DNA from: a virus | Taxonomy: Duplodnaviria > Caudoviricetes | Virus record (IMG/VR): IMGVR_UViG_3300033075_000716 | Location: 3,935 to 67,934 of that record | Length of the DNA: 64,000 bases | Direction: 5' to 3' (one strand) | Shown: positions 1-64,000 of the stretch, one piece after another | Numbering within the stretch: position 1 is the first letter of the stretch | How the letters are laid out: every line of letters starts with the position of its first letter | Program-made: the position numbers and the translations under genes | The notes under the pieces: generated by a model | What the model was told of the DNA's origin: nothing | The model's database searches: none | Seen by the model: the letters and a program-made list of their open reading frames with translations, nothing else

Positions 1-1
1 C

Positions 2-268
2 GGCATATTTTACACCCACACGATTGTCGGTAATTTCTCGGTGTGCCCGACTTCTGGGAAGGTGCGATTGTCGACCTGGACCGAAAATAATGCGAGGGAT
101 TGCCACGGTGAGGAGGACGGCAAAGCGAAGGCCGAAGCGTGGTATCTGGAGCGCCTACTACCGGCACTGGATTTGGCTGGCGAAGTCTGCACGCGTGGGG
201 AATGCATGGTCCACGAGGCTGCGTCGCGAGTGAAGTTGCCGGATGTTTTCTCGGAGGCTGATAAATGA
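2..268 (+). CDS. hypothetical protein, 5' partial
   Basis: Frame is open from base 2 to the stop at 268 and overlaps the next ATG (ATGA coupling). Confidence 0.4.
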   Translation, partial: GIFYTHTIVGNFSVCPTSGKVRLSTWTENNARDCHGEEDGKAKAEAWYLERLLPALDLAGEVCTRGECMVHEAASRVKLPDVFSEADK

Positions 269-579
269 CGATCCAAGAAGCGATTGACAAGATCCAGTCG
301 ATGGCCGTAATCGCCGAAACAAGCACGGATCGGCACTTGCGGTCATCTTACCTTTCGCCGCGCGATGCCGAAGCTCTGCGTCTCGCCCTTCGCGTTCTTC
401 GCGGGCAGGAGATTGCGGAGCGGCGGGGGTGGAGACCGATAAGACAATGCGATTTGTGGTATCTTCCAGAACAGCACCCACTCTATGTTGATCGTGGTTC
501 ATCTACCCCAACCGACGCACTGATCGCGGCAGAGGAGTGGGTTGTCGCGAACGTCGAAAACCAATCGAAAGGGAATTGA
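265..579 (+). CDS. hypothetical phage protein
   Basis: 104-aa ORF translationally coupled to both neighbours. Confidence 0.5.
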   Translation: MTIQEAIDKIQSMAVIAETSTDRHLRSSYLSPRDAEALRLALRVLRGQEIAERRGWRPIRQCDLWYLPEQHPLYVDRGSSTPTDALIAAEEWVVANVENQSKGN

Positions 580-581
580 CT

Positions 582-989
582 ATGGAGATTTCCGACTTAA
601 TTCGAGAATCCCACGAGACCGCAAAGGCGAAAGGCTGGTGGAACCAAGAGCCTGCGAGGTCTTTACCGGAACAGATTGCGTTGATGCACTCGGAGTTGTC
701 CGAGGCGTTGGAGGAATACCGCAAATTTGGTGTCGGAGGCGGGCACCATGGCGGGGCGGCGCACGGGACTGATCTTTACGACGGCCTTTCCTGCGAAGAG
801 GGTGATGTTGTTATTCCCTTGTGGTCCGGGAAAGGTAAGCCTGAAGGGATTGCCGCTGAGTTTGCCGACGTTTTGATTCGCATCGCCGACACATGCGGCA
901 AATATGACATCCCTCTTGAGGAAGCGTTGAAGGCGAAACTCGCGTACAACAAAACGCGACCGCATAGGCACGGCGGGAAGAAGTGTTGA
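582..989 (+). CDS. MazG-like nucleotide pyrophosphohydrolase
   Basis: Motifs KGWW, IALMHSELSEALEEYR, EFADVLIRIADTC and KLAYNKTRPHRHG fit the phage MazG/dUTPase-like family. Start placed at ATG 582. Confidence 0.8.
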   Translation: MEISDLIRESHETAKAKGWWNQEPARSLPEQIALMHSELSEALEEYRKFGVGGGHHGGAAHGTDLYDGLSCEEGDVVIPLWSGKGKPEGIAAEFADVLIRIADTCGKYDIPLEEALKAKLAYNKTRPHRHGGKKC

Positions 990-1162
990 CGCGCGGGGCG
1001 GATGGGTTTGGATCAACGGACCGGTAACCAGAGAGCGCGTACCATCGGTCGCAGGACCAGCGAAGTAGGAAGGGACTTCCTACCATATTTGGGAGGGAAT
1101 TTGCAAAATTGAGTGGTTGGATTTTGATTCGGCGGGCGTGTACAGGATAAAATGCGAGGGCG

Positions 1163-1756
1163 ATGAACGAAAAACAGAAGTTATTTTGCGAAGAATACTT
1201 GGTTGACCTGAATGCAACTCAAGCCGCTATTCGCGCCGGTTATAGCCAAGACACAGCAGGCGCAAGCGGATTCCAGTTATTGAAAAATACTGAAATCAAA
1301 AGCTACATTCGCGCCGCACGCAACCGCTTGATAGCCAAAACACAAGTCGTTCAAGAGAATGTCCTTGCGGAGTTGTCGAGAATTGCGTTCAGTGATCCGG
1401 CAGACTTGTTCGATTCGGATGGGCAGCTTCTCAGCGTTCGCCAGATGCCAAAACGGGTCAGGCAGGCCGTGCAGTCAATAAAAATCTCTCGTAAAAAGGA
1501 AGGCGATGAGGTTGTCGAAACGAAGGAGATACGATTTTGGCCGAAGGTGACGGCATTGGAGAATTTAGCCGAACATCTTGGGTTGTTCCAAAAAAGGAAA
1601 GAGGAAACGGGGACTACTGTAAACATTTTGCAAGTGAACGTAGGCGAACTGCATGACAGCCAACTTGAGCAGCTTGCGTCAATCCTTGGGGGAAGTGTCC
1701 CCAGACGAATGGGAGAAATTGCGCCAACGGGTCGAAATGGAACGCTGCAGACGTAG
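1163..1756 (+). CDS. terS: terminase small subunit
   Basis: N-terminus KQKLFCEEYLVDLNATQAAIRAGYS is the Terminase_2 signature; lies directly before terL. Confidence 0.92.
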   Translation: MNEKQKLFCEEYLVDLNATQAAIRAGYSQDTAGASGFQLLKNTEIKSYIRAARNRLIAKTQVVQENVLAELSRIAFSDPADLFDSDGQLLSVRQMPKRVRQAVQSIKISRKKEGDEVVETKEIRFWPKVTALENLAEHLGLFQKRKEETGTTVNILQVNVGELHDSQLEQLASILGGSVPRRMGEIAPTGRNGTLQT

Positions 1757-3194
1757 CTTCCTTTATTTCGTCGAGACGTATTGCCAAGTGGAAGCGAAGG
1801 ACGACGGCACCGGCGAATGGGTGCCGTTTACGCTCTGGCCGGCTCAACGCGATGTTGCGAACAGGATGCAGAACGAAAAGCTGCTTGTGGTCCTCAAGGC
1901 CCGGCAGCTTGGCTTGACATGGCTTTCCGTGGCGTTCGCGCTTTGGCTGATGGTGTTTCATCCGATTTCGACCATCCTCATGTTCTCGTTGCGTGACGAG
2001 GAAGCCAAGAAGTTGCTCAAGCGACTTCGCGGTATGCACGCTCGTTTGCCGCCTTGGATGCGATCCGGCGTGAAGAGTCGGCAAGGCAAGGTAGACAGTC
2101 AGCACGAAATGGAATTAGAGAATGGGTCGAGCGCTCAAGCGCTGAGCCGCGCGGCGGACAGCTACACGGCATCGCTCGTCGTTGTGGACGAGGCCGACCT
2201 GATCCCGACGTTCGGCGATTTGATGGCATCTCTCAAGCCGACCATTGCTGACGGTGGGCGGATGTTGCTCGTGTCGAAAGCGAACAAGGGAAAACCTAAT
2301 TCGCCGTTCAAGGCGATTTACCGCGAAGCCCACGGCGGGAACGGGCAATGGAAGGCGATCTTCCTGCCATGGAACGCCAGGCCCGGCCGGACAGCGAAAT
2401 GGTACGAAGAGGAAAAAGCGTCTTACGAGAAGACCTACGGGAGTTTGGACGATTTCCACGGCAACTATCCAGAGACGCCGGAAGAGGCGTTAAGCCCACG
2501 CACGCTCGACAAGCGAATCCCGTCCGCGTGGTTGCGGCAATGCTACGTCGAGACCAAGCCGGTTGACCTGCGGAAGATCCCGGCCGTCTTGAATCTCAAG
2601 AGCCTGACGGTTCCAGGCGTGAAGGTCTACAAGCTGCCGGGGCCGAAAACGAAGGCGGTTTGCGGGGCAGACCCGGCGATGGGCAACCCGACTTCCGATG
2701 ATTCGTCCGCCGTGTGGATCGACCAAGCGACGGGCGAGGAATTGGCCGTCCTGTCCGGCAAGCTGGAAATGAGCGTCTTCGGCGGTTATGTCGCGGCGGT
2801 GTCGCGTTGGTACAATAAAGCCCCGGTGATGATCGAGGAAAACAACCACGGCCACACGGTTATCAAGCACATGCGGGACCACGAGAGCGATATCCCGTTA
2901 TTGACCGGGCACCTCGGGCGCACGGGCTGGGTAAGCAGTCAGCTTGGCAAGGTTCTGCTTTACGATGGCGCGGCGGATGCGTTCAAGAACATCGAGACGA
3001 CGATTCATTCCTTCGATGCGTTCTGCCAACTGGCGAGTATCGATGGGAACACGCTGCGGGCGCCGGACGGGGACCACGACGATTTGGCGGACGCCTATGC
3101 GTTGGCAATCGCTGGGCGTAAAAAAGCGGCTGCGTTGTGCATGGATGGTTTCCAAGGCGCCCGTCTTCGTTCCGGCATTGGAGCATTCCGTTGA
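1653..3194 (+). CDS. terL: terminase large subunit
   Basis: Walker A-like LKARQLGLTW, Walker B VVVDEAD, RNase H-like nuclease motifs GADPAMG and HDDLADAYALA. Confidence 0.93.
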   Translation: MTANLSSLRQSLGEVSPDEWEKLRQRVEMERCRRSFLYFVETYCQVEAKDDGTGEWVPFTLWPAQRDVANRMQNEKLLVVLKARQLGLTWLSVAFALWLMVFHPISTILMFSLRDEEAKKLLKRLRGMHARLPPWMRSGVKSRQGKVDSQHEMELENGSSAQALSRAADSYTASLVVVDEADLIPTFGDLMASLKPTIADGGRMLLVSKANKGKPNSPFKAIYREAHGGNGQWKAIFLPWNARPGRTAKWYEEEKASYEKTYGSLDDFHGNYPETPEEALSPRTLDKRIPSAWLRQCYVETKPVDLRKIPAVLNLKSLTVPGVKVYKLPGPKTKAVCGADPAMGNPTSDDSSAVWIDQATGEELAVLSGKLEMSVFGGYVAAVSRWYNKAPVMIEENNHGHTVIKHMRDHESDIPLLTGHLGRTGWVSSQLGKVLLYDGAADAFKNIETTIHSFDAFCQLASIDGNTLRAPDGDHDDLADAYALAIAGRKKAAALCMDGFQGARLRSGIGAFR

Positions 3195-3214
3195 CCTACC
3201 GGCAAGATTACGTC

Positions 3215-3475
3215 ATGGGGTGCGGCGAAGCGTACAAGGTATGGCTGCGGATTGATGAGGCGACGAAGGATACAAAGCGGACGGTGACGGCTTGGCATGA
3301 GGGGGAGCGGTATGTGTGCGCTGGGCAGATGGCTGATTTGTACCGGGCGTGTTCTGGCGGCGTTGGGGTGGTGATTGTGCCGGCCGCGTTCGTTTACAAT
3401 GGGGTGTGGCTTTGGCGAGAAGGGGCCGTCGTGCGTGAGGCGGCGAAGTGGGGTGGATTACAAGGAGTGAAGTGA
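3215..3475 (+). CDS. hypothetical protein
   Basis: ORF after terL, coupled to the next gene; start placed at ATG 3215. Confidence 0.4.
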   Translation: MGCGEAYKVWLRIDEATKDTKRTVTAWHEGERYVCAGQMADLYRACSGGVGVVIVPAAFVYNGVWLWREGAVVREAAKWGGLQGVK

Positions 3476-3843
3476 TGGGCACGTTTGAAAATGTCGCTAG
3501 GAAAGTCGTTCGCGGGCTGGAAGACGGGAGCATCGTTCTCGGCCTGGCAGAGTCCTCCCCGGATGTTGTCATCATGGGGAAGGAGTTGACGCCGGAAGAG
3601 TCCGCAATGCTCAATGTCGCTTCGCCCAAGCCAATGAGCCTTTCTCCCGACAAGGAATACGTCGACCAGAACGGCGTGATGGTTCATGAATGGTTCTACA
3701 CTACAGACTCCATACCGACCGAGTTCCCGCCGAGTGCGAACGGAATAAAACGGGTTTCGCGGTGCGTCCTTCACCGGGCGGACGGCATTTATGTGGTGGC
3801 AATAAAAGACGTTGGAGTCGTCACGCCAAAGGCAACCAAATGA
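3475..3843 (+). CDS. hypothetical protein
   Basis: ATG 3475 after GGAG; globular-looking 122-aa product. Confidence 0.55.
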   Translation: MGTFENVARKVVRGLEDGSIVLGLAESSPDVVIMGKELTPEESAMLNVASPKPMSLSPDKEYVDQNGVMVHEWFYTTDSIPTEFPPSANGIKRVSRCVLHRADGIYVVAIKDVGVVTPKATK

Positions 3844-3971
3844 GCAAGAAATCACGCGGGCGAAAGCGTCCCAGTCGCAAAACGATCAAATCGCGTTGTG
3901 AACGGGATCGCGAGCAATCGACGGCATGGCAGACGCGCAACCACTTGAGGCCGAAGCGGAAACACAAGTAG
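3840..3971 (+). CDS. small, highly basic peptide
   Basis: ATGA overlap with the previous stop; MSKKSRGRKRPSRKTIKSR... (43 aa). Confidence 0.3.
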   Translation: MSKKSRGRKRPSRKTIKSRCERDREQSTAWQTRNHLRPKRKHK

Positions 3972-3998
3972 GCGGGATGGAGTGAGACTGCATTATAG

Positions 3999-5612
3999 CT
4001 ACGCCAACCCCGCCCGGTATACCCGCACATGCTTCCCTAACCCAAACCCCGGATTCATCTCGTTAAAGTCCAACACAAGCCGCGCCGCTGCCGTGCTGAC
4101 AGTCCCGAGCGAGCCGATAACCCCGGCGTCAATCCGCTGATCGTCCGCAGCGCCCAGCGACGTGTCGAACGGCGTCAGCAGGCACATGAACGGCGTGCCC
4201 GCCGACTTCGCGGTCAAGATGAGGTTGGACCCTGACCGCGACGGTGTGAGAGCAGATAGCTGCGGATAGGTGACGGCCGACAAGTCGAGCCATGCGGCAA
4301 CGATGTTGTCGATCACTTCCGTTGTTGTCGTGCTGCCCGCGATGAACGTGTTCGTCTCGCCGAAGATATCGACCTTGATTTCGTCGGTCGCTTCCCATGT
4401 CCCGGCGAAGGCGTAGGTGTTGACCTGGGCGACACTGGCGACGGCTTGGTATGAATCGACCACCCGACCGCCGGAATAAACCTCGATGGGATTTGTCACG
4501 GCTTTTGTGCGAGCATCCCCATCAAACGTAAGCAAAGCCCCATCGCTGATTTCCGCGTATCCGCCAAGCGTCCCGGACGTGTTGTAGATGATCGACCCGC
4601 CACGGCAAAGAAGCGACGATACCGCCCCCGTGCCGTTGATTGTGACCGACCCGCCGAAGTTCTGGATGGCGGCTATCGCCGAATTCGTGGTCAAGTCGCC
4701 AGCGTGTTTGATGATGCTGGTCAAGGTGCAACCCGCGCCGGTGCGAACCGTGCCGCCGGTTTGGGTGAACGTCCCGAGCGTCGTCGTCTCGCCGCCGAAC
4801 ACGGCGAAACCAACCTCTCCGCCAAGGACGTTGAACACGTTGGCGGCGTTTGTGCCCTTTAGCAAGACCGCTTCGATGCCTTCATCCGGGCCGCTGTCCG
4901 ATCCGAACACATTGACGGCGGCGGCAAGCGCTGAGCCGAAGTCCAACTGAACGCGGGTCGATCCATCCCCGTCCCGTGAACCGATATTCACGAGCGTTGC
5001 GCCCGCGACTTTTAAGTATCGAGGACGGTATTCCGGGTAAGCAGTCGCGTCTTCGTTGATTGGCGGCAGTCCGATCTTTGCCGACGTAGGAGCGTGGATC
5101 GTCAACGTGGTGATAGCAGTCAACGCTTCCAGGTTGTAGCTAAGCTCCACGTCAGGATCGTCAACCCAAAGCGTATCCCCGTTCGCCGGCAAAGCGAAGT
5201 CATCGTAATTTCTGGCCACGCCGACATCGGACGGGCCGCTATTCGCGGTCGAAATGGTGCCGGCGGAAGAAGCGCCGCCGTCAATCGTCCCTGATGCGGA
5301 ATTTGTCGCCACGGTACAAATGATCGGTTTGCCAACGTGGTCGCCCTGAACGGTAAGCGTGAACGTATCGGCCCCGTCTTCCGTGGCCGCCGCCTCTGCG
5401 AACTCCGGATAAACGTCGGCGTCGAGCGCCGCCCATGCCGCAATCATGTTGTCAAGAATCGTTGTGATGACCGTACTGCCGGTGGTCATTGTGTACGTCT
5501 TGCTGCCCACGGTGAACGTAATCGTTTCGTTCGCGAGCCACGTTCCAGCGAGAACGTAATCGGTCGCTTGCGCGACGAGTGGAGCGCCGCCAGTGTATCG
5601 TTTTACGGCCAT
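3999..5612 (-). CDS. putative virion protein with two copies of a sheath-insertion-like beta module flanking a beta-helix-like region
   Basis: RBS GGGAG before ATG 5612. Internal repeat VAQATDYVLAGTW...AAW...YPEF versus VAQVNTYAFAGTW...AAW...YPQL. G/T/A/V-rich middle region. Confidence 0.6.
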   Translation of the reverse strand: MAVKRYTGGAPLVAQATDYVLAGTWLANETITFTVGSKTYTMTTGSTVITTILDNMIAAWAALDADVYPEFAEAAATEDGADTFTLTVQGDHVGKPIICTVATNSASGTIDGGASSAGTISTANSGPSDVGVARNYDDFALPANGDTLWVDDPDVELSYNLEALTAITTLTIHAPTSAKIGLPPINEDATAYPEYRPRYLKVAGATLVNIGSRDGDGSTRVQLDFGSALAAAVNVFGSDSGPDEGIEAVLLKGTNAANVFNVLGGEVGFAVFGGETTTLGTFTQTGGTVRTGAGCTLTSIIKHAGDLTTNSAIAAIQNFGGSVTINGTGAVSSLLCRGGSIIYNTSGTLGGYAEISDGALLTFDGDARTKAVTNPIEVYSGGRVVDSYQAVASVAQVNTYAFAGTWEATDEIKVDIFGETNTFIAGSTTTTEVIDNIVAAWLDLSAVTYPQLSALTPSRSGSNLILTAKSAGTPFMCLLTPFDTSLGAADDQRIDAGVIGSLGTVSTAAARLVLDFNEMNPGFGLGKHVRVYRAGLA

Positions 5613-5646
5613 GAAATCTCCCTTTGAGTGTCCATTCCAGGGTATG

Positions 5647-5691
5647 GCGTGCAACTATTTTCCGACCTTGCTTGCGGGCATTGTTGCACGC
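5647..5691. promoter_or_regulatory. divergent pair of TTGCACGC motifs (putative late promoters)
   Basis: GCGTGCAA at 5647-5654 faces the minus-strand gene. TTGCACGC at 5684-5691 lies 14 nt before ATG 5706. The motif recurs at 11879, 18113, 25508 and 30291. Confidence 0.6.
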
Positions 5692-5705
5692 TGTCAGATA
5701 GTTCC

Positions 5706-6947
5706 ATGGCAAGCGTCGTTAAAGATTCCCTCTGGCCCGGTGTGTACCATCTTCCCGATGGCCGCATGTTTGAATGCAAGAGTCAAGAACTCTCGCATTA
5801 TCAGACGCGGCTAAACGACATGGTCCGCGCCGGAGTGCCGATCCCGTTCAATTGGGAACATCAGGTCGATTCGCTGCCGAAGTCTCGCAAGGAAATCCAG
5901 CTTGCCCTCGCCGAGAAAACACGGTCGACTCTGGGATGGGCGAACGGCGCGAAGGTGCATGCCGATGGGTTCCTTGAAGCGAACCTGGAAGTACCCGACG
6001 ACGCGGATCGCAAGCGACTCCCTTCCATTCGATTCATCTCGCCAACGATCAAGAAGGACTGGACGGACCCCAACGGCCGATTCTGGCCTGGGCCGTCGAT
6101 CATCGAATTCGCGGCCACGTCGCGCCCTGTGCAGATGGGCCAACGGCCGTATCAGCTTTCCGCGAACCAAAACGATAACGGGCCGTGGTGCCTGTCGATT
6201 GTTCAACTTGGAGCAAATGCCATGGCCGAAGACCTTGACGACGTGACCACGACCGAAGAAGACACCGACACGAGCGGCGTTGATGATGCTGTCGAAACGC
6301 CGCCCGAGCCGGTGGTAAGTCCGCAAGCCGAGAAGATGGCCCAAGCCGTTGCGGCACTTGCCGGTATGGGCATCATTTTGGGCGAAGACGTGACGCCGAA
6401 GAACTTTCACGAGCGGCTTGTCGTTGCGTTGGCGACGAAGGACGCGCACGAGAAGAAGGATGATCCGGCGTCGGCGAATGGCGACCCGAACGCGCCGATT
6501 ACGGAGGCATCGACCCCAATGATGATGAGCATGGCGAACCAACTCAAGATCCTCAAAGACCGCGCCGAGAAGGCTGAGGCCGTCATCGCGCAGGATCGCA
6601 AAAACACGGCGAAGCGACGTCTGGCCGGCCTAAAAGGTTTCGTGGCGGACGACGAAATCACCAAGCTATCGGCGGCTTTGGACAAAGAGCCGATCACGCT
6701 GAGCGCGGACGGGTTCTCGCCAACGATGGTCCAAATCGCCGCTTACGAAAAGGCGGCGAAGGCACTCGTCGCCGCCGGCGGCGGTTTCGTGAACCTGTCC
6801 CAAGAAATCACCGAGGCGGAACCGGCCATGTCCTGGGTCACGCCTCAAGACCGGCATGGCGATGTGACGCCGCCGGAAGAACGTGAAGCGGAAGGCGACA
6901 AGATTGCCTCGTACCTCACGCGAGGCAGGCACAAGGCGAAGGTGTAA
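5706..6947 (+). CDS. Mu gpI-like prohead protease/scaffold
   Basis: N-terminal protease-like domain (PIPFNWEHQ, RFISPTI, ATSRP) followed by an acidic and coiled-coil scaffold region; upstream of decoration and capsid genes. Confidence 0.75.
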   Translation: MASVVKDSLWPGVYHLPDGRMFECKSQELSHYQTRLNDMVRAGVPIPFNWEHQVDSLPKSRKEIQLALAEKTRSTLGWANGAKVHADGFLEANLEVPDDADRKRLPSIRFISPTIKKDWTDPNGRFWPGPSIIEFAATSRPVQMGQRPYQLSANQNDNGPWCLSIVQLGANAMAEDLDDVTTTEEDTDTSGVDDAVETPPEPVVSPQAEKMAQAVAALAGMGIILGEDVTPKNFHERLVVALATKDAHEKKDDPASANGDPNAPITEASTPMMMSMANQLKILKDRAEKAEAVIAQDRKNTAKRRLAGLKGFVADDEITKLSAALDKEPITLSADGFSPTMVQIAAYEKAAKALVAAGGGFVNLSQEITEAEPAMSWVTPQDRHGDVTPPEEREAEGDKIASYLTRGRHKAKV

Positions 6948-6950
6948 CCA

Positions 6951-7418
6951 ATGGCGAATGCAGTGACGAACCTGAATCAGCAACAACCCAAAGCGAAGGC
7001 CGAGACGAAATCCGACTCGACCGACACCAGGACGGGGCACGACCTGCTTGCGTATCTCACGCAAACAGGAAGCGGCCCTGCCCGCCTCAGAAGGATCGGC
7101 GGGTTCCTACACGATAGCCCGAAGATTTCCGCCGAAGAACTCTATCGCGAGATGGAGGAAGCGGAGCCAGCGTTTTCGATGGGCACGCTGCAAAAGGCGT
7201 GTAAGTTCGTTTTCGGCGAACAGGCGGAGCCGACGACGCTGGTTCAATCGAATCCGGCGGACGAACTCGCCCGGTTGCGGAGCGAAAACGAAAACCTGAA
7301 ACGCAGCATCGCCGACCGGGACGCCAAGAACGCCATGCTGGCGAAGCGGTTGGAACTTGAACGAACCAAAGTCGCTGACAACCTTCGCGCGATCGCGATG
7401 AACAAGCAAACCGTTTAA
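6951..7418 (+). CDS. hypothetical head-region protein with C-terminal coiled coil
   Basis: 155-aa ORF in the head operon; ELARLRSENENLKRSI heptads. Confidence 0.6.
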   Translation: MANAVTNLNQQQPKAKAETKSDSTDTRTGHDLLAYLTQTGSGPARLRRIGGFLHDSPKISAEELYREMEEAEPAFSMGTLQKACKFVFGEQAEPTTLVQSNPADELARLRSENENLKRSIADRDAKNAMLAKRLELERTKVADNLRAIAMNKQTV

Positions 7419-7452
7419 CCATCCACCCTGAACCGTTTCGAGGATACGAAAT

Positions 7453-8157
7453 ATGACTATCGCCTATGGCGCTTTGCGGCCTGGAATCGGAACGGCTCGC
7501 GAGGCCACGCACCGAACGATTTTCCTGAACAACTCCGAGTGTTGGCTGCCGGGCGGCAAGACCATCAACGGTTCCGCGTCGCGCGATCCCGGCAATACGC
7601 CGGTCGGTGTTTTGCGCCCCGGCTTGCTGATGGGCAAGATCACGGCAACGGGCCTTTATGCTCCATCCATCGTCGGCGTCATCACCGAGGCTTACACCTC
7701 GGGCGGAACCGAGTTGACCGTCAGCGTCGCGCAGGCCACGGAACTGGACCGACTCGTCGGACAGGCTGGGACGGCGGAGCTTGTCGCGATTGGACCGCCG
7801 ACGGCGGCTGGCACAGTGGCCGTTACCGACATCACCCACTCCGCAATCGTCACGGCAACGGGCGTCATTACCGTGTCGAGCCTCGGCGTGGATAAGATCG
7901 CGGGCACGCTCATTGCCGTCAAGGACGGACGACAACTGCCCCGCACGTTCATCGGCGACCGCGAGTACGGCATCCAAGTTGTCGACCAGGACGGGACTTC
8001 CGTCGCCGCGGTGGACTTCCCCAAGGTTCCAACGGCGGGGCAAATCGACGCGAGCCAGCTTATCAATTGGCCGTCCGACACGTCGTTGCAAACCTGGATC
8101 ATCGGGCAAATCAACGGCGACGGCGGCGGCTTCTTTGTTTTCGACAATCGTTACTAA
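7453..8157 (+). CDS. head decoration protein (lambda gpD-like, with insertion)
   Basis: LRPGLLMGKITATGLYAP motif; immediately upstream of the major capsid gene. Confidence 0.7.
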   Translation: MTIAYGALRPGIGTAREATHRTIFLNNSECWLPGGKTINGSASRDPGNTPVGVLRPGLLMGKITATGLYAPSIVGVITEAYTSGGTELTVSVAQATELDRLVGQAGTAELVAIGPPTAAGTVAVTDITHSAIVTATGVITVSSLGVDKIAGTLIAVKDGRQLPRTFIGDREYGIQVVDQDGTSVAAVDFPKVPTAGQIDASQLINWPSDTSLQTWIIGQINGDGGGFFVFDNRY

Positions 8158-8205
8158 ACCAACGGCGGATGTGGTCCGCATTCTGGAATTTAGAGGACTT
8201 CTTCC

Positions 8206-9300
8206 ATGGCATACTCGCTCAATCAGATTTTGGGCCACGTCCCGTTGACGAAGGCATTGCGCACCAACAGCGCCGTGCCGAATCCATTCCCCGAGCAGCT
8301 ATTCACGGTTGCTGCGGAGAATCGGGTAAGCGGGGACCGCGCCCAATTTATCCAGATTTCCAGCGACCGACGCACGGCCCAGTCCGTGCCGTATGGCGCG
8401 CCGTCCAAGTCTCGCACGCTCCTTGAGATTGGCGAGAAACCGATGCGGATGTTGCACATTTTCGAGAATATCCGCATCGACATGAACATGCTTCTGCAAT
8501 TGCGGAGCTTCGATCAGTACGCGCAGGACAAGGGCCGCGACTGGCTGAATCATCAGCTTGTCGAGGCCGGTCGCCGCGTGGGCAATTCGGAACTTGTCGC
8601 GACTTCGACCGTCTTGCGGTTTGGCGAAATCTACCGCGATATCGACGGCAACGTGCTGCCGACTTCCTCTGGCGCGCAAGACACGTTTTCCTTCAACGTG
8701 CCCGCGACGCATCAAACGACCATCAACGGCATCGTTTCCGCATCCTGGGCACTGTCCACGACCGACATTCCCGGACAGTTGCGAGCGCTGCACCAGTACA
8801 ACGCGCAGGAGCACGGCCCGCGGCTCAAGACGATGCTGTACGGCATCAACTTGCCGAATTACCTCATGCAGAACGACCATGTCCAGGCGCACCTTGTTCG
8901 CAACCCGTCGATGAACGAAAAATTCCTCGGCACCGGCGAGATCCCGGAAGGGCTTTTCGGGTTCAACTGGATTCCCGTTTACGAGGCGTTCATTTCCAAC
9001 GACGCCGGAACGAACACCGAGCTTTGGGACGACGATTTGTGCGTCGCCCTGCCCGACGTGAGCCAGGCCGACAATATGGATTGGTGGGGCATGTTCGAGG
9101 GGTCTTTCATGGTCCCGCGCAAGATCGACATTGCCCGCGATGGCTTGGCGATCCAAGGAAACTTTGAGGAGACTTTCGGCAAGTTCTCCTATGCGTCCTC
9201 CGAACTCGATCCGCCGGGCGCCACGATTCGATATGGGCATACGTTCCTGCCGGGTCTTCGCAATCCGAAAGCGATCTATCAGATCGATACCACGCCGTAA
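8206..9300 (+). CDS. major capsid protein (lambda gpE-like family)
   Basis: 364 aa, strong RBS GAGGA, position after the decoration gene, followed by a GAAA-tetraloop hairpin at 9325-9344. Confidence 0.8.
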   Translation: MAYSLNQILGHVPLTKALRTNSAVPNPFPEQLFTVAAENRVSGDRAQFIQISSDRRTAQSVPYGAPSKSRTLLEIGEKPMRMLHIFENIRIDMNMLLQLRSFDQYAQDKGRDWLNHQLVEAGRRVGNSELVATSTVLRFGEIYRDIDGNVLPTSSGAQDTFSFNVPATHQTTINGIVSASWALSTTDIPGQLRALHQYNAQEHGPRLKTMLYGINLPNYLMQNDHVQAHLVRNPSMNEKFLGTGEIPEGLFGFNWIPVYEAFISNDAGTNTELWDDDLCVALPDVSQADNMDWWGMFEGSFMVPRKIDIARDGLAIQGNFEETFGKFSYASSELDPPGATIRYGHTFLPGLRNPKAIYQIDTTP

Positions 9301-9367
9301 AAACGCCTCAACCCTCCGTAAAATCGCCCCTGGAAACAGGGGCGGGAACCATATAAGGAGAATCACA

Positions 9368-10438
9368 ATGGCCTTGGCCGCATCTCGTTTACTTCACCAA
9401 CTTCGCATGAACTCCGTCACCGTCAAAACGTCCGCTGGCGACGTGGCGATGGTGAATGAAGGTGTTGTTCTCGTCAACAAGGCGACCGGCGCGGCGACGC
9501 AAGTCACGCTGACGCCGAATCCGCACTTGACCACGTTCGTCTTCGTGAAGGACATGAAGGGTGACGCGGGTATCAACCCGATTACCGTCGTCGGCGACTC
9601 TGGCGACACTATCGACGGCGCGACTTCTTACGTCATCCGCACGGACGGCGGCGCGTGCTGGTTCGGCTGGAATGGCACGGAATGGAACGCTCTACCCGTG
9701 GCGACGTATGGCGCTGTTGGGTTATGGAAGGGCTCTCCCAACCCGTTCCAATTAGGTCAACGAAAATTCAACTATCTACACGTTAACCCCGCGACGTTCG
9801 GCATCTCCGCAACCGACCTTCTCGGTTTCTCGTCCATCGACGACGCGGGCACAGGAACGAACGCTTACGCCGACATCGCGGGCGGGACGTACAACGTGCT
9901 GACCGCTGCGGCGGACAACGACTATCACGCCATGGCTACGCTCGCCGAGACGTGGCTTTTCGCCGCTGGTAAGAAACTTTGGTTCGAGGCCGAATTCAAG
10001 TTGGCCGAAGCGACCACCAACGAATCGGCGTGGTGGTTCGGCTTGACGGATACGCTGACGACTGGCGGGCTCCAAGCGAATGCCGCCGGCCCGTTGGCGA
10101 GCTACGATGGGGCGCTTATCTGGAAGGATGAGGCGACCATGCTCATCGACTTCGAGACGAGCAACGCCGGAACGCAAGCGACGACGACGAACATGGCGAC
10201 GTTTGTCACGGACACCTGGACGCGGGTCGGGTTCCATTTCGATGGGACGGCGACAACGAGCGTTGTCACGCCGTATTTCGACGTGAGCGCGTCGGGCATC
10301 ATGACGGCAGGCACTCCGCAAAACATCACGCTTGCCGGCCTGGAAGAAATGCACCTCGTTTTCGGGGTCAAGGCTGGGCCGACCGCCGCTGCCGAGACGT
10401 TGCAGCTTCGCGACTTGAAGTGTCTGCAACTGATTTGA
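9368..10438 (+). CDS. putative virion surface protein (N-terminal TLxP/KD/IDG module plus lectin-like C-terminal domain)
   Basis: RBS AAGGAG; VTLTP...KDMKGDAGINPITV...TIDG...WNGTEW module; beta-rich C-terminus. Confidence 0.55.
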   Translation: MALAASRLLHQLRMNSVTVKTSAGDVAMVNEGVVLVNKATGAATQVTLTPNPHLTTFVFVKDMKGDAGINPITVVGDSGDTIDGATSYVIRTDGGACWFGWNGTEWNALPVATYGAVGLWKGSPNPFQLGQRKFNYLHVNPATFGISATDLLGFSSIDDAGTGTNAYADIAGGTYNVLTAAADNDYHAMATLAETWLFAAGKKLWFEAEFKLAEATTNESAWWFGLTDTLTTGGLQANAAGPLASYDGALIWKDEATMLIDFETSNAGTQATTTNMATFVTDTWTRVGFHFDGTATTSVVTPYFDVSASGIMTAGTPQNITLAGLEEMHLVFGVKAGPTAAAETLQLRDLKCLQLI

Positions 10439-10478
10439 TTCACGTTGATTCCCCTGCCCCTGGGGACTTCGCCGCCGG

Positions 10479-10512
10479 GCGGCTGGGCTTATCCCCCAGC
10501 CGCTTTTTTTTT
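10479..10512 (+). terminator. rho-independent terminator
   Basis: Stem GCGGCTGGG / CCCAGCCGC followed by a T9 run. Confidence 0.85.
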
Positions 10513-10525
10513 CGGAGAAGACGCT

Positions 10526-11020
10526 ATGGCATTGACCACGCTCGACGCGGTGAAAAACAAGCTGTCATCGGCAGGCGTCACGCTGATGCTCGACGACGAC
10601 CCCGCGCCGCCGGACACGGACGACGGCGACATCCTCGACGAAGCCGATGACATGATTTACGAACACTTGGAACCACGATACACGCGAACGAACATCGCGG
10701 CATCAACTTGGGTCATGCGAGCGGCGACGATGATTGCGTGCGTCCTCTTGCGCGAACGCCGCGGAAATCCCTGCCCCGATTCGATCATGCGGCAGTACAT
10801 GCGGTACATGGAACGCCTTGAGCAAGCCCGCCTCGGCCGGTTCAATGTGCCGGACATCTCGATGCGTGAAGCGAGTGTCCCAGTGATGAGCAACCAACGC
10901 CCGGTATTGCGCCCTCATCCGCGAATGGTCACGGAAACGCGGAAGTCGACGGGCACGGTTACGGACTACGCGCAGAAGCGTGACCCTCTGCCGACGTATC
11001 CACTCGATTACTCGATTTGA
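10526..11020 (+). CDS. head-tail adaptor (Mu gp36/DUF1320-like)
   Basis: ATMIACVLLRERRGNP...YMERLEQARLG pattern; position after the capsid genes. Confidence 0.65.
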   Translation: MALTTLDAVKNKLSSAGVTLMLDDDPAPPDTDDGDILDEADDMIYEHLEPRYTRTNIAASTWVMRAATMIACVLLRERRGNPCPDSIMRQYMRYMERLEQARLGRFNVPDISMREASVPVMSNQRPVLRPHPRMVTETRKSTGTVTDYAQKRDPLPTYPLDYSI

Positions 11021-11023
11021 GCC

Positions 11024-11869
11024 ATGGCCGATCTTGTCATCAAAGCGAGCCAAGCGGATGTGCGGAATCTGATGGTCCGGCTGATGGCCGGGCTGTCAGG
11101 GCAGGGCGACCCGTTCGGGATCAACGCTGGAATTCAACTGCGCATGGCGTCGGTTCTGCTATCCAAGATCAAAGACGCATTCAATACAAAATCGCGTGGC
11201 GGCATTGGCGAGGATGGCATTTCATGGCCGGACCTGACACCGGAAACGAAGGCGTACAGCCGACGACATACGCGCGAGCAGTACAAGGCGTTGATGGGCG
11301 GCGACGTGAAGTTTTATCGGGGCAAGAAGAACCGGCATGGCTTTTCTAAGCTCCTGGGCCTGCGTGTGTGGGACCGTGCCGGGCAAAGGGTGCGAGAGGC
11401 CGCGAACGCTTCCCGGCCTACGCTATCGAAGGGGCAAGAAAGCGTCTGGCAACAAACGTACAACCGCACGCTTGCGCGGTTGGCGGTCAAGTTTGGGATG
11501 GCGGGGCCGGAAGCGAAAGGGATAGCCTTTCGCACGGCCTGGAACGCGGCAAAGGCGGCCGGCGCGCAAACTAAGATCGGGACATGGGGACAGGAGAAGG
11601 TAGATATTTTGGTCGATACGCGGAAACTGTTCGATTCGTTCTCGCCCGGTGTCGACGGGAACATTCGCCGCGCGGAGCCTGGCAAAATCATCGTCGGCAC
11701 CAACGAAAAACCATGGCACCATTTCGGAACGTCCAGGGGTTTACCCGAGCGAAATTTCTGGCCGCGTGACGGCAATATCCCGGCGGCATGGTGGGAGTCG
11801 ATCTTGCTTGAGGGTCGGCGAGGCATCGCGGAAGCGGCGGTGCGGATTCTGCGCGACATCGCGGGATAG
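11024..11869 (+). CDS. virion morphogenesis / tail completion protein (Mu gpG, P2 gpS-like)
   Basis: WPDLTPET, ILVDTRKLFDSF, GTNEKPWHHFGT and LPERNF motifs. Confidence 0.75.
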   Translation: MADLVIKASQADVRNLMVRLMAGLSGQGDPFGINAGIQLRMASVLLSKIKDAFNTKSRGGIGEDGISWPDLTPETKAYSRRHTREQYKALMGGDVKFYRGKKNRHGFSKLLGLRVWDRAGQRVREAANASRPTLSKGQESVWQQTYNRTLARLAVKFGMAGPEAKGIAFRTAWNAAKAAGAQTKIGTWGQEKVDILVDTRKLFDSFSPGVDGNIRRAEPGKIIVGTNEKPWHHFGTSRGLPERNFWPRDGNIPAAWWESILLEGRRGIAEAAVRILRDIAG

Positions 11870-11900
11870 CAAAGACGGTTGCACGCTGTCCAATGGGGGC

Positions 11901-12482
11901 ATGAGTCAGAGGGCGTACATGCTGGCCGCGAGGGATCATCTTCGCACGTTGCTTTCTCTTGGGGAAGCCGGGTGCGAGGCGATGTTCGACGGCCAACCGA
12001 TGCCGTCCTCGGGAGAAATGTTCGTTGCGTTACATCCTGGCGGGTGGCGTGGAATTTCGCAAGACGCCGACATTGAGGAGGAGTTTTCTTTCTTAGTGAC
12101 CGTGACCCGTCGCTTAGGATACGTCGCCACCGATCGCGCAATGCGTGAGGTTTGGGCCAAAGCGACGGAAGGGATCGAGGCGGTTTGCCGGACTATCATC
12201 GTCGGCAAGCCGGCTAAGGTGACGAGTGCCGACTACGGCTTGCACATGAACCTTGTCATCATGGCGGCGGCGAACGCAACAATAACGGCTGGATTCGCGG
12301 GGTTCCATGAGCCAGTCAGATTTCTCGACGGCGGGCAACCAATCGAGCGTGGCCCAGACTGGTTTTCGGCGGGAAGTGAGACGGAAGGTAAACGAATGAA
12401 CGCCGGCATCTCGCAGACATTGACTTTCGGCGGCGCGAAGCGGGTTCAAGGTTTGGTCCAACACGGATACGAGCAAAGCTAG
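11901..12482 (+). CDS. putative tail terminator-like protein
   Basis: Neck-region position; ATG is 14 nt after TTGCACGC (11879-11886). Confidence 0.45.
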   Translation: MSQRAYMLAARDHLRTLLSLGEAGCEAMFDGQPMPSSGEMFVALHPGGWRGISQDADIEEEFSFLVTVTRRLGYVATDRAMREVWAKATEGIEAVCRTIIVGKPAKVTSADYGLHMNLVIMAAANATITAGFAGFHEPVRFLDGGQPIERGPDWFSAGSETEGKRMNAGISQTLTFGGAKRVQGLVQHGYEQS

Positions 12483-12493
12483 GAGCGGCGAAC

Positions 12494-12880
12494 ATGGCGA
12501 TCACCGGGACAATCACGATCAACGGATCATCGAGCGGCATTAACGCATCGAGCGTTGTCAGCAAGTCGGCGGGCGCGAATATCCCAATCGACGAAGCGGT
12601 TGCGGCGGCGCAAACCGACTTGCTTTTCAATATCGCGTTCGACAAAGACCGCTTGAAGATGGTGTACCTCTTGTCGACAGAAGACTTGACCATCGAAACG
12701 AACAGCGGGTCGGCCGCGGACGACACGATTTCTCTCGTCGCCAACGAGCCGTTGATATGGTATGACGGCCAATCCGGGGCAACCAATCCTTTCTCGTCCG
12801 CCGATGTAACCGCGTGGTATTTGACGAACACCGACGCGCTGACCCTGACTGGATTCATTCTCCACGACCCCACGGCGTAA
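12494..12880 (+). CDS. hypothetical structural protein (beta-rich)
   Basis: RBS AGGAG; 128 aa, T/S/A/G-rich. Confidence 0.6.
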   Translation: MAITGTITINGSSSGINASSVVSKSAGANIPIDEAVAAAQTDLLFNIAFDKDRLKMVYLLSTEDLTIETNSGSAADDTISLVANEPLIWYDGQSGATNPFSSADVTAWYLTNTDALTLTGFILHDPTA

Positions 12881-12883
12881 ACT

Positions 12884-13297
12884 ATGAAACCTTTTCGCTG
12901 TTTGAATCCTGAATGCGCTCCTCGCATCGGAAAAACCTTCGACTTTTGGGGCGATGAGCCGGTATGCCCCAAATGCAAGGCCGACGAGCGCAAAGACGAT
13001 GATAGGGGCATTATCATTCCGTTGGAAATCATCCATTTCGACCCGCCGCATCCCAAGTACGCAATCATGCAGCGGGGCCAGGGCGTCAACGCCTGCACTG
13101 GCAGGATTCGCGGCATGAGGACAGGCGATCCCAGACAAGTGAATTGCCCCCGATGCCTTGGGACGGACGTTCTCAAGAAAGCGGCGGTGGAATGGGATTG
13201 CATGAGCGACATGCCGCCCGAAGATGCGTTCACGGCGTTCTCGCGAGTCGCGCCAGAGGCAGCAAGACAATACCTCGAAACCATTCAGGGAGATTGA
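12884..13297 (+). CDS. Cys-rich zinc-ribbon protein
   Basis: CLNPEC, CPKC and CPRC motifs. Confidence 0.6.
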   Translation: MKPFRCLNPECAPRIGKTFDFWGDEPVCPKCKADERKDDDRGIIIPLEIIHFDPPHPKYAIMQRGQGVNACTGRIRGMRTGDPRQVNCPRCLGTDVLKKAAVEWDCMSDMPPEDAFTAFSRVAPEAARQYLETIQGD

Positions 13298-13301
13298 TTC
13301 C

Positions 13302-13826
13302 ATGGCTATCGCTCAGGTTCTCGCTGGTCACTATACGTCAACTTACGGAGCCGTCGCGTGCAACTTCACTCGCAACGGATACGAGTTGGAATTCTCCACA
13401 AAAGCCGAAATGGTCAACGAGTCGGACGCCTACGGTGACAGCGTGATTGACTTCATCCATCGCGGCGGCAATGTCTCCGTGATGGGCGAGTACCGCGTCC
13501 AGGCGGCGGCCGTTGGCCTGCCTTCCGCATCCACCGGAAATATGGTTGCCTTCTACCCTTGGGGCGGAAACCCAGGTTTGATGTTTTCGGCTGGCCTCCC
13601 TATCGGCCGTCGCGCATCGGATGTGGCCGCATCGTTCATTATGACATCGACCGCGTTGACGCCGGCGGCGGCGTCTCCCGCGACGCTTACGGCGTCGAAA
13701 GCGATCTTGCCGCCGGACTCCAATCTGAAACTCCTGTTCAACTCAAAAGCGCGTAGCGTTCCGCTGCGAATGATGTTTCTGCCATCGGAAACGGGCGGGT
13801 CGGGTTCCTGGTTCACCATGACGTAG
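13302..13826 (+). CDS. putative tail tube (major tail) protein
   Basis: 174 aa, beta pattern GYELEFSTKAEMVNESDAYGDSVIDFIHRGGNVSV; directly before the tape-measure-like gene. Confidence 0.55.
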   Translation: MAIAQVLAGHYTSTYGAVACNFTRNGYELEFSTKAEMVNESDAYGDSVIDFIHRGGNVSVMGEYRVQAAAVGLPSASTGNMVAFYPWGGNPGLMFSAGLPIGRRASDVAASFIMTSTALTPAAASPATLTASKAILPPDSNLKLLFNSKARSVPLRMMFLPSETGGSGSWFTMT

Positions 13827-13836
13827 GAGCGGGGCA

Positions 13837-16101
13837 TTGGCCGACGAAGCAACGCTGACACTACGCCTTGAAGCGGATTTGCCGCCGGTGCCCCCGGATG
13901 CGCCAATCCGCGCGCCGCGTTACCCTGATCCGATACAGGCGCCGCCGCAGCAAACGCAGCAAGGTTTTACGGCAAACGCTCCGCCTTGGATGGCATTCAA
14001 TGCCGATAAGGGGCTGAATTTATTTCGGTCGCATGGTCTTGAAAATGAAATTGGGAAATTATCGGCATTGCGTAAGACGGCAGAAGAGGTCGCCTCTGAA
14101 ATAAACAAGCTCAATCCGGCGATTAAGGCAAGCGTTGACGATATCCGCCTTGCAAGACTCGCTATCGGCATCCCTTCAATGACAATTGGGGCCGGTGGAA
14201 CGCAATCTGCCAACCCGGATTTTGAGGTGTGGCGTAAAAAATTCCTAGATTCGCAATCTAATCCCGACGACTCTTTGCCCTCGCCGATAATTCCGCAAAC
14301 GAAAGACCAACCAAAGCGAGAAATTCGCGGCGAAGAAGTCGCCAAGAAGTTCATCGACCCCGATGGCATGTTGGATTTGTCTCGGGCCGGCGACTATTTG
14401 CTTGAAATCGCTAAGTCTGCGATTGAAGCGGGCGACCGAGTTGAATTGATTCTTGAGGGCAAGGCGAGAGAGATCGTATCGGTTACGGGACGGCTTTTGC
14501 GCGACGCTGGGGGGCGGGAGTGGAAGCCGGAAGTGGTCTTGCCGCGTGACGAACGGCTTGATTCGCCTCTTGGGAAACGCCAAGGCGAGCGCGAAGAATC
14601 CAGCATCGTCATCACGCCGAAGCCGCAACCTCAAAGCATCCGGGACAACCCGCTTCTCGATGAAATGTTCGGAGGGCCAAGGGTTCCTGACTCGGTTGAT
14701 ACGTCGCGTGAAGACTTCGCTTTGAAGGCCGCGCGAGAGGCAATGCAACGCGAGCGCGAGCGGATGGATATTCATGCCGCGCGGATGACGATTGACCCAA
14801 CTTACAGGGATCGCGTCGACGCGGAAGATGTAGAGCGAAAGCGACGGCAAGACGAGACGGATCGGCGGGACCGGGAACGATTGCAGCGAGAATCGGACCA
14901 AAAGCGAATCGAGGCGGAACGTGCCGACCCGCTATTCCAGGCGAAAGAGGCCATGGAAAGGGAGGATCGAATACGCAAGGCGCACGCCGCGCGGATGACG
15001 ATTGACCCCATTTATAAAGCGGATTACGAGCAAGAGGAAGCGGCGAAACGGACGCGAGAAGAGGAACGCGATAGGCGCGAAAGAGAACGCGCATTCCGGG
15101 CAGAGCGTGAGTTATACGGCAAGCAGCCCGAGATGCCTTTCGACCCGATGCAAGCGGCTATTGACGCGAAGGAAAAACAAGACCGCGCGAAGAACATCGA
15201 GAACGCACGCCGATCTATCGACCCGGAATTTGACCGGCGCAGGCAGGAAGAGGAAGACAAGGAACGGGAGAAAGAGGAATACGAAGCGGGCCGATCAAGA
15301 CGCGAGAAGATGCACTATGGCGGGCAAGCCATGGGGCAACTCGGCATTCCTGGGGCGGGCATCGTCTCGGCGGCGGCAACTGGCAACCTTCCGGCCGTCG
15401 GTATGGCTGTTCTCGCAACGGCAATCAATGCGGTTGAAAAGGCCGTCAATGCCGTCATGCAAACCGGCAAGCAAGGCGCGATGGGCGTGATGAGCTTCGA
15501 TCCGATGCAGATCAACCGCGGATTCGCGGATCTTGCATCAAACGTCCCAATCGTGGGCGGGTTGTTCGGCGGTCTCATCAACACGACGCTCGACCTGTCC
15601 GACGCGATGATGAACACGGCGCGACGATTGTCCGCATACAACGGCGAACTTGCGGCGGGCATGGCACGCATCGACGTGGAACGCCTGATGCGCGACATTG
15701 AGCGGGCGCGAACGCACGGGCCGGAACTGCTCGCGGCGGCGGAAAGGCGGGCGACGTTTGAGGAGAAATGGTCGGAACTGATCGACAAGATGATGCCGAC
15801 CGTGTTGGCGTTCCTTGAGGAAATGATGAGCTTCCTTGAGGAAAACGCGCCGATGATAGCGAATGTGATGATGGCGATATTGCGAATCCTTGCGGCTATC
15901 GCAAATATGATTTTCCTGCCACTCCGTTTGGTTCCTGGCATATCGGCACTTTTCGCAGACGTGGCCGCAATCCGCGATTCTGTTCGCCCAACAACCGAAA
16001 GCCCGTTCTTCTCCGAGATCATTGGCATGTTTGCCCCGTCCACCGTTACCCCTCGCCCTGGCGGCTTGCCCCGTCCCGGCGTTCCTTTCACACCACCGTA
16101 G
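13837..16101 (+). CDS. tape-measure-like protein with large charged N-terminal region
   Basis: TTG start. E/R-rich middle with repeats HAARMTIDPxY. C-terminal A/G/M-rich amphipathic helices typical of tape measure proteins. Confidence 0.55.
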   Translation: MADEATLTLRLEADLPPVPPDAPIRAPRYPDPIQAPPQQTQQGFTANAPPWMAFNADKGLNLFRSHGLENEIGKLSALRKTAEEVASEINKLNPAIKASVDDIRLARLAIGIPSMTIGAGGTQSANPDFEVWRKKFLDSQSNPDDSLPSPIIPQTKDQPKREIRGEEVAKKFIDPDGMLDLSRAGDYLLEIAKSAIEAGDRVELILEGKAREIVSVTGRLLRDAGGREWKPEVVLPRDERLDSPLGKRQGEREESSIVITPKPQPQSIRDNPLLDEMFGGPRVPDSVDTSREDFALKAAREAMQRERERMDIHAARMTIDPTYRDRVDAEDVERKRRQDETDRRDRERLQRESDQKRIEAERADPLFQAKEAMEREDRIRKAHAARMTIDPIYKADYEQEEAAKRTREEERDRRERERAFRAERELYGKQPEMPFDPMQAAIDAKEKQDRAKNIENARRSIDPEFDRRRQEEEDKEREKEEYEAGRSRREKMHYGGQAMGQLGIPGAGIVSAAATGNLPAVGMAVLATAINAVEKAVNAVMQTGKQGAMGVMSFDPMQINRGFADLASNVPIVGGLFGGLINTTLDLSDAMMNTARRLSAYNGELAAGMARIDVERLMRDIERARTHGPELLAAAERRATFEEKWSELIDKMMPTVLAFLEEMMSFLEENAPMIANVMMAILRILAAIANMIFLPLRLVPGISALFADVAAIRDSVRPTTESPFFSEIIGMFAPSTVTPRPGGLPRPGVPFTPP

Positions 16102-16105
16102 CACC

Positions 16106-18106
16106 ATGGCGAACCTCCTCCCAGCATCCGGGCAACTCACATACAACGGCGTCACTTTCGACGCCCTGTACACGTCGAAGATGCGTGGCGAGATTGTGTA
16201 CGACGACGCGGGGCGCATGGTCAAGTGGGTCAAATGGACGCTGGAAGTTGAGGCCACAATCGGAGCGAGTTTAGCAGTCGGCACGACGACCGACGACACG
16301 CTTGATACTCTGCGAGACAAATTGACCCAGCCGCGTGGCAAGTTATTTTACAACGACAAAGGTTTTGGCGAGTTTCGCATCAACGTGGCTCCGGTCTTCG
16401 ATGCGAATTGGGGTCCGAAGCCGACGATGATCGACTTTGTCCCGGTCGGCAATTCGCAAACGGCATTCATCACTTGGAAGGTCGAAGCGTGCATCCCGCA
16501 ATGCCCAGACGCGACGTATACCAAAGCTCTCGTTATGGCGTGCTATGACATTTCGCACGACTTCGATTCCGATGGTTATGTGACGGCGACCATTTCCGGC
16601 GCGATTGAAATTCCGCTGACCACGGCGGTAAATTCCCGCGTCATTTCGCAGACGGTTGACGATTATCGCGAACTGGTTCATTACCGCGTCCCGCTTGGGT
16701 TCAGGCGAAAGAACTTCAAGTGGAAAGTGTCGATGGATCGGCGCCGAGCGGAGTTCTCGTTCACGGATGAAGAAATCCCGTTGCCATTGCCAGCGTACTG
16801 CTCGCTTTGCGACATCAAGCACAAGATTGGGTCCAGCCTGACCGGGGCCGGGTTTCAAGTTTGGACCGCGACCATTTCCGGCACGATTCGCGTCGTGCCA
16901 ACGCAACCGCGGGGGCTGGCGTGGAATCGGTTCCTTCTGATTGTGCGTTCTCGAATTAGGGCATTGCGAAGCGGAAGGAGTTCGCCAGGTGTTCCGGTAG
17001 TGCCAGGAGCACCAGGAGTGCCAGGAGCACCAGGTGCGCCTATCCCCCCGCCAGTTCTAGGCGGGTTCCTCGGTGGCGGGGTCGGCGTGCCTTGGATTGC
17101 CGGCCTGTTGGTTGACCTTGCCACTCCCGTAGGCAGGGAAGTGGGCGGTGGTGTTGCAAGCTCCATAGCTGGCCCAGCGCCTGCCCGTCGCCCCGACTTT
17201 GACATCCTCATTACGACCCTGGAAATGGAAGAGGACATTTTCGGGCGCGACGACCGTTTCACGTTCGGCTACACGATCTTTGCCGGCGTTGACCGAATCC
17301 TTTCAAAGTCGGGCCTATGGACCCCGATTGCCGGAACGGATTTCGTCAAATATCGCAAGGGGCTTGAGATTGGCGGATCAATGGGGCCGCGCGGGCATTC
17401 CGGTATTCGCGTTGATGCCGGCGATGACACAATGATCGACCTTTGTATCAAGGCTAAGAAGCCATGGCCGACGGAGTCGACGTCGGCAACGATCAAAAAA
17501 CCAAATAATTCTGGAACAGTCAAAACGCCGCGAGACATTCGCATCGGCGATCCAGTTGACGAGCTATTGATTAACATCCCCGATCCAGGCGACTCGCAGC
17601 AGCAAAGCCAGGGCGATGGAATCAGAATCGGCGGTTCCGACGATATTCGCCCCTCTCCATTCGTGATGTACCAATGCGACCTGGAATACGATCAAGACAA
17701 CCATATCGTCCGCCATTCCCCTTTGACCGGCGGGGTCACTGAGCGAAAATCCGCGGCAAACGCACTGGACTGGCAAGGCATCACGAAAGCCGGTCTTGTC
17801 GGGCCACAAGTGCGAAGTCAGCAAGCCGACGAAATTCACCAACGAAGGCAAAAGCCCACATCTACCGTGGTGCTGATAGGCCGTGCCGCGAGATTGGATT
17901 CACGAGTCCCGACGCCGGAATTGATTTCAATCGCCGGCGTCGGTGTTGTCGAATCCAAACGATTCGAGCGGGAATTCACCGGCGGCGAAATGGGCGGGCG
18001 TATGATTTTGGGCAAAGAGTGGCGGATTGAATACGTGGTGACAGGCACTCCCGCGAAATTGCCGCTCCCGGCTAACCCGTTCTTCGCAACGAACGGCGTG
18101 GCGTAA
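16106..18106 (+). CDS. putative distal tail/hub protein
   Basis: Follows the tape-measure-like gene; beta-rich, with a short GVPGAPGVPGAPGAP insert. Confidence 0.5.
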   Translation: MANLLPASGQLTYNGVTFDALYTSKMRGEIVYDDAGRMVKWVKWTLEVEATIGASLAVGTTTDDTLDTLRDKLTQPRGKLFYNDKGFGEFRINVAPVFDANWGPKPTMIDFVPVGNSQTAFITWKVEACIPQCPDATYTKALVMACYDISHDFDSDGYVTATISGAIEIPLTTAVNSRVISQTVDDYRELVHYRVPLGFRRKNFKWKVSMDRRRAEFSFTDEEIPLPLPAYCSLCDIKHKIGSSLTGAGFQVWTATISGTIRVVPTQPRGLAWNRFLLIVRSRIRALRSGRSSPGVPVVPGAPGVPGAPGAPIPPPVLGGFLGGGVGVPWIAGLLVDLATPVGREVGGGVASSIAGPAPARRPDFDILITTLEMEEDIFGRDDRFTFGYTIFAGVDRILSKSGLWTPIAGTDFVKYRKGLEIGGSMGPRGHSGIRVDAGDDTMIDLCIKAKKPWPTESTSATIKKPNNSGTVKTPRDIRIGDPVDELLINIPDPGDSQQQSQGDGIRIGGSDDIRPSPFVMYQCDLEYDQDNHIVRHSPLTGGVTERKSAANALDWQGITKAGLVGPQVRSQQADEIHQRRQKPTSTVVLIGRAARLDSRVPTPELISIAGVGVVESKRFEREFTGGEMGGRMILGKEWRIEYVVTGTPAKLPLPANPFFATNGVA

Positions 18107-18168
18107 ATCGCATTGCACGCATTCAAATGGGGTTCGGCGAAATCCAAACCCCATGAGGTGCGAGCGAA

Positions 18169-18663
18169 ATGGCGACGTTGCAAGAGATGATGCCGGAAAT
18201 CGAAAAGCTGATGGCCGCATACAAGGGTGGGCAACAGCAAGCGGAAGCCCCAGGCGTCGCGCCGAAGGGACCGTGTGCTCCGTGCGCCGACAAAGCGACG
18301 GACAGGCCGGAAACCTACCGCCTCGGCGAAGAGGTGACGAATATCGAAATCGTTGGGCCGGACGGCGAAACCGTGACCCCGATCAAGTTCCGCCACTATC
18401 AGGCAGAACGTGAGTTTCAGAAATTTCTCGCGGAAGTGCAAAAGCACAACCAAGAAGCGGACGAAACCGGCGGGCCTCGCAAAGGATGGCACGACGTCCT
18501 CGACTCGATAATTTTCTGGGTTGATGCGGTTCATGGCGTCCGAATCACGCCTGAACAAGCCGATTGGATTTACGACACCACATCGGAGATCATCGCAAAA
18601 AAAAAGCTCATGCGGCACGAGCGTATTCACGCCATGCAGAATTCTTTGCGCAGACCGGGCTAA
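18169..18663 (+). CDS. tail assembly chaperone (gpG-like, short product)
   Basis: 164-aa ORF containing the slippery run A9G at 18597-18606 near its 3' end. Confidence 0.6.
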   Translation: MATLQEMMPEIEKLMAAYKGGQQQAEAPGVAPKGPCAPCADKATDRPETYRLGEEVTNIEIVGPDGETVTPIKFRHYQAEREFQKFLAEVQKHNQEADETGGPRKGWHDVLDSIIFWVDAVHGVRITPEQADWIYDTTSEIIAKKKLMRHERIHAMQNSLRRPG

Positions 18664-18887
18664 ATCCGTTCACATGTACCGAGGCCGAACGCGAAGGATT
18701 GATGTTCCATTTGCCAAAAATCAAGGCCAGCAAACTCTGGGAAAAGGCACGCATGGGCGAGATCCAGTTGACGCATGACGGATGGTATTTGACGGTTTTG
18801 GAGGCGACCGGGGATGCCGAACTGGCGAATCAGATAGCGAATCAACACAGCCGCGAACGCCTACGAAATAACATGCCGCTGGAGTAG
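18169..18887 (+). CDS. tail assembly chaperone, -1 frameshift product (gpGT-like, about 239 aa)
   Basis: A-AAA-AAG heptamer at 18600-18606. The -1 frame is open to 18887 and reads HAEFFAQTGLNPFTCTEAEREGLMFHLP. Confidence 0.6.
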
Positions 18888-18892
18888 CAACC

Positions 18893-21367
18893 GTGACCGT
18901 GCGAATCGCCAAAAACAGTTTCGTTTCAAACGGCGTGGCAACCAGCGACTACCGGCCCACGGCGGTTTATTCGCTGGGCGCTTACCATCCAGCGCTTGAG
19001 CGCGGCACGTTCACTTATTACGACATCGAGGCGATGCGGCGAGATCCGCAATGCCAGATCGGGTTGCGGATTTTGCGCGCGCCCGTCTATCGCGCCGAGT
19101 GGGAAGTGAAGTGCAAAAACGCCAAGGCCGCGCAATGGGCCGATGCTACGCTCAAGCGATTCTGGTCGACCGATCTTGAGAAGGCGTTGCGCATGCTCGA
19201 ATGGGGCAGCGCCGGCGGGGAAGTCGTCTACCGAATCGACAACGACACCGGCCTTGTCGAGTACGTTGAACTTCGCGACATGCACCTTTTCGACATGCGG
19301 GCATTGCAGCAGCATGGGCGGCATGTCGGCATCAAGATCGTTCAAAACAATCGGCGCTTGTTCGCTCCGCGGTTCGCATGGTGGGTCAACGAGCAAGAGT
19401 ATTCCGGGTTGTTTGGCCGGCCGCGATTGGCGGGAGCCTTCGAACCGTGGATGGAGTTGCGCGGCAAGAAAGGCGCGATCGACATTCGGCGTGGGTGGTT
19501 CTTCAAAAACGTGTATCGGTCGCTCATCATGCGGCATCCCCTCGGGACCGTCATGATCGAAGGCCGCGAAATGTCGTGCCAGCAATACGCGCGGCAGATT
19601 ATCGAGGAGGTCGAATCCGGGGCCGGGTTCGCGTTGCCAAGCACGACGGACGAAAACGGCAACGACCAATGGCGCATCGACGACCCGAAGATAAATGGCG
19701 ACGGCACGGTTTTGCTCGAATACCCGAAGCAACTGAACCAAGAGATTTGGACAGGCATGGGCATTCAGCCGGAAGTTGTCCAGGCGAGCGAGACGGGAAG
19801 CGGGTGGAGCGGCCGTAGCGTTCCTTTCACCGTGTTCCTTACCTCTGAGGATCAGATCGTCGATTCGTGCATGAAGGGGTGGAAGCGGAACGCTCTCGAT
19901 CACATGATGCTGGCGAATTTCAACGTAGGTCCGGACGATTACGCGATTGAAGTGAAAAGCCTTGTGCCGACCGATGAGGACCAGAAGGGGCCGGACGGCC
20001 AATCGCCCGGCATGGGTCAACCTGGCAAACCTGGAGGCCAACCGCCGCAAGCGGGGCAACCGTATCGCGGGCCGCGCGGCGGGGTCGGGACGGTCGGAGC
20101 GGGCGGGAAGGTGCAATATGGGGGCGGGACGCAGTTGAGCATGAATGGAACGCTGAGGGACGCCATTCAGGAAGCCGCAGATAATGTAGACACCGACCCC
20201 ACAGACGCACAAAAGGAATCAGGCACATTCCGCAAGGGTCATGTTCGCATCCAGGGTCTTCCAATCGCTATCGAGAATCCCGTTGGCAGTATCCGGAGAG
20301 GAAAGAGTAAAGAAGGCAAAGAATGGTCAATTAAGGTCGGGACGCATTACGGGTACATCAAGAAAACAGAATCGGACGCGGATGGCGACCATATCGACGT
20401 TTTCATAGGCCCAGAGCCGGAAAGTGAACTGGTTTTCGTTGTCGATCAAGTCAAGAAGGACGGGACGTTCGATGAGCATAAATGCCTCATCGGGTTCACC
20501 ACGATGGCGGACGCGAAAGAAGGATACCTTGCGAACTATTCGCCGGGGTGGAAAGGGTGCGGCGACATCACGGCGATGACTATGGACGACTTCAAGGAAT
20601 GGATTTCGACAGGGGACACCAAGAATCCATTCGCGGCCCAGTGTGCGCAATTGAGCCAGGCCGACGAGTGGTTTGATTTGCCGGATGAGGCGTTTAGTGA
20701 TGGGGTTCGAGTTTGGGATGGGGCGAAGTTGTCGGTGGATGCGAGCGGGCATGAGCATCGCGGGACGGGGGAGGGCGGGGGGCAGTTTGTGTCGGGGGGA
20801 GGAGGATCATCGGCCAGCAAAAAAGAAAGCGAATCGAAAGCAAAAGTTAAGGGCGAGGTGACGACCATCAATGAATACCGCGCCGAACACAAGCGGATTA
20901 AAAGCGAATGGGCGAAAGATGTATGGGATGAGGTTCAAAAGAAATGGGACAACGGCGAGACAGTTCAATTCAACACGATGACCAGAACTTCGCCAGTAAG
21001 CCCGAAAAACCGCGCAGCAATGAAGTTCCAAAACGGCATGATTTACGCCGCCCGTGGTAAGCGTTGGGATTCTTTGGATGGCCAAGCAATCGAAACGCTG
21101 GCCCATAATGTCGGCGTGAAAGCGCCGGAATATCCGGACAGACCAGAGGTTGAGGATGTCGAAGAGAAAGCCGCGTACGAAATGACTCGCGACGAATACG
21201 CAATGACATCAAGCGACCCTATTATCCGGGAAGCAAGGCGGAAGGGGCACAAAGAAGAAGTGGAAATCGCTATGGAGTACGGGGATGTGCCCGACCGAGT
21301 TTTAGCCGACTACCCAGACCTGGCCGCGAAGTACGCCGCGAAGAAGAAGGACACCAATGCAAGCTAA
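18893..21367 (+). CDS. portal protein (Mu gp29/DUF935-like) fused to an inorganic-pyrophosphatase-like domain
   Basis: N-terminal portal region (IEAMRRDPQC, LRMLEWGSAGGEVVY, GRPRL). Residues at about 20200-20620 read GHVRIQGLPIAIENPVGS...HYGYI...DGDHIDVFIG...FDEHKCLIGF, matching the InPase domain of phage polyvalent proteins. Confidence 0.8.
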   Translation: MTVRIAKNSFVSNGVATSDYRPTAVYSLGAYHPALERGTFTYYDIEAMRRDPQCQIGLRILRAPVYRAEWEVKCKNAKAAQWADATLKRFWSTDLEKALRMLEWGSAGGEVVYRIDNDTGLVEYVELRDMHLFDMRALQQHGRHVGIKIVQNNRRLFAPRFAWWVNEQEYSGLFGRPRLAGAFEPWMELRGKKGAIDIRRGWFFKNVYRSLIMRHPLGTVMIEGREMSCQQYARQIIEEVESGAGFALPSTTDENGNDQWRIDDPKINGDGTVLLEYPKQLNQEIWTGMGIQPEVVQASETGSGWSGRSVPFTVFLTSEDQIVDSCMKGWKRNALDHMMLANFNVGPDDYAIEVKSLVPTDEDQKGPDGQSPGMGQPGKPGGQPPQAGQPYRGPRGGVGTVGAGGKVQYGGGTQLSMNGTLRDAIQEAADNVDTDPTDAQKESGTFRKGHVRIQGLPIAIENPVGSIRRGKSKEGKEWSIKVGTHYGYIKKTESDADGDHIDVFIGPEPESELVFVVDQVKKDGTFDEHKCLIGFTTMADAKEGYLANYSPGWKGCGDITAMTMDDFKEWISTGDTKNPFAAQCAQLSQADEWFDLPDEAFSDGVRVWDGAKLSVDASGHEHRGTGEGGGQFVSGGGGSSASKKESESKAKVKGEVTTINEYRAEHKRIKSEWAKDVWDEVQKKWDNGETVQFNTMTRTSPVSPKNRAAMKFQNGMIYAARGKRWDSLDGQAIETLAHNVGVKAPEYPDRPEVEDVEEKAAYEMTRDEYAMTSSDPIIREARRKGHKEEVEIAMEYGDVPDRVLADYPDLAAKYAAKKKDTNAS

Positions 21368-24300
21368 ATTCGACGGCGACGAAATCGTAGTACGTCTCAC
21401 GCCAAAGCATCCCAAGTACGCGGACCTGGCCCGCATGCTCTACGCCCGTCGCATGGGCGATGCGATCACGCTGAGCCGCGACGCCGTAGGCCACGAGCAC
21501 GGAAACGACGGACGATTCGCGTCAACCGGCGGGATCGGCGGGGGGACGTCCGTTGTCGACGCGCCAAAGGAAGCGAAAACCGACAAGCCGAAAACCGTTG
21601 CTGACATTCACACCCAAGCCGACGCCCTTGCCGAAAACCACGCAAACAGCGGCATTCTCGCCAAACTTGGGGCAGCGGGAAAGTGGATGAAGGACAAGAC
21701 CAAGGCGGTCTATGATCGGATGGAGAGCCGATACGGGCGCAAGACGGCTATCGCGATCTTCGCGGCTGGGCACGTCGCGGGCCTGGCGACGCCGCTCGTA
21801 GTGGTCCCTGGGTCAACGCTGATCGGCATGGCTCCATTCGCGGCCATGGCGGAGATTTACTTGCAAGCGAGGAAGGGCGCGAAGGCAATCGGCTTGAGCC
21901 AACTTGATGAACTTTCCGTCGATGAAATTTTGGCGGAAGGGGCGAAGCTGGCGGATGAGTTACGCGAGGCGTGGGAGGGGTATCAGGAAACGAAGTTGAG
22001 CGCGTCGCATGCGCCAGTTGGCGGGGTCACGATTCAGGGGCGTGAGTTCGCGGGGGGCGAGTTCATTCCGGGTGATGTGATGGCGCAGGCCACGGGGGTG
22101 GAGAAGGCAAAAGTGGGTGGAGCGAAATCGAACAGCGGCAACAATGCCCAAGCAAGCACGAGAGAGGATAGGATTGCCGCAAAAAAGAAGATGCGAAACG
22201 ACGTTCGCGTCGCGGCTAAAGAAGCGTTCGGAGACAAGATCGAGGTCGATGGGAATGAAATTTCAATCCAAGATAACGGACGAGGAATCGATTTGGAGTT
22301 CTACCCAAAGAACAAATCGGTATTTGTGGAATTTACCCAAACGCCAAGCAAAGTAGTCGATAAAAGCACGAAACAAAACACGCGAACCGCATGGGACACG
22401 ACAGCGAAAAATCTGCAAACCGGAACAGTGGACTTGGCGCATAAGTTCAAGGGGTTCATTCAGAAAATGCGAACCTCTGGCGTAGGAGTCGAATATGAAA
22501 CGACTGAACCGAGACGCGCCAGAATTTACGCGAAAGTTCTTTCGGACGCAGGATTCGAGCAAGCAGAATCCGACGATTCGGGAAGGGTTGTCTGGAGGCC
22601 GAAGGTCGACAAGGAATTGGCACTAAGCCAATCCGCCGACGACCTCGAAGACCCCTACCACGCCCTTGCGTCCCTCTACGCCGACCTATGGAACCTGACC
22701 GGCCAAACGCCCGACGATGACGAACTGGAGACGGTAGGCGGCGAACTAGCTGACGGGGGATGGGTTCTTTACCACGATGGGGATCAGTGGAAGGTGCGAG
22801 AGGGGGTTGGCGCGGTTGAGTTGTCGCAAGCCCGCGCCCCTAAAGGGGGGGTTCAAATCGGATCAAGATGGTATGCCGGCGGCAAATGGATTCCATCCGC
22901 CGAGGTCGCCAAAGCGGACCCGGCGACGAAAGCGAAGATTGAGAAATCGGCCGACGAGCATCACGGAAAACGCGCGTCACGCGGAGATGTGGACGTGAAG
23001 GCGCTCAAGGAAAAGCTATCACCCCATGCCGGGCAGACGCTTGACAAACACGAATCGAGATCCGCGAAGTTGGCCTATGCGGCGCTCAAGCGGCATCACG
23101 GCGACTTGCTCTATCATCGCCTGGAGGAATTGGGGAACCAACTGCACGAAGCATTGCAGAACACCCCGGAAGACGAGGAAGGGCAACGCGGGCAGATTTC
23201 GCGGCGATTGAAGGCCGTTCATGACATGCTGACGCGGGCGGAAGGAGAAGGAGTGAAGCAGAGGGAAGTTGCGGAGACGCCGAAGCCGGCCTGGCAGCAA
23301 ACGCAGGCCGAATACGTTGAGGCCAAGCCGCAAGCGGACCCGGCGACCATTGCGAATCCCGGGGCTGTGAAAGAGGAAGCGAAGCCGGCGGGGAAGAAAG
23401 AGCCGTCGATTCAGGCACATGAAAAGATCGCAGACGCATTCAATCGACTTTCAAAAGACGGATTCGCCTCGACGCAAAAACTACGAGAGTCCTTGCCCGA
23501 TATGCCTCAAGAGGAATTCGACACAGCCCTTTATAAGCTGCGCACCGAGCACGGGTTCCACGCCACAGGCGACGACTTGACGAAGATCGATGGCATGGGA
23601 ACGCCGCTACCGAAGCGGACGCAGACCGAAGCGCCCAAGGCGAAGCCGCAACCGGAAAACGAGCCTGTCCCAGAGCCGAAAAAGCCGAAAGAAAAAGCGG
23701 AACATATCGCAGGATTGCTTGGCGACCGGGCAGCTATGCATGATGGGCTTGCTCCGCTGGCAAACGTCTACAACGACTTGCAGCGGCACTATCCCGATAT
23801 GAGCGTGAAGCAGTTTCAAGATTTCCTTAAGGATGCGAAAAAAGAACGCGCCGTGAGTTTGAAGATTTTGAACGAGGTTCGCACGCAGACGCCACAGGAT
23901 CGAAAGGTAAATATCCTTGTTCCAGATGCGCAAGGGAGCAATACGACGCTTGGATTTTTGGGAAGCGTCGATGAGGCGAAATTGGCGGAAGTCGCGAGAA
24001 GGCATTTTGGGGAGCCGAAGGGCGAGACGCCGAAGCCATCCGCCGCGAAACCGATCCATGAGAAAATCAAGGACGTTTTCAACCCGCCAGCGAAAGATAC
24101 CGCCAAGCCGAAAGAATCCATCACGCCCGAGCAAGCTGAAGCCCGCAAGTGGAAGAAGAACGAAGACGGAACATACACGGCACCGAACGGAACGGTATGG
24201 CGGAAAGCCAAAGCGGGCGGGGAAGAATCGCCCGTCACCGGCGAGCCGTTCAAAGGTGGATCGCTGATGCCGATTCATGGGCTTGCGCCGAAGAAACCGC

Positions 24301-25469
24301 AGAGCGAAGGGCAAGGCCAATCGGCTGGGGACGTGAAGCCAAACGAACAGGCCAAAGAACGCGGCAAGCCGCAACCTGTTCAGCAGATGACGCCGGAAGA
24401 TATTGAGGCCGAAAAGCAGCGGCGAGAGGACGGCAAGAAGTGGGACGAAATGAACGCTGGGCCGCTGGGGGAAATGAAGTGGATGGGAGAAAACCCGAAC
24501 GGTAAAGCGATGGCAAACAGCGTGATTTCTCTTTCTCCGTGGCGAGATTACGCAAGCAATATCGGAGAGAATGGAGTCAAGTCGATCATTGAGAAGATTG
24601 AGCCTCTTGTTTCCGCCAAAATAAAAGCCGAAGTTGAGGCGGCGGGGCTGGGACCGAAAGACCAAGAATGGTATTTTGGCCAATTAAAAGACACGAGCGA
24701 TGCAGAGGCTTATGAGCCAAGAAAAACACAAGCGCACGCCAAAGAAGTCCCTTCGAGCCTGTATGCGAGAAATTTAGTGCAAGAGGCTTTATCTGGGGCA
24801 AAAACCGTTTCTGACATGCACGCCATCAACGGCATACTTGCGGACGCGGCCAAGCCGAAAGAGGCACAGCCCGACGCAGCGAGCAAGGAACCGAAGCCGC
24901 AGCCCCCAGCCAATCACGTCCCCCCTACCGTGGCAATCAGCGACCGCGCTTACGCGGATCGATCCTTGACCCACGCTGAGATTGACGCGCACGTCGATTC
25001 CCTCAAGGGATTGAGCGTTGCCCAATTGCGGGAAATTGGGGCGACCGAGGAAGTGCCGGCCAGCGGGAATACCAAGGGGCAGTTGCTTGAAAGTATCCGG
25101 CAATCGCTGCATGGGCGGAAAGAGAACGCGGAGCGGACGGGGAGAGGGAAAACGAAACCGCAAGCCCCAGACCCCAAAACCAACGCCTCGAAAATAGCCG
25201 CCTCATTCGATAAGTTGGACACCGGCCGCAATTACCTCCCAATCGCCAAACTCCGCGCCGCACACCCCGAACTGAGCAAAGCTGACTTTGACGCGGCGGT
25301 CAATCACTTGCGGCGCAACGAAGGTTTCACCGGCGGGGCGCACGAGGGGCGGCATGGACTGACGCAGGAGGAATTGGACACGGCGATTCGCGACGAACGC
25401 GGCGACGGGCAGACACCTACGCTGATCGGGTATTTGTCGAGGCGAAATAATTCCCTTGGCGGAGTTTGA
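21357..25469 (+). CDS. polyvalent (multi-module) head-associated protein
   Basis: 1370 aa, located between portal and MuF. Repeated GGxxxxGxxF/YxGGxxxP motifs, three winged-helix-like modules and P/K/E-rich linkers. Confidence 0.7.
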   Translation: MQAKFDGDEIVVRLTPKHPKYADLARMLYARRMGDAITLSRDAVGHEHGNDGRFASTGGIGGGTSVVDAPKEAKTDKPKTVADIHTQADALAENHANSGILAKLGAAGKWMKDKTKAVYDRMESRYGRKTAIAIFAAGHVAGLATPLVVVPGSTLIGMAPFAAMAEIYLQARKGAKAIGLSQLDELSVDEILAEGAKLADELREAWEGYQETKLSASHAPVGGVTIQGREFAGGEFIPGDVMAQATGVEKAKVGGAKSNSGNNAQASTREDRIAAKKKMRNDVRVAAKEAFGDKIEVDGNEISIQDNGRGIDLEFYPKNKSVFVEFTQTPSKVVDKSTKQNTRTAWDTTAKNLQTGTVDLAHKFKGFIQKMRTSGVGVEYETTEPRRARIYAKVLSDAGFEQAESDDSGRVVWRPKVDKELALSQSADDLEDPYHALASLYADLWNLTGQTPDDDELETVGGELADGGWVLYHDGDQWKVREGVGAVELSQARAPKGGVQIGSRWYAGGKWIPSAEVAKADPATKAKIEKSADEHHGKRASRGDVDVKALKEKLSPHAGQTLDKHESRSAKLAYAALKRHHGDLLYHRLEELGNQLHEALQNTPEDEEGQRGQISRRLKAVHDMLTRAEGEGVKQREVAETPKPAWQQTQAEYVEAKPQADPATIANPGAVKEEAKPAGKKEPSIQAHEKIADAFNRLSKDGFASTQKLRESLPDMPQEEFDTALYKLRTEHGFHATGDDLTKIDGMGTPLPKRTQTEAPKAKPQPENEPVPEPKKPKEKAEHIAGLLGDRAAMHDGLAPLANVYNDLQRHYPDMSVKQFQDFLKDAKKERAVSLKILNEVRTQTPQDRKVNILVPDAQGSNTTLGFLGSVDEAKLAEVARRHFGEPKGETPKPSAAKPIHEKIKDVFNPPAKDTAKPKESITPEQAEARKWKKNEDGTYTAPNGTVWRKAKAGGEESPVTGEPFKGGSLMPIHGLAPKKPQSEGQGQSAGDVKPNEQAKERGKPQPVQQMTPEDIEAEKQRREDGKKWDEMNAGPLGEMKWMGENPNGKAMANSVISLSPWRDYASNIGENGVKSIIEKIEPLVSAKIKAEVEAAGLGPKDQEWYFGQLKDTSDAEAYEPRKTQAHAKEVPSSLYARNLVQEALSGAKTVSDMHAINGILADAAKPKEAQPDAASKEPKPQPPANHVPPTVAISDRAYADRSLTHAEIDAHVDSLKGLSVAQLREIGATEEVPASGNTKGQLLESIRQSLHGRKENAERTGRGKTKPQAPDPKTNASKIAASFDKLDTGRNYLPIAKLRAAHPELSKADFDAAVNHLRRNEGFTGGAHEGRHGLTQEELDTAIRDERGDGQTPTLIGYLSRRNNSLGGV

Positions 25470-25529
25470 TAAATAACACTTCCCCGTCCGGTTGACCGCC
25501 GGGCAATTTGTACGCCATACCATAGAATC

Positions 25530-25847
25530 ATGAAAACCCTATCCCAACTCGCCCGCGCCGCCGAACATCGCCTTGCCGTAATCCAGGCCGTGCAAGAATG
25601 CCTCCACGTTCCCGAAAACGTACTGGCCAATTATCCGGACGTTCACGAGGTCTACCTGTCCATGCACGGGCGAGAGGATGACGCCGTGCGACTGTCCGCC
25701 CAACTTCCCAAGTCCGAATCCCCAATCCTTGACGCTGTTCTCCAACGAAGCCTCCCCGCCGGCGTCGCCGTCTCGCAAGAAGTCATCCGCCGCGTGCGCG
25801 AGATTGTAAAAAAAAAGCGACCCCCGGAGAGTTCCTTGCCCGAGTGA
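25530..25847 (+). CDS. hypothetical protein
   Basis: ATG 14 nt after TTGTACGC (25508-25515); coupled to MuF. Confidence 0.55.
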   Translation: MKTLSQLARAAEHRLAVIQAVQECLHVPENVLANYPDVHEVYLSMHGREDDAVRLSAQLPKSESPILDAVLQRSLPAGVAVSQEVIRRVREIVKKKRPPESSLPE

Positions 25848-27796
25848 GGGACGTTCTCGCGGAGTATGAGCCGCTTCTTGCCGCGACCATCAGCGACGCC
25901 CTCCTGGCCGGATGGCTCTACGCTGGGCAGCAACTTGCCGAGCGGCCGGAACTGGAAGACGAATTGCCGGAAGAGGACGAAGGCGAGTTATTTCCGTCCA
26001 AGCAATTCGCGGATGACGGACCGCCCGACGACGACGATCCTCCTACCCTTCAACTGCCGGACCCCGACGAAGATTCTCCCATCGAGTTCCCGTTGCTTCA
26101 AGAGGCGGCCGACTCGCTCGCTACGAAGCGTGTCGTCACGCAGGACGAGTTCAACGAAATCAGCGACCGATTGCGCGAACAGGCGTTTTCCATCGCGTCC
26201 GTGGCGAACCTGGACGCCCTGGAGAAGCTACAGACGGCGTTGACCGACGATATTCGCGACGGCGGCACGTTGGAAGAATTCGCGGATCGCGTGGAGGAAG
26301 TTCTTGGAACGTCGGCACTCGCGCCGCACCATATCGAGAACGTCTACCGCACGAACATTGCCGCGGCGATTGGCGAAGCGGAACAAACGATTCTGGATAA
26401 CGAATACGTCAACTCGGCATTTCCTTACGTCGAGGTTGTCGTCACGCATGACGGTCGGACGCGGAAGAGTCACAAGTATTTCGAGACGGGGGGGATTGAT
26501 GGGACAGCGATTTACAGGAGCGATGATCCAGTTATTCGCAAGTTCTGGCCAGGTTCATGGGACTACCAGTGTTTACCTAGAGACGCAGTAGTGAGAACAT
26601 CTACTGGTCCAAAAGACATTTGTAAAATCAAGACAGGGGATTTGGTTTTAACTCACAAGGGAAGACTTCGCCCGGTTCTTGGCTCTCACACGTCCAAAGG
26701 GCCATCGGAAATTGTATCCTTGCACTTCGATGACGGTTCCGTTTGTTCGTTGACTGATAACCATCGTGTTCTTTCCGAGAACGGTTGGGTCGAATCTGGA
26801 CGCCTTAATGTCGGCGACGAGGTTTTCAAGTATTCCAATTCGACCACGGCGGATATGGTAGCCGCAAAAGTAGATGATGGTTTTAAGCCCGGCGTCTCGG
26901 CAAATGAAATCGTGTCGATCTTCGCACGGGCGGGCATTGATCTTTTGGATTTCCAGGCCAATTTCCAATTCGGGAAGATAAAAGTCGAGCCAAAACGGCG
27001 CGACATTGTGATTAAAGGAATACTGAACACCAATGCCGTCAAGGCTGGCGGCAACTATGGTTTCATACTTGGACATCTTGGCGACAAAATTTGGATGCTT
27101 TTCGGGTTGAATGAACTGGTTTCTCTTTTGGGTGTCCGACATTTTCTTTCTGACATCAGGCGTGCGACAATGGGCATGCATAGTGTCTATCATGGCCTGT
27201 CTGACTTCCGGAGTCCTATTAGCCATGTGTGCTCGATTAGCCTCTCTGATCTTCTCTGCACGATCCGGATGAGTTGCGTAATGGGCGGCATTCGCTTCCC
27301 CGCCGCTTCTCATCACGATGCCATTGGCGGCGAATATCCGCATGGCGGCGCGATATTGGATGTTCGCCCGTCTGCAAATTTCAGACAAACTGGCTTTTCC
27401 GGACCTGTACTCAGCGAAAGCGGCATCTATGCCGCCGGGCCAAGAATCGAACTTAGCGATAGCTTTTTTGGAATATGTCGCGGATCGATTTGGTTGTTTT
27501 CTCATACCTACAATTGTACCAGCACGACCAAGAAAGTAAAAGCCAAGAAGAGACTGCCATGGGGCGGCCAGGATGTTTTCAATCTGTCTGTCCTTGATGA
27601 CGAGAGTTTCATTGCCAACGATACCGTCGTCCACAACTGCCGCTGCGGTTCGATCATGTTGACCCGCGAAGACGCCGCGAAAAAAGGCTTGCGCGAAGCT
27701 CAAGAATGGGTACGAACAGGCACGCCGCCCCCTTACACCTACGTCGAACATCCTCCTTTTGAACCGTGGGAGAGGCCGCCGCCGGAGTGGCGTTGA
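25844..27796 (+). CDS. MuF / SPP1 gp7-like head morphogenesis protein precursor containing an intein
   Basis: HIENVYRTNIAAA and HDGRTRKSH motifs; the conserved ...YQ-CRC motif is split by an intein. Confidence 0.85.
   Translation: MRDVLAEYEPLLAATISDALLAGWLYAGQQLAERPELEDELPEEDEGELFPSKQFADDGPPDDDDPPTLQLPDPDEDSPIEFPLLQEAADSLATKRVVTQDEFNEISDRLREQAFSIASVANLDALEKLQTALTDDIRDGGTLEEFADRVEEVLGTSALAPHHIENVYRTNIAAAIGEAEQTILDNEYVNSAFPYVEVVVTHDGRTRKSHKYFETGGIDGTAIYRSDDPVIRKFWPGSWDYQCLPRDAVVRTSTGPKDICKIKTGDLVLTHKGRLRPVLGSHTSKGPSEIVSLHFDDGSVCSLTDNHRVLSENGWVESGRLNVGDEVFKYSNSTTADMVAAKVDDGFKPGVSANEIVSIFARAGIDLLDFQANFQFGKIKVEPKRRDIVIKGILNTNAVKAGGNYGFILGHLGDKIWMLFGLNELVSLLGVRHFLSDIRRATMGMHSVYHGLSDFRSPISHVCSISLSDLLCTIRMSCVMGGIRFPAASHHDAIGGEYPHGGAILDVRPSANFRQTGFSGPVLSESGIYAAGPRIELSDSFFGICRGSIWLFSHTYNCTSTTKKVKAKKRLPWGGQDVFNLSVLDDESFIANDTVVHNCRCGSIMLTREDAAKKGLREAQEWVRTGTPPPYTYVEHPPFEPWERPPPEWR
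26648..27505 (-). CDS. PD-(D/E)xK (DUF559/Vsr-like) endonuclease encoded antisense inside the intein
   Basis: 285-aa ORF from ATG 27505. Basic helical N-terminus (VRKKMSDTQK), then SKYETIVAASL...YSFNHNVAPFWLDFYLPELEIGLEI. Confidence 0.8.
   Translation of the reverse strand: MRKQPNRSATYSKKAIAKFDSWPGGIDAAFAEYRSGKASLSEICRRANIQYRAAMRIFAANGIVMRSGGEANAAHYATHPDRAEKIREANRAHMANRTPEVRQAMIDTMHAHCRTPDVRKKMSDTQKRNQFIQPEKHPNFVAKMSKYETIVAASLDGIGVQYSFNHNVAPFWLDFYLPELEIGLEIQKINARPCEDRHDFICRDAGLKTIIYFCGYHIRRGRIGILENLVADIKASRFDPTVLGKNTMVISQRTNGTVIEVQGYNFRWPFGRVRAKNRAKSSLVS
27513..27540 (-). promoter_or_regulatory. candidate sigma70-type promoter for the antisense endonuclease (leaderless)
   Basis: Minus strand TTTACT-16 nt-TACAAT with an extended TG; the -10 ends 7 nt before ATG 27505. 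Confidence 0.55.
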
Positions 27797-27908
27797 CGCG
27801 AAAGGCAATGCACGAAAGCAAAGTTTGCATTTTCTGCGATTTGCTTTAACCGATTGGCATTTGGTACGGTTGCGCCCTGAAATAAGAACAGGGGGCGAGG
27901 GCGCGAGC

Positions 27909-28400
27909 GTGCAATCGAAAACAGACAAAGACGCGATCAAGGCGGCAATCACGGAACGGGCAAAAGAACTGGTCGGCGAAGCGATGCGCGAATTGACCCA
28001 AGAGGCAGGGTATCCGCTCGCTCGCCTGGCTGAGTTCGCGAACGCCGCCCGCGTGGGGCAACTATTGACTCACGTTCTCGCCACGGCGCGGACATTGTTC
28101 GTTTCCCAAGACGCGGACGATGAGGACGGCAAAGAGAGCGTGAGCATTGCATCCAGGCCGGTGGACGGGGCCGCAAGCAATGTGACGCGGGAGACGATCC
28201 TTGGGGCGTTGGAAGCGATTTGCGGAAAGCAGAGAAAGAAATCATGCCCGCGATGCAACGGCGGGCTAGGTAAACGCCGGCCGTTGAGCGAGTTCCCGGT
28301 GAACATGACGCGAGACGATGGACGCGGCAAATACTGCAAAACATGCGAGCGGAAGCGGAAGCAGGAATACGACGAGAAGAAAAAAAATGCCGCAACCTAA
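27909..28400 (+). CDS. protein with C-terminal Zn finger
   Basis: CPRC...PLSEF...DGRGKYCKTC motif; GTG start. Confidence 0.6.
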   Translation: MQSKTDKDAIKAAITERAKELVGEAMRELTQEAGYPLARLAEFANAARVGQLLTHVLATARTLFVSQDADDEDGKESVSIASRPVDGAASNVTRETILGALEAICGKQRKKSCPRCNGGLGKRRPLSEFPVNMTRDDGRGKYCKTCERKRKQEYDEKKKNAAT

Positions 28401-28722
28401 GCAGATGATCCAATTCGACAACCTTGACGACAGGCGAGAGCTTCACCGTCTCTTGCTGCGATTGCCTCCGCGCCGCAAGCTGGAATTCCTTCGCTGGGCC
28501 TGCCAACAAGCGAGCTTGACGCCTGGATGCACCACGAAGCCGCAACCGGGCCATGAGACGGTTGAACTTGCCCGGCGTGCGATGCAGAGGCCGGGCGATG
28601 AGACGTTGAATGAGCGGTTGTCGCTGGAGATTTTCTACGACGTTTTTGCTTTGGCGTCGCAGTGGGAGTTCAGTTTGGATGCGGCGGCGCGGGAGTTGGA
28701 GCGGTGGGGGAGAAAAGAATAA
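28387..28722 (+). CDS. hypothetical protein
   Basis: 111-aa helical ORF overlapping the previous stop. Confidence 0.55.
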   Translation: MPQPKQMIQFDNLDDRRELHRLLLRLPPRRKLEFLRWACQQASLTPGCTTKPQPGHETVELARRAMQRPGDETLNERLSLEIFYDVFALASQWEFSLDAAARELERWGRKE

Positions 28723-28745
28723 TCCGCCCCAAAATGAGGCGGATT
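28721..28745. terminator. hairpin between convergent transcription units
   Basis: Stem AATCCGCC / GGCGGATT, followed on the minus strand by ATTCTTTT. Confidence 0.6.
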
Positions 28746-28834
28746 ATCCATGCCGAGCCGATCCTTGGTCTACCGCACCAACCCTTAGCTTACCGTGCCG
28801 CGCCTTGGCCAACCGTACCTAGCCCAGCCCCGCC
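28745..28834 (-). ncRNA. GGY-NN pentamer array C (putative guide RNA)
   Basis: 18 in-phase 5-nt units, 12 starting with GGC or GGT: GGCGG GGCTG GGCTA GGTAC GGTTG GCCAA GGCGC GGCAC GGTAA GCTAA GGGTT GGTGC GGTAG ACCAA GGATC GGCTC GGCAT GGATA. Confidence 0.8.
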
Positions 28835-28841
28835 GATTTCA

Positions 28842-29285
28842 TCACTTCCGCGCTGGCAACATCGTCCGCGTCGGAATTGGTTCAAGATCTCGCGATGCCT
28901 GATGCAACGCAAGCCGCAAACGAGATTGGCTTATCAACCGCCGCGTGTGCTCTTTCCGTGCCTCCGTGGACAACTGCCCAACGTCAACGGCGTCAAGCAG
29001 CCGGCCAGCCTTGCGAATGCTCCGCTTGGCGCGCCGAGTCCGGTTTTCGTTGTGCGCCGACGCTTCCTCATGCGTCAGAATGTGGATTGATTCTTGCGGG
29101 GTCCGCAATGTCCATTCGTAGCCGATGGACTTCAACTCCCTTTCGATGTGAGTTTTCAGATTCAGAAGCAAGAGCCGGTATCGATCCGGGTCGTCCTTGA
29201 ACCGAACCCCCACGGCGTCCTCGCAATCCGATTGCTCAATAACGCAACCGGGATGCAAGTTTGAAACGTCGATGTCGAATTTCAT
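28842..29285 (-). CDS. accessory protein of the RAMP/pentamer-array locus
   Basis: RBS GAGGA; 147 aa; flanked by arrays B and C; helical C-terminus. Confidence 0.75.
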   Translation of the reverse strand: MKFDIDVSNLHPGCVIEQSDCEDAVGVRFKDDPDRYRLLLLNLKTHIERELKSIGYEWTLRTPQESIHILTHEEASAHNENRTRRAKRSIRKAGRLLDAVDVGQLSTEARKEHTRRLISQSRLRLALHQASRDLEPIPTRTMLPARK

Positions 29286-29305
29286 GAGATTCCTCTTTGT
29301 GAAAA

Positions 29306-29395
29306 ATTCCTTGCCATGCCGCGTCCGACCATGCCATGCCTTACCATCCCGGCCACATCGCGCCTCGCCAGGCCCGGCCTACGCCAGGCCAAGCC
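29306..29395 (-). ncRNA. GGY-NN pentamer array B (putative guide RNA)
   Basis: 18 units, 14 GGY: GGCTT GGCCT GGCGT(A) GGCCG GGCCT GGCGA GGCGC GATGT GGCCG GGAT GGTAA GGCAT GGCAT GGTCG GACGC GGCAT GGCAA GGAAT. Two 1-nt phase slips. Confidence 0.8.
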
Positions 29396-29961
29396 TACGC
29401 CGCCTCAAATCTCCCGAATCTCGGCCGGAAGTCGCACAGCCCACACTTCAAACCCGCGTCCTTGATCGCGAGCATGACTTCCGATTCGTTCACCTGCTCA
29501 TCATCGTAGGTCATGGAAATATCACAAGACCATTGATGAAAAATCGGCCGCGTCCGCATCACGCGAGCTTGGCCGATCCGCACCCCGCGCGTATCACGGT
29601 ATTGCTCTTGCTTCCAAAGGTCCGTTGCCTTTTCGTACTTGGCCCCGATGTTCAACACCGCATCTTCCGACACGAAAACGGAACTCTTGAACGTCTTGCC
29701 GAGTTTCGATTTCTTCGCGCCGTCCAAGATCGACGCTTCGATGACTTCGGCGGGGATAATCAGCTTGCCGTCCGTGTTTGTGTACAGTCCCGCGTGCCAC
29801 TCGATTTCCGACATGGCCGCATAATCCTCGTCGGTCTTTTTCCGCTTCCCGCTGATCGCCTTCATCTGTCGGGAAAACTTGTTTGTCGGATCGGCGGTTT
29901 GCCCGTTGTGCATAAGCAACGGCGAAACGCCCGTGATCGAAACCGTCAGATTCTTAATCAT
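29395..29961 (-). CDS. stand-alone RAMP/Cas7-like protein (Vipr-like)
   Basis: First strand LTVSITGVSPLLMH, IIPAEVIEASI, thumb-like RDTRGVRIGQARVMRTRP, and C-terminal Gly-rich loop GLKCGLCDFRPRFGRFE. Confidence 0.75.
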   Translation of the reverse strand: MIKNLTVSITGVSPLLMHNGQTADPTNKFSRQMKAISGKRKKTDEDYAAMSEIEWHAGLYTNTDGKLIIPAEVIEASILDGAKKSKLGKTFKSSVFVSEDAVLNIGAKYEKATDLWKQEQYRDTRGVRIGQARVMRTRPIFHQWSCDISMTYDDEQVNESEVMLAIKDAGLKCGLCDFRPRFGRFEAA

Positions 29962-29982
29962 GCCTTACCCCTTGTGAAAAAG

Positions 29983-30037
29983 AAACCTCGCCAAGCCTCG
30001 TCATACCCAACCTCGCCCAGCCGAACCGCCCCACGCC
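29983..30037 (-). ncRNA. GGY-NN pentamer array A (putative guide RNA)
   Basis: 11 in-phase units, 9 GGY: GGCGT GGGGC GGTTC GGCTG GGCGA GGTTG GGTAT GACGA GGCTT GGCGA GGTTT. Confidence 0.8.
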
Positions 30038-30088
30038 GAGTTGGCTATCTATTTTTGTATAGGTTCTGTACAGACAAAACAAGAGGCA

Positions 30089-30116
30089 TTGAAAAATTAT
30101 TCTGTTTGCACATAAT
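30089..30116 (+). promoter_or_regulatory. candidate promoter for the RHH gene, in an AT-rich divergent region
   Basis: TTGAAA-16 nt-CATAAT ending 6 nt before ATG 30123 (leaderless). Confidence 0.5.
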
Positions 30117-30122
30117 GCAGAC

Positions 30123-30290
30123 ATGGCAAAGAAGAAACCCGGCGAAGGAAACGACCACTCTTTTTGTTTTCGTTGCCGCAAGAAAGACGTTGACGCCTTC
30201 AAGAAAGCCGCCGAGGCCGAAGGATTCGGCACGAACGTCTCCGCCTGGCTCCTATTCCATCTCCGCCGTATCGCCAAGAACGCAAAATAG
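30123..30290 (+). CDS. ribbon-helix-helix-type regulator (not in the supplied ORF track)
   Basis: 55 aa MAKKKPGEGNDHSFCFRCRKKDVDAFKKAAEAEGFGTNVSAWLLFHLRRIAKNAK: alternating beta strand, helix, G turn, VSAWL helix. Confidence 0.7.
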   Translation: MAKKKPGEGNDHSFCFRCRKKDVDAFKKAAEAEGFGTNVSAWLLFHLRRIAKNAK

Positions 30291-30313
30291 TTGCACGCCC
30301 TACCCTGGAACGC

Positions 30314-33300
30314 ATGTTCCGGGCAACATTCGGCGGCAAAACCTGTTACGGATCGGCGAACGAAGTGCAGCAATTGGAGGCCGAGGGGCTGCCAATTCCG
30401 CCCGACTTCTATCGCGCCACGTCCTTTTGGAATCCCCTTGGCCCGGCGGCGGGCAAGGGATGGCTCTTGATGCGACGGCGCGATATCGACGCGCTCGACC
30501 TGAACGCCCTGCACGATCTTCGATTCGAGCATGAGCCGGAAAGCGGCGCGAAGCAAGTCCGCATGTTCCGTTCGCTTGTCATCGCGTGCGAGCCGCGCAA
30601 CCTCTTTCCCGGATTCAAGCCAAACGACCCAGATTCGCTCTACCTTGTCGAAGTCGCCGACGTGCGGCACTTGCTCGACAACGATCAATTCACGTTTCCG
30701 ATCAACAAACAGTACAACGTCCGCGCCTACGCGCACCTGGGGGCAGGGGACGCCACGGAGTATCTTGCCGATTCGCTCAACAGCGGCACGCTCTGGACCT
30801 GGGCGACGATGATTGCCGACGTGTGGACTCTCATGGCCGCACGCCTAGGGGCCGCGCCGGCCCTTCCCGTCACTCCGCACGGCACGCCGGAGGGGTTTAT
30901 CTTCCAGGGGGGATCGGCTTGGCGGACGCTTAACGTCTTGCTCTCCCGGATCGGTTGCGCGATCTCCGCGGACTTGAGCCAGGTAGCCGGAAGCCAGTTT
31001 TCAATCGTTCAAGTCGGCGCGGCGGACGCGGCCACGGATGCGATCTTGTCTAGGTGGGAAACGTCAAAGGTCTACGATGCCGAGTGGGTAGACGTTATTC
31101 GTGGTGTGACGCCCTACGGCGTTCGCGTGTTCTTTCATCGACAGGAGCAATATCCAGGGCTTGAGCAGACGACACCTCGCACGGCATCGAACTGGCAAAC
31201 GGGATCGGCTTATTCCGTGGACGTTGCGGGGCCGGACGCCGCCAGCGCGGAACCTGGAACGTATCATCCGATTTGGGACGATCTTCCCGCGATTTATGAT
31301 TCAACCGGCACGCTGACGAATACCACCGCGTTGGGGCAGCGGGCGCAAGAGCGAGCCGACGATTTCTTTCGGCAGAATCGCGCGGAAGAACTGCACAAGA
31401 CCTATCCCGGTTTCATGCCGATCGCGCCTGGCAGCACGCTCCGCGCCGTCATGCACCGGGACGGCGTTGATGGCGCGACGACGGAAATCGTCCGGCATCC
31501 GTACCTTTACTTCCGCGCGGCGGGCATGACGTGGGAGCCATTGTCATGGATGGACTCGACGCGACTGCATGCGCCGGACCTTTCCCCGTCATGGCCAGCG
31601 CAGCAAGCCCAGCTTGTCAAGATTCTTGAGATAGAAAACGGCACGCCCGCAAGCAATCGATATGATTGCACGGTTCAACTTCGCGACTCCGCCGGCGGAT
31701 GGCTGGAGAAGGAAAGCGTCTACGCGGTTGACCTGGCTGGGGCCGCGAGTCTCACGGCGGGGGATCGATACGACGGCCTGCTTGTCGGATACGAAGGTAG
31801 TCGGCCTCTGTTCGCGATTGATAGTCGCGGAACGCCGGTGGAAGAGATTTGCACGGCCTATGAAGGCGAAGCTGACGACACGCTCGCCCTGACCAATGAC
31901 ACCTGGGCCGACATTCCAGGAACAGACGTTGAGCTTGTCATCACGGCCGAAGCCGAAGCCTTACTCATCGCGGTCTTCCAATTCGACGGCAACGGCACGG
32001 CGGCCGTCACGGTTGACGGGGCCGGCGCTGGATCGACGGACGTTTACGAGGGCCGTTTCGTCATAGACGGAACGCCCGTTGCGCCTCTCGCTAAATGCTC
32101 GATAACGCATCCTGTTGAGACAAAAACGATCCCGATGCCGCCGGTACTCGTCACGCTCGCGGTAGGGACTTACACAGTCAAGCAGCAGGCCCGCAAACTG
32201 AGCGGCAGCGGCGAAGCGATAACCGGACTCGAAACAGGATGGACGTTGACGGCGGCTTGCGGGGCCAAAGGCAATCAAGGAATCCAAGGCGAGACAGGAT
32301 CGACAGGGCCGCGCGGCAAACGCGGGTTCCCGATGCCAGCGATTCGCGTCGATGACAGCTACCATTTCGCCGTGCCATCTCGCCCGCCTGGGCAATCGGT
32401 CAAAGTCTTGACCGAAAAACTCAAGACGCTAATCAAGAAGCGAACCTATCTGCTACCGTCTCGTAGCGACGATTCTGTTTCTTTCGCCGCGCCATCGCGC
32501 CCGCCGGGGAAATCGGAACGGAAGATTATCAACGATCTGCGAACCTGGATCGACGTCACATGGAACGTCACGGGCGGAACGTGGAACGTCACAAACACGA
32601 CGATCAATTACACCACGGTCGCGCATAATTGGACCAGCGTAACATGGGTCGTTGACGGTGGAACATGGGACATAACCAACGTCACAATAGATTGGGATAC
32701 AGTCGTCTGGAATGTGGTCGATGCGACGTTCAATATCGAGACGACGGAGATCAACTGGACAACAAACATTTGGGTTGTTGACGGCGGGACGTGGACGATA
32801 ACAGACACCACGATTGACCTCATCACGCTGACGCAAAATTGGACCACGGTGGTTTGGGTTGTCGACGGCGGAACGTGGGACATAACAGATACCGTCATCG
32901 ACTACACCGACGTTACGGTGAACATCGGCGGCAATTCGCTCTGGATTTGGGCGGCAAACACCGCCAACTATTTCCAGGGGAAAAGCTACTTCTCCGGCCC
33001 GGTGGTGTGGGTGCATCCCGTCCAAACGAATTGGGTTTCAAACGTCTGCCCAATCAACAACACCTTCGCAAAAACGGTAAGCGGCACAACATCGATCACG
33101 AGCGACACGTTGACCGACCTGACCGGATCGTCGTCCACGTTCTCGATGGCCACAAGTGCCGATGTCCATATCACCGCGATCTTCGATTTCAACGGGGACG
33201 GCGCGGCCACGGTTGCGGACCAGTTCGAGGGGCACCTAATCGTCGACACCGTGGATCAATCGGGCGTGGCGACGTTCGGCGTATGCCATGCATCGCACCG

Positions 33301-34246
33301 ATCAACGGTATCTCAAGCATGGGTGATTAACCTTGGCAGCGGCTCGCACACGATCAAGCTGCAAGCCAAGCGGGTGGCCGCTTCTGGCGGAGACATTATC
33401 CTTGGCGAAAACACGCGATGGACGCTCCACGCGGACACCGAATTGAATCTTGAACGCCGCGTTGTCTACCTGCCAACCGGCACGCAATTGGGCGCGTATT
33501 CCTGCGAAGTCGCTGTCACCTGTTGCCCGCCTGATGGCGGCGGCAATGATCCCGATGGACCGCCGGGCGACGAGTGCCCGCCATGCGATCAAGCCGAAAG
33601 CACTTGGAGCGTCACGATTGCCGACGCATCGGGCTGCACCACGGACCCCAACGGGGCGTACACTCTGGCGAAAGTCGCTGGCTGTTTCTGGCAGGGCACG
33701 GTCAACCAGTCGGTTGTATCGCTCCAATTGAGCGAGCGTGAAGACGGGCAATTCGATTTCACGCTATACGCGGAGAACGGCGATTTCGTGTACTCGGGCA
33801 TAGGCGCTGGGACATGCTGTACCGATGAGGTTGTAACGCTCGATTTGGTCGAGTCGACTTGCACGATGCCGGCGACATTGTCGCTGACTAATGGGTGCGT
33901 TCCAGGTGTGGATTGTGCGGGGGCGTTGGAGATTGCGGCGGGGGTGACGTATGGGCCGTTTACGCTTGCTGGCTTGAGCGAGCATTGGTTCAAGGTGGAG
34001 CACGCAGGCGGGGATTTCAATGCAACCATCAACGCATCGGCAATATCCACCACGCCGAACGATGAAATACTTGCTTACAACGGAACGTGCGAAGCCCTGA
34101 ACGATCTTTCCTTGACGCCGGCGGCAATCGGCATTGGTGCAAGCTGTCACGAATCGACGGTTGCGGCGGGGACTGTCTGGTTCAAGATCATTTCGAGCGA
34201 CACGGGATGCACCTACACGATTACATACGAGGCCGCCGCATGTTAG
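30314..34246 (+). CDS. large tail / tail-fibre protein
   Basis: 1310 aa. Short collagen-like GxxGxxG run, W/T/V-rich WxVDGGTWxIT repeats, duplicated beta-sandwich module and Cys-rich C-terminus. ATG 15 nt after TTGCACGC (30291). Confidence 0.65.
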   Translation: MFRATFGGKTCYGSANEVQQLEAEGLPIPPDFYRATSFWNPLGPAAGKGWLLMRRRDIDALDLNALHDLRFEHEPESGAKQVRMFRSLVIACEPRNLFPGFKPNDPDSLYLVEVADVRHLLDNDQFTFPINKQYNVRAYAHLGAGDATEYLADSLNSGTLWTWATMIADVWTLMAARLGAAPALPVTPHGTPEGFIFQGGSAWRTLNVLLSRIGCAISADLSQVAGSQFSIVQVGAADAATDAILSRWETSKVYDAEWVDVIRGVTPYGVRVFFHRQEQYPGLEQTTPRTASNWQTGSAYSVDVAGPDAASAEPGTYHPIWDDLPAIYDSTGTLTNTTALGQRAQERADDFFRQNRAEELHKTYPGFMPIAPGSTLRAVMHRDGVDGATTEIVRHPYLYFRAAGMTWEPLSWMDSTRLHAPDLSPSWPAQQAQLVKILEIENGTPASNRYDCTVQLRDSAGGWLEKESVYAVDLAGAASLTAGDRYDGLLVGYEGSRPLFAIDSRGTPVEEICTAYEGEADDTLALTNDTWADIPGTDVELVITAEAEALLIAVFQFDGNGTAAVTVDGAGAGSTDVYEGRFVIDGTPVAPLAKCSITHPVETKTIPMPPVLVTLAVGTYTVKQQARKLSGSGEAITGLETGWTLTAACGAKGNQGIQGETGSTGPRGKRGFPMPAIRVDDSYHFAVPSRPPGQSVKVLTEKLKTLIKKRTYLLPSRSDDSVSFAAPSRPPGKSERKIINDLRTWIDVTWNVTGGTWNVTNTTINYTTVAHNWTSVTWVVDGGTWDITNVTIDWDTVVWNVVDATFNIETTEINWTTNIWVVDGGTWTITDTTIDLITLTQNWTTVVWVVDGGTWDITDTVIDYTDVTVNIGGNSLWIWAANTANYFQGKSYFSGPVVWVHPVQTNWVSNVCPINNTFAKTVSGTTSITSDTLTDLTGSSSTFSMATSADVHITAIFDFNGDGAATVADQFEGHLIVDTVDQSGVATFGVCHASHRSTVSQAWVINLGSGSHTIKLQAKRVAASGGDIILGENTRWTLHADTELNLERRVVYLPTGTQLGAYSCEVAVTCCPPDGGGNDPDGPPGDECPPCDQAESTWSVTIADASGCTTDPNGAYTLAKVAGCFWQGTVNQSVVSLQLSEREDGQFDFTLYAENGDFVYSGIGAGTCCTDEVVTLDLVESTCTMPATLSLTNGCVPGVDCAGALEIAAGVTYGPFTLAGLSEHWFKVEHAGGDFNATINASAISTTPNDEILAYNGTCEALNDLSLTPAAIGIGASCHESTVAAGTVWFKIISSDTGCTYTITYEAAAC

Positions 34247-34626
34247 CGATTCCAAAGCTGAACACCATCGGCACAACGATAAACAGCGGCCTTATCAAAG
34301 TCGCCAATCCAGTAGACGGGGTAGTCGGAAGCGTCAAATTCTGGGATGGCAAGCATAGATTCGCCGGGGGTCGTGATGATCTTCCCGGTTGGGTTCGCTT
34401 CGATCCTTGCGCCGTTCATACAGACAAGGAACGGGTAAAGACGTCCTGGGACGTGCGCGAGCCATGGCGGCTGACCATTAGGGAGAACGGCCGTGTGGTA
34501 TTCCCCTGGATCAAGGAGCGGCATTCCTGACTTAGGGTCAACCGGGCCGCGATTCTTCCCCATAACCCAAAAACCAACCGCCACAACGCAGCAAACCCCA
34601 AACAAAACCCCAAGTGCTCGTTTCAT
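34243..34626 (-). CDS. membrane-anchored or exported protein, inverted orientation
   Basis: N-terminus MKRALGVLFGVCCVVAVGFWVMG is hydrophobic; gene runs opposite to the tail operon. Confidence 0.55.
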   Translation of the reverse strand: MKRALGVLFGVCCVVAVGFWVMGKNRGPVDPKSGMPLLDPGEYHTAVLPNGQPPWLAHVPGRLYPFLVCMNGARIEANPTGKIITTPGESMLAIPEFDASDYPVYWIGDFDKAAVYRCADGVQLWNR

Positions 34627-34888
34627 GGCTGACCTCATCCCTCATTACCCTGGAACGCCCCCCATTGGCAAGCCTACGACGATTCCTCGCGCGCCGCAAC
34701 CACAATCTAAACGTTGCATCCACCTCGGCCGGACAACCGGCGAGACGGTTCGCTGCAAGACTTGTTCGGGATTCCAGGCTGTTCCTTTGTACCAATGTCA
34801 AATTTACGGCGAATGCACCACGCAGCGGCAGTCTGAGGCCGCCGCATGTTGCAAAAACTGCACAAGAAAGAGTACGGTGAAAACATGA
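34625..34888 (+). CDS. small Cys-rich protein
   Basis: CIHLG...CKTC...CQIYGEC...CCKNC. Confidence 0.55.
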   Translation: MADLIPHYPGTPPIGKPTTIPRAPQPQSKRCIHLGRTTGETVRCKTCSGFQAVPLYQCQIYGECTTQRQSEAAACCKNCTRKSTVKT

Positions 34889-35253
34889 AACCATTTCGAT
34901 TCGGCCCAATCGCGCTGACTACGACCCTGACAACGAACCTGCTCAATCCCGGCACGACTACGGGCGGGGTGAATTGCAACGCCGCGCCTTACGACAAGTT
35001 GATGGTTGTCTTGACACACATCCGCGTGGTCAACAAATCGGCCAGCAATGCGACTTTTTCTCTTTGGCTTGGCGCGACTGGCGCGAACGCGGCCGGCACT
35101 GAGGTAATCGGAACAGATTTCGCCGTGGCCGCGAACAGCGCCGAGGACTTCTACGCGAACTTGCCGCTTTATTCGACTGACTTCCTCGTCGGCGGCGCGT
35201 CGGCGAATACCGCGTTGACCATCCAGGGGGATGGCGTGATAGGGGTTGCATAA
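34885..35253 (+). CDS. small beta-rich virion protein
   Basis: 122 aa; coupled on both sides. Confidence 0.6.
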   Translation: MKPFRFGPIALTTTLTTNLLNPGTTTGGVNCNAAPYDKLMVVLTHIRVVNKSASNATFSLWLGATGANAAGTEVIGTDFAVAANSAEDFYANLPLYSTDFLVGGASANTALTIQGDGVIGVA

Positions 35254-36386
35254 TGGCAGGTGCATTGACTCTCACCGGCGGCCAAGGTCTCTGGTATCAA
35301 GCAACGCTTGGCGCGAACGTCGAATCAATCGCCGCCGATCTTGCCGCGCCTGGAGCGGATCGGATTGCGTTCTGGGACCATTCGGCGCTCAAGGTGAAGT
35401 GGCTCACGGTCGGGGCAAATCTGACGATCACGGACACGACGATTGATGCGAGCGGCAGCGGCGGCTCCGTCGCCTGGGGCGACATCACCGGCACGCTCGC
35501 GGATCAAACCGACCTGCAATCGGCGCTCGACGGTAAGCAGGACGAAGACGCAACCCTGACTGCGTTCGCCGCGTTGACCATCGCCGCCAACTCCCTGACC
35601 ATCGGCACGGGGGCCGACGCATTCTCGCAAACGACGTTTGCCGCAAACACGTTTCCGGCGAGGGCGTCCACTGGGAATCTCGTCGCGAAGACGATTACCG
35701 ATTTCGCGTTGACGATCCTGGATGACGCAGACGCGGCCACGGTGCGCGCGACGATTGGGGCTGGAATCGGGGACGTTACCTTAACTGGTACGGAAACTCT
35801 CACAAATAAAACTCTAACTGCACCGTATATTACCGACTTCACGAACGCGAATCACGCGCATACGAGCACAGCAACCGGCGGCGTACTTCAGGCATCAGCA
35901 ATCGGAGGCGGCACGCTCGCCGTGGCTCGCGGCGGCACCGGCGTTGGCGCGATCCAATCCTTCTCCGCCTACCGGAACACGGACTACAACCTTGCCGCAT
36001 CCGCGTGGACAAAAATCCCAATGGACACGGAGCGATTCGACGTTGGCGGTTGCTACGATTCGGCAACCAATTACCGCTGGACGCCGACCGTTGCCGGGAT
36101 CGCCGGGCTGTTTGCGATGTACTACACGGATAACGCGGTCTCGAATACCCTCTATGCGATTGCTATCTACAAAAATGGTTCGATTTACGCGCTCGGCAAC
36201 ATCGAGCAAATCACGGCGACTATCACGAACAAAGGATTCCTCGCAAGCGGCGTGGCGACCATGAACGGATCGACGGACTACTTTTCAGTCTACGCTTACA
36301 ACGGCCACGCAAGCAACACATTGAAAGTTGTCGGCGGCGTGAACAACAACCACTTCGATGGCTTTTGGGCTGGGCCTTCCAGCTAA
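35253..36386 (+). CDS. tail fibre / receptor-binding protein with C1q-like C-terminal domain
   Basis: WGDITGTLADQTDLQSALDGK and LAVARGGTG fibre motifs; FSAY...TKIPMDTERFDVGGCYD...RWTPTVAG matches a C1q-like head. Confidence 0.75.
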   Translation: MAGALTLTGGQGLWYQATLGANVESIAADLAAPGADRIAFWDHSALKVKWLTVGANLTITDTTIDASGSGGSVAWGDITGTLADQTDLQSALDGKQDEDATLTAFAALTIAANSLTIGTGADAFSQTTFAANTFPARASTGNLVAKTITDFALTILDDADAATVRATIGAGIGDVTLTGTETLTNKTLTAPYITDFTNANHAHTSTATGGVLQASAIGGGTLAVARGGTGVGAIQSFSAYRNTDYNLAASAWTKIPMDTERFDVGGCYDSATNYRWTPTVAGIAGLFAMYYTDNAVSNTLYAIAIYKNGSIYALGNIEQITATITNKGFLASGVATMNGSTDYFSVYAYNGHASNTLKVVGGVNNNHFDGFWAGPSS

Positions 36387-36403
36387 ATAACCTGAGGAAA
36401 ACA

Positions 36404-36736
36404 ATGACCCCAACCGAAGAAATCAACATCCACTTGTCAGCGGCCCGCGCGGCTATCGGCGATATGTCGCCCAATGCGGAATCCGCGTTCCAAATGCTCG
36501 AAATGCACGCGCGATCTATCGCGACTCAGTTGGTCACGCGCAACGAGTACGCGGAGCAGATGAACCGGCACGCGAACGAAAAGCACGCCGAAGCCGAAGC
36601 GGCCCGCGATGAAGCGAAGACCGCGAAGAAGCGAGTCAAGGAGTTGGAAGACGAGCCAAAGCGAAAGAATGCGCGGCGGCTTTGGATCGAGGAGCAGCAA
36701 GCGGCGCTCGCGGCGGAGTTGGCTGGGATGCAGTAG
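36404..36736 (+). CDS. coiled-coil protein
   Basis: RBS GAGGA; A/E/K-rich helix. Confidence 0.55.
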   Translation: MTPTEEINIHLSAARAAIGDMSPNAESAFQMLEMHARSIATQLVTRNEYAEQMNRHANEKHAEAEAARDEAKTAKKRVKELEDEPKRKNARRLWIEEQQAALAAELAGMQ

Positions 36737-36819
36737 TTTGCCCACATCGCCCCATATACGTTACTCTGGCACCCTGCACCCTGACAGTCTGGCACCCACG
36801 ACACAAGGAGATTGTCACG

Positions 36820-37113
36820 ATGGCCGATTTGACCGCAAGCCCTATCGACTCATGGATGACCCTGCTATTGCAGGGCGGGGCGCTCGCGATTCTCGCATAC
36901 CATTTTCTCGTCGGCCTGCCGAAGCTGATTCGCGACATGGCCGAAGCGAATGAGCGGACGAGCGACAAGCAACAGGCCGCGCAGGATCGGCGGGCGGACA
37001 GGCAGAGCGAATTACTGAAAGAGAACTCCGCGGCGGTCAAGGAACAAACAATAGTGTTGGGGAAAAAGCTCGATGAAATCAAAATCGAGACATGCAAATA
37101 TCGGGGCGTATGA
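36820..37113 (+). CDS. holin-like membrane protein (BhlA-like topology)
   Basis: RBS AAGGAG; one TM segment LLLQGGALAILAYHFLVGLP followed by a coiled coil. Confidence 0.5.
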   Translation: MADLTASPIDSWMTLLLQGGALAILAYHFLVGLPKLIRDMAEANERTSDKQQAAQDRRADRQSELLKENSAAVKEQTIVLGKKLDEIKIETCKYRGV

Positions 37114-37310
37114 TGCCCCTCAAGATCAAATCCGAGATCGAATACATTCGCCTGACGCCGGCAGACGGCTTAAAACACAGGGAGATTTATCGGGAAGCTA
37201 TCGCGGTGTCAATTCGTTATCGACGTGACGTGCGGTATGCTTTCGGTGGGATCGAATATGTCGTGCGGGCGGCGGCGGTGAGTGCGAGACTGGAGAAGGG
37301 GAAGGCATGA
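37110..37310 (+). CDS. hypothetical protein
   Basis: Coupled small ORF. Confidence 0.4.
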   Translation: MMPLKIKSEIEYIRLTPADGLKHREIYREAIAVSIRYRRDVRYAFGGIEYVVRAAAVSARLEKGKA

Positions 37311-37579
37311 CGGCAGAGTTTTTTCTTGCGGGAACGATGGTGCTCGTGTTGGCATGTTCCACGTGTGTGCTGATGTTGTGCAAGATTAAAGAAAGGACGG
37401 ACAAGGAACAGGGCGACAAGGAAGGCTATGCACGAGGCTACGCGCTTGGGTTGGAGGAAGGCAAATCTATTCTCGAAAATGCCAAGCTGGCGGCATACAA
37501 ATCCGGCGTGACGCATGGGCAGCTTGAAGTGCGCAACCTCGTATACGAAACTCTTTGGCCTGACGATTCCGAAGATTGA
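37307..37579 (+). CDS. small membrane protein
   Basis: N-terminal TM segment; GYARGYALGLEEG repeat. Confidence 0.55.
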   Translation: MTAEFFLAGTMVLVLACSTCVLMLCKIKERTDKEQGDKEGYARGYALGLEEGKSILENAKLAAYKSGVTHGQLEVRNLVYETLWPDDSED

Positions 37580-37588
37580 GGGCTATGC

Positions 37589-38953
37589 GTGTGGAAAATC
37601 CTTGCATTCTTGATGATCGCGCAAGCGCAGGCGGAGACGCCGCACGCGAAGGCGTTGGCTCTCGCGCACGCGGACTTGGCGAGACTCCCGCCGGAAGTGC
37701 GATACCACACGCGGTATTTGAGCCTGTACGCGACGGCGGAGAAGGACAGGCCGGAAGCAATCAAGGTGCTGGCCGGGCACGTTCAACACCTCTCGCGTCA
37801 AGCCGATATTACGCGGCCTGGTGCGCTGGCGGGTGGGAGTTTGCTGAAGCTGAATTTGCTCGATTACGGTTGGACTCCTGAGCAATGGGAGCGGCTCAAT
37901 GATCCGTATTTCACCGTGGCATCGGGGAAGGAAAATCACCCCGCGCCGTGGCTTGGCGACCGGCACCGGCTCGCGGAAGTCGTCGCGTGGACGGGGTCCT
38001 GGGTGCCCGTCGTCTCGGCGGAGTGGTTTTTCAACGCGACGGCCACGGCGGAGGGAGGGCGGCTTTACTACGAATTCCTGGGGGTCAAAACCGTCGCGGA
38101 ATTCGAGAAGATCGGCGGATTCGACCGAAAGACTTCTGAGTCCTTCCGAGTTGAATTGCGCGAATCTGTTGCACTTTCTGGCGTTACTTTACAACCCCGC
38201 GCGATAGCGCGATGGGACGCGCTGGGCGGCGGTTACTGGCGCACGTTTGATTTCCGCCGGGCGACGGGCAAGGCAAACCCGCTACAAATTCTCGGGGCGA
38301 ATATCGACGCGGTTGCGGACGCATCCGAAGGGTATCTCGCCATGCCCAACGGATTCTGGGCCACCTACGCGGCGGACGCGAAAGGAAACCTTGTCGGAGC
38401 CGTGCCGGGCGACATTGCGGGCGACCACGGAAGCAAGTCGAATGACAAACAGATCCATCCGAACATTTCATGTCTGAGGTGCCATGGCGACGGCGGGCTA
38501 AAAGCTATCGACGGCTGGACGCGGAACCTACTGACCCCGCCGCTCGAATTGAAGGTCTATGACGCGAAGGAATATCGGCGCCTCAAGCAGCAATATTTGC
38601 GGAAGCTGGAGCCGTTCCTGGAACGCGACAAAGCCCAATATCGCATCGCCGTCAAAGAAGCGACCGGGTTCGATTCCAAAACCTACGCGCTTAAGTATTC
38701 GACGTATTGGGAGTCCTACGAAGATGCCAAAGTCGACCTCGCTTTCGCGGCGAGGTACGTCGGATGCGAGCCTGAAGCGCTCCGCGGCAATTTGCTATCG
38801 GCAGTCAAAGCCGGTTACTATGTCTCACCAGTGGCGAGCATGTTCGTCCACACCGGCGACAAGGCACGCGCGATCGGTATTCGACAATTCGAGGAAGTGT
38901 TTCCGGAGTTGATGCGGTGGGCGCATCCGCCAATTCTTGAGGGCAAAAAATGA
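37589..38953 (+). CDS. exported protein with a single CxxCH heme-binding motif
   Basis: Signal-like MWKILAFLMIAQAQA; SCLRCH at 38471-38485. Confidence 0.7.
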   Translation: MWKILAFLMIAQAQAETPHAKALALAHADLARLPPEVRYHTRYLSLYATAEKDRPEAIKVLAGHVQHLSRQADITRPGALAGGSLLKLNLLDYGWTPEQWERLNDPYFTVASGKENHPAPWLGDRHRLAEVVAWTGSWVPVVSAEWFFNATATAEGGRLYYEFLGVKTVAEFEKIGGFDRKTSESFRVELRESVALSGVTLQPRAIARWDALGGGYWRTFDFRRATGKANPLQILGANIDAVADASEGYLAMPNGFWATYAADAKGNLVGAVPGDIAGDHGSKSNDKQIHPNISCLRCHGDGGLKAIDGWTRNLLTPPLELKVYDAKEYRRLKQQYLRKLEPFLERDKAQYRIAVKEATGFDSKTYALKYSTYWESYEDAKVDLAFAARYVGCEPEALRGNLLSAVKAGYYVSPVASMFVHTGDKARAIGIRQFEEVFPELMRWAHPPILEGKK

Positions 38954-39474
38954 TCCGTTGCATCGGTTCGATTCTAAGCGTCCTGGCACTCACGGCTGTT
39001 TGTGCCGCGTCGAATTGCCACGTCCAACGTGTCGTGGTCCAGCAGCACTACGTCGCGCCCGTAGTCGCGGTGCAGCAGTATTACCCGGCTTACTCTATCG
39101 GCTACACGCCGGCTGGCGAACTCGCGGAAGCGGTCAAACTTCTCATCGAGGACAATCGCCAGATGCGCAGCGAATTGATTCAGGCGTACAAAGCGAACAT
39201 CGGCGGCGGGCCGATTCCCCTCAAGGCTGAAGCGTTGAAACATCCCGCCGCGCAAGCCTCTTGCGTCACCTGTCACGATGCCAGCGTGTCCAAAGCGAAG
39301 GGCGACGGGTTCACGTTTTACAAAGATGGCATCCTTCTTGACACGCCGGAGAATGTCGGCCGCATGGTCGAGGCCGTCACCGAAAAGGGGACCATGCCCC
39401 GCGGCGTGAAGTGGGGTGCGCAAGAGAAACTTGACTTCTTGCGTTCGGTGGTGGTGCGAACGGGGGCAAAATGA
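38950..39474 (+). CDS. exported c-type cytochrome-like protein
   Basis: Signal peptide; CVTCH at 39262-39276; distal MP motif (KGTMPRG) as a possible Met ligand. Confidence 0.75.
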   Translation: MIRCIGSILSVLALTAVCAASNCHVQRVVVQQHYVAPVVAVQQYYPAYSIGYTPAGELAEAVKLLIEDNRQMRSELIQAYKANIGGGPIPLKAEALKHPAAQASCVTCHDASVSKAKGDGFTFYKDGILLDTPENVGRMVEAVTEKGTMPRGVKWGAQEKLDFLRSVVVRTGAK

Positions 39475-39659
39475 ACGAAGCGAAACCAAACCATTTTACT
39501 GACGTCGGCAAAATGGTTATGCTCCCATGGCTGATGCCGACGCTGATCCCTGACCCCACGAAGTACGAATCGACCCGCCGCGTGAAGCGGATCGAGTACC
39601 ACGAAAATGGCGCGGTTATGAGCGTCGAATACTTTCCCATGGATGGCTCCTCTAACTAA
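39471..39659 (+). CDS. hypothetical protein
   Basis: 62-aa coupled ORF. Confidence 0.45.
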   Translation: MNEAKPNHFTDVGKMVMLPWLMPTLIPDPTKYESTRRVKRIEYHENGAVMSVEYFPMDGSSN

Positions 39660-39719
39660 GGGGGTGATCCAAGTCTATGTGTCGCAAACGATAGTCCCGT
39701 AATCCAAGGAGAAAACACC

Positions 39720-40097
39720 ATGCGAAAAACCACTCTATTCGCGGCCATGTTCGTCGCGCTCTCGCTCGCGCCGTTCGCGTCGGCGACGTTCCCTTTGCAG
39801 ATCCGCGCCGTTGTGGTCCAGCCGCAATACGTCCAGCCGCTCCAGATTCAGGCCGTGACCGGCGGCTACGGTTGTGGCGTCGCGCAGAACTTCGCCGTTC
39901 AACAGTTCGGTTACGCCCAGCCTATCCAGCAATTCCAGGCCGTTCAACAGTTCGGTTACGCGCAGAATTTCGGCGTCCAACGTATCGGCGTGCAAAGGAT
40001 CGGCGTCGGCTTTGGCGGTGGATCGGTGCAGCAAAGCATCGTCCAGCGCCGTGGCCTGTTCGGCACGACTACGCGAATCCGCACGATTCAGCGGTAA
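39720..40097 (+). CDS. exported low-complexity Q/V/G-rich protein
   Basis: RBS AAGGAG; signal peptide; repeats AVQQFGYAQ. Confidence 0.6.
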   Translation: MRKTTLFAAMFVALSLAPFASATFPLQIRAVVVQPQYVQPLQIQAVTGGYGCGVAQNFAVQQFGYAQPIQQFQAVQQFGYAQNFGVQRIGVQRIGVGFGGGSVQQSIVQRRGLFGTTTRIRTIQR

Positions 40098-40150
40098 CGA
40101 TAACTATCCGGGATTTCCGGATAGTTCCTTTTTCATTCAACGGAGACCCC

Positions 40151-40414
40151 ATGGACCTGTTCGCACTCATCGCCAAGGGCAAGACGCTCTTGGAAGCCGT
40201 CAAGTCTGGCAACTATCGCATCGCCGCTGACATCGCCGGCGACTTCCTGAAACTCGTTTCGCAGTTCCTGCCGCCCGCCGGTGTGAATCCGACGCCGACG
40301 CCGGTTCCGGGCGACCTGATGCCGTTGACGATGCCGACTGCCGGCAGCTTGCTCGAACTTCTCGACAAGGCGATTTCTTTGGCCCAAATGCTCAAGGCGT
40401 TTTTCGGTCGGTAA
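40151..40414 (+). CDS. small amphipathic protein
   Basis: RBS GGAG; 87 aa. Confidence 0.5.
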   Translation: MDLFALIAKGKTLLEAVKSGNYRIAADIAGDFLKLVSQFLPPAGVNPTPTPVPGDLMPLTMPTAGSLLELLDKAISLAQMLKAFFGR

Positions 40415-40420
40415 ACTCAA

Positions 40421-40447
40421 ACCCGCTCGCCCAGCGGGTCTTCTTTT
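40421..40447 (+). terminator. rho-independent terminator
   Basis: Stem ACCCGCT / AGCGGGT followed by CTTCTTTT. Confidence 0.6.
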
Positions 40448-40457
40448 CAAGGTTCCT

Positions 40458-41306
40458 ATGCTCCACCCCCTCGAAGCGATTCAGGAAGCGCACGGCGTTG
40501 ACGCCCCTCAAGCTGAGGACGCGATCTCGTACCTCGCTCACTACGGCTATCTCGCCGCAGGCATTGCGTCGGCGGCGATTTCACCGTTCCTCGCCGTGTT
40601 CAACGTCGCCGCCGCGCTGATGGAGTTTCAGCGTATCGCGGGCATCCCGGCGACCGGGCAACTTGATGAAGCAACGACCGCGAAGATGGCCGAACCACGC
40701 TGCGGGGTGCTTGACGTGATGCGTCTTGCCGAGTTCGCGCGATGGCGCAAGAATCGGCTGACGTATCGCGTCGATGCGTACGTTTCGCAGCTATCGCAGT
40801 CCGATCAGAACGACCTGATTCGGCTCGCGTGGAAGCAGTGGGAAGACTTCGCCGACATCAAATTGACGCCGACGACATCGACGCCGGATATCGTAATATC
40901 GACCGGCAAAGGCCGGTCGCAAGGGTTTGACGGACCAAGCGGAACTTTGGCCTGGGCGTATTTGCCCAACGGGTCGGACGGGCAGCTCCTCATGCGGTTC
41001 GACATCGACGAGACGTGGACGAAGGACGGCGCGGGCATTCACATGTTGAATGTATTCGCCCATGAAGCGGGCCACCTCTTAGGCTTGGATCACTCTCGGG
41101 TAAGTTCCTCTTTGATGGCCCCGTATTACTCGCCGGGGATAAGCGCCCCGCAAGAGAATGACGACATCCCAAGAATTCGCGCCCTTTATGGCCCATCTAA
41201 AGAAAATCCACTTCCACCCCTACCGCCAACCGACGACGGAAACCGAGTCGCCGTCGTTCTCTCCGGGAAAATTTACAGGGGGAGCCTAAAAGAATCACCG
41301 ACGTAA
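40458..41306 (+). CDS. M10 (matrixin-like) zinc metallopeptidase with PG-binding-like prodomain; candidate lysin
   Basis: YLAHYGYL...FQRIAGIPATGQLD, cysteine switch PRCGVLD, HEAGHLLGLDH and Met-turn SLMAPYY. Confidence 0.85.
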   Translation: MLHPLEAIQEAHGVDAPQAEDAISYLAHYGYLAAGIASAAISPFLAVFNVAAALMEFQRIAGIPATGQLDEATTAKMAEPRCGVLDVMRLAEFARWRKNRLTYRVDAYVSQLSQSDQNDLIRLAWKQWEDFADIKLTPTTSTPDIVISTGKGRSQGFDGPSGTLAWAYLPNGSDGQLLMRFDIDETWTKDGAGIHMLNVFAHEAGHLLGLDHSRVSSSLMAPYYSPGISAPQENDDIPRIRALYGPSKENPLPPLPPTDDGNRVAVVLSGKIYRGSLKESPT

Positions 41307-41375
41307 AATGAAAGTGCCCCCGCGATGTTGGCACATCCGGGAGCGTGGTCAAACCCTTTTGAGGAGGATTCGACA

Positions 41376-42032
41376 ATGGGAAGTGTATGCAGCATCAATT
41401 CACAAGTAAAGCAGGGGAATCGTTACGGTCGGTGGACAGTAATAAGTCGAGACGGAGAGAACTTGAAAGCGATTTCTGTTTGCGAATGCGGAACAGTAAG
41501 AGACGTTTCGGTTTATTCGTTAGTAAGGGGCGTTTCTGTTAGTTGCGGGTGCCACAAAAACGAGGTGTCAGGGAATAGGTTTAGGTCGCATGGAGGATCA
41601 CGAACGCCTATTTATGGCGGATGGCGGGGGATGAATGAAAGATGCGAAAACACGAAACACGCGAGCTACATGGAATATGGGGGCAGAGGAGTAACTGTTT
41701 GCGAAGAGTGGGTGCATGATTTTGAAGAATTTAGAGATTGGTCGCAAGCGAATGGTTATGCGGACGGACTCGAATTAGACAGGGTCGATAACGACGCTGG
41801 CTATTCCCCAAGCAATTGCCGTTTTGTGTCGCACAAAGAAAATTGTAATAATCGGCGAAATAGCCAATGGGTTACAGCGTTTGGGGACACGAAGACTATC
41901 GCCCAGTGGTCTGAAGATTCCCGATGTGTAGTGGCACAAAGAACATTGGGTAGGAGAATCAAAAAATTCGGATGGCGTCCAGAACTTGCGATAACAACTC
42001 CGGCAACAAAAGGTATGCGCCGTCCTTCCTAG
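41376..42032 (+). CDS. free-standing HNH-type homing endonuclease
   Basis: RBS GAGGAGG; GRWTVI...CECG...SCGC, YGGRGVTVCEEW and LDRVDNDAGYSPSNCRFV. Confidence 0.85.
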   Translation: MGSVCSINSQVKQGNRYGRWTVISRDGENLKAISVCECGTVRDVSVYSLVRGVSVSCGCHKNEVSGNRFRSHGGSRTPIYGGWRGMNERCENTKHASYMEYGGRGVTVCEEWVHDFEEFRDWSQANGYADGLELDRVDNDAGYSPSNCRFVSHKENCNNRRNSQWVTAFGDTKTIAQWSEDSRCVVAQRTLGRRIKKFGWRPELAITTPATKGMRRPS

Positions 42033-42041
42033 GTATGACCC

Positions 42042-42191
42042 ATGCTCATCGAAGTCGCCGCCATCGCGTTCATTTTCGGCCTATGGGTCGGCGTTGTTCT
42101 CACGCTGATTCTCACGCCATCGCCGCCGCCGAAGCAAGAGCCAGAACATGATTGGTACGCCGAGGAACGGAGACGAATTCCATGGCAATAA
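42042..42191 (+). CDS. small membrane protein
   Basis: MLIEVAAIAFIFGLWVGVVLTLIL TM segment, 49 aa, read directly from the sequence. Confidence 0.45.
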   Translation: MLIEVAAIAFIFGLWVGVVLTLILTPSPPPKQEPEHDWYAEERRRIPWQ

Positions 42192-42472
42192 AACCGGAAT
42201 GGGAAGCATCTCTTGACGCTCTTGGGGAACTTGCCGAGGATTGGGACAGCTACGGCGCTGACGTGATTTCCCTAACAGCAATCGCAAAAGCCCGGTCAAT
42301 TCTCGGAAATTTCACCGGCGACACTTCATTTTCGATATGCCCTGAATCCGGGGGCGGCGTGCTTATCGAGTGGAAAATCGGCAGCGTTGATTGCCACGTC
42401 GGAATTAGCCCCAACGGCGAAGTCGAAGTCTACGTCGGCGACAATTCTGAGTCTGTTCTTTTTCGCATTTAG
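42182..42472 (+). CDS. hypothetical phage protein
   Basis: LAEDWDSYGADVI motif common in phage accessory genes. Confidence 0.55.
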   Translation: MAIKPEWEASLDALGELAEDWDSYGADVISLTAIAKARSILGNFTGDTSFSICPESGGGVLIEWKIGSVDCHVGISPNGEVEVYVGDNSESVLFRI

Positions 42473-42482
42473 CGAGCTAACC

Positions 42483-42704
42483 ATGGGAATAATCGACGCC
42501 TTCACCGCCCTGGACGCCGCGAAAAAGCAACTCGCCCAAACGCTCGATGCGACGTTTCCGCCTGGAACGCCGGTTGTAATCCCGCAAGGGCCGGGCACGG
42601 TCGACGATCAGCGCCCGCCCGGATTTCCGGAATTTATCTACGTTCGCTCCGCGGAGCGCCGGGCTTTTTTTGTTGCGCATGTCACCACGATTCGGTCCGC
42701 ATGA
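42483..42704 (+). CDS. hypothetical protein
   Basis: Small ORF in a dense gene run. Confidence 0.4.
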   Translation: MGIIDAFTALDAAKKQLAQTLDATFPPGTPVVIPQGPGTVDDQRPPGFPEFIYVRSAERRAFFVAHVTTIRSA

Positions 42705-42717
42705 AAAGGAATATCCA

Positions 42718-42891
42718 ATGAACAACATGAGCACAAGAACAATCGCCAACCGCGAATGGATGGAATGGCGAGCGAAGAACACACCTAGCATCATCCTCCA
42801 AGTGATGCAAGCCGGGGTTGCGATCATGTGCGCGGCGTTTCCGTCTCTGGCAGATTTCTTTATGCGACTCAAGCCGAACCACAAAAAGTAA
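42718..42891 (+). CDS. small protein with C-terminal hydrophobic segment
   Basis: RBS AAGGA; 57 aa. Confidence 0.35.
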   Translation: MNNMSTRTIANREWMEWRAKNTPSIILQVMQAGVAIMCAAFPSLADFFMRLKPNHKK

Positions 42892-42896
42892 AACGC

Positions 42897-43154
42897 ATGA
42901 TCCAATGGCTCCTATCCCTGTTTCCCCCGCGTGACGTTCGCCGTCTGGCTTTGTCGATCCCGCGTTCGCCGCAATGGCGAGCCGTGCGCGATCGGTTCGT
43001 AAAAGCCAATCCTCAGTGCCGGGTATGCGAGACGCGAAAAAATCTGGAAGTGCATCATATTGAGCCGTACCACCTGGGTTCGTGGCAATCCTGGAACCCT
43101 AACGTAGTTTGCGATGCGGCGGCATGGGCGGGTAAAATTCGGGACCGACCGTAA
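42897..43154 (+). pseudogene. HNH endonuclease with apparent internal deletion
   Basis: RSPQW...CRVC...LEVHHIEPYHL joins directly to GSWQSWNP; the usual NLxTLC..CH segment is absent. Confidence 0.55.
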
Positions 43155-43186
43155 ATTTCACCAAGTTCACGGGAGGTATCCATGCC

Positions 43187-44206
43187 ATGCGTTATTTATT
43201 GCTCGCCCTGGCTATGGGGATCGTGGGGAGTGCCGTACAGGCATCACCACCAACTGCCTGCGTAAATTGCCGTTGCCACGAACGCGGGTTCCCTGGATGC
43301 GATTGTGAGCAAGGTGATTATTGCCGTTGCATCCTTATTTCCGCAGATGCCTCGATAGACGCCGAGGCCGTGCTAAATGACGGCTCACGCATCCGGTTAG
43401 TGACGCCTGGCGACTCCATCGAAATCCAAACTCCCTACGGCAAGCTCGCAATTCCATTCGGCGAAATCCGGAGAATCGATTTCGGGTTTCACTACCCGCC
43501 CGGCGCGAAAGAAAAAATCGACGCTGCGATAAAATCTCTCGGCGCGTCCGCGTTCAAGGAACGAGACGCGGCCGAACGCGAGTTGATGCACATTGGACCG
43601 CTGACATATCGTGCCGCGTCATCCGCTCTCAAGAGCGACAATCCCGAAGTCGTCGCGCGTGTCCGCAAGATCGTCTCACGCATCGAGGCGGCGCATTCGC
43701 GAGACTCGCTCGCCCGTGACAAGGACAGGATTTCCGCCAGGGACTTCACGGTTATCGGCACGATTCTGGCCCCGTCGCTTGCCGTAAAATCCAGCGTGCT
43801 TGGCGACGTTGTTTTGCCGGTCGCATCGATTCGTTCAATGACTTTTTTGGGCATCAATTCCGAAGCGAACTTGAAAATAGAAGCTGATGGGAAATGGGTC
43901 GATTCCGGTATCGATATGGATGAATTCAGGAAACTGACCGCTTCCGCGTCCGGCCAAGTTGATATTTGGCCGCAAGGGGCGGGGCAATATGTGACCGGGC
44001 CGAATGGATTCACCACGAACGCGGCGGGAGGCTTGGCTTTCCCCGCCGGATCGCTTCTCGGCAAAATCGAAGGGGATATTTTCCTGATCGGCGATTCGTG
44101 GACCGGAACAAAGGCCGGGCGGTTGTTTTTGAGTGTCGCACCCTCACCGTGGAACACGCCGTCAACCGGGTCGTATGCCGTGCGTCTGAATTTGCAAATC
44201 AAGTAG
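43187..44206 (+). CDS. exported protein with HEAT-like repeat and beta domains
   Basis: Signal peptide, Cys-rich N-terminal insert, QTPYGKLAIP...IRRIDFG and LGASAFKERDAAEREL. Confidence 0.7.
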   Translation: MRYLLLALAMGIVGSAVQASPPTACVNCRCHERGFPGCDCEQGDYCRCILISADASIDAEAVLNDGSRIRLVTPGDSIEIQTPYGKLAIPFGEIRRIDFGFHYPPGAKEKIDAAIKSLGASAFKERDAAERELMHIGPLTYRAASSALKSDNPEVVARVRKIVSRIEAAHSRDSLARDKDRISARDFTVIGTILAPSLAVKSSVLGDVVLPVASIRSMTFLGINSEANLKIEADGKWVDSGIDMDEFRKLTASASGQVDIWPQGAGQYVTGPNGFTTNAAGGLAFPAGSLLGKIEGDIFLIGDSWTGTKAGRLFLSVAPSPWNTPSTGSYAVRLNLQIK

Positions 44207-44451
44207 GTGACTCACGCCGACGCCGGGGCGGTGGGAGCGTAGACCCGATACCGGCGCGGCGTGATGTTCGTTGCAATTTGATTTTCCCGACGTCAATTCC
44301 GTATCATCCCTCAAATAGAAAAGCCCCGGAAGCTGCTTCCAACGACTTCCGGGGCATCGACCAGCAGACTATCGACCAACGCGAATTCCTTCCGCAACAA
44401 GGCACCCCATAGCGTAGGGCTACCAAAATCCTACACTCCAGGGGCCGCGAC

Positions 44452-45036
44452 GTGAAGCGCTCGAAGAAAAAATCTCCGCAGTCCAATTCCGCCCCGCGCC
44501 GCATGTGGCGAGAAATCCTTATCGAACTAGGCATCCGCGCCAGCGACATCGACGCCCGCCGTGTGGGGCCGGGGCAGTTAAGCGATGCTCTCGAATCCGC
44601 GCAATTTCCCGCCGACGTTATCGCCGACGCGATTAGGCTTTTCGACACGCCGGGGGGGCGGATGAAACGAAAGACGAAAAAAGACATGGCCGCCGAACCG
44701 ATCCCAGCAGCGTCAAAAACTCGAGTTAAGCGCGTCGAGATCCTCGCCGAGCGCGTCGAAAAACAGGTGCGGCTTTACCACGCGGGGGATGACATTCGCG
44801 GGATGAACGTCTCCACGAAACGGCTTGCGCTGGCCGCACGCCGGGGCCGGCCTCTTGACGACGACGGCGAATACATCGACGACGACACGGACCCCGTCGA
44901 TTTGGACGAAGCTCCGCGGCGGGCAATGATCGAGTATCGCGAGAAAAAGGCGAGAGAAAAACGGGAGAGGGAGGGCACCGACGCGGCTCCGGTGGACTCC
45001 GAACATGCGTTGTCTTTCGCGGCGGCGGTTGCGTAA
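44452..45036 (+). CDS. hypothetical protein, possibly DNA-binding
   Basis: 194 aa, basic; GTG start. Confidence 0.5.
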   Translation: MKRSKKKSPQSNSAPRRMWREILIELGIRASDIDARRVGPGQLSDALESAQFPADVIADAIRLFDTPGGRMKRKTKKDMAAEPIPAASKTRVKRVEILAERVEKQVRLYHAGDDIRGMNVSTKRLALAARRGRPLDDDGEYIDDDTDPVDLDEAPRRAMIEYREKKAREKREREGTDAAPVDSEHALSFAAAVA

Positions 45037-45113
45037 AAACGCGGGACGTTTTTCGTAAACCTTTGCGATTCACTATCTTGCAATTTGTGTCCATTTGGAC
45101 ACACGGAGATAAA

Positions 45114-45926
45114 ATGGCCAATTCATCCGCGAAACATCTGGCGATTTATGACGACGATGGCAGCGTGTTGACCCTCAATGAACGTGACGCGCTCAAGCGA
45201 AACGAGCTTGCCATATCACGCGGAATTTCGCATTGGCGCGAAGTCGGCAGTGCTCTATGCGAGATTCGCGACGGTCGTCTTTATCGCGAGAAATTCTCCA
45301 CGTTTGAGGCGTACCTCGCCGAGAAGTGGGGCGTAAGTCGCCGCGAAGGATATCGGCTGATCGAAGCAGCGGCGGCGGCGAATAACGTCGCCGCGGCGAA
45401 ACCGTACACGCCCACTCCGTCGCGCGGTATCGATCAGCACGGACGAGACGCCGGCCTTGATTCCGCCACGGCTGATGCGCTCGCCTTGACGCGCAACGTC
45501 GCCCGCGCGCTCGCGGATTATTCACCGGAAATGCAGCGCCGCGTCTGGAAACGTCTCACAGGCGACGAAACCGCGCCGCCCGCATCACAGACGCCAACGG
45601 TCAAGGAGATCCGCCACGCGGCAAGCATAATTGCCGTGGAGGACGCGCAACGGCACATGGCGACATTGCCGCCGCGCGATCGACCGAAGCGAGCCGAAGC
45701 GGACAAAAAGGCCGCAGCGGAAGAAGCCGCCGCAGCAGCGGAAGCGAAGAAAGAGAAAAAGGAACGCCGCGAAAAAGACCGCGCGAAGTTGGTCCGCTGG
45801 GCCGAAAAGCTATCGGCACTTGTCGGCCGGATGGAGTGCGGCGGCTGGGATGCCCTCGACGGCATGGCTGTAAAAGTGCTCGCCGTCGAGAACGAAATCA
45901 AAATTCGGCTGGCGGGGCGGGGTTAG
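45114..45926 (+). CDS. DUF3102-like domain protein
   Basis: EVGSALCEIRDGRLYREKFSTFEAYLAEKWGVSRREGYRLIEAA. Confidence 0.7.
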   Translation: MANSSAKHLAIYDDDGSVLTLNERDALKRNELAISRGISHWREVGSALCEIRDGRLYREKFSTFEAYLAEKWGVSRREGYRLIEAAAAANNVAAAKPYTPTPSRGIDQHGRDAGLDSATADALALTRNVARALADYSPEMQRRVWKRLTGDETAPPASQTPTVKEIRHAASIIAVEDAQRHMATLPPRDRPKRAEADKKAAAEEAAAAAEAKKEKKERREKDRAKLVRWAEKLSALVGRMECGGWDALDGMAVKVLAVENEIKIRLAGRG

Positions 45927-45951
45927 GCGATGAGCCAGTCAACATTTTCTT

Positions 45952-46137
45952 TTAGTTCGATGGATTCGCTGCCGTCGCTTCCCGTTTCAAAATCCGCAAC
46001 ACCTTGTCTGCTTCGCCGGCCGAAAATCGCAACCAGCCGAGGCATCCGCCACGTTCGACCGTGATTCCAAGCCGCTTGAATGCCTCGATTCGTTCCAGGG
46101 TTTTCGCTTCCATGCGGTCGCTGAATGTCGTCGCCAT
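45952..46137 (-). CDS. hypothetical protein
   Basis: RBS AAGGGG; downstream of the promoter at 46183-46211. Confidence 0.55.
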   Translation of the reverse strand: MATTFSDRMEAKTLERIEAFKRLGITVERGGCLGWLRFSAGEADKVLRILKREATAANPSN

Positions 46138-46182
46138 CGTTCATCCCCTTTTGTTCGTGTTCTCCATCAACTCCATGCTTCA

Positions 46183-46211
46183 AGTATATCTCAGCGACAT
46201 ACAGAAGTCCA
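46183..46211 (-). promoter_or_regulatory. sigma70-type promoter
   Basis: TGGACT-17 nt-TATACT. Confidence 0.65.
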
Positions 46212-46213
46212 GA

Positions 46214-46399
46214 CTATTTTCCCTTTTTCTTCAAAATCTTTTTCGGCTCCGGCGTGGGCAACACCACGTCGGCCAATCGTTGCAGCGCGTGCCGCAAAAC
46301 GTCGGCCCGGCTGCGAACGCCGGTGGGCGCTTGGAGCTTGTCCATGGTTTCGACCTCCTGGGAGGTGAATCGGAATGTCAGTGGTTTCAATGCTGGCAT
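46214..46399 (-). CDS. ribbon-helix-helix regulator, copy 1
   Basis: LTFRFTSQEVETMDKL...SRADVLRHALQRL. Confidence 0.75.
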   Translation of the reverse strand: MPALKPLTFRFTSQEVETMDKLQAPTGVRSRADVLRHALQRLADVVLPTPEPKKILKKKGK

Positions 46400-46451
46400 G
46401 GTGGGTTCCTTTGAGTGTGGCCCCGGCGATGTTGCCGAGGGGCGGTGGTGT

Positions 46452-46751
46452 CTATCTCTTGATCCTGTTCCAGATTTTTAACGCTTGAATCGTGCAGTAC
46501 CCGTACAGCCAATCCGTCCACTCGTCGCGCCCGTTCACTGGTCGCTTCGATTCCAGATTCTCCGGCATCCCTTTCGGGGTTCGCTCCGGGAACCGGCGAG
46601 TAACGACCAATCGGCATCGCGAGCATCCGACGCCGCCCGACATCGCTGAATCGACTCCAGCCCAAACCTTGTCGATCTTCCCGCACGCTGGGCACGGGAG
46701 AGGATCGACGGAAGGCTGGAACGATTGAAGATGCCAATTGTTGAACTTCAT
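46452..46751 (-). CDS. Lar-like Zn-ribbon protein
   Basis: PLPCPACG...VGCSRC...ALKIWNR pattern. Confidence 0.55.
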   Translation of the reverse strand: MKFNNWHLQSFQPSVDPLPCPACGKIDKVWAGVDSAMSGGVGCSRCRLVVTRRFPERTPKGMPENLESKRPVNGRDEWTDWLYGYCTIQALKIWNRIKR

Positions 46752-46864
46752 AGTCCCATCCTCACCAGCCGGAATACGCTTACCCATGCGTGCCCCAGAT
46801 TAACAAGTTCGTCACCTTCGGCTGTCTGGATCGCGTCGGTGATTGCTTCGAGAATCTTTTGCAT
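46748..46864 (-). CDS. small hypothetical protein (38 aa)
   Basis: RBS AAGGGG, ATG 46864, ATGA-coupled to the Lar-like gene. Confidence 0.45.
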   Translation of the reverse strand: MQKILEAITDAIQTAEGDELVNLGHAWVSVFRLVRMGL

Positions 46865-46910
46865 CGTTCATCCCCTTTTCAAAAGTGTTCTTCATCAACT
46901 CCATGTTTCA

Positions 46911-46939
46911 AGTATATCTCAGCGATATACAGCTGTCAA
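46911..46939 (-). promoter_or_regulatory. near-consensus sigma70 promoter
   Basis: TTGACA-17 nt-TATACT. Confidence 0.8.
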
Positions 46940-46941
46940 GA

Positions 46942-47127
46942 CTATTTCCCCTTTTTCTTCAAAATCGTTTTCGGCTCGGGCGTGGTCAAAACCGCGTCGG
47001 CAAGTCGCTGGATCGCGTGCCGTAAAACGTCGGCACGGCTACGCACGCCGGTCGGGGCTTGGAGGCGGTCCATAGTTTCGACCTCAGCGGCGGTGAAGCG
47101 GAAAGTCAGTGGTTTTAGTGCTGGCAT
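46942..47127 (-). CDS. ribbon-helix-helix regulator, copy 2
   Basis: Near-identical to the 46214-46399 product. Confidence 0.75.
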   Translation of the reverse strand: MPALKPLTFRFTAAEVETMDRLQAPTGVRSRADVLRHAIQRLADAVLTTPEPKTILKKKGK

Positions 47128-47285
47128 GGTGGTTCCTTTGAGTGTGGACCCTGGCGAAAGTGCCAGGGGCGTGAAGTGCGGGGTTATTCTTTCGACAAAA
47201 TGATAGCTCGACCAAACCCCGCCAAGGAATCGACCTGCCCCAGCTGACGGCGATCCTGCCTCACCTGCCGCCCAGCGTTGCGGCC

Positions 47286-47771
47286 ATGGCGGAGCTTCAA
47301 TGGTGGTCGGGAATGCGACCGTCTGAGGTAGTCGCGATGCGGCCAGGGGACATTGAAGTAGTCGGCGACGTCACCCTCTACTGGCTCGCCAAGCATAAAA
47401 ACGATTGGCGGGCCGGGCGTGAACGGGAAGCGGTTGTACTCGGCCCCGAGGCCGTGCGCGTTCTTGCTCCATGGCTGGCCGCCGCGAAGCTCAAGGGAGA
47501 TGTTCCAATCTTCCCGAGCGGCAAGACGGGGAAGCAATACACGACGGGCGGATATGGCCAGGCCGTTGCGGGGGCGTTTGAAAAGAATCCGACGTTGACG
47601 CGATTTTGTTGCTACCAACTCCGCCATTCATTTAAGAGAAGAGTTGTCAGAGAGTTAGGTCTTGACGCGGCTCGCGCGGCCATGAGGCAATCGAGCATTG
47701 GAACAACAGCCGCTTACGACTCGATTCGAGATATGAAAATGGCTGCCGAAACAGCTAGAAAAATAGGCTAA
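47286..47771 (+). pseudogene. tyrosine integrase, catalytic domain only (N-terminally truncated)
   Basis: SGMRPSEV, KHK, YQLRHSF and TTAAY. The frame is open only back to a stop at 47172, so the core-binding domain is absent. Confidence 0.7.
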
Positions 47772-47854
47772 TCCGTCAGCTGCAAGGCGATATAATAAGT
47801 GATCGTCGGAGTCGTTACACTCCGACGATCCACACAACCACCTTGCATAGAAAG

Positions 47855-48655
47855 ATGGCCATGCCTGAACAGGTTATTGCAACCGCAACCGAAATTCAAG
47901 ACACCCAAGAAGAATGGCGTCCCATCCCTGGATGGCCATACTACCAAGTATCAGATTTTGGGAGAGTCAAGACTTGCGCCCCGCATGGGAGAGGCACAAA
48001 AGAAAAGCCCTGGAGGCTTTTATCTGCATCAAAGGCGGGCACAGGCTACCTTAACGTTTCTCTTCATCACAGAGGTGAATCAAGAAGAGTCTACATCCAT
48101 CGGCTTGTTCTTGAAGTGTTCGTCGGCCCACCGGAGCCAGGGATGCAAGCTCGCCACATCGAAAACAATAACCGAAAAGACAACCGGTTAGAAAACCTCA
48201 AATGGGGCACCGCGCAAGAAAACTCTGACGACATGGTTGCGCACGGGTCTCGCGTCTACGGAAGTTCGTGCCACGCCTCCAAGCTGTCAGAAGCAGACAT
48301 CGAAACGATTGCCGACCTTCATCACAATGAAGGCGTTCCGGTAAAGCAACTCGCAATTCGGTTCGGCATACGAAAAGAAAATATGTCAAAAATCCTGAAC
48401 GGACACCACTGGGGCAGCGCAAATATCAAACGGAAAGCAAAGAAAAACGACTTCCCCTCATTTATCACAACAAAAGAAGCAGCCGATAGACTTGGCATGA
48501 CGCGGGCTAGGATACACCAGCTTATAAAAGCTGGCGTTTTGGCGTTTGTGCTGTACCGGAAAGGAAAACTAATCGACCCAAAAACGGTTGATACTGAACT
48601 TGCGAGACGACGCGATCTTGAGGCGGCTAAGGATGTGGCGCGGAAGACGGGATGA
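47855..48655 (+). CDS. NUMOD4-HNH endonuclease with C-terminal excisionase-like HTH
   Basis: EEWRPIPGWPYYQVSDFGRVK, IHRLV, DNRLENLKWGTAQEN; C-terminal FITTKEAADRLGMTRARIHQLIKAGVL. Confidence 0.85.
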   Translation: MAMPEQVIATATEIQDTQEEWRPIPGWPYYQVSDFGRVKTCAPHGRGTKEKPWRLLSASKAGTGYLNVSLHHRGESRRVYIHRLVLEVFVGPPEPGMQARHIENNNRKDNRLENLKWGTAQENSDDMVAHGSRVYGSSCHASKLSEADIETIADLHHNEGVPVKQLAIRFGIRKENMSKILNGHHWGSANIKRKAKKNDFPSFITTKEAADRLGMTRARIHQLIKAGVLAFVLYRKGKLIDPKTVDTELARRRDLEAAKDVARKTG

Positions 48656-48665
48656 TGGCGTGAAA

Positions 48666-49061
48666 TTAGCCTACAACCTTGAACCCGGCGAGCCTTTGCC
48701 AGAGTTGCATCCGAATCTTCTCGGCGATTTCTACAGAAATGACAGGGGCTTTCGTCCCAAGACCGACGTGGAGCGGGCATGTGTCAAGGCTATCAATCGC
48801 TGTGTGTTTCTTGTCGCCGTCAAAGAAGATGCTGCCATGGTGACGTGAGCACGCCGCACAAATCGGGGCATCGCAAGTGAAGCAATCTGACTTCGCAGAC
48901 GTGTAAGGCAATCCCTTCCCTGGGACAAATTCATCAAACCTATCCGCATTCAGAGCCGCTTGCCCGTTGCATTTTGTCCAACCTGAAATCTCGAAACCGA
49001 GAACGAAATCGCATAGAAGCGAAGATGGGTTTCCGCAAAATGCGCACTTGATTTTTTTCAT
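48666..49061 (-). CDS. Cys-rich Zn-binding protein
   Basis: CAFC, LCDF, TCDAPIC..C and CPLH; start placed at ATG 49061. Confidence 0.65.
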   Translation of the reverse strand: MKKIKCAFCGNPSSLLCDFVLGFEISGWTKCNGQAALNADRFDEFVPGKGLPYTSAKSDCFTCDAPICAACSRHHGSIFFDGDKKHTAIDSLDTCPLHVGLGTKAPVISVEIAEKIRMQLWQRLAGFKVVG

Positions 49062-49122
49062 AGAAAGGTGTGGGTGAAGTGGTGGCGCAGTCGGTGACGT
49101 TTTGTCACCGACTGGGTGTTTC

Positions 49123-49156
49123 AAAAAAAAGACCCGCTGGGGTGCAACCCAGCGGG
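49123..49156 (-). terminator. rho-independent terminator
   Basis: 9-bp stem CCCGCTGGG / CCCAGCGGG followed by T8 on the minus strand. Confidence 0.7.
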
Positions 49157-49219
49157 CAAGAGATGTCGCCAACTTACTCGATTTTTGTAACGAAGAAGGG
49201 CTGCCGCCGCAAGGGGGAA

Positions 49220-49597
49220 TTAAATCTTCGCCGTCACGCCGACTGCCAGCAACGCCGCGCGGCATATCGCGAGCGGGGAGGATTCCGCAGTCGTCGAAAA
49301 TTCTTGATTGCGGTCGAGTCGGAAAAAGTCGACACACGCTCCCGGCCCTACGGTCACGCTGCCGACCGTGAAATGCCAACCGCCAGCCCGCATCGCCTCG
49401 ACGACTTGGAACGCCGCCGCAATGTCGGTCGAATACGCTGGCACGCCCTCTGGGAACGGGTTGCCGTTGAAGTTTCGCATCAGAAATAACGGCTTCCCCC
49501 CCATGACATTAGCGATCCACGCATCAAGTCGAGGCCCAGCCGGTTCGGAAAGAATTTCGTCGCGGGGCATTTCTATTCTCATGGCCGCCAATTCCAA
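49220..49597 (-). CDS. phage ABA-sandwich-domain-like protein
   Basis: LDAWIANVMG...PAYSTDIAAAFQVVEAM...PLAICRAAL. Confidence 0.7.
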   Translation of the reverse strand: MELAAMRIEMPRDEILSEPAGPRLDAWIANVMGGKPLFLMRNFNGNPFPEGVPAYSTDIAAAFQVVEAMRAGGWHFTVGSVTVGPGACVDFFRLDRNQEFSTTAESSPLAICRAALLAVGVTAKI

Positions 49598-50325
49598 ACA
49601 TCTTCCCCGCCCATCACGCCGGAAAGGTACTTCCCATCCTGCTTGTCGTGCCGGACATATTTCGCGAGAAAATCAACCTTGAAGTCCATCGTTTTCCGGT
49701 CGAACCGTTCGACGCGATAGACTACGCCCTCGACCTGTTCAAGTGCCCCGTGGTAGCCGTATGGACCAAGCAGACGAATCGCTTCCTCGACCGGCATCGC
49801 TTCGTCGTCCCAATTCAATCTTTTCGGTGTCTGGAATGCGCCGTCAATTTCGCTATTGAAATTGCTATAGGTCATCCGTTCCGTCCCGGTCATCAGATCG
49901 AAGGCAACGAATGGCTCCAAAATGGCAAGATGGTATTTCGTGCCGTGCGCCAGCGCGAGCCATTCGCCGACGACCCTTTGCCCTTCGCTGAGCAAGCAAT
50001 CGAAACGATCACAATTCGCGTCCACCCAATCGGCCCAAAGGTGATGCTGGGCATACGGCGACGTTCTCGCATGGTATCCGGCGCGGGTCAGCGCAAGGAT
50101 TTTCCCGTCGATCTTCGCGGCCGACACGCAAGAGCCGTCGAGCTTTTCCTGAACGATTACAATATCGTGCCGATCTCTCTTCTTGACCGTGCAGATTCGC
50201 GCCTGGCCTGCGTGAACATGCCAATCGCTAGGTCCGACGCGGCTGGTCGGTAGGTGCCCGATGCTCCCGTAGGCTTTTTGACCGAGCGGCTTTGCAGCCT
50301 TAACAATTACTTCTTGATTCGTCAT
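49579..50325 (-). CDS. ATP-dependent RNA ligase (Rnl2-like nucleotidyltransferase)
   Basis: Motif I QEKLDG, then VGEW, FVAFDL, EGVVYR and LAK. Confidence 0.8.
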   Translation of the reverse strand: MTNQEVIVKAAKPLGQKAYGSIGHLPTSRVGPSDWHVHAGQARICTVKKRDRHDIVIVQEKLDGSCVSAAKIDGKILALTRAGYHARTSPYAQHHLWADWVDANCDRFDCLLSEGQRVVGEWLALAHGTKYHLAILEPFVAFDLMTGTERMTYSNFNSEIDGAFQTPKRLNWDDEAMPVEEAIRLLGPYGYHGALEQVEGVVYRVERFDRKTMDFKVDFLAKYVRHDKQDGKYLSGVMGGEDVWNWRP

Positions 50326-50705
50326 CGGTTCATGTCCTCAATCACCTTTTTCGCGTTCGCCTTCCACGCAGAAACCGTTTCCGCGTTGTCGCCGCTGCAT
50401 TCCGGCCAGTCCGGAGCGGTGGTCAGCGTGCCGGCTTCCACGAGGTCGATTGCTTCGCGCAGTAGTGCGTAGATCTTGCCGAAATGGGTGCGAGCCAGGC
50501 ACACGAAATTCGCGTCCGCGCGAGAAAAAGTCTCGCCTGTCCGCGCGATCGTATTGGCATTCGCGTGGTGTTGAATGTGCGCCACGGCCGTATCGTTCGC
50601 GTCGCGAATCGTGCCGTCGCCGTCAACAGTCCACGGTGCCGGGCTGAGATTGGTCGAGTCGATCAATTTATCCTCCTCCTTCACCAGGCTTTCTTGCACG
50701 CGCAT
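50322..50705 (-). CDS. hypothetical phage protein
   Basis: SPAPW...ADANFVCLAR pattern; coupled to the ligase. Confidence 0.6.
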   Translation of the reverse strand: MRVQESLVKEEDKLIDSTNLSPAPWTVDGDGTIRDANDTAVAHIQHHANANTIARTGETFSRADANFVCLARTHFGKIYALLREAIDLVEAGTLTTAPDWPECSGDNAETVSAWKANAKKVIEDMNR

Positions 50706-50711
50706 TCCCGC

Positions 50712-50900
50712 TTACTTTTTTGCCGCGTCCGCCGCCTTCCATAGCCCGCGCGCCGCGAGGTACGCCTCAATCGCTGCAATCGCCACGGCCGTTACCGTTG
50801 ATTTCTCGCGGGCGGCGAGCTTGCGTAGCCGGTCCAGGTAAATCGGATGCATGCGCAGTTGCAGCGGCTGGAATCGGTGCCGGTCTTTTTTTGCGGCCAT
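50712..50900 (-). CDS. ribbon-helix-helix repressor-like protein
   Basis: LQLRMHPIYLDRLRKLAAREKSTVTAVAIAAIEAYL; divergent from the early promoter. Confidence 0.7.
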   Translation of the reverse strand: MAAKKDRHRFQPLQLRMHPIYLDRLRKLAAREKSTVTAVAIAAIEAYLAARGLWKAADAAKK

Positions 50901-50928
50901 TGTTTTTCCCCTTTTTTTTATTTCAGGC

Positions 50929-50957
50929 TTGACTCGTGGCAATCCACTGATTATATT
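50929..50957 (+). promoter_or_regulatory. sigma70-type early promoter
   Basis: TTGACT-17 nt-TATATT at the head of the rightward recombination/replication operon. Confidence 0.75.
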
Positions 50958-51111
50958 CTACTCAGACGAGAACGAAAAGTTAACCCGCTTCAAAGCCAGC
51001 AAATTACTTCCGAAGTGAAACCGCATTCAGGCATGAAGCGGGCGGGGTGAACAGCCGTAACCACAACAGCCGGCGGCCCCACTCTTTTACTCTTACGCAG
51101 GAGGCGACCCC

Positions 51112-51513
51112 ATGCGGACCTACCGAAACGACAGTTGCGGCGACCACGGCGGAGATGACTATCTTCAGCCGTTCGCGATCTCCGCGCCTCGCGCCGAAGC
51201 CGAAGACAATTATTCCCACGTTCACGTACACCTTCTTTCGCGACTCGATCAGGCAATCGAAGCGCACCACGCTTTTTTTGAACAAATCCGCGACGAAGTC
51301 GGAACGTCGGATTTCAACCGCGTGCTACTTCAGCACGTCGCGCGAACCGAAGAGGCGACTGCGCAGGCGACAGAGATTCAGCACGATGGGTTGCAACTGC
51401 CCCCCTCAGCGTGGGCAAGGCTGTTCGCCAACAACCTTCACTCATTGGGGATCTTGATTATTCAGCGGTGGGCGCTGGAACGCGAAGCGTCGGCGAAAGG
51501 CGGTGCATCATGA
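51112..51513 (+). CDS. hypothetical protein
   Basis: RBS AGGAGG. Confidence 0.6.
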   Translation: MRTYRNDSCGDHGGDDYLQPFAISAPRAEAEDNYSHVHVHLLSRLDQAIEAHHAFFEQIRDEVGTSDFNRVLLQHVARTEEATAQATEIQHDGLQLPPSAWARLFANNLHSLGILIIQRWALEREASAKGGAS

Positions 51514-52046
51514 AGATCGAGGAAATCTACGCGATTGCGCCGGATGCGAACGGCTGGAGGACGATGCCGAGCGGGAATCGGATCAAGTTGGGCGACTACG
51601 TCATTATCGGCGACTACGTCATTATCGGCAACTACGTCCGCATTGCCAGCGGGGTCCGCATCGGCGACTACGTCATTATCGGCAACTACGTCCGCATCGC
51701 CAGCGGGGTCCGCATCGCCAGCGGCGTCAGCATCGCCAGCGGCGTCAGCATCGCCAGCGGCGTCAGCATCGCCAGCGGCGTCAGCATCGCCAGCGGCGTG
51801 ACGCTAACGAAATCTCCTCTCCAGATCCATGGGCCGGAATTTATCGTCTACCCGCACGCTGCTGGAATTATCGGCGTGGGCTGCACGATTCTGTCTTTGG
51901 AAGAATGGTGTGAAAAAGGCGAGGCGTTGGCGAAAGCGAACGACGTTGATTTTGAAAAATACCGCCCGCTAGTCGAAATGGTCGCGGCGTGGATGGGATC
52001 TGACGAGGAGTGGATCGAAGGGACGAAGGGGAACGACGCGAAATAG
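51510..52046 (+). CDS. hexapeptide-repeat (left-handed beta-helix) protein
   Basis: IGDYVI / IGNYVR / IASGVS repeats encoded by 18-bp tandem repeats at about 51590-51800. Confidence 0.8.
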   Translation: MKIEEIYAIAPDANGWRTMPSGNRIKLGDYVIIGDYVIIGNYVRIASGVRIGDYVIIGNYVRIASGVRIASGVSIASGVSIASGVSIASGVSIASGVTLTKSPLQIHGPEFIVYPHAAGIIGVGCTILSLEEWCEKGEALAKANDVDFEKYRPLVEMVAAWMGSDEEWIEGTKGNDAK

Positions 52047-52142
52047 ACGGATCGAAAGGAGGAGGTCCGATTTACGCCCGGCGGGTGACTCAATCCCCCG
52101 CCGGGCACATTGAATCGAAGGATCGAACATAAAGGAAAAACC

Positions 52143-52358
52143 ATGCTTGTTATCACCCGCAAACTTAACGAACGAATTCTCATCGGCGACGCGATCCGCG
52201 TGACGTTGATCGACTCGAATTTCAACCGCGCGAGAATCGGGATCGACGCTCCGCCCGATACGAAAATCTATCGCGAAGAAATCGCCCCGGTCGGGTTCCA
52301 TACCTTATGGGGCACGGTCAGGCCGGACGATGGATTCATGCCGGAGTGCGAGCCATGA
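52143..52358 (+). CDS. csrA: carbon storage regulator-like RNA-binding protein
   Basis: MLVITRKLNERILIGDAIRVTLI...ARIGIDAP...IYREEI. Confidence 0.9.
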   Translation: MLVITRKLNERILIGDAIRVTLIDSNFNRARIGIDAPPDTKIYREEIAPVGFHTLWGTVRPDDGFMPECEP

Positions 52359-52597
52359 ACATTCCGCTTACACTTACTCGCGATGGTGAGTCAATAAATA
52401 TCATCGTGGTCGACGCGATATATTACCCTGCGTCGCGCGGCTACAGAAACAGCTACGGCGTGCCAGAGGAGCCGGACTATGATGCGTGCTGGGAGTGGGA
52501 CGATATCACGGGCGCGGACGGCGGGCCGGTGGATCTGACTGACGACGCGATTGCGATGATTGATGGGCTTCTCGAAGATTGGGCCGCGAACAACTAA
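52355..52597 (+). CDS. hypothetical acidic protein
   Basis: Coupled ORF. Confidence 0.5.
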   Translation: MNIPLTLTRDGESINIIVVDAIYYPASRGYRNSYGVPEEPDYDACWEWDDITGADGGPVDLTDDAIAMIDGLLEDWAANN

Positions 52598-52608
52598 GGA
52601 GTGGACTG

Positions 52609-52947
52609 ATGGACGCAATGCTATGCCGGCCTGTTTCTGCTAAGGCTGATTCGGTCGACGGTATGACGTGGATCACATTCCGCGACGCCAAAGGAAGTGA
52701 CGTTACCGTCCACTTCGATTCGGCCGAAGAAATGCAGGCGTGGCTTGCCGACTTGCAAGCCTCAGCGAAAGCCGTATTCGCGAACGAGCTTTCCCAGCCG
52801 ATTGCCGAGGCCGCGATGGCTCGCCAGTGTGCTTGGTGTGGCGTGATTCTCGGGCCGGCCAAGCCGTCCGCGCGAGTCGGCGTGAGTCATGGGATTTGCG
52901 CGGCGTGTGCGGCGAAACAGTTGTATGGGGTTCGGATTGTTGGGTGA
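52609..52947 (+). CDS. hypothetical protein with C-terminal CAWC...HGIC..C Zn motif
   Basis: RBS AAGGAG. Confidence 0.6.
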   Translation: MDAMLCRPVSAKADSVDGMTWITFRDAKGSDVTVHFDSAEEMQAWLADLQASAKAVFANELSQPIAEAAMARQCAWCGVILGPAKPSARVGVSHGICAACAAKQLYGVRIVG

Positions 52948-52964
52948 TTTACAGGAGGTGCGCG

Positions 52965-53214
52965 ATGGCGAAGAAACGGGATTGGGTTTGGGTGAGTCGT
53001 GATATATACCTGAGTGGACCGAGTATGGTTGTCGATATTTGGCCGGAGAAAGAAAAGCCTGCGGCTTTCGAGTGCGGTGCGCGGGTGGATTTCAGTCAGG
53101 GTGCTGCCGATTGCGCGACGGTTTGCAACAGTTTTTTTTACCAAATTCACCGGCATCAAAATCAAACCTGGCGATTGCCGCAAGGTCCGATTCAAAGCTG
53201 AGTTTGCTGAGTGA
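52965..53214 (+). CDS. small protein, apparently frameshifted at a T8 run
   Basis: RBS AGGAGG. T8 at 53132-53139; removing one T gives ...SFFTKFTGIKIKPGDCRKVRFKAEFAE. Confidence 0.45.
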
Positions 53215-53289
53215 TTCACGGACTGGGGGACCGGGCAAGGAAGCCCGTTGAAATTCACCCCTGGGGTGATGTTTTTGAGGGATTGGGTG

Positions 53290-54384
53290 ATGGAACGACG
53301 GGAACTCCTAACGCATTCGCGAATGTCCGCGTTCAAAGAATGCAGGCGAAAGCACTGGTATTCCTACGAACTCGGCTTGCGGCGAATAGACGACGCGAGA
53401 GCGCTGCGCATGGGGTCCGCCATGCATGACGGTATCGACGCACTTGGAAACAATCTCGGCGTCGAAGTAGCATGTGAGCGAATTGATACACGATATGCGA
53501 ATTGTCCCGATGCTTTCGATGGCTACCGTTGGGCAATCGAGCATGAAACGATGCGACGTCTCGTCTGCGCTTACGATTGGCGATGGGGCGAGTCGCCGAT
53601 TGAAAATGTCTGCGTCGAGCGTGCGTTTTCGTTGCCGCTCATCAACCCGGCCACTGGTAGGCAAACACCATCTTTCGACCTGGGCGGCAAGATCGACGGA
53701 GTTGTCCGCCTTGAAGATGGACGGCTCGCGGTCAAGGAAACAAAAACCGTTTCGGAAGACATCGGCCCGGATTCACCGCTTTGGCGTCGGCTCCGCATGG
53801 ATCAACAGATAACGCTCTACCTTCACGCGGCCCGCGAACTTGGCTTTCCGGTCGAGACAGTCCTTTACGACGTGATACGCAAGCCGACGATTGATGCGAC
53901 GCCGGTGCCCCTGACTGACGAGGACGGGAAGAAGATCGTTCTCGATGCTCACGGCGAACGCATTCGGAACACCACCGGCAAGAAGGAGTGGCGTCAGACG
54001 GCCGACGTCGAAAAGGGCTACGTTCTCCAAACGCGGTCGATGTCGCCGGACGAATGGGGCGAGAAGCTGACGGCGGACATCGTTTCGCGACCCGACTATT
54101 ATTTCGCCCGCGTCGAGATTGCTCGCCTTGACGCGGACATTGAGGAATTCAAAGCCGAGCTTTGGGACGTTCAATTAAGCGTCCGCGACGCGCAGAAGAA
54201 CGGCAGGCACTACCGAACCGTGAACCGCAACTCATGCGGATTCTGCACCTATTTCGACCTGTGCTGCACGGGCCAAGAAATTAACCCAGCGTATCCACCG
54301 GCAGGATTTACGATCCTGACCGATCCACACCCTGAACTAGAAAGAGTGGAAAACTTATGCGAATCTGCAAAGGATGCGGGATAA
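53290..54384 (+). CDS. PD-(D/E)xK exonuclease (RecE/AddB-like)
   Basis: LTHSRMSAFKECRRKHW, LRMGSAMH, GKIDGVV, VKETKT, QITLY and CGFCTYFDLC. Confidence 0.85.
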   Translation: MERRELLTHSRMSAFKECRRKHWYSYELGLRRIDDARALRMGSAMHDGIDALGNNLGVEVACERIDTRYANCPDAFDGYRWAIEHETMRRLVCAYDWRWGESPIENVCVERAFSLPLINPATGRQTPSFDLGGKIDGVVRLEDGRLAVKETKTVSEDIGPDSPLWRRLRMDQQITLYLHAARELGFPVETVLYDVIRKPTIDATPVPLTDEDGKKIVLDAHGERIRNTTGKKEWRQTADVEKGYVLQTRSMSPDEWGEKLTADIVSRPDYYFARVEIARLDADIEEFKAELWDVQLSVRDAQKNGRHYRTVNRNSCGFCTYFDLCCTGQEINPAYPPAGFTILTDPHPELERVENLCESAKDAG

Positions 54385-55013
54385 ACTTCGTGCCAAAAAA
54401 TAAGAGAAGCCCAGGAACATATTGTTCTAAGCCGTGCGGGCTGCGGCACAGGAACGCTCAGCGAATCAACAGCGGGGAACCATTCGAGCAAAAATACGAC
54501 ATCGACCAGTCTACCGGATGCTGGGTGTGGAAGCGAGCGTCCGACCGTGACGGATATGGCAAGCACAGGTCATACAGAGACGGCAAATCGGCAGACAAGC
54601 GAGCCCACGTCTACTCTTACGAATCCACTCATGGCCCCGTGCCAAAAGGTTTGGTTTTAGACCATTTGTGTAGGAACCAGTCATGCGTCAACCCTGAACA
54701 TCTTGAGCCTGTCACTGTAGCGGAAAACAGAAGACGTGGCGCGAATATGAAGTTAAACGCCTCGCAAGTGGAGCGTATACGAGAAAAATACGCCTCTGGT
54801 GGAACCAAGCAATCAGAATTAGCGATTGAATACAAAGTGTCGGCAAGCCAAATACACAGAATTGTTACTGGCCAGGAATGGACTATTGGGATTGATAACC
54901 AGAAACTCACATTCAACAACTCTCTACAGTGGAAAAGGAGAAAACATGGAAACTGCAATCAAGCCACCGCCACCAAGGCCGATTCCGCCACCACCGATCA
55001 AGCAATCTGCTAG
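54357..55013 (+). CDS. HNH homing endonuclease
   Basis: GCWVW, RAHVYSY, LDHLCRNQSCVNPEHLEPVTVAEN and a C-terminal HTH; wedged between nuclease and ATPase. Confidence 0.85.
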   Translation: MRICKGCGINFVPKNKRSPGTYCSKPCGLRHRNAQRINSGEPFEQKYDIDQSTGCWVWKRASDRDGYGKHRSYRDGKSADKRAHVYSYESTHGPVPKGLVLDHLCRNQSCVNPEHLEPVTVAENRRRGANMKLNASQVERIREKYASGGTKQSELAIEYKVSASQIHRIVTGQEWTIGIDNQKLTFNNSLQWKRRKHGNCNQATATKADSATTDQAIC

Positions 55014-55797
55014 GAATGGGGACGCCCCATTGCCGACAAAAGGGAAATTCAAGATCGATGTTGGTGTTAAAACCGGCATGCAAAAAGTGGTTATCTATTC
55101 CAGCGGCGGGGCGGGAAAAACATCGCTGGCCGCATCCTTGAGTCAGGTTGGGATAACTCCGCTTATTCTGGACCTGGAGCAAGGCAGTAAGCATTGTGAC
55201 GTTTCGCGGATCGACACTATCGAATCGTGGGACGATCTTCGGTCAATCCTTCACGACCAAGAATTGCTCAGACCTTTCGGGGCAATCGTCATCGACTCAT
55301 TGACCAAGGCCGAAGAAATGGCGACGGCTTGGACTTTGGAAAATGTTCCGCACGAAAAAGGCCATTTCGTTTCGAGCATTGAGGGCTACGGGTTCGGGAA
55401 AGGAGTAACCTATGTTTACGAAACCATGCTTAGGCTTATCGGCGATCTGGACGCTATCGCTAGGTCGGGAAAGCATGTGGTTTGCACGGCACATGAATGC
55501 GTAACGAATGTGCCGAATCCAACCGGGGAAGACTGGATTCGTTACGAGCCGCGTTTACAATCGCCAACGAGTGGCAAGTCATCCGTTCGCCACAAAATAA
55601 AAGAGTGGGCCGACAGCCTTCTCTTTATCGGATACGACACATACGTGACGAAAGACGGTAAAGGCCAAGGGTCCGGCACTCGCACGATTTATCCATGCGA
55701 AATGCCGACCCACTTGGCAAAATCTCGCTCTCTCTCTGAGCCGATCCCGTACGTTCGCGGATCGGCCGATCTTTGGAAACAGGTATTCGGAGGTTAA
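54946..55797 (+). CDS. AAA_24 / Sak4-like ATPase (single-strand annealing)
   Basis: RBS AAGGAG; GGAGKTS, IVIDSLT, GFGKG, TAHE and AKSR. Confidence 0.85.
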   Translation: METAIKPPPPRPIPPPPIKQSARNGDAPLPTKGKFKIDVGVKTGMQKVVIYSSGGAGKTSLAASLSQVGITPLILDLEQGSKHCDVSRIDTIESWDDLRSILHDQELLRPFGAIVIDSLTKAEEMATAWTLENVPHEKGHFVSSIEGYGFGKGVTYVYETMLRLIGDLDAIARSGKHVVCTAHECVTNVPNPTGEDWIRYEPRLQSPTSGKSSVRHKIKEWADSLLFIGYDTYVTKDGKGQGSGTRTIYPCEMPTHLAKSRSLSEPIPYVRGSADLWKQVFGG

Positions 55798-55802
55798 TAA
55801 TT

Positions 55803-56396
55803 ATGGCTCAGCAAGTTGACCGAGAAGGAGTCTTTCGCGCGGAGATAAAAGCCTACGGCTTACGCGCGATGGAAAGCGGGTCGGTTTGCGTCACGATCCA
55901 GGCGGCGCTGTTCCATTTTTGGGAAGGTGATGCGTGGATTCCGTGGTCGGAGTACGACATGGAGGCGACCGGCGACATTTGGATCATCAAGACCGATGGC
56001 ACGCTCAACGACGGCGCGGCGAAAAGCCTCATCAATAACGCTGGATGGGACGGAAGTATCGAGTCCATCGTCAACGAAACGTGGCAGCCGACGCCGTGCC
56101 AGGTGACGATCAAAGCGAATGAATACAAGGGGCAAAGAAGCCTCAAGATTGCTTTCGTCAACGACTTTGATCGGACGCCGGGCGGACTCGGAAACGTCGA
56201 TTCGGATCGAGCGAAGGCGTTCCAAGCGAAGTTTGGGCCGTCTCTTCGCGCGATGCTCGGCAACGCGAAACGCAACACGGCTCCACCAGCGGGCAAGCCG
56301 AAAGCGCCGCCTCTCAGAGTGCCTGAGACTCCGGCAACGGCGGGGAGCGGGCTCTCTCCGAGTAATGGTGAGCGGGATAACGAAATTCCGTTTTGA
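55803..56396 (+). CDS. single-stranded DNA-binding protein-like
   Basis: OB-like N-terminus, Pro-rich linker and acidic DNEIPF tail; follows the Sak4-like gene. Confidence 0.7.
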   Translation: MAQQVDREGVFRAEIKAYGLRAMESGSVCVTIQAALFHFWEGDAWIPWSEYDMEATGDIWIIKTDGTLNDGAAKSLINNAGWDGSIESIVNETWQPTPCQVTIKANEYKGQRSLKIAFVNDFDRTPGGLGNVDSDRAKAFQAKFGPSLRAMLGNAKRNTAPPAGKPKAPPLRVPETPATAGSGLSPSNGERDNEIPF

Positions 56397-56486
56397 TCTT
56401 CCGCCGGCGGTAAGCCCTCGTGGTTCATCCCCCGCGAGGTTACTTCCGACGGTGGTTCAAACGTGCCCTTGTCTGAGCGGGGCAAT

Positions 56487-56585
56487 GCGTCGGCGGCGTG
56501 GACGGTGACACGCGACCCGGTAACAATAGGCGTCCGATCAGAGCGGTGGGACGGCCATAAGCGGGTTCAATTCCCGCCCGACGCA
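56487..56585 (+). ncRNA. tRNA-like structured element 1
   Basis: Acceptor GCGTCGG / CCGACGC-A, D-like stem GCGTG / CACGC, T arm GCGGG-TTCAATT-CCCGC, no canonical anticodon arm. Confidence 0.55.
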
Positions 56586-56620
56586 ATGAGATCCGATTAT
56601 CAACACGAAAGGAAGAAACA

Positions 56621-56857
56621 ATGGCAGGCAACACTCGCGGAACATATCGAAGCAAATCCAACGGCGGTCAAGGCGTGCCGACCCCGCCCACGTTTGATTT
56701 TGCTTACCTGAAATCATGCTGGCCGGAAACGACGCACAAGGAACCGCATCGCGGGCCGGGGAATACCGGCAAGACGAAATCGGAGCGACGGGCGCTCGCA
56801 AAGAAACGGTTCGGCATACCGAGCAAGGGACGGTTGCCAGTTGGTATTTCGGCGTGA
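56621..56857 (+). CDS. small basic protein
   Basis: RBS AAGGA; 78 aa. Confidence 0.4.
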   Translation: MAGNTRGTYRSKSNGGQGVPTPPTFDFAYLKSCWPETTHKEPHRGPGNTGKTKSERRALAKKRFGIPSKGRLPVGISA

Positions 56858-56991
56858 TTTAATGCGTCGGCGGCGTGGACGGTCAACTCTGACAGGTTGA
56901 TTTACACTCGGCTGCATGAGCCAAAATCTTGATTTTTCAGGAGCGGTGGAGCGGTTCCCCCGTGTCCCGTCTTTTTGAAAAAAGGAATTCC

Positions 56992-57339
56992 ATGGCGCAA
57001 GAAATTCTCTCAATCGACAACCTGGGCGATCTATCCAATGGCGCGGCCCGCCTGATGATCGACCGCGAAATTTACAAAGCTGTTGCCGACCTATACGACC
57101 GTGGCAACGAAGACGGCAAGCCGCGAATCGTGTCGATCAATCTCGAAATCACGCTCAAGGGCGACATTGTCTTGGCCGCCGTCCGTTGCGGCGTCAAGCT
57201 GCCGCCGATGCAATCTGGAAATACCGTCGCCGAAGTCCGGCGGCGAGGAAATGAGGACGTTCTGCTTTTTCAAACGCTGAACGCCGACCGCGTGGACCAA
57301 AACACGTTCCAGGAATTTGAACCGAAGGAGGGCGAATAA
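56992..57339 (+). CDS. hypothetical phage protein (partner of the next gene)
   Basis: RBS AAGGA; DGKPRIVSINLEI pattern. Confidence 0.65.
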   Translation: MAQEILSIDNLGDLSNGAARLMIDREIYKAVADLYDRGNEDGKPRIVSINLEITLKGDIVLAAVRCGVKLPPMQSGNTVAEVRRRGNEDVLLFQTLNADRVDQNTFQEFEPKEGE

Positions 57340-58103
57340 TGCTTGCGGAATTTTTGAAGGCACTGGCGGAACAATCAGTCAAGGCGGCGACCGTGTCGCC
57401 AGTGCTCATCGACTTGACGAAGGATTACGTTTTTCGCGATGGCGACGGCCGTATCGAATACCTTCACGGCGGCCCGCCGTATCGAAGCCACGAAGCCGAC
57501 GACCTCGAAACTATTGTTGCCTTCGCGAACGATCCGCAATGGCCGAATGCCGCACTCTGGTATTCTTCGGCTCAGGTGGTTTGCCTTCTCGACGGCAAAG
57601 ATCGTCGCGAAGGCGTGCGGCTAACATTGGAAACGTCGCCGCAATGGTCCGATTTGGTGTCCCAAGACGCGGGACCGAAAGGCATGAGCCAGCGGGAATT
57701 GTTGTCGAAACTTCGCATTCTTTATCGCGACAACCTTGAACGCGCTGGCGACATTATCGGCGTCCTTAAAGTAATCGACTGGAAGGCGGGAGCCGCCGGA
57801 AACTCGAATATCGACCGCGGGAAAAGTTCGGTCGGAAAGACGATTACGGCCGAGCTTCAAGGCGTCAAGAACATCCCGGAATACGTCTCGCTTATGGTTT
57901 CGCCGTGGCTTGGCGTGATGCGTTCCGTTCACGTCGTCGTGGAGTGCGCGATCGAGATTGATGAGGCGACCCAGACTTTCAAGTTTTTCCCGTTGCCAGG
58001 ACAACTCGATAAAGCGAGCGTCGAAGCGGAAGCTGAGTTGCACGCGAAGTTGGCCGCAATGCTGGAAACGGTCGACGTGCCGATCTATCACGGGGAACCG
58101 TGA
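57339..58103 (+). CDS. DUF2303-like phage protein
   Basis: 254 aa; SQRELLSKLR...IDW..., IPEYVSLMV and FKFFPLPG resemble the DUF2303 layout. Confidence 0.45.
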   Translation: MLAEFLKALAEQSVKAATVSPVLIDLTKDYVFRDGDGRIEYLHGGPPYRSHEADDLETIVAFANDPQWPNAALWYSSAQVVCLLDGKDRREGVRLTLETSPQWSDLVSQDAGPKGMSQRELLSKLRILYRDNLERAGDIIGVLKVIDWKAGAAGNSNIDRGKSSVGKTITAELQGVKNIPEYVSLMVSPWLGVMRSVHVVVECAIEIDEATQTFKFFPLPGQLDKASVEAEAELHAKLAAMLETVDVPIYHGEP

Positions 58104-58109
58104 TCCAAA

Positions 58110-58168
58110 GCACGCTCTGGCGAGGCCCGCAACCCAAGCGGCGGGCGATGGTTCGATTCCATCCGTGC
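58110..58168 (+). ncRNA. tRNA-like structured element 2 (mini)
   Basis: GCACG / CGTGC closing stem, two small hairpins, T arm GATGG-TTCGATT-CCATC. Confidence 0.45.
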
Positions 58169-58638
58169 GTTTTGGCTGGGGGCGAAATGAATCCCGCCGC
58201 GTATCCAATCGCGGGGGCCGGCGAATACCGCGAATAAGTCGGGACGCCTCCAGCCATTTTTGAAATCAGGAGAGTTTCGCCATGCTTCTTTTTTCCGCCC
58301 TCTTGCTCGCAGACCTCGGCGAGATAGCAACCGTAGAACCGCAGCCTAAACCCGAGCGGCTTCCCAGCGAGCCGCAAGGCCACTGGCCTATAGCCGGGCG
58401 CGGGTGAGCCGCGCCAAAATCCCGCCGTGATTTTTTAAGAGGGGTTGCGGCGGGTGAGTTTTTCAATGGTGTTTGATTCGCAGACAGAGAGTGACCATCA
58501 AAATACGCTTGGCGGGAGCCGCTAAAGCGGGACCAATTACCAGGAGGTGCATGATGAGGATCAAGTAGGCAGAGACAATTCATATAGATTGGCTGCCGGT
58601 CATGGGGCCGGCAGCATGTACAGCCAGGAGTATCAGTC

Positions 58639-58980
58639 ATGCAAGGCCGTCTTTTCGATCTATCATCCCCAGACATGCCCCCCATCGTCCACACCTCGGA
58701 CCCAGCCACAAGCCAAGAGGCCGCCGACCGAGTGACGAAATCCGGACAGCGGGACAGGAACGCTGCTATTGTTCTCCGGCTGGTTCGCGAACTGCCAGGC
58801 CGCACGGCGACGGAACTTTGGGACGAATGCGGATCTGAGGTGCGGGACAAGTTGAAAGAGTCGCAGGAGATTCGGCGCCGGCTTACTGACCTGCTGCACT
58901 CGGGGGCGGTGCGGCAAGAGGGGCAGCGGCGGTGCCGGGTGCGGGGTAGCTTTATGGTTGTTTGGGGGATAGCTCCATGA
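58639..58980 (+). CDS. winged-helix-like phage protein
   Basis: TSDPATSQEAA motif; GRTATEL...IRRRLTDL. Confidence 0.65.
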   Translation: MQGRLFDLSSPDMPPIVHTSDPATSQEAADRVTKSGQRDRNAAIVLRLVRELPGRTATELWDECGSEVRDKLKESQEIRRRLTDLLHSGAVRQEGQRRCRVRGSFMVVWGIAP

Positions 58981-59966
58981 AAGCTCCCTTCCCCTGGTTC
59001 GGAGGCAAGCGCCGCGCGGCCCCGATTGCCTGGCAGCGATTCGGCGACGTGAAAAACTACATAGAACCCTTCTTTGGATCGGGAGCCGTTTTGCTTGAGC
59101 GCAAGACTCCGTTCGATGGCGTCGAAACCGTGAACGATCTTGACGGCCTGGTTGCGAATTTTTGGCGGGCCGTCGCCGCGAACCCGGACGCGGTTGCCGA
59201 TCATGCTGATTGGCCGGTGAACGAAAACGACCTGCACGCGAGGCATGCCTGGCTCGTCGGGCAAAAAGACGCGATTCAATCCAGGCTTGAAGGGGATGCG
59301 GATTTCTTTGACGCAAAAGTCGCTGGCTGGTGGGTGTGGGGCATGGCGTGCTGGATCGGGAGCGGATTTTGTTCGGGACACGGCCCTTGGCAGGTCATCG
59401 AAAAGGACGGCACCAGGCAACTCGTCCACCTTGGCGACGCGGGGCGAGGGGTGAATAGGCAACGCGTCCACCTTGGCGACGCGGGGCGAGGGGTGAATAG
59501 GAAACGCGACAATCACCGGGAATGCCTTTTCGATTACATGCGGGGGCTATCGGACAGGCTGAGGCATGTGCGCGTTTGCTGCGGTGATTGGTCGCGAATC
59601 ATGGGTGAGACGCCAACCGAGACTTTCACTCCGTGCGGTGTCTTTCTTGATCCGCCCTACGCGGACACGGCGAAGCGAGACAAGGATTTGTACCGCGTCG
59701 ATTGCCTCAAGGTCGCGCACGATGTTCGTGAATGGGCTATCGCGAACGGTGACAACAGGAACCTGAGGATATGCCTCGCTGGATACGAAGGAGAACACGT
59801 TATGCCGGAATCATGGGATTGCGTCGACGGCGTAGCTGGCGGTGGCAGCGGCTACGGGGGGCAATCGAAAGGTGGCTACAAGAACGCGAAGCGGGAACGT
59901 CTTTGGTTCTCCCCGCATTGCGTCCAAGTTGGCGGCGGGCTGTTTGATTTAGTGGAGGCGGAGTAA
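58977..59966 (+). CDS. DNA N6-adenine methyltransferase (D12/Dam class)
   Basis: PFPWFGGK, YIEPFFGSGA, NDLDG and FLDPPY; 42-bp internal tandem duplication at 59423-59501. Confidence 0.9.
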   Translation: MKAPFPWFGGKRRAAPIAWQRFGDVKNYIEPFFGSGAVLLERKTPFDGVETVNDLDGLVANFWRAVAANPDAVADHADWPVNENDLHARHAWLVGQKDAIQSRLEGDADFFDAKVAGWWVWGMACWIGSGFCSGHGPWQVIEKDGTRQLVHLGDAGRGVNRQRVHLGDAGRGVNRKRDNHRECLFDYMRGLSDRLRHVRVCCGDWSRIMGETPTETFTPCGVFLDPPYADTAKRDKDLYRVDCLKVAHDVREWAIANGDNRNLRICLAGYEGEHVMPESWDCVDGVAGGGSGYGGQSKGGYKNAKRERLWFSPHCVQVGGGLFDLVEAE

Positions 59967-60176
59967 ATGCCACGCAACGTAGACGGCGCACGCTAGGCGA
60001 CTATGCCTCACGCGACATGCCAGTTTGCTTTCTGTTTGACGATTTAGGTAAGGTTGGTGGCGTCTCCTACCAGGGACTCCAAAGACCACGATTCACACAC
60101 TCGCCCTCGCGCGTCTTTCCCTGGTAGGTTTTCGCCGGGGGCGGGTGTTTTCTTCTCCAAGGTTTGGAGCGTCGCT

Positions 60177-60908
60177 GTGATTGTTGACCCTGATTTTCTT
60201 GACCATTGGAAAACAAGATTACTGGTCAACCTTCTCGCCGACGAGATTGCCCCTGTTTACGTCATTCGCCTTTGGGCACACTGTCAGATGCGTCACCAAT
60301 CGACATTCGATGGACTTACGCCAGAAGCTCTCAAAGCTCTCTGCCGCTTTCCTGGACACGCCAACAAGTTGGAATCCTCGTTAGTGGCTTCGGGTTTTGT
60401 TCGCCGCGAGGGTACTCTCCTAAATGTCACCAATTGGGACACATACAACGCAAGCTTAATCGCAGCATGGGGTAACGGGTCAAAAGGAGGAAGGCCAAAA
60501 GGAAGCAAAAACCCAACGGTAACCAATGGAAAACCCACGGGTAACCCACGGGTTAGCGAGAAGAGAAGAGGAGAGAAGAAGAAACCCCCTTTATCCCCCA
60601 AGGGGGAGGGGGTGGTTTTTCCTCAAGAATTGGATAGCGACCGTTTTCGCGACGCGTGGTTCCAATGGGAACGGCACCGAAAGGAGTTGAAGGTCAAGGC
60701 GTACACTCCGACTGGAGTTGCGCGGCAGTTCAAAAAGCTGGCCGAACTTGGCGAGGACAGGGCCGTTGCCGCGATTGATTTTTCGATCCGGCAGAATTAC
60801 CAGGGAGTTTACGAGCCGAAGGAAGCGAACGAGCAGGCCACTAAGGAGCCGTTCAGGCAAAAAATCATGACGGAAGAAGAAGCCGCCGACTGGAGGATGG
60901 GGTCATGA
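60177..60908 (+). CDS. replication initiator-like protein
   Basis: DPDFLDHWKT, LWAHC, KGGRP linker and C-terminal SIRQNYQG domain; internal AACCCACGGGT repeats at 60509-60553. Confidence 0.65.
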   Translation: MIVDPDFLDHWKTRLLVNLLADEIAPVYVIRLWAHCQMRHQSTFDGLTPEALKALCRFPGHANKLESSLVASGFVRREGTLLNVTNWDTYNASLIAAWGNGSKGGRPKGSKNPTVTNGKPTGNPRVSEKRRGEKKKPPLSPKGEGVVFPQELDSDRFRDAWFQWERHRKELKVKAYTPTGVARQFKKLAELGEDRAVAAIDFSIRQNYQGVYEPKEANEQATKEPFRQKIMTEEEAADWRMGS

Positions 60909-61444
60909 TTTCCGCAACGACAAAAACTACCGGCGAATGGAAGACGGAAGCCGAGGCGTGGGAAGATTTTGACCGCGTGATAGATCAATCTGCCGCGTTC
61001 AAGGTCTATCGTGAAGTGGAAGGTTTCTACGTGCAACCTCGGTCATGCACCGAAGACAAATCGGCAAGTATTGACCGGATACTCTGCCCGCTTCGCAAAG
61101 CAATCGATGCGGGATGGCCGGACGGTGCATTTGGCGTCGAAGGAAAAAAGTCAGGAACAAAGATCGGCAAGATTGTCGCTCAAGCGATGGATTATTCCAG
61201 GTGCGCGTTTCACTTGGACAGTGGGTTTGTGATTCTCTTGCCATGGGTGTTTATATTCCCCGCAGACGGACAACTTGGCGACCTTGCGAGCGTCATGGCG
61301 CACAATCGCATCGGGACTGCCTGCCTTTCCCTGAATGGGCGGTTGTGTTTTTCTTGCGCTGGAATCAATGGGATTGTTATTGGCCCTGATGGCGACATTG
61401 ACGCGAAAAAGCTGCCGCTGGGCCAGAAAAGGGGGAGCAGATGA
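60905..61444 (+). CDS. restriction-endonuclease-fold-like protein
   Basis: REV...IDRIL...GVEGKKS pattern resembles a PD-(D/E)xK core. Confidence 0.45.
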   Translation: MISATTKTTGEWKTEAEAWEDFDRVIDQSAAFKVYREVEGFYVQPRSCTEDKSASIDRILCPLRKAIDAGWPDGAFGVEGKKSGTKIGKIVAQAMDYSRCAFHLDSGFVILLPWVFIFPADGQLGDLASVMAHNRIGTACLSLNGRLCFSCAGINGIVIGPDGDIDAKKLPLGQKRGSR

Positions 61445-63246
61445 TCGAATTCAAAAACATCCCCGGACCGCTCAAGGATCGTCGGCAATGGGTTCTTTGG
61501 CAAAACGTAGTTCGCGACGGGCACGCAACGAAAGTACCATTTCAATCGAACCACACGCCCGCGAAAGCGAATGATCCTAAAACATGGACCACTTTTGAAA
61601 CGGTTCGCGCCGTCTACCTTTCCCACGAATACGCAGGCATAGGGTTCGAGTTTTCGTCTGACGACGGCTTTTGCGGCATCGACTTGGACGGTTGCCGCAA
61701 CCCAGACACCGGAGAGATCGCGGAATGGGCCGAAGAAATTCTGTTGGGGTTCTCGACCTACTCCGAAGTCTCGCCAAGCGGAACCGGCGTGAAGTTGTTC
61801 GTGAAAGCGAAACTCCCATTCGACCGAGGCCGCAAAAAGGAACTGCCGAGCGTGCCAAGGATGGGGGCGAAGAATCCGGCAATCGAACTCTACGACCAGG
61901 CCCGCTACTTCGCCGTCACTGGTGAGCGGCTAAACCAATATCCAACAGACCCGCAAGACGGCCAGGAAGCGTTGCTGGCGTTGATCGGCAAGTATTTCGC
62001 AGAACCTATCCCTTCTGCCCCGCGCGTTGATTTCCGGTCAAATGATGCAGTTGTGGAGCGTGCCAGAAAGTATCTCGCTAAGATCCCGCCGGCGATGAGT
62101 GGAAGTGGCGGCCACAATCAAACCTTTCACGCGGCTTGCGTACTCGTCTTGGGGTTCGAGCTATCAGAGGGTGACGCGCTTGGTCTGCTCAGCGAGTACA
62201 ACCAAAAATGCCAACCGCCTTGGAGCGAACGGGAGTTACAGCACAAAGTCGCGAGCGCGGCAAAGCAACCGGGGGAACGCGGATACCTGCGCAATGTATC
62301 GCCGGAACGGTGGGATTCCGTCAAGTTGCCCGCCTATGCCGCGCCAGTTGCCCAGAAATCGACGCGAGATGAGAAACCGGAGACTCGCCCGCCAGTCCTG
62401 CTTGTGGACGCGGCACGGAGTTACCTGGACGTTTTGCGGAGCGGCCAGGATGGGTTGGTGGAAATCGGAATCCCTGAACTGGACTACGCGATAGGCGGTG
62501 GAGTGTCGCCGGGAGAGATGGTGATATTTGCCGCGCGCCCCAGCCATGGCAAGAGCGCCGTCGCGATGCAATGCGTTCACGAATGGACGCGGCGAGGGAT
62601 GCCTTGCACGGTCATCAGCGAGGAAATGTCGGCGATGGCGCTGGGTAAACGGACGCTGCAATTCCTCTCCCCTATGCCGGTGGATTATTGGCGGGATTCG
62701 GTGCCAGCCCTCGAAAGCGAACTTGCCGAGTATGCATCGACGCGAGCTGATTGTTTCGTCTACGAATCTTGCGGGTCAGCACTCGCGGCGGCGGATGCAA
62801 TCGAAAAGTCGGTCAAGGAACGCGGGGTGCGGTGCGCCGTCGTTGATTACGCCCAGCTTCTTTCGTCGCCTGGCAAATCGCGATATGAGCAAGTTACGCA
62901 AACTTCTATTGTCTTGCGCCAGCTTGCATCGTCGCAAAAAATCGTCTTGCTTGTGCTCTGCCAATTAAACAGGGCGATTGAATCTCGCACGACTTTCAAG
63001 CCGCTAATGAGCGACCTAAAGGAGACGGGGCAGCTTGAGCAAGACGCCGATGTTATCACGTTCCTTTGCTGGCCGCACAGGATCGACCCGAGCGAACCGC
63101 CGAAGAAATACCAGTTCTTTATCTGCAAAAATCGCAACCGCGCGATCAATAAAGGCAGCGTCTTTTGCGAATTCGACCCGTCCCGGCAAACTGTCCGGGA
63201 CCAAGTACCGGAGTACCATCATGGAAACGGAAGGATACCAGAATGA
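61441..63246 (+). CDS. primase-helicase: AEP (prim-pol) + PriCT-like + DnaB-like SF4 helicase
   Basis: TKVPF, GIDLD, EVSPSGTGVK, IELYD; then AARPSHGKS, VVDYAQL, QLNR and LKETGQLEQDAD. Confidence 0.88.
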   Translation: MIEFKNIPGPLKDRRQWVLWQNVVRDGHATKVPFQSNHTPAKANDPKTWTTFETVRAVYLSHEYAGIGFEFSSDDGFCGIDLDGCRNPDTGEIAEWAEEILLGFSTYSEVSPSGTGVKLFVKAKLPFDRGRKKELPSVPRMGAKNPAIELYDQARYFAVTGERLNQYPTDPQDGQEALLALIGKYFAEPIPSAPRVDFRSNDAVVERARKYLAKIPPAMSGSGGHNQTFHAACVLVLGFELSEGDALGLLSEYNQKCQPPWSERELQHKVASAAKQPGERGYLRNVSPERWDSVKLPAYAAPVAQKSTRDEKPETRPPVLLVDAARSYLDVLRSGQDGLVEIGIPELDYAIGGGVSPGEMVIFAARPSHGKSAVAMQCVHEWTRRGMPCTVISEEMSAMALGKRTLQFLSPMPVDYWRDSVPALESELAEYASTRADCFVYESCGSALAAADAIEKSVKERGVRCAVVDYAQLLSSPGKSRYEQVTQTSIVLRQLASSQKIVLLVLCQLNRAIESRTTFKPLMSDLKETGQLEQDADVITFLCWPHRIDPSEPPKKYQFFICKNRNRAINKGSVFCEFDPSRQTVRDQVPEYHHGNGRIPE

Positions 63247-63322
63247 CGGGCATCCTGTTGAACCAGATCCAGAACTTGACGCGAGCAAATACGAGCCTCC
63301 CTTCTGAAAACGCAGCGGCGAA

Positions 63323-63613
63323 ATGATGGACGAAATGAACAGCTTCTTAACAGAATCCGAAATCGGCGACCTACAGGAATCTAACTTGAGCCGGAAAACT
63401 CCGTTCGCTATTCGCGGGGTATCGCAAACGCAATTCAGCATTGCCCGGCACTACGGCGGCATCAATTACCAGGGGCAGCCATACACCTACGTCCCTGAGA
63501 CTGACGAACTTATCCGGGATGACGTGCTCAAGTGGGTGGTGAATCGACGCAAGGCCGCGAAGAAAAAGCCAAATGGCGTAGATAAACGGGATCTTTTTGA
63601 GGGCGAGAAATGA
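63323..63613 (+). CDS. hypothetical protein
   Basis: 96-aa ORF. Confidence 0.55.
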   Translation: MMDEMNSFLTESEIGDLQESNLSRKTPFAIRGVSQTQFSIARHYGGINYQGQPYTYVPETDELIRDDVLKWVVNRRKAAKKKPNGVDKRDLFEGEK

Positions 63614-63804
63614 ACATCGACAAAATACTAGAACAGCAAGCCCGCCAATATGAGCGAGCCGTTGAAATCATAGTTGAGGTGATGGCATCGCGAGGATTGC
63701 GCAACGCTGAGCCGTTGGCACGGGCGATCTTGTCCAGGCTCGCAAACGATAACCCGCCGATTCTTTTGGCGTATTGGGACGAATTGAGGGAGGACAATCA
63801 ATGA
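63610..63804 (+). CDS. hypothetical protein
   Basis: Coupled 64-aa ORF. Confidence 0.5.
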   Translation: MNIDKILEQQARQYERAVEIIVEVMASRGLRNAEPLARAILSRLANDNPPILLAYWDELREDNQ

Positions 63805-64000
63805 TCTGCGGAAAATGTCTCGACATCGAGGCCGAAGCCATTCGCATGGCCGGCGAAATCGCCCGACTCAAGGCGCTCAACGAATCCCTTGCCGCGGCAA
63901 TTCTCGTGGCGTCCGAGGTGTTGGGAAAGCTCGCGGTGAGGTTCATGGCAGTGCTCGAAGAGATAGCCACTGACGACAACGGATCGGCAACGGTGGCAGA
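63801..64000 (+). CDS. hypothetical protein, 3' partial
   Basis: RBS GGAGG, ATG 63801, open to the end of the window. Confidence 0.5.
   Translation, partial: MICGKCLDIEAEAIRMAGEIARLKALNESLAAAILVASEVLGKLAVRFMAVLEEIATDDNGSATVA

Follow-up and report, generated by a model that had tools for sequence, protein, structure and literature searches.

Vsr-like endonucleases encoded antisense to inteins in minor-capsid genes of actinophages have been described by Gosselin, Arsenault and Gogarten (bioRxiv 10.1101/2025.01.02.630785). The locus reported here lies in a window of 64,000 nucleotides from an uncultivated phage (Caudoviricetes; IMG/VR record IMGVR_UViG_3300033075_000716, positions 3,935 to 67,934). 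As in the preprint inteins, the host gene is of the MuF type, the intein is contiguous and an antisense ORF is found between the splicing blocks. The Vsr fold was matched to 1CW0 in a similar way; the preprint gives Z 10.6 for residues 144-267, as compared to Z 10.5 for residues 142-270 in the window. The sense stretch is unfolded in both. MuF genes of Gordonia phages also gave antisense matches to the nuclease family of the window. The locus differs from the preprint examples in that it comes from an uncultivated phage and in that its nuclease ORF extends 60-90 codons into the N-terminal splicing lobe. Codon usage and promoters are not mentioned in the text of the preprint. With a complete ORF in an open, contiguous intein and a Vsr-like fold on the antisense strand only, the locus belongs to this antisense Vsr-like type; the layout is already known from the 2025 preprint, of which this is a new example.

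Three other systems share part of this arrangement. The cyanobacterial dnaX intein is reported to carry a LAGLIDADG endonuclease antisense or out of frame (Gorbalenya 1998, NAR 26:1741). As in the window, the endonuclease frame differs from that of the intein, and dN/dS is low in the nuclease frame and relaxed in the host frame (Phillips et al., bioRxiv 10.64898/2026.09.14.751524). However, the dnaX nuclease is of the LAGLIDADG type, and the host gene and the organisms are different. In 'fractured genes' a free-standing Vsr-like or GIY-YIG endonuclease gene is located between the halves of a split intein (Dassa et al. 2009, PMC2677866). There, too, a separate gene of the Vsr superfamily fills the endonuclease slot of a phage intein, and gp41-1, one of the fractured-gene inteins, was the best structural match of the window lobes. 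Unlike in fractured genes, the host frame of the window is unbroken, and codon choice keeps it that way; Dassa et al. do not use the word 'antisense'. The third system, I-Bth0305I (EDxHD family, PDB 3R3P), is encoded on the sense strand of a group I intron of recA (Taylor et al. 2011, PMC3239194). It has, like the window nuclease, an N-terminal modular DNA-binding region followed by a Vsr-like catalytic domain, but the two show no significant sequence match and the EDxHD motif is unconserved in the window subfamily.

Features of the MuF locus, with positions in the window
Feature	Position	Strand	Description or basis
Host ORF	25844-27796	+	650 aa without internal stop; MuF/SPP1-gp7-type head-morphogenesis gene of an uncultivated phage
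N-extein	25844..26569	+	MuF/SPP1-gp7-type, ends ..FWPGSWDYQ; phrog_220 3e-19, Pfam Phage_Mu_F 8e-5
Whole intein, class-1 type	26570..27637	+	356 aa; C243 (26570) to N598 (27637), then CRC
Intein N-terminal splicing lobe	26570..26836	+	Residues 1-89, blocks A and B; AlphaFold pLDDT 72-92; T62, H65, G72 and W73 invariant in 8 inteins
Sense 'linker'	26837..27520	+	Intein residues 90-317 (228 aa); no stop, motif, Pfam domain or predicted fold; pLDDT 24-47
Intein C-terminal splicing lobe	27521..27637	+	Residues 318-356, blocks F and G, ends ..VVHN; pLDDT 79-91
C-extein	27638..27796	+	From CRCGSIMLTRED.. through the stop; alignment with C-termini of intein-less homologues
Putative homing-endonuclease gene (P0002)	26648..27505	-	285 aa; codon-aligned antisense to the intein; 54 phmmer relatives
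Nuclease N-terminal helical region	27083..27505	-	Residues 1-141, presumed DNA-binding; eight helices with high pLDDT; repeated P(E/D)VR..M motifs
Vsr/DUF559-like nuclease domain, PD-(D/E)xK-type	26696..27082	-	Residues 142-270; VIA-align, Foldseek, invariant residues
Overlap of nuclease tail and intein N lobe	26648..26836	both	Nuclease residues about 224-285 on intein residues 27-89, including block B; same codons; candidate for true two-protein coding
Promoter-like site	27513..27540	-	TTTACT-16 nt-TACAAT with TG upstream; consensus scan; -10 ends 7 nt before the nuclease ATG

The host protein was assigned with profile searches. It matched phrog_220 at 3e-19 and Pfam PF04233 at 8e-5, the latter under the cut-off because the intein splits the Phage_Mu_F domain. 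Intein-less MuF homologues (P0058-P0063) carry a precomputed PF04233 assignment and an unbroken ..CRC.. and were 40-64% identical across the N-extein. One of them, P0058 (64% identity), reads ..WDFA-CRC.. without interruption. The C-extein aligned with the C-termini of P0058 and P0060-P0063 immediately past the ..W.(F/W).|CRC motif. The intein interrupts MuF at its conserved ..N|CRC motif, part of the H.NCRC with which the Phage_Mu_F domain ends. The local junction is ..YQ|CRC, and the ligated exteins would give a predicted product of 294 aa. Upstream of the ORF there is a run of nine A residues (A9, 25808-25816), where the N-terminal region of MuF falls into two frames. The true start of MuF may be upstream of 25844, and this copy could depend on a frameshift or be defective.

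The intein that the original prediction had placed at 26570-27637, with blocks A, B, F and G in a MuF gene, was confirmed and is 356 aa long. The class-1 residues are Cys1, T62-x-x-H65, the terminal H355-N356 and the +1 Cys of CRC. T62 and H65 are invariant in the 8 inteins; position 1 is Cys or Ser in an alignment of 7 homologous inteins, the terminus is HN in the window and SN in two of the related loci (L003 and L004), and the +1 Cys is conserved. HINT-family Pfam models gave weak matches to the intein, all under their cut-offs. The N and C lobes form a HINT fold by AlphaFold and Foldseek, with 28 Foldseek matches at E<=1e-3 and gp41-1, DnaB and RecA inteins and hedgehog at the top. Between blocks B and F the sense strand had been predicted to read as a motif-less stretch without stops, and this was also found (228 aa, pLDDT 24-47, no Pfam domain). 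By its conserved residues and the selection for an open frame the intein looks splicing-competent, and we infer that the protein splices.

On the minus strand the frame is open already from 27952, and an ATG-started ORF runs from 27505 to 26648. The sense and antisense frames are on identical codon triplets, both starting at 2 mod 3, so the codon-aligned ORF of 285 aa stands as it was predicted. An exhaustive phmmer search with the protein (P0002) gave 54 matches, 7 of them below 1e-30, with 42% identity over the full length for the best. Its AlphaFold model has a pLDDT of 87 and is structured to about residue 270. Structure comparison identified a Vsr-type alpha/beta nuclease fold. The highest VIA-align score was with the DUF559-like NGO0050 (3hrl; Z 10.7, rmsd 2.2, 91 aligned), followed by Vsr (1cw0, Z 10.5 with 108 aligned at model residues 142-270; 1vsr, Z 10.0) and I-Bth0305I (3r3p, Z 9.0), which was also the top Foldseek match. 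In the L007/L008 relatives HTH_7 was found within the nuclease N-terminal region.

No Pfam domain was matched by P0002 at E<=1, including DUF559 (PF04480) and Vsr (PF03852), and neither of these two was matched at E<=0.1 in 21 members of the family. PHROGs gave one weak match (2e-3). A sequence search of the PDB gave no significant match, I-Bth0305I included. A word-indexed homologue search found nothing, as did scans of viral contigs with P0002 or with P0001 as the single protein. The DUF559/Vsr-like core of the original prediction therefore stands by fold and by homology to in-frame intein domains that match DUF559, and not by a direct Pfam DUF559 match. Among 21 diverged members E148, G159, E185, R197 and Y212 are invariant, and W172 and D174 show at least 90% conservation; E148, D174 and E185 were tentatively assigned by motif to the acidic catalytic positions of Vsr (E...,.DF and.E.(D/Q)). 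The subfamily lacks the His found after the E.DG motif of DUF559 proteins. Membership in the EDxHD family was considered from the window stretch E195-D196-R197-H198-D199 and dropped, as R197 alone is conserved and the motif is not kept in relatives. Catalytic competence is not certain because of the absent Pfam match, the absent DUF559 His and the unconserved E-D-R-H-D stretch. The gene itself is real, as indicated by its family, pLDDT, fold, invariant residues and dN/dS in its own frame.

The same layout, with a codon-aligned nuclease and an open sense frame, was present in every related locus with DNA (L002-L008 and L016). L009 and L010 were near-identical to L008. Nuclease identity was 24-42% across L002-L008. 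The Salmonella phage SaI_NFG_5577 (L016; head-morphogenesis gene at PQ488694.1 6456-8315) has the antisense layout with an open sense frame, and in the Gordonia phage Vivi2 an antisense match was found beneath the annotated MuF gene. In total 125 phage records were matched, and in most of the other 13 among the matches listed the antisense match was beneath a 'head morphogenesis' or 'MuF-like minor capsid' annotation. In the cultured-phage records that we inspected (Salmonella and Gordonia copies) the nuclease gene is without annotation. The subfamily of the window itself had no match in GenBank phages with tblastn (50,697 records; E 0.3-0.7 only), nor did P0011, and a metagenome scan with alignment A2 gave no additional contig.

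Long antisense ORFs are common in the GC-rich window, and ORFs of 355-428 aa were found opposite other genes. With the codon usage of the phage, an open sense frame would arise by chance with a P of about 0.17 over the 219-codon core (range of P about 0.07-0.18). Significance from the window alone was rejected as too weak, and the case rests on the relatives. The dN/dS and pS values come from one pair of loci, L007/L008. In the exteins of this pair the sense dN/dS was 0.13-0.17. In the nuclease core it was 0.99 in the sense frame and 0.22 in the antisense frame, and in the C lobe beyond the nuclease start it was 0.04 in the sense frame. The selected strand switches within the intein. The locus had been called fully dual-coding, which is an overstatement; over the nuclease core, freedom from stops is all that is kept in the sense frame. 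With this dN/dS and a pLDDT of 24-47 the sense linker is junk.

Since the two genes are read on one set of triplets, only TTA, CTA or TCA in the nuclease gene can put a stop into the host frame. The sense frame is open because the eight nuclease genes never use these codons, with 0 observed and about 52 expected. TTA or CTA made up 0 of 141 Leu codons and TCA 0 of 82 TCN codons; in other four-fold codon families 17% of the codons end in A. As an in-frame control, four homologous modules were analysed with the same predictor and had 28 of the forbidden codons observed and 38 expected, and none of their antisense frames is open. Openness of the sense frame is maintained by selection.

The controls belong to MuF inteins with an in-frame DUF559 domain (P0029, P0031, P0040, P0041, P0048, P0051 and P0056). 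These have lobes homologous to those of the window (33-41% identity in the N lobe) at the same or an adjacent site, HxN|CRC, and a homologous nuclease module with the PEKHPNF motif common to both. They differ in that the module is within the intein polypeptide, with a direct Pfam DUF559 match and a zinc ribbon, and in that TTA, CTA and TCA are used freely. P0002 matched residues 236-332 of P0031 (BLASTP E 5e-15); the matched part is the nuclease N-terminal region, with P(E/D)VR..M motifs in common. The adjoining residues 305-380 of P0031 match DUF559 at 7e-16, and the link between P0002 and DUF559 is a transitive one. The antisense arrangement may have originated from invasion by a free-standing gene or from inversion of an in-frame module.

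We consider it probable that the MuF/gp7 gene contains a composite selfish element formed by the intein and an antisense homing endonuclease. Splicing and homing are presumed, as are the antisense transcript with its start point and the cut with its target site. The lobes (intein residues 1-89 and 318-356) are kept apart by 228 residues that are the reverse reading of the nuclease gene. This separate minus-strand gene encodes a putative homing endonuclease of 285 aa, of which one half is helical and presumably binds DNA and the other is Vsr/DUF559-like. Its own promoter is probably inside the C-lobe coding region, and the transcript would start at or beside the AUG. TTA, CTA and TCA all have synonyms, by which the nuclease could avoid stops in the host frame. 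The ribosome would read through MuF, the unfolded linker being tolerated, and splicing would excise lobes and linker in one piece to leave the 294-aa MuF. Nuclease production would be independent of the late head gene. During co-infection the nuclease presumably cuts intein-less MuF alleles near ..YQ|CRC, and repair of the cut allele would copy the intein and the nuclease gene jointly. Intein-less alleles such as P0058 exist as possible cleavage substrates.

Among the alternatives, the one that survives best, though we regard it as unlikely, is that a selfish free-standing gene shelters in a dispensable intein loop, with another target or as a self-mobilising gene, and has no role in intein homing. 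The own start codon and promoter-like site, with no need of the intein protein, are in its favour, and phages are known to have free-standing genes for Vsr-like endonucleases (PMC2677866). However, all relatives with DNA are within an intein at the same MuF site. In a tree of the splicing lobes one branch (97/100) parts the antisense-type from the in-frame-type inteins, and the lobes thus follow the arrangement of the nuclease. Between L007 and L008, lobes as well as nuclease are more alike than the exteins. The intein DNA is 75-90% identical as compared to 60-66% for the exteins, and pS is 0.59 in the nuclease core and 0.71 in the exteins. This higher similarity hints at transfer, although double constraint could be part of its cause.

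Slightly less probable is a relic, in which the intein is fixed and still splices and the nuclease is dead or non-homing, its ORF being kept for DNA binding, regulation or another function. The missing His of the DUF559 E.DG..H motif and the unconserved E-D-x-H-D stretch would fit with this, and in the preprint some of the clusters that have Vsr-like endonucleases appear vertically inherited (10.1101/2025.01.02.630785). A decaying antisense ORF would, however, be expected to gain stops fast, and the nuclease frame has a dN/dS of 0.22, with E148, E185 and R197 invariant and D174 at least 90% conserved in the 21 diverged members. Intein-less alleles among close relatives also argue against a relic.

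It is very improbable that the host frame is not read through and that translation restarts internally, as in a split intein or 'fractured gene'. Vsr-like endonuclease genes located between intein halves are known to have this arrangement (PMC2677866), but none of the loci has a stop in the sense frame. The absence of the forbidden codons makes sense only if read-through matters. The long antisense ORFs elsewhere in the window and the lack of a Pfam match might suggest that high GC content left the minus strand open by chance, opposite a degenerate in-frame endonuclease. This is refuted by the 54 relatives, the confident Vsr-like fold and the antisense purifying selection, with the sense frame neutral and unfolded.

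The codon pairings in the overlap of the nuclease tail with the N lobe include nuclease M248 with intein H65, and D239-P240 with V74-W73. In L007/L008 the DNA of the overlap is 89% identical, and dN/dS is 0.30 in the sense and 0.16 in the antisense frame. In the nuclease tail of the 8 loci there were about 53 sense CTN, TCN or TTR codons (about 47 without L008) and zero forbidden codons, which is no more than suggestive, since it is the stop of the tail itself that sets its extent. The overlap of the nuclease tail with the intein N lobe is the candidate, and the one place, for two-sided constraint. As for transcription, TACAAT precedes the ATG by 6-7 nt in four diverged loci (the window, L002, L005 and L006), and two different phases against the sense codons occur among them. 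In the window the -10 hexamer is 7 nt from the ATG, which suggests a leaderless nuclease mRNA from the candidate promoter.

A bolder version of this reading is possible, although we hold it to be doubtful. About 150 nt (about 26696-26836) could be true two-protein DNA, in which the last beta-strands of the Vsr fold (residues about 224-270) and block B would both be selected, with invariant residues mirrored on each other (M248/H65 and P240/W73). The mRNA would be leaderless from the C-lobe promoter, and the layout would have a single origin, in which an in-frame DUF559 module was inverted, and not one by free-standing invasion.

New here are the controlled statistics on codon avoidance, the promoter signature and, for inteins of this type, the switch of dN/dS between strands, as well as the overlap of the nuclease C-terminus with block B, the in-frame relatives at the site and the unannotated Salmonella and Gordonia copies. 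Because the preprint has the layout, the value of the locus is in confirmation on new DNA, controlled statistics and Salmonella phages that are tractable in the laboratory. One stretch of DNA translated both ways, with a cost only in synonymous codons, is useful for teaching and tests of overlapping genes. The locus also shows a route by which a homing endonuclease could be timed separately from a structural gene that is expressed late. An antisense nuclease gene should be allowed for when phages are annotated and when inteins are called 'mini' or 'decaying'. With in-frame as well as antisense versions, the MuF site offers a paired system for studying the entry of endonucleases into inteins.

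The stretch was also looked for in sequencing runs. Contigs of three runs from a single study showed no joints, variants or intein-less form, and no RNA runs containing the stretch were listed. One run, X1, covers almost all of the stretch and could be the sample from which the contig was assembled.

The head-morphogenesis ORF of the MuF/SPP1-gp7 type is interrupted by a HINT-like sequence, and removal of this intein in silico leaves a protein of 294 aa. Eight aligned inteins had Cys or Ser at residue 1, invariant T62 and H65 in block B, G72-W73, a (H/S)N terminus and Cys at +1. Among the related loci (L-numbers), residue 1 was Ser instead of Cys in L004 and L006, the terminus was Ser-Asn instead of His-Asn in L003 and L004, and the inteins of L007 and L008 lacked a 22-aa N-lobe segment (GD.VLTH.GR.RPV). 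In the AlphaFold model of the window intein, pLDDT was 72-92 for residues 1-89, 79-91 for residues 318-356 and 24-47 for the linker between these splicing lobes (residues 90-317). The structure matches of the model were inteins, with gp41-1 as the best (9e-7), followed by DnaB and RecA mini-inteins. An intein-less homologue, P0058 (333 aa, named SPP1 gp7 family), was 64% identical to the window N-extein, reads ..WDFA-CRC.. uninterrupted and has almost the same C-terminus.

The original prediction placed a nuclease gene antisense within this intein, and its coordinates and description were correct when ORF, frame and intein boundaries were re-read from the window. The MuF frame and that of the nuclease, P0002, use identical triplets (coordinates of both are 2 mod 3). 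Given this shared register, the sense frame acquires a stop wherever the nuclease frame has TTA, CTA or TCA (the reverse complements of the stop codons), and these three make up only 1.3% of codons in the real genes of the window. With host codon usage, the probability of an open sense frame across the 219-codon core was about 0.17. Many antisense ORFs of 350-430 aa were also found opposite real genes; the three listed in the table probably arose by chance where TTA/CTA/TCA usage is low, and they warn against claims that both strands are open in this genome. Because of these ORFs and this probability, the window alone does not put the antisense ORF beyond chance. P0002 gave no match in Pfam, the PDB sequence search or a word-indexed homologue search. 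Exhaustive phmmer altered this assessment: it retrieved 54 proteins at E<=1e-3, seven of them below 1e-30, and the best match shared 42% identity along its entire length.

Features of the MuF locus and other ORFs in the window
Feature	Position	Strand	Remarks
Antisense ORFs facing long plus-strand ORFs	18926-20212, 23607-24683, 8299-9366	-	355-428 aa
824-aa protein	18893-21367	+	~160-aa domain at residues ~420-585
Giant ORF	21357-25469		1370 aa
Split MuF N-terminal region	25473-25850		two frames
A9 run	25808-25816		
MuF/SPP1-gp7-type head-morphogenesis ORF	25844-27796	+	650 aa; phrog_220 3e-19, Pfam Phage_Mu_F 8e-5
Intein	26570-27637	+	Cys243 to Asn598 of MuF ORF, then CRC
P0002 nuclease ORF	27505-26648	-	285 aa; ATG at 27505; open frame 27952-26648
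Palindrome	27509-27518		TACAATTGTA
Promoter-like TTTACT-16-TACAAT	27540-27513	-	TG upstream; ends 7 nt before nuclease ATG
ORF directly downstream of MuF	27759-28400	+	overlaps last 38 nt of MuF
Giant ORF	30314-34246		1310 aa

The layout was conserved. In all relatives with DNA (L002-L010; L002, L003 and L004 are short metagenome contigs, L005, L006 and L007 are from IMG/VR, and L008-L010 are close to L007) the nuclease gene was antisense and codon-aligned inside a MuF-type intein, at the same ..N|C(R)(C/S) site and with the host frame open throughout. Queried by tblastn with the L007 nuclease, GenBank phages yielded matches in 125 records (Salmonella 62, Pseudomonas 15, Gordonia 11, Klebsiella 8, others), and most of the 15 matches listed lay under genes annotated 'head morphogenesis' or 'MuF-like minor capsid protein'. 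Two were inspected and both were antisense: Salmonella phage SaI_NFG_5577 has a 623-aa head gene with ..AHPN|C...AHN|CRS and, antisense to it, an intact ORF of 269 aa that is not annotated, and in Gordonia phage Vivi2 the match lies within a MuF-like gene.

Eight nuclease genes used TTA or CTA for none of 141 Leu codons and TCA for none of 82 TCN codons, while the A-ending share was 17% in the other four-fold families and about half in the other two-fold purine-ending families. About 52 forbidden codons were expected and none was observed (joint P near 1e-28; this counts L008, a relative of L007, and is somewhat less extreme without it). With the same predictor, four homologous modules with in-frame nucleases (L012-L015) had 28 such codons against 38 expected, and 3-10 antisense stops each, so the avoidance is specific to the antisense arrangement. 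It speaks strongly for translation of the host frame across the nuclease gene.

We also determined dN/dS in both frames (Nei-Gojobori) for one pair, L007 and L008, whose MuF proteins are 59% identical. The exteins (DNA identity 60-66%) gave 0.13-0.17 in sense and 0.8-1.05 in antisense, whereas the nuclease core between the lobes (70%) gave 0.99 and 0.22, respectively. The part of the C lobe that lies beyond the start of the nuclease gene (90%) returned to 0.04 in sense and 1.07 in antisense, and the stretch where the nuclease tail overlaps the N lobe (89%) gave 0.30 and 0.16. The strand flip was also seen in raw counts per codon position. Both results indicate a sense linker without amino-acid constraint and purifying selection on the nuclease. 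Over positions 2380-4317 of each of the two loci, intein and nuclease gene shared 75-90% DNA identity and the exteins 60-66%, which hints at transfer between diverged phages.

These data confirmed the observation of an antisense nuclease in the intein. They also support, with caveats, its interpretation as a composite mobile element, for which we infer splicing, antisense expression, cleavage and homing; the cultured Salmonella phages offer a direct test bed for all four.

The P0002 AlphaFold model (21-sequence alignment, mean pLDDT 87) showed eight helices within residues 7-132 and, after them, an alpha/beta domain. Its best Foldseek match was the I-Bth0305I catalytic domain (3r3p), and VIA-align gave Z 10.7 to the DUF559-like NGO0050 (3hrl), 10.5 to Vsr 1cw0 (residues 142-270), 10.0 to 1vsr and 9.0 to 3r3p. 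In the family E148, G159, E185, R197 and Y212 were invariant, and W172 and D174 at least 90% conserved. More distant phmmer matches were MuF proteins with an in-frame DUF559 intein (P0029, P0031, P0040, P0041, P0048, P0051 and P0056); P0031 aligned with P0002 at E 5e-15 over P(E/D)VR repeats, a common PEKHPNF motif and the first half of the nuclease. The predicted DUF559/Vsr-like core was thus borne out by fold and by the P0031 alignment, but not by direct Pfam matching, as no family member searched matched DUF559 or Vsr. The L007-type nuclease, which carries HTH_7 at its N-terminus, was grouped with the P0002 family by profile comparison (97.7%). P0002 was not placed in the EDxHD family, since the E-D-R-H-D stretch of the window copy is not conserved in relatives.

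The nuclease ORF extends 60-90 codons into the intein N lobe and ends 26 codons from intein residue 1 in the window and 2 in L007. Structure in the model extends up to about residue 270, which is also how far the alignment to Vsr reaches. Invariant residues face each other here (nuclease M248 and intein H65; D239-P240 and V74-W73), and the mirrored residues may be selected for the nuclease or merely echo block B. The open-tail count is only suggestive as a sign that the tail is kept open.

The promoter-like site was the only one found on the minus strand within 26400-28100. TACAAT lies 6-7 nt before the ATG in the window and in three relatives (L002, L005 and L006), and across these loci it occurs in two different phases against the sense codons; the hexamer is thus more likely a signal in the DNA itself than a consequence of the sense protein sequence. 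At such a distance from the ATG, the nuclease mRNA would have no leader or almost none. L003 and L004 differ: their TATAAT/TATGAT box lies some 45 nt upstream, and they have a Shine-Dalgarno-like AGGA/GGGGA. In the window and in L002 (just upstream of position 43) the -10-like hexamer sits within the perfect 10-nt palindrome, with TACAAT on both strands.

In a concatenated-lobe tree of 14 sequences without outgroup, one branch (support 97/100) parted six antisense-type from eight in-frame-type inteins, compatible with a single orientation change. The arrangement may have arisen by inversion of an in-frame module or, as originally proposed, through a free-standing gene that invaded the intein; a tree of this small size, without outgroup, fits either. 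Gosselin, Arsenault and Gogarten (bioRxiv 10.1101/2025.01.02.630785) favoured invasion, mentioning inversion as a route to in-frame forms. They described full inteins whose anti-sense strand encodes LAGLIDADG or VSR-like endonucleases and whose sense stretch is unfolded, gave Z 10.6 for the match of residues 144-267 to Vsr, reported that only such non-canonical inteins invade minor capsid proteins, and credited antisense LAGLIDADG cases to Gorbalenya 1998. The window locus is a further example of this layout. Codon usage and promoters are absent from their text, whereas both are treated here for the window family. Frame-specific dN/dS has been shown for a dnaX intein (Phillips et al., bioRxiv 10.64898/2026.09.14.751524).

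The MuF N-terminal region is split over two frames, which in P0058 are one. The upstream ORF ends in ..VREIVKKKRPPESSLPE and a stop, and the MuF frame has no stop as far back as 25733 (..KKKATPGEFLARVRDVLAEYEP). The frames join within gtA AAA AAA AAG, in the upstream frame an A_AAA_AAG heptamer, a dnaX-type -1 slippery site; the split at the A9 run may reflect programmed -1 frameshifting or an indel in the homopolymer. One run that covers nearly the whole window, possibly the window's own source sample, had identical letters at the join in its Logan contigs. The ~160-aa domain of the 824-aa protein matched many PHROGs at 1e-35 to 1e-47 with mixed labels (minor head protein, DarB-like antirestriction, endolysin, virion structural), and the two giant ORFs near it matched nothing. 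In the ORF directly downstream of MuF, the C-terminal 55 residues matched a Lar-like restriction-alleviation family (phrog_5558, 9e-7). Beside their in-frame DUF559 inteins, P0029, P0040, P0051 and P0056 (L015) carry differing C-terminal cargo, namely Zeta_toxin, an ATLF-like domain, a HipA-like kinase and topoisomerase IB, which fits MuF proteins as carriers of variable C-terminal domains.

Follow-up and report, generated by a model that had tools for sequence, protein, structure and literature searches.

A new example of the VIPR family in an environmental phage

An IMG/VR virus record of 67.9 kb carries a new example of VIPR (Viral Interference Programmable Repeat), a family of systems that entered the literature only in April 2026. 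In VIPR systems, a small phage protein is arranged along RNAs made of GGY-NN five-base units, and finds and silences rival DNA (bioRxiv 10.64898/2026.04.26.720920, 10.64898/2026.04.26.720927, 10.64898/2026.10.15.759431). The locus is very probably a phage-borne VIPR system of the Vipr plus Vap1 kind, type II-like to judge from its Vap1 and the form of its arrays. Because VIPR had already been described, it constitutes a further example and not a novel type of system.

An earlier sequence-only reading of the window (the whole stretch of 64,000 nt that was analysed) had proposed this identity. It is now supported by full-length homology to the SUSP1 Vipr protein, a Cas7/Csm3-like fold, retention of the residues that read GGY, and arrays flanking most homologues. 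The mechanism put forward in that reading is likewise the published one for VIPR: one protomer for each 5-nt unit, GGY held by the protein, NN presented, and nuclease-free silencing of competing elements.

The record is a phage contig, with MuF and portal-type neighbours and an intein; the phage host is possibly a Planctomycetota bacterium. Searches of the record for Cas1, Cas2, CRISPR-like repeats, Rfam families, and ribozymes gave no match, bearing out the earlier statement that cas1, cas2, and a CRISPR repeat-spacer array are missing. Since no Rfam family occurs within the window, arrays interspersed with hammerheads are absent as well.

Vipr and its accessory protein

The 188-aa protein aligns over residues 3-186 with the solved SUSP1 Vipr protein (PDB 36pp_D; E=3e-38, phmmer against PDB), and is ~40% identical to Felixounavirus homologues over its full length. 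Its sole PHROGs match is phrog_4652 (E 1e-60), annotated 'unknown function'; Pfam, NCBIfam, and PADLOC gave no match. The AF2 model (pLDDT 96.5) has Csm3, type VII Cas7, and Cmr4 as its top Foldseek matches, with a best Csm3/Cas7 E of 3.5e-6. The predicted structure displays the minimal RAMP fold (RRM core, thumb, and glycine-rich loop), in keeping with the description of this gene in the sequence-only reading as a stand-alone RAMP of Cas7-like type. The C-terminal G-loop motif G-x-x-D-[FWY]-R-P-x-[FY]-G-R-F is conserved.

Residues responsible for GGY recognition and DNA contact in SUSP1 Vipr are H17, K33, R39, K82, R138, D177, W178, and R179 (10.64898/2026.04.26.720927). Their counterparts here (H18, K34, R40, K83, R138, D177, F178, and R179) are identical except for the replacement of W178 by F. 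Alanine substitution of K33, R39, K82, R138, or D177 abolishes or reduces SUSP1 silencing (10.64898/2026.04.26.720927); all five are retained, and likewise H17, G87, K88, C173, and R179.

Vipr and the Cas7 proteins of class 1 CRISPR systems (Csm3, Cmr4, and type VII Cas7) have in common the RRM/RAMP fold, including its thumb and G-loop, at Foldseek E values of 3.5e-6 to 2e-4, TM about 0.5, and sequence identity of 10-16%. Both backbones oligomerise on guide RNA at a fixed step (VIPR literature). However, the VIPR step is 5 nt, with just 2 nt read per unit, and the present locus is phage-borne and has no repeat-spacer array, Cas1/Cas2, or other cas genes. Identity as a class 1 CRISPR-Cas effector was therefore rejected: only the fold is held in common.

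The neighbouring 147-aa protein is, on the evidence of profile searches, a divergent Vap1. It shows 41-46% identity to the vipr-adjacent ORF in each of three metagenomic loci (L120, L122, and L123). Its profile gathered 97 homologues and reached vap1 of the SUSP1-family phage wV8 with E=0.0015 in the first round and 5.7e-18 in the second. BLASTP against wV8 vap1 returned no match; the protein is too divergent for that method, so the link required profiles. Pfam, NCBIfam, PADLOC, and PHROGs also gave no match. With the AF2 model (pLDDT 88), Foldseek yielded nothing at E<=0.001; among its weak rows (E about 1), winged-helix regulators (MarR, GntR, and ScpB) were enriched. VIA-align matched the C-terminal helical hairpin only (Z <=6.5).

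Arrays, tails, and operon layout

Read along the minus strand, the locus runs from an AT-rich spacer through array A, the 188-aa gene, array B, the 147-aa gene, and array C to a hairpin (Table 1), the order given in the sequence-only reading.

Table 1. Features of the VIPR locus, with positions in the window
Feature	Position	Strand	Basis
Intrinsic terminator, 15-bp hairpin plus U-run; ends operon, caps array C	28707..28749	-	-23 kcal/mol, z -6.6
vrRNA array C, 18 units (15 GG, 12 GGY)	28745..28834	-	Sequence scan
vap, 147-aa accessory protein, divergent Vap1 by profile	28842..29285	-	Conservation next to vipr, profile search
Tail B, TTTTCACAAAGAGGAATCTC, U-rich, includes vap ribosome-binding site	29286..29305	-	Sequence, L123 comparison
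vrRNA array B2, 8 units (7 GG)	29306..29345	-	Sequence scan
Array B1, short, slipped, ends GGCGAGG, no recognisable tail	29346..29401	-	Sequence scan
vipr, 188-aa Vipr protein, minimal RAMP	29395..29961	-	PDB homology, PHROGs, AF2 model, Foldseek, residues
Tail A, CTTTTTCACAAGGGGTAAGGC, U-rich, includes vipr ribosome-binding site	29962..29982	-	Sequence; motif also in L123
vrRNA array A, 11 GGYNN units (10 GG, 9 GGY)	29983..30037	-	Sequence scan
AT-rich spacer, presumed operon promoter, upstream of array A	30038..30122	-	Read directly from sequence
Divergent 55-aa ORF, possible ribbon-helix-helix (RHH) operon regulator	30123..30290	+	ORF list

A VIPR locus is expected to hold at least four tandem YNNGG/GGYNN units beside vipr on the same strand; 43 units are present, in three to four arrays. 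Counted together, 37 of the 43 begin with GG and 32 with GGY. The constant GGY of the sequence-only reading thus stands as a consensus, from which the remaining units deviate. Entropies at unit positions 1-5 are 0.16, 0.72, 1.45, 1.88, and 1.99 bits, so that positions 4-5 are near-random. Three arrays with at least eight GG units occur in the window, versus none in 40 Markov surrogates. Elsewhere in the window no comparable array was found; the sole other row is weak (7/10 at 22674-22625).

Arrays A and C hold up as GGY-NN arrays, and array C possibly represents two guides. Array A shows no excess of structure over shuffled sequence (z 0.74). Array B (29401-29306), by contrast, is not the single clean array originally described: it comprises two register blocks, B1 and B2. 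A 16-nt tandem duplication at 29362-29401 causes a +1 register shift, and a 4-nt unit restores the register. Array B1 is probably decayed; its tail is judged missing from comparison with the mid-region of L123.

The tails of arrays A and B2 have in common a T-run plus CACAA(A)G, a motif also present in L123. Both end 0-20 nt upstream of an ATG, with Shine-Dalgarno bases inside the tail, and both are unstructured (z 0.33 for tail A; 0.20 for tail B). Array C instead runs into the terminator hairpin, and L123 has an equivalent hairpin-capped last array. A search for an invariant structured 3' tail thus gave three different outcomes (unstructured for A and B2, a terminator hairpin for C, and no tail for B1), and a pseudoknot was not seen. 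SUSP1 has a pseudoknot tail, whereas tails A and B are brief stretches that lack structure, so the vrRNAs here may be processed and capped in another way.

Upstream of array A, the AT-rich spacer is present as described; the promoter placed there is only presumed, since a consensus scan of the spacer found no minus-strand sigma-70 match. The same scan noted a promoter-like site, TTGAAA-16-CATAAT at 30089-30116, with the divergent 55-aa ORF. That ORF is real to the extent that it lies where the divergent RHH gene had been placed; its assignment as RHH draws on weak leads. Pfam, PHROGs, NCBIfam, and PADLOC gave no match, and an RHH_1 cluster at rank 14 in the ESM Atlas (score 0.91) is a lead only. 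In L123, the closest relative, the equivalent divergent position is taken by an RHH-like 76-aa ORF that is unrelated in sequence to the 55-aa ORF.

The operon has no nuclease, as the sequence-only reading stated, but an adjoining convergent 213-aa ORF (27759-28400) contains a weak HNH/endonuclease VII-like zinc ribbon.

Relatives and candidate targets

Same-strand GGNNN arrays flank Vipr homologues in 27 of 28 viral loci from IMG/VR and in 74 of 80 loci from GTDB bacterial and archaeal genomes, the association that the sequence-only reading had proposed looking for. It spans many phyla and one archaeal MAG, and the arrays near vipr homologues favour the gene strand (165, versus 14 on the opposite strand). 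In metagenomes, the Vipr family numbers 2,957 representatives at 50% identity (E<=1e-3).

The closest characterised systems are type II: those of Escherichia phage SUSP1, of Felixounavirus relatives such as wV8 (gp096/gp095), and of a Pseudomonas fulva prophage. Common features are a full-length Vipr (~40% identity) with its GGY- and DNA-contact residues; a Vap1-family gene; gene-strand GGYNN arrays both upstream and downstream; a nuclease-free composition; and carriage by a phage. Several features differ. Arrays here also lie between vipr and vap, whereas the vipr-vap gap in wV8 is 2 nt. In place of a pseudoknot, each tail is either a short U-rich CACAAG motif merged with a ribosome-binding site or simply a terminator hairpin. 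Vap1 is beyond BLASTP detection, the host is probably non-proteobacterial, and Vipr falls in another clade of a quick tree. In that tree vap1-bearing loci cluster (6 changes versus 33 in shuffles), and the clade of this Vipr joins the wV8/Pseudomonas clade only through weak deep nodes, which that tree does not resolve.

Much closer are uncharacterised metagenomic VIPR loci (L123, L120, L122, L001, L009/L010, and L037, a Pirellula MAG), in which Vipr is 70-72% identical. These share with the present locus the vap subfamily, the placement of arrays directly against start codons, and a last array that ends at a terminator; L123 also resembles it in its tail motif and in having an RHH-like gene placed divergently. 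Their NN strings, however, are unrelated, and in L001 and L009/L010 vap precedes vipr. L009, L120, and L122 have internal hairpin tails carrying GCGAATAGGT-type loops; such tails are absent here. ARAGORN found no tRNA in the tRNA-like element 3' of the last L009/L010 array.

Natural VIPR targets are expected to follow a 1-nt skip with an NN match of at least 80% (VIPR literature); here public collections were searched by exact patterns or with <=3 mismatches. The phage's own genome contains no self-target under the skip rule, and natural VIPR systems likewise have none (VIPR literature). No target was found in 576 kb of related VIPR loci, and exact IMG/VR scans of A(1-11), A(1-9), C(1-12), and C(1-10) gave no match. 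An exact IMG/VR scan of C(9-18) found one 28%-GC phage, seen twice; it was rejected as a chance match because the other 8 units of array C agree at just 4/16. One metagenome scan with A(1-10) produced a single match, in an ORF-poor 40%-GC contig, which was also rejected since about one chance match is expected. Guide C, allowing <=3 mismatches, was not found in the 401 Planctomycetota genomes searched.

Mechanism, alternatives, and significance

Transcription of the operon probably starts in the AT-rich spacer and ends at the hairpin. Besides Vipr and Vap1, its expected products are the vrRNAs of A, B2, and C, with the probably decayed B1 as a possible fourth. Homology with SUSP1 VIPR suggests that Vipr protomers assemble into an RNP, one per 5-nt unit, each sequestering GGY through H18, R138, D177, F178, and R179 and leaving the NN dinucleotide exposed. 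The NN bases of this filament would pair with double-stranded DNA in the pattern NNxNNx..., skipping one base per unit. Paired DNA would be held as an R-loop triplex, blocking transcription without cutting. The DNA targeted is likely to be that of phages, satellites, or prophages competing within the same host, and Vap1 probably enhances the effect by interacting with DNA.

An alternative, which we consider unlikely, gives the arrays adjoining start codons a mainly cis-acting role: by binding its own 5' leader (A and B2), Vipr would autoregulate translation or cause transcription to attenuate at the U-run, and trans guidance would be secondary or absent for these two arrays. The Shine-Dalgarno bases within tails A and B, near the ATG, fit such a role, as does the recurrence of the order array, U-run, ribosome-binding site, and ATG in L123, L122, L120, and L009. 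However, the upstream vrRNA1 of SUSP1 is a trans-acting guide (VIPR literature), and NN variability in A and B2 equals that in C. Moreover, cis action is compatible with guide function. Direct throttling is conceivable because, in this subclade, the tail merges with the ribosome-binding site of the gene that follows (array, U-run, CACAAG, Shine-Dalgarno sequence, and ATG). There is thus a small chance that Vipr loading on A and B2 throttles translation of vipr and vap, or terminates their transcription at the U-run. If true, this would be a built-in feedback coupling guide maturation to effector dosage, which has not been described for SUSP1-type systems.

Far less probable is a decaying, non-functional VIPR remnant, passively carried by the phage. 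Array B1 has slipped through its 16-nt duplication and is tailless, 11 of 43 units deviate from GGY, and the target searches (own genome, related loci, IMG/VR, Planctomycetota, and one metagenome scan) produced no credible target. Yet both ORFs are intact, and the functional residues tested are all conserved; register is kept in A, B2, and C; the terminator is intact; and vap is conserved at 41-46% identity among relatives. Internal vrRNA degeneracy is, besides, frequent (VIPR literature).

That the arrays are G-rich microsatellites, G-quadruplex tracts, or coding Gly/Trp-rich repeats unrelated to the adjacent genes is scarcely credible: gene callers do translate through relatives' arrays (237 aa in L001; 179 aa in L122), but a period of 5 is incompatible with a reading frame, the arrays follow the strand of vipr (165 versus 14) across many phyla, and surrogate sequences have no such arrays.

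The VIPR system proposed here was recognisable from raw sequence. It is a well-defined member of the family in a high-GC environmental phage, far from the enterobacterial and Pseudomonas models, and it brings to light a subclade in which arrays sit between vipr and vap, the tails are minimal and lack structure, and Vap1 is invisible to BLAST. The size of the family and its association with arrays support the generality claimed in the discovery paper, and leave the VIPR concept unchanged.

The Vipr protein

[quoted passage not shown] The discovery preprint defines a minimal RAMP carried by phages (Vipr), together with an accessory gene (vap) and vrRNA guides, each composed of 9–16 YNNGG units followed by a tail (10.64898/2026.04.26.720920). 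The vrRNAs recognise and silence double-stranded DNA: the NN bases alone pair, and one target base is skipped per unit (10.64898/2026.04.26.720920). The structure preprint lists which residues hold G1, G2, and Y3 and which clamp DNA (10.64898/2026.04.26.720927); the third demonstrated phage-satellite competition (10.64898/2026.10.15.759431).

The 188-aa protein has no match in Pfam, NCBIfam, or PADLOC, and in PHROGs it matches phrog_4652, "unknown function" (1e-60). Among PDB sequences, its residues 3–186 align to 36pp_D, "SUSP1 Vipr protein" (phmmer, E=3e-38), the solved type II Vipr of an Escherichia phage. Homologues with approximately 40% identity are present in 131 GenBank phages, mostly Felixounavirus (tblastn). 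Some homologues are misnamed "copper chaperone CopZ" in JGI.

SUSP1 residues were mapped onto the window protein through alignment with the orthologue from wV8, a Felixounavirus relative. The correspondences are H17 to H18, K33 to K34, R39 to R40, E71 to E72, K82 to K83, G87 to G88, and K88 to K89; R138, C173, D177, and R179 keep their numbers; and M72 and W178 are substituted (V73 and F178). All SUSP1 residues where alanine substitution abolished or reduced silencing are retained. The AlphaFold2 model (alignment of 91 family members; pLDDT 96.5) finds Csm3, type VII Cas7, and Cmr4 as its top Foldseek matches in the PDB (E 3.5e-6 to 2e-4, TM approximately 0.5), upholding the proposed RAMP/Cas7-like fold.

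Pentamer arrays in the locus and across the family

Reading the minus strand from 28400 to 30700, and phasing the three intergenic stretches, reproduced the reported succession of arrays, two genes, and hairpin.

Features of the VIPR locus, in window coordinates
Feature	Position	Strand	Description
Divergent ORF	30123-30290		55 aa; promoter-like TTGAAA-16-CATAAT just upstream
Spacer	30122-30038	minus	AT-rich
Array A	30037-29983	minus	11 pentamers, 10 with initial GG
Tail A	29982-29962	minus	21 nt, CTTTTTCACAAGGGGTAAGGC
vipr	29961-29395	minus	188-aa ORF
Array B	29401-29306	minus	two register blocks
Tail B	29305-29286	minus	TTTTCACAAAGAGGAATCTC
vap	29285-28842	minus	147-aa ORF
Array C	28834-28745	minus	18 pentamers, 15 with initial GG
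Hairpin and U-run	28749-28707	minus	15 bp, -23 kcal/mol, z -6.6

Across the window's arrays, 37 of 43 units start with GG and 32 with GGY. Position 1 has an entropy of 0.16 bits, whereas positions 4 and 5 reach 1.88 and 1.99 bits. Three arrays with at least eight GG units occur in the window, versus none in 40 first-order Markov surrogates; the sole further GG-phased row in the window is weak (7/10, 22674–22625). Array B is not clean. A 16-nt tandem duplication (29362–29401, 2.6 copies, plus-strand consensus GCCTACGCCAGGCCAA; TRF) overlaps both the vipr stop codon and block B1. Because 16 nt equals three units plus one nucleotide, the duplication breaks the register, causing the +1 slip. This stretch closes with GGCGAGG and has no tail; by analogy with the related metagenomic locus L123, B1 looks like a vrRNA whose tail was lost.

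The Vipr family is large: a word search yields 1,093 clusters, and 2,957 representatives pass E≤1e-3. That homologues are flanked by arrays proved general, as judged by a scanner requiring at least six GG-phased pentamers. Same-strand arrays adjoin the homologue in all six initially fetched loci (three distinct places), in 27/28 IMG/VR loci (the sequence of the exception stops 33 nt past the gene), and in 74/80 GTDB loci. The latter represent Planctomycetota, Bacteroidota, Actinomycetota, Pseudomonadota, and Cyanobacteriota, plus one Methanobacteriota MAG; their arrays lie on the gene strand in 165 cases versus 14 on the opposite strand.

ORF calls for vipr and vap run upstream through arrays, yielding spurious Gly/Arg/Trp-rich N-termini (L001:3001-3714; L122:3786-4325; JGI homologues including P0030, P0033, P0040, and P0088). 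In the more distant loci L002 (3628-4460) and L003, back-to-back arrays each end GGTCA-YTGTC-GGNGG and overlap the next by one base, resembling the "staggered arrays" of the discovery preprint (10.64898/2026.04.26.720920).

Accessory protein, tails, and relatives

The 147-aa protein matches no family, and a word-based search returned only itself. It is 31% identical to an array-flanked 153-aa ORF in L004 and 41–46% identical to the vipr-adjoining ORF of its nearest relatives, L120, L122, and L123; a four-sequence profile found 97 homologues. BLASTP detected no match to wV8 vap1. When a 57-member family profile was run over the 1,128 ORFs of all fetched loci, wV8 vap1 scored E=0.0015. In a second round, a profile built without wV8 vap1 reached it at 5.7e-18, and also recovered ORFs directly 3' of vipr in Pseudomonas juntendi and Pseudomonas sp. 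From these profile matches, and an hhalign alignment colinear over 114 columns, the protein is read as a divergent Vap1. The model (pLDDT 88) combines a small α/β region at the N terminus with a long helical hairpin. Fold searches gave no interpretable match, and ESM Atlas neighbours are exclusively viral hypothetical clusters.

Arrays separate vipr and vap in the window, as in L004, L120, L122, and L123, whereas the two genes are adjacent in wV8. Both tails, A and B, are short, show no structure (z 0.3 and 0.2), and contain the Shine-Dalgarno bases of the following gene. Such fusion might, though with low probability, couple Vipr loading to vipr and vap expression. The tail motif GGWTT-(C)TTTTT-CAMAAG also closes arrays of L123, whose internal vrRNAs end TTTTACAAGCCACAT and whose final array likewise stops at a terminator; other relatives have hairpin tails with GCGAATAGGT-type loops. 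Two 70%-identical relatives carry a tRNA-like 3' element (GTGGGTTCGATCCCCACCCGATTCA) past the last array (L009:1450-1545, L010:1445-1545). ARAGORN called no tRNA there; the element could be a vrRNA tRNA-like cap or processing signal.

In the closest relative, a 76-aa ORF that is read divergently shows a clear ribbon-helix-helix-like pattern (L123:1894-2124 and L124:30-260, both minus strand). It occupies the position of the window's 55-aa ORF, without BLASTP similarity between them. Loci of this subclade may recurrently carry a small divergent regulator.

Targets, phage context, and classification

Guides were searched with the 1-nt skip per unit. No match above the shuffled-guide null was found in the phage's own genome, in agreement with the discovery preprint (10.64898/2026.04.26.720920), where natural systems showed no self-targeting. 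Nor did any guide match 576 kb of relatives' VIPR loci; with up to three mismatches, guide C was absent from the 401 Planctomycetota genomes searched. Exact-pattern scans of IMG/VR returned nothing for A, C(1-12), or C(1-10). C(9-18) matched a single 28%-GC phage, present in two samples, rejected as a target since the remaining units match at chance level. A(1-10) had a single hit, a metagenome contig of 40% GC with few ORFs; chance alone would give about as many.

The phage record, a virus contig of 67.9 kb in IMG/VR, has an estimated completeness of 76% and 54–60% GC. It contains no detected Cas1, Cas2, CRISPR-like repeats, or Rfam families, as the sequence-only reading had stated for cas1/cas2 and CRISPR arrays. 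The closest genome match, a 1.8-kb contig at 70% identity, is binned in a Pirellula MAG, and so points weakly to a Planctomycetota host. Convergent with the VIPR operon is a 213-aa ORF (27759–28400, plus strand) with a C-terminal CxxC...CxxC zinc ribbon; it weakly matches Lar-like, endonuclease VII, and HNH PHROGs (8.9e-7 to 5e-3), with no sign of a VIPR tie. Elsewhere, an 18-nt (hexapeptide) repeat lies within a coding region (51573–51806, ten copies), typical of left-handed β-helix proteins (a tail fibre, for example, or an acyltransferase-like protein), and a 42-nt tandem duplication is perfect to 98% (59415–59498).

A quick maximum-likelihood tree places the window in a group with L122, L120, L123, L001, L037, and L009 (SH-aLRT 94), and a weak node joins this clade to the wV8/Pseudomonas clade. 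Vap1-bearing loci cluster strongly (6 changes versus 33 in shuffles). We call the system type II-like, short of type II membership.

Structured tail and identified target apart, the locus has the defining features of VIPR that sequence can test. The original observation is confirmed and its VIPR interpretation supported: the locus is a further member of VIPR, the kind of system published in 2026.

What the first reader, a model, noticed from the sequence alone, without database searches (positions are those of the whole stretch)
29395..29961. Minimal 188-aa RAMP-like protein outside any CRISPR locus
The sequence shows the RAMP hallmarks: a first strand ending in SPLLMH, IIPAEVIEASI (compare the iPgSslKGa motif), a basic thumb RGVRIGQARVMRTRP, and a terminal Gly-rich loop GLCDFRPRFGRF. 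It is smaller than typical Cas7 proteins and is phage-encoded. It could represent an ancestral-type RAMP scaffold or a Cas7 mimic.
Basis: partly seen in the sequence, partly recalled or inferred. Interest (0 to 1): 0.8.

Follow-up and report, generated by a model that had tools for sequence, protein, structure and literature searches.

The report
Phage Vipr protein with guide-RNA tracts

Summary
The ORF at 29395-29961 (minus strand, 188 aa) is real. It matches the solved SUSP1 Vipr protein (PDB 36pp) over its full length at E = 3e-38, about 40% identity. Every SUSP1 residue reported to hold the GGY motif or the DNA is kept: H18, K34, R40, E72, K83, R138, C173, D177 and R179, with W178 replaced by F. 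An AlphaFold model (pLDDT 89) matches Csm3/Cas7 subunits best.

The 64-kb window has exactly three GGYNN period-5 tracts of 11, 17 and 18 units. All lie on the vipr strand: before vipr, between vipr and a 147-aa gene, and after that gene, ahead of a terminator. Simulations give 0.01 such tracts per window. The 147-aa protein is a distant vap1-like accessory.

In close relatives the GG positions are 92-100% identical and the NN positions only 19-35%, inside near-identical flanks.

This is a complete type II-like VIPR locus in a 68-kb uncultured phage, possibly of a planctomycete. There is no CRISPR array. I found no convincing target. The scan has already met VIPR loci in at least 21 other genomes.

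Local peculiarity: gene-proximal tracts end in a U-run next to the RBS, not in a structured tail.

The parts
30054..30082 (-). Weak candidate promoter (TTGTTT, 17-nt spacer, TACAAA) about 17 nt upstream of tract A
   Evidence: Read directly from the sequence. It matches 3/6 and 4/6 of the consensus hexamers and falls below the threshold of the scan. Inference only.
29983..30037 (-). vrRNA tract A: 11 GGYNN units (9 perfect, plus one GGG and one GAC unit) in the 5' leader of vipr. Guide dinucleotides: GT GC TC TG GA TG AT GA TT GA TT
   Evidence: Period-5 scan, parsing in register, and a Markov null of 0.01 tracts per 64 kb against 3 observed.
29962..29982 (-). U-run end of tract A (CTTTTTCACAA) followed by the RBS (GGGG) of vipr
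   Evidence: The same GGxTTTTT-RBS-ATG arrangement precedes vipr or vap in L003, L004, L033, L045 and L046.
29395..29961 (-). vipr: 188-aa minimal RAMP (RRM core, alpha-bundle, thumb hairpin, G-loop)
   Evidence: PDB 36pp_D SUSP1 Vipr E = 3e-38; phrog_4652 E = 1e-60; AF2 pLDDT 89.2; Foldseek best matches Csm3/Cas7; H18, R138, D177 and R179 invariant in 16 homologs.
29306..29390 (-). vrRNA tract B: 17 units between vipr and the accessory gene, with a +1 slip after unit 2 (29380) and a 1-nt overlap at 29350. It may be a staggered array of 2-3 short vrRNAs. The last 9 units (29306-29350) carry AT AA AT AT CG GC AT AA AT
   Evidence: Staggered arrays with 1-nt overlaps are described in the discovery paper, fig. 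S18 legend.
29286..29305 (-). U-run end of tract B (TTTTCACAAAGAGG) with the RBS of the accessory gene
28842..29285 (-). vap1-like accessory gene, 147 aa: an N-terminal helix/helix/beta-hairpin module plus a long C-terminal helical hairpin
   Evidence: Homologs lie next to vipr in L003/L004 and L045/L046. The family has 1,142 representative clusters. 8 of 50 members hit phrog_5926, the PHROG of SUSP1-type vap1. hhalign against vap1 gives E = 3.5e-4 over 113 co-linear columns at probability 37%. AF2 pLDDT 94.4.
28745..28834 (-). vrRNA tract C: 18 GGYNN units in one register (11 perfect GGY; 3 with a purine at Y; GCC, GCT and ACC at units 6, 10 and 14) in the 3' region of the operon
28707..28749 (-). 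Intrinsic terminator-like hairpin (core ATAATCCGCC / GGCGGATTAT; 15 pairs by the scanner, G-T pairs included) plus a T-run. It overlaps the last unit of tract C and may also serve as that vrRNA's 3' tail

Best explanation
This is a complete phage-borne VIPR (Viral Interference Programmable Repeat) locus of the vap1-associated, type II-like kind. It is a minus-strand cassette inserted among plus-strand phage genes. It appears to be transcribed from upstream of tract A to the terminator at about 28710. It encodes Vipr (a minimal RAMP), a vap1-like accessory protein, and three GGYNN tracts that give rise to vrRNAs. By homology with the SUSP1 system, one Vipr protomer binds each pentamer. His18, Asp177, Arg138, Phe178 and Arg179 sequester the GGY bases, and the filament presents the NN dinucleotides. 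Those dinucleotides pair with double-stranded DNA while skipping every third target base, and the bound filament blocks transcription of a competing mobile element such as a satellite, prophage or rival phage. What is shown here: the homology, the conserved contact residues, the RAMP fold, the tracts and their statistics, hypervariable NN in relatives, and the linkage of the accessory gene to vipr. What is inferred: expression and processing of the vrRNAs, filament formation, DNA silencing, and the identity of the target, which was not found.
For: Vipr homology: PDB 36pp_D at E = 3e-38 over residues 3-186, and phrog_4652 at E = 1e-60, the same PHROG as the SUSP1-like phage's gene. The residues shown by mutagenesis or structure to matter in SUSP1 (H17, K33, R39, K82, R138, D177, R179) are all kept and are invariant or nearly so in 16 homologs. 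Fold: AF2 pLDDT 89.2, with Csm3/Cas7 as the best PDB matches. Guide tracts: exactly 3 GGYNN tracts in 64 kb, all on the vipr strand and flanking vipr and vap, against 0.01 expected, and none elsewhere in the 67.9-kb record. Comparative: 27 of 28 viral loci and 7 of 7 genome loci encoding relatives have same-strand tracts beside vipr. In L003/L004/L033, GG identity is 92-100% and NN identity 19-35%, between conserved flanks and tails. Accessory gene: linked to vipr in 4 of 4 viral loci found through it and distantly vap1-like. On the Vipr tree the window groups with the other vap1-associated systems, apart from the HNH-associated ones, at 98/92 support. Mechanism and definitions come from the preprints 10.64898/2026.04.26.720920.720927 and 2026.10.15.759431.
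Against: I identified no natural target. Exact 1-nt-skip scans and mismatch-tolerant scans gave nothing, or single hits compatible with chance. Tracts A and B lack the structured 3' tail (pseudoknot or hairpin) that the papers treat as part of a vrRNA. Several units are degenerate, and tracts B and C (17 and 18 units) exceed the 9-16 units reported for the type II clades. The link between ORF147 and vap1 is weak (hhalign probability 37%). No strong promoter was found. There are no expression data.
Confidence: 0.9

Rival explanations
1. The protein is an orphan Cas7/Csm3 left over from a decayed CRISPR-Cas system, or a phage-encoded Cas7 mimic that interferes with host class 1 CRISPR complexes as an anti-CRISPR decoy. 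On this reading it has no guide RNAs of its own.
For: The best structural matches among PDB entries up to April 2026 are Csm3/Cas7 subunits. The gene is phage-borne.
Against: Sequence identity to Cas7 is only 10-16%, against 40% and E = 3e-38 to Vipr. The window has no cas genes and no CRISPR array. The residues that read GGY are conserved. Its own GGYNN tracts flank it and co-occur with relatives in 34 of 35 loci.
Confidence: 0.03
2. The locus is a VIPR remnant or a cis-regulatory derivative. The protein is a true Vipr, but the tracts in the 5' leaders act mainly as Vipr-binding operators that autoregulate translation of vipr and vap, not as trans-acting guides against other elements.
For: Tracts A and B end in a U-run 10-15 nt before the RBS of the next gene, and this arrangement is conserved in all five close relatives. 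They have no structured tail. No target was found.
Against: NN positions are hypervariable at chance-level identity between near-identical relatives. That is expected for guides under diversifying selection and not for a fixed operator. Tract C is 3' of the genes. SUSP1 also has a vrRNA directly upstream of vipr that acts in trans.
Confidence: 0.05
3. The locus is a host-defence-type (nuclease-coupled) VIPR that destroys its target instead of silencing it.
For: Vipr relatives at about 45% identity are paired with an HNH endonuclease. The discovery paper reports nuclease-type vap genes in types III-V.
Against: No HNH or other nuclease gene lies in this cassette. The accessory gene is vap1-like with no nuclease hit. 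The window's Vipr is separated from the HNH-associated clade at 98/92 support.
Confidence: 0.02

Closest known systems
Type II VIPR system of Escherichia phage SUSP1 (Vipr structure PDB 36pp; bioRxiv 10.64898/2026.04.26.720920, 10.64898/2026.04.26.720927, 10.64898/2026.10.15.759431)
   Same: The Vipr proteins are homologous at about 40% identity over the full length, with all tested RNA- and DNA-contact residues kept. Both have GGYNN tracts on the vipr strand both upstream and downstream of vipr. Both have a roughly 146-aa accessory gene downstream of vipr (phrog_5926 family, distant here). Both are phage-borne and have no CRISPR array.
   Different: In SUSP1-like phages each vrRNA ends in a conserved pseudoknot tail and the vrRNAs form arrays outside the vipr-vap pair. 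Here one tract lies between vipr and vap. Tracts A and B end in a U-run directly before the next gene's RBS, and tract C ends in a terminator hairpin. Phe replaces Trp178. Y is mostly C here and mostly T in the SUSP1-like phage. The host is probably not an enterobacterium: GC is 57%, and the nearest named relative is in a Pirellula MAG.
Close uncultured relatives L003/L004/L033 and L045/L046 (IMG/VR contigs and a Pirellula sp. MAG contig)
   Same: Vipr is 68-71% identical. They carry the same vap1-like gene and the same U-run ending of gene-proximal tracts. L045 and L046 have the same order: tract, vipr, tracts, vap, tracts.
   Different: These relatives have more tracts per spacer, separated by hairpin tails with a conserved GCGAATAGG loop. 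The window has no such tail in its VIPR cassette. In L003/L004 the vap gene lies upstream of vipr.
Cas7/Csm3 backbone subunits of class 1 CRISPR effectors (e.g. 6ifn, 9g9b, 8z4j)
   Same: They share the RRM core, thumb hairpin and glycine-rich loop, and they oligomerise along a guide RNA with periodic base flipping. The window's model aligns at TM about 0.5.
   Different: Sequence identity is 10-16%. Vipr has no crRNA repeat handle or spacer, a 5-nt protein period instead of 6-nt, a gapped 2-of-3 target code, and no Cas5, Cas6, Cas10 or Cas11 partners.

Membership tests
VIPR system (Vipr + vrRNA + vap) | Protein homologous to an experimentally characterised Vipr | tested here: met
   PDB 36pp_D SUSP1 Vipr, E = 3e-38, residues 3-186 of 188. 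tblastn to Felixounavirus phages gives 39-40% identity. Same PHROG, 4652.
VIPR system (Vipr + vrRNA + vap) | Single-RRM RAMP fold with alpha-bundle, thumb and G-loop | tested here: met
   AF2 pLDDT 89.2. Elements: strand 2-11, helices 28-57, helix 71-84, hairpin 122-141, helix 159-173, loop 174-184. Foldseek best matches are Csm3/Cas7, E about 1e-5.
VIPR system (Vipr + vrRNA + vap) | Residues that read the GGY motif and clamp the DNA (SUSP1 H17, K33, R39, K82, R138, D177, W178, R179) | tested here: met
   The counterparts are H18, K34, R40, K83, R138, D177, F178 and R179 (alignment read). H18, R138, D177 and R179 are invariant and K34 and R40 nearly invariant in 16 homologs. W to F keeps an aromatic side chain for stacking.
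VIPR system (Vipr + vrRNA + vap) | Tandem YNNGG/GGYNN repeats (at least 4 units) next to vipr on the same strand | tested here: met
   Three tracts of 11, 17 and 18 units, the only ones in the 64-kb window and in the 67.9-kb record. The Markov null gives 0.01 per window.
VIPR system (Vipr + vrRNA + vap) | GGY conserved and NN hypervariable among related loci | tested here: met
   In L003/L004/L033, GG identity is 92-100%, Y 62-85% and NN 19-35%, with near-identical flanks. This was tested on the window's closest clade, not on the window's own tracts, which have no near-identical counterpart.
VIPR system (Vipr + vrRNA + vap) | Conserved structured 3' tail after the repeat tract | tested here: inconclusive
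   Tracts A and B end in TTTTTCACAA plus the RBS, with no hairpin. Tract C runs into a hairpin of 15 pairs by the scanner's count that looks like a terminator. Relatives have hairpin tails with a GCGAATAGG loop, and no such tail occurs in the window's cassette. There is no Rfam family.
VIPR system (Vipr + vrRNA + vap) | Accessory vap gene in the locus (vap1 for type II) | tested here: inconclusive
   The 147-aa gene is linked to vipr in 4 of 4 loci found through it. 8 of 50 family members hit phrog_5926, the PHROG of SUSP1-type vap1, best E = 4e-6. hhalign gives E = 3.5e-4 at probability 37%. Direct BLASTP finds nothing. The fold search is uninformative.
VIPR system (Vipr + vrRNA + vap) | vrRNAs are expressed, co-purify with Vipr and direct DNA binding by the 1-nt-skip rule | not testable with these tools
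   This needs sRNA-seq, pull-down and binding or repression assays.
VIPR system (Vipr + vrRNA + vap) | Natural targets with at least 80% NN match in competing mobile elements, and no self-targeting | tested here: inconclusive
   No self-target scores above the shuffle level, as the papers report. No convincing external target was found.
CRISPR-Cas class 1 (Cas7 as part of a cas operon) | CRISPR array and other cas genes nearby | tested here: not met
   No CRISPR-like repeats occur in the 64 kb. The neighbours are phage genes: a MuF-like minor head gene with an intein, a Lar-like gene and a 1310-aa ORF.

The most novel reading that the evidence does not exclude
In this planctomycete-associated clade the vrRNAs are not stand-alone genes with structured tails. 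They are carved out of the vipr-vap operon mRNA, and the conserved GGxTTTTT end placed 10-15 nt before each RBS has two roles. It acts as the processing or filament stop site, and it acts as a switch by which Vipr loading on the leader controls translation of vipr and vap. That would be a built-in feedback loop linking guide loading to effector dosage, and the preprints I read do not mention one.
Probability: 0.2. Interest if true: 0.5.

Novelty: new member of a known kind. Interest (0 to 1): 0.3.

Why it matters
The result confirms that a stand-alone minimal RAMP can be recognised from raw sequence. It also extends the recently described VIPR systems to a 68-kb uncultured phage whose nearest named relative sits in a Pirellula (Planctomycetota) MAG. 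The locus adds a compact operon-embedded layout: a guide tract in each leader, spacer and trailer, with U-run ends instead of pseudoknot tails. It also shows that the vap1-like accessory family is large (more than 1,100 clusters at 50% identity) and tracks the Vipr phylogeny. It does not change the picture drawn by the 2026 preprints, and this scan has already met VIPR loci in at least 21 other genomes.

Tried and rejected
1. Pfam gives nothing for Vipr or the 147-aa protein, and Rfam gives nothing for the tracts.

2. Direct BLASTP of ORF147 against SUSP1-type vap1 finds no alignment. The 3-sequence profile gives probability 2%. Only the 50-sequence profile and the PHROG bridge give a weak link.

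3. The word-indexed homolog search for ORF147 found only the protein itself. The exhaustive HMM search was needed.

4. Fold searches for the accessory protein were uninformative. Foldseek pdb has no hit at E < 0.001, and its weak rows are mostly winged-helix regulators. VIA wide gives only generic helical hairpins at Z of 7 or less. A DNA-binding role is therefore not shown here.

5. Target hunting found no convincing target:
- Guide A full length: 0 hits in viral contigs and 0 in metagenomes.
- Guide C units 1-10: 0 hits in viral contigs.
- Guide C units 9-18: one AT-rich virus seen twice, with no extension (4 of 16). Judged chance.
- Guide C units 1-11: one metagenome contig, intergenic, with no extension (2 of 14). 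The contig is purine-skewed and has no PHROG hits. Judged not significant after six scans.
- Guide A with up to 3 mismatches in 151 genomes of the Pirellula MAG's family: 5 hits against 3 for the reversed control.
- Cross-scans between the window and related loci stay within the shuffled-guide null.

6. The GCGAATAGG tail loop of relatives does not occur in the window's cassette: 27 one-mismatch matches elsewhere, none exact, against about 18 expected by chance.

7. No tRNA gene occurs in the window or in the close relatives.

9. The 50-sequence alignment was too divergent for a locus scan, so I used an 8-sequence one.

Full report
**Observation.** The ORF at 29395-29961 on the minus strand is real: 188 aa with an ATG start. 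Pfam has no match. PHROGs places it in phrog_4652, function unknown, at E = 1e-60. A sequence search of the PDB gives one strong full-length match, chain 36pp_D "SUSP1 Vipr protein", at E = 3e-38 over residues 3-186. A tblastn search of phage records finds 131 records, nearly all Felixounavirus-type coliphages, at 39-40% identity and annotated as hypothetical protein.

**What Vipr is.** Three 2026 preprints describe VIPR (Viral Interference Programmable Repeat) systems.
- Vipr is a minimal stand-alone RAMP, found mostly in phages and proviruses. It is usually paired with one accessory gene (vap) and with vrRNAs made of 9-16 YNNGG repeats followed by a conserved tail.
- The NN dinucleotides specify a double-stranded DNA target in which every third base is skipped. 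Binding silences transcription of competing satellites, prophages or phages (10.64898/2026.04.26.720920).
- Cryo-EM shows one protomer per pentamer. In SUSP1, H17 and D177 read G1, R138 and W178 hold G2, and E71/M72/R179/C173 form the pyrimidine pocket. K33, R39, K82 and K88 contact the DNA strands (10.64898/2026.04.26.720927).
- The third preprint shows SUSP1 using VIPR against a resident satellite (10.64898/2026.04.26... series, 10.64898/2026.10.15.759431).

**The protein passes the tests.**
- In the alignment the window's counterparts of those residues are H18, K34, R40, E72/V73, K83, G88/K89, R138, C173, D177, F178 and R179. All are identical except M to V and W to F, both conservative.
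- In an alignment of 16 homologs, H18, R138, D177 and R179 are invariant and K34 and R40 nearly so, as is the MHNGQTADP block.
- An AlphaFold2 model built from that alignment has mean pLDDT 89.2. It shows strand 1, a two-helix bundle, RRM helix-1, a long beta-hairpin (the thumb, 122-141), the second RRM helix and the terminal glycine-rich loop.
- Foldseek against the PDB returns Csm3/Cas7 subunits of type III-A and type VII complexes as the best matches, at E about 1e-5, probability 1.00 and TM about 0.5.

**The guide tracts.** A scan of both strands of the window for period-5 GGY units finds exactly three tracts, all on the minus strand. First-order Markov simulations give 0.01 such tracts per 64 kb. 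The full 67.9-kb record has no others. Parsed in register:
- Tract A, 29983-30037: 11 units, in the vipr leader.
- Tract B, 29306-29390: 17 units filling the vipr-ORF147 spacer. It has a +1 slip after unit 2 and a 1-nt overlap at 29350, which resembles the "staggered" arrays of the discovery paper.
- Tract C, 28745-28834: 18 units in one register. It runs into a terminator-like hairpin that the scanner counts as 15 pairs, followed by a T-run.

Tracts A and B both end in TTTTTCACAA, followed by the RBS and ATG of the next gene. Rfam has no family for any of this.

**Comparative evidence.**
- Of 28 IMG/VR loci encoding relatives (42-70% identity), 27 have same-strand GGYNN tracts beside vipr. 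The exception ends 33 bases after the gene. All 7 loci from species-representative genomes have them too.
- The closest relatives are L003, L004 and L033. L003 and L004 encode identical Vipr proteins, and L033's is nearly identical. Their flanks and tails are near-identical, yet their tracts differ. GG positions are 92-100% identical, Y positions 62-85% and NN positions 19-35%, about the random level. That is the published vrRNA signature.
- In this clade, tracts followed by another tract end in a hairpin tail with a conserved GCGAATAGG loop and differing stem sequences that still pair. Tracts followed by a gene end in GGxTTTTT plus an RBS.
- The window has only the second kind plus the terminal hairpin. 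The GCGAATAGG loop does not occur in its cassette.

**The accessory gene.** ORF 28842-29285 (147 aa) has no Pfam hit and only a marginal hit to phrog_5926 at E = 0.047. The gene after vipr in the SUSP1-like phage VpaE1 belongs to that same PHROG at E = 7e-76.
- Homologs lie upstream of vipr in L003 and L004.
- An exhaustive profile search finds 1,142 representative clusters of proteins of about 150 aa. Of 50 sampled members, 8 hit phrog_5926, best E = 4e-6. The 50-sequence profile aligns co-linearly with vap1 over 113 columns at hhalign E = 3.5e-4 and probability 37%.
- A locus search seeded only with this family returned four viral loci, and all four carry vipr next to it. Two new ones, L045 and L046, have the window's exact order: tract, vipr, tracts, vap, tracts.
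- The AF2 model is confident (pLDDT 94.4). It shows a small helix/helix/beta-hairpin module followed by a long helical hairpin. Fold searches give nothing decisive.
- I call the gene vap1-like, with the family link marked as weak.
- By contrast, 14 of the roughly 45%-identical loci pair vipr with an HNH endonuclease.
- On a maximum-likelihood Vipr tree, the window, L003/L033, L045/L046 and the SUSP1-like phage form one side of a branch with 98/92 support. The HNH-associated and all remaining systems are on the other side. The SUSP1-like row sits on a long branch, so its exact position is uncertain.

**Context.** The window is an IMG/VR virus record of 67,934 bp, estimated 76% complete. Most genes are on the plus strand. 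The VIPR cassette is an inverted insert. On one side lie a MuF-like minor head gene carrying an intein and a Lar-like gene. On the other lies a 1310-aa ORF.
- The window has no CRISPR-like array and no tRNA gene.
- The nearest named relative (70% identity) lies on a short contig binned into a Pirellula sp. MAG. Together with 57% GC, this hints weakly at a planctomycete host.

**Targets.** I found none that convinces.
- Under skip lengths of 0-3 nt, no site in the window or the rest of the record scores above shuffled controls, apart from the tracts themselves at skip 3. This agrees with the papers' report of no self-targeting.
- Exact 1-nt-skip patterns gave 0 hits for guide A in viral contigs and in metagenomes and 0 hits for C units 1-10.
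- C units 9-18 hit one AT-rich virus, seen twice, with no extension.
- C units 1-11 hit one intergenic site on a purine-skewed metagenome contig, again with no extension.
- After six scans, two isolated hits with mutually inconsistent guide boundaries are what chance can give.
- A 3-mismatch search of 151 genomes of the Pirellula MAG's family gave 5 hits against 3 for the reversed control.
- Cross-scans among the fetched loci stayed within the null.
- The large collections can only be scanned for exact patterns, so this absence is weak evidence.

**Verdict.** The gene encodes a minimal, stand-alone, phage-encoded RAMP that by homology forms a filament on repeat RNA. It is a Vipr, and the locus is a complete VIPR system of the vap1-associated, type II-like kind.
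- The "Cas7 mimic" alternative is not supported.
- The kind has been known since April 2026, and this scan has met it in at least 21 other genomes. It is therefore a new member of a known kind.
- The local peculiarities are the operon-embedded tracts, the U-run ends next to each RBS in place of structured tails, the tracts of 17-18 units with slips, Phe in place of Trp178, and the possible planctomycete host. They are worth a line in a survey but do not amount to a new kind of system.
- The most novel reading left open is that the leader tracts also feed back on translation of vipr and vap. I give it a probability of 0.2.

Noticed in passing
window 30123-30290 (+), with promoter-like site 30089-30116: A 55-aa ORF runs divergently from the VIPR cassette, preceded by a TTGAAA-16-CATAAT site (10/12 match). 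By eye its sequence looks like a ribbon-helix-helix protein, but Pfam and PHROGs give no hit. It could be a regulator of the cassette.
   Followed up: partly
window 25844-27796 (+) and 26648-27952 (-): A MuF-like minor head gene is interrupted by a Hint/intein-like insert (Pfam Phage_Mu_F, PT-HINT, Hint_2 and Intein_splicing, all below the curated cut-offs). A 434-aa ORF runs antisense through the same DNA.
   Followed up: no
window 27759-28400 (+): The C-terminus of this 213-aa ORF matches a Lar-like restriction-alleviation PHROG (phrog_5558, E = 9e-7). It is an anti-defence-type gene right beside the VIPR cassette.
   Followed up: no
L003:1470-1560, L004:1460-1550, L033:1040-1110: Just after the last vrRNA, the closest relatives carry a tRNA-like T-arm and acceptor end (GGGTTCGATCCCCACCCGATTCA). 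ARAGORN finds no complete tRNA gene. It may be an attachment-site remnant or a tRNA-like 3' cap.
   Followed up: partly
L006, L007, L009, L010, L012, L014-L019, L021, L026, L030 (next to vipr): An HNH endonuclease of about 140 aa lies directly beside vipr in 14 of the roughly 45%-identical loci. The conserved pattern C-x2-C ... HH ... C-x2-CH is visible in 7 aligned representatives. It is a nuclease-type accessory gene, and the arrays next to it consist of many short, closely packed tracts.
   Followed up: partly
window 51573-51806 (+): An 18-nt-period coding repeat with 10 copies, typical of a hexapeptide-repeat (left-handed beta-helix) protein.
   Followed up: no
L049:3341-3372 (metagenome contig Ga0179593_1623805): Guide C units 1-11 match this site exactly under the 1-nt-skip rule (22 of 22 specified bases). 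The site is intergenic, on a purine-skewed contig with few ORFs and no PHROG hits among six ORFs tested, and units 12-18 do not match (2 of 14). I judge it chance, but it is the best candidate target seen.
   Followed up: partly
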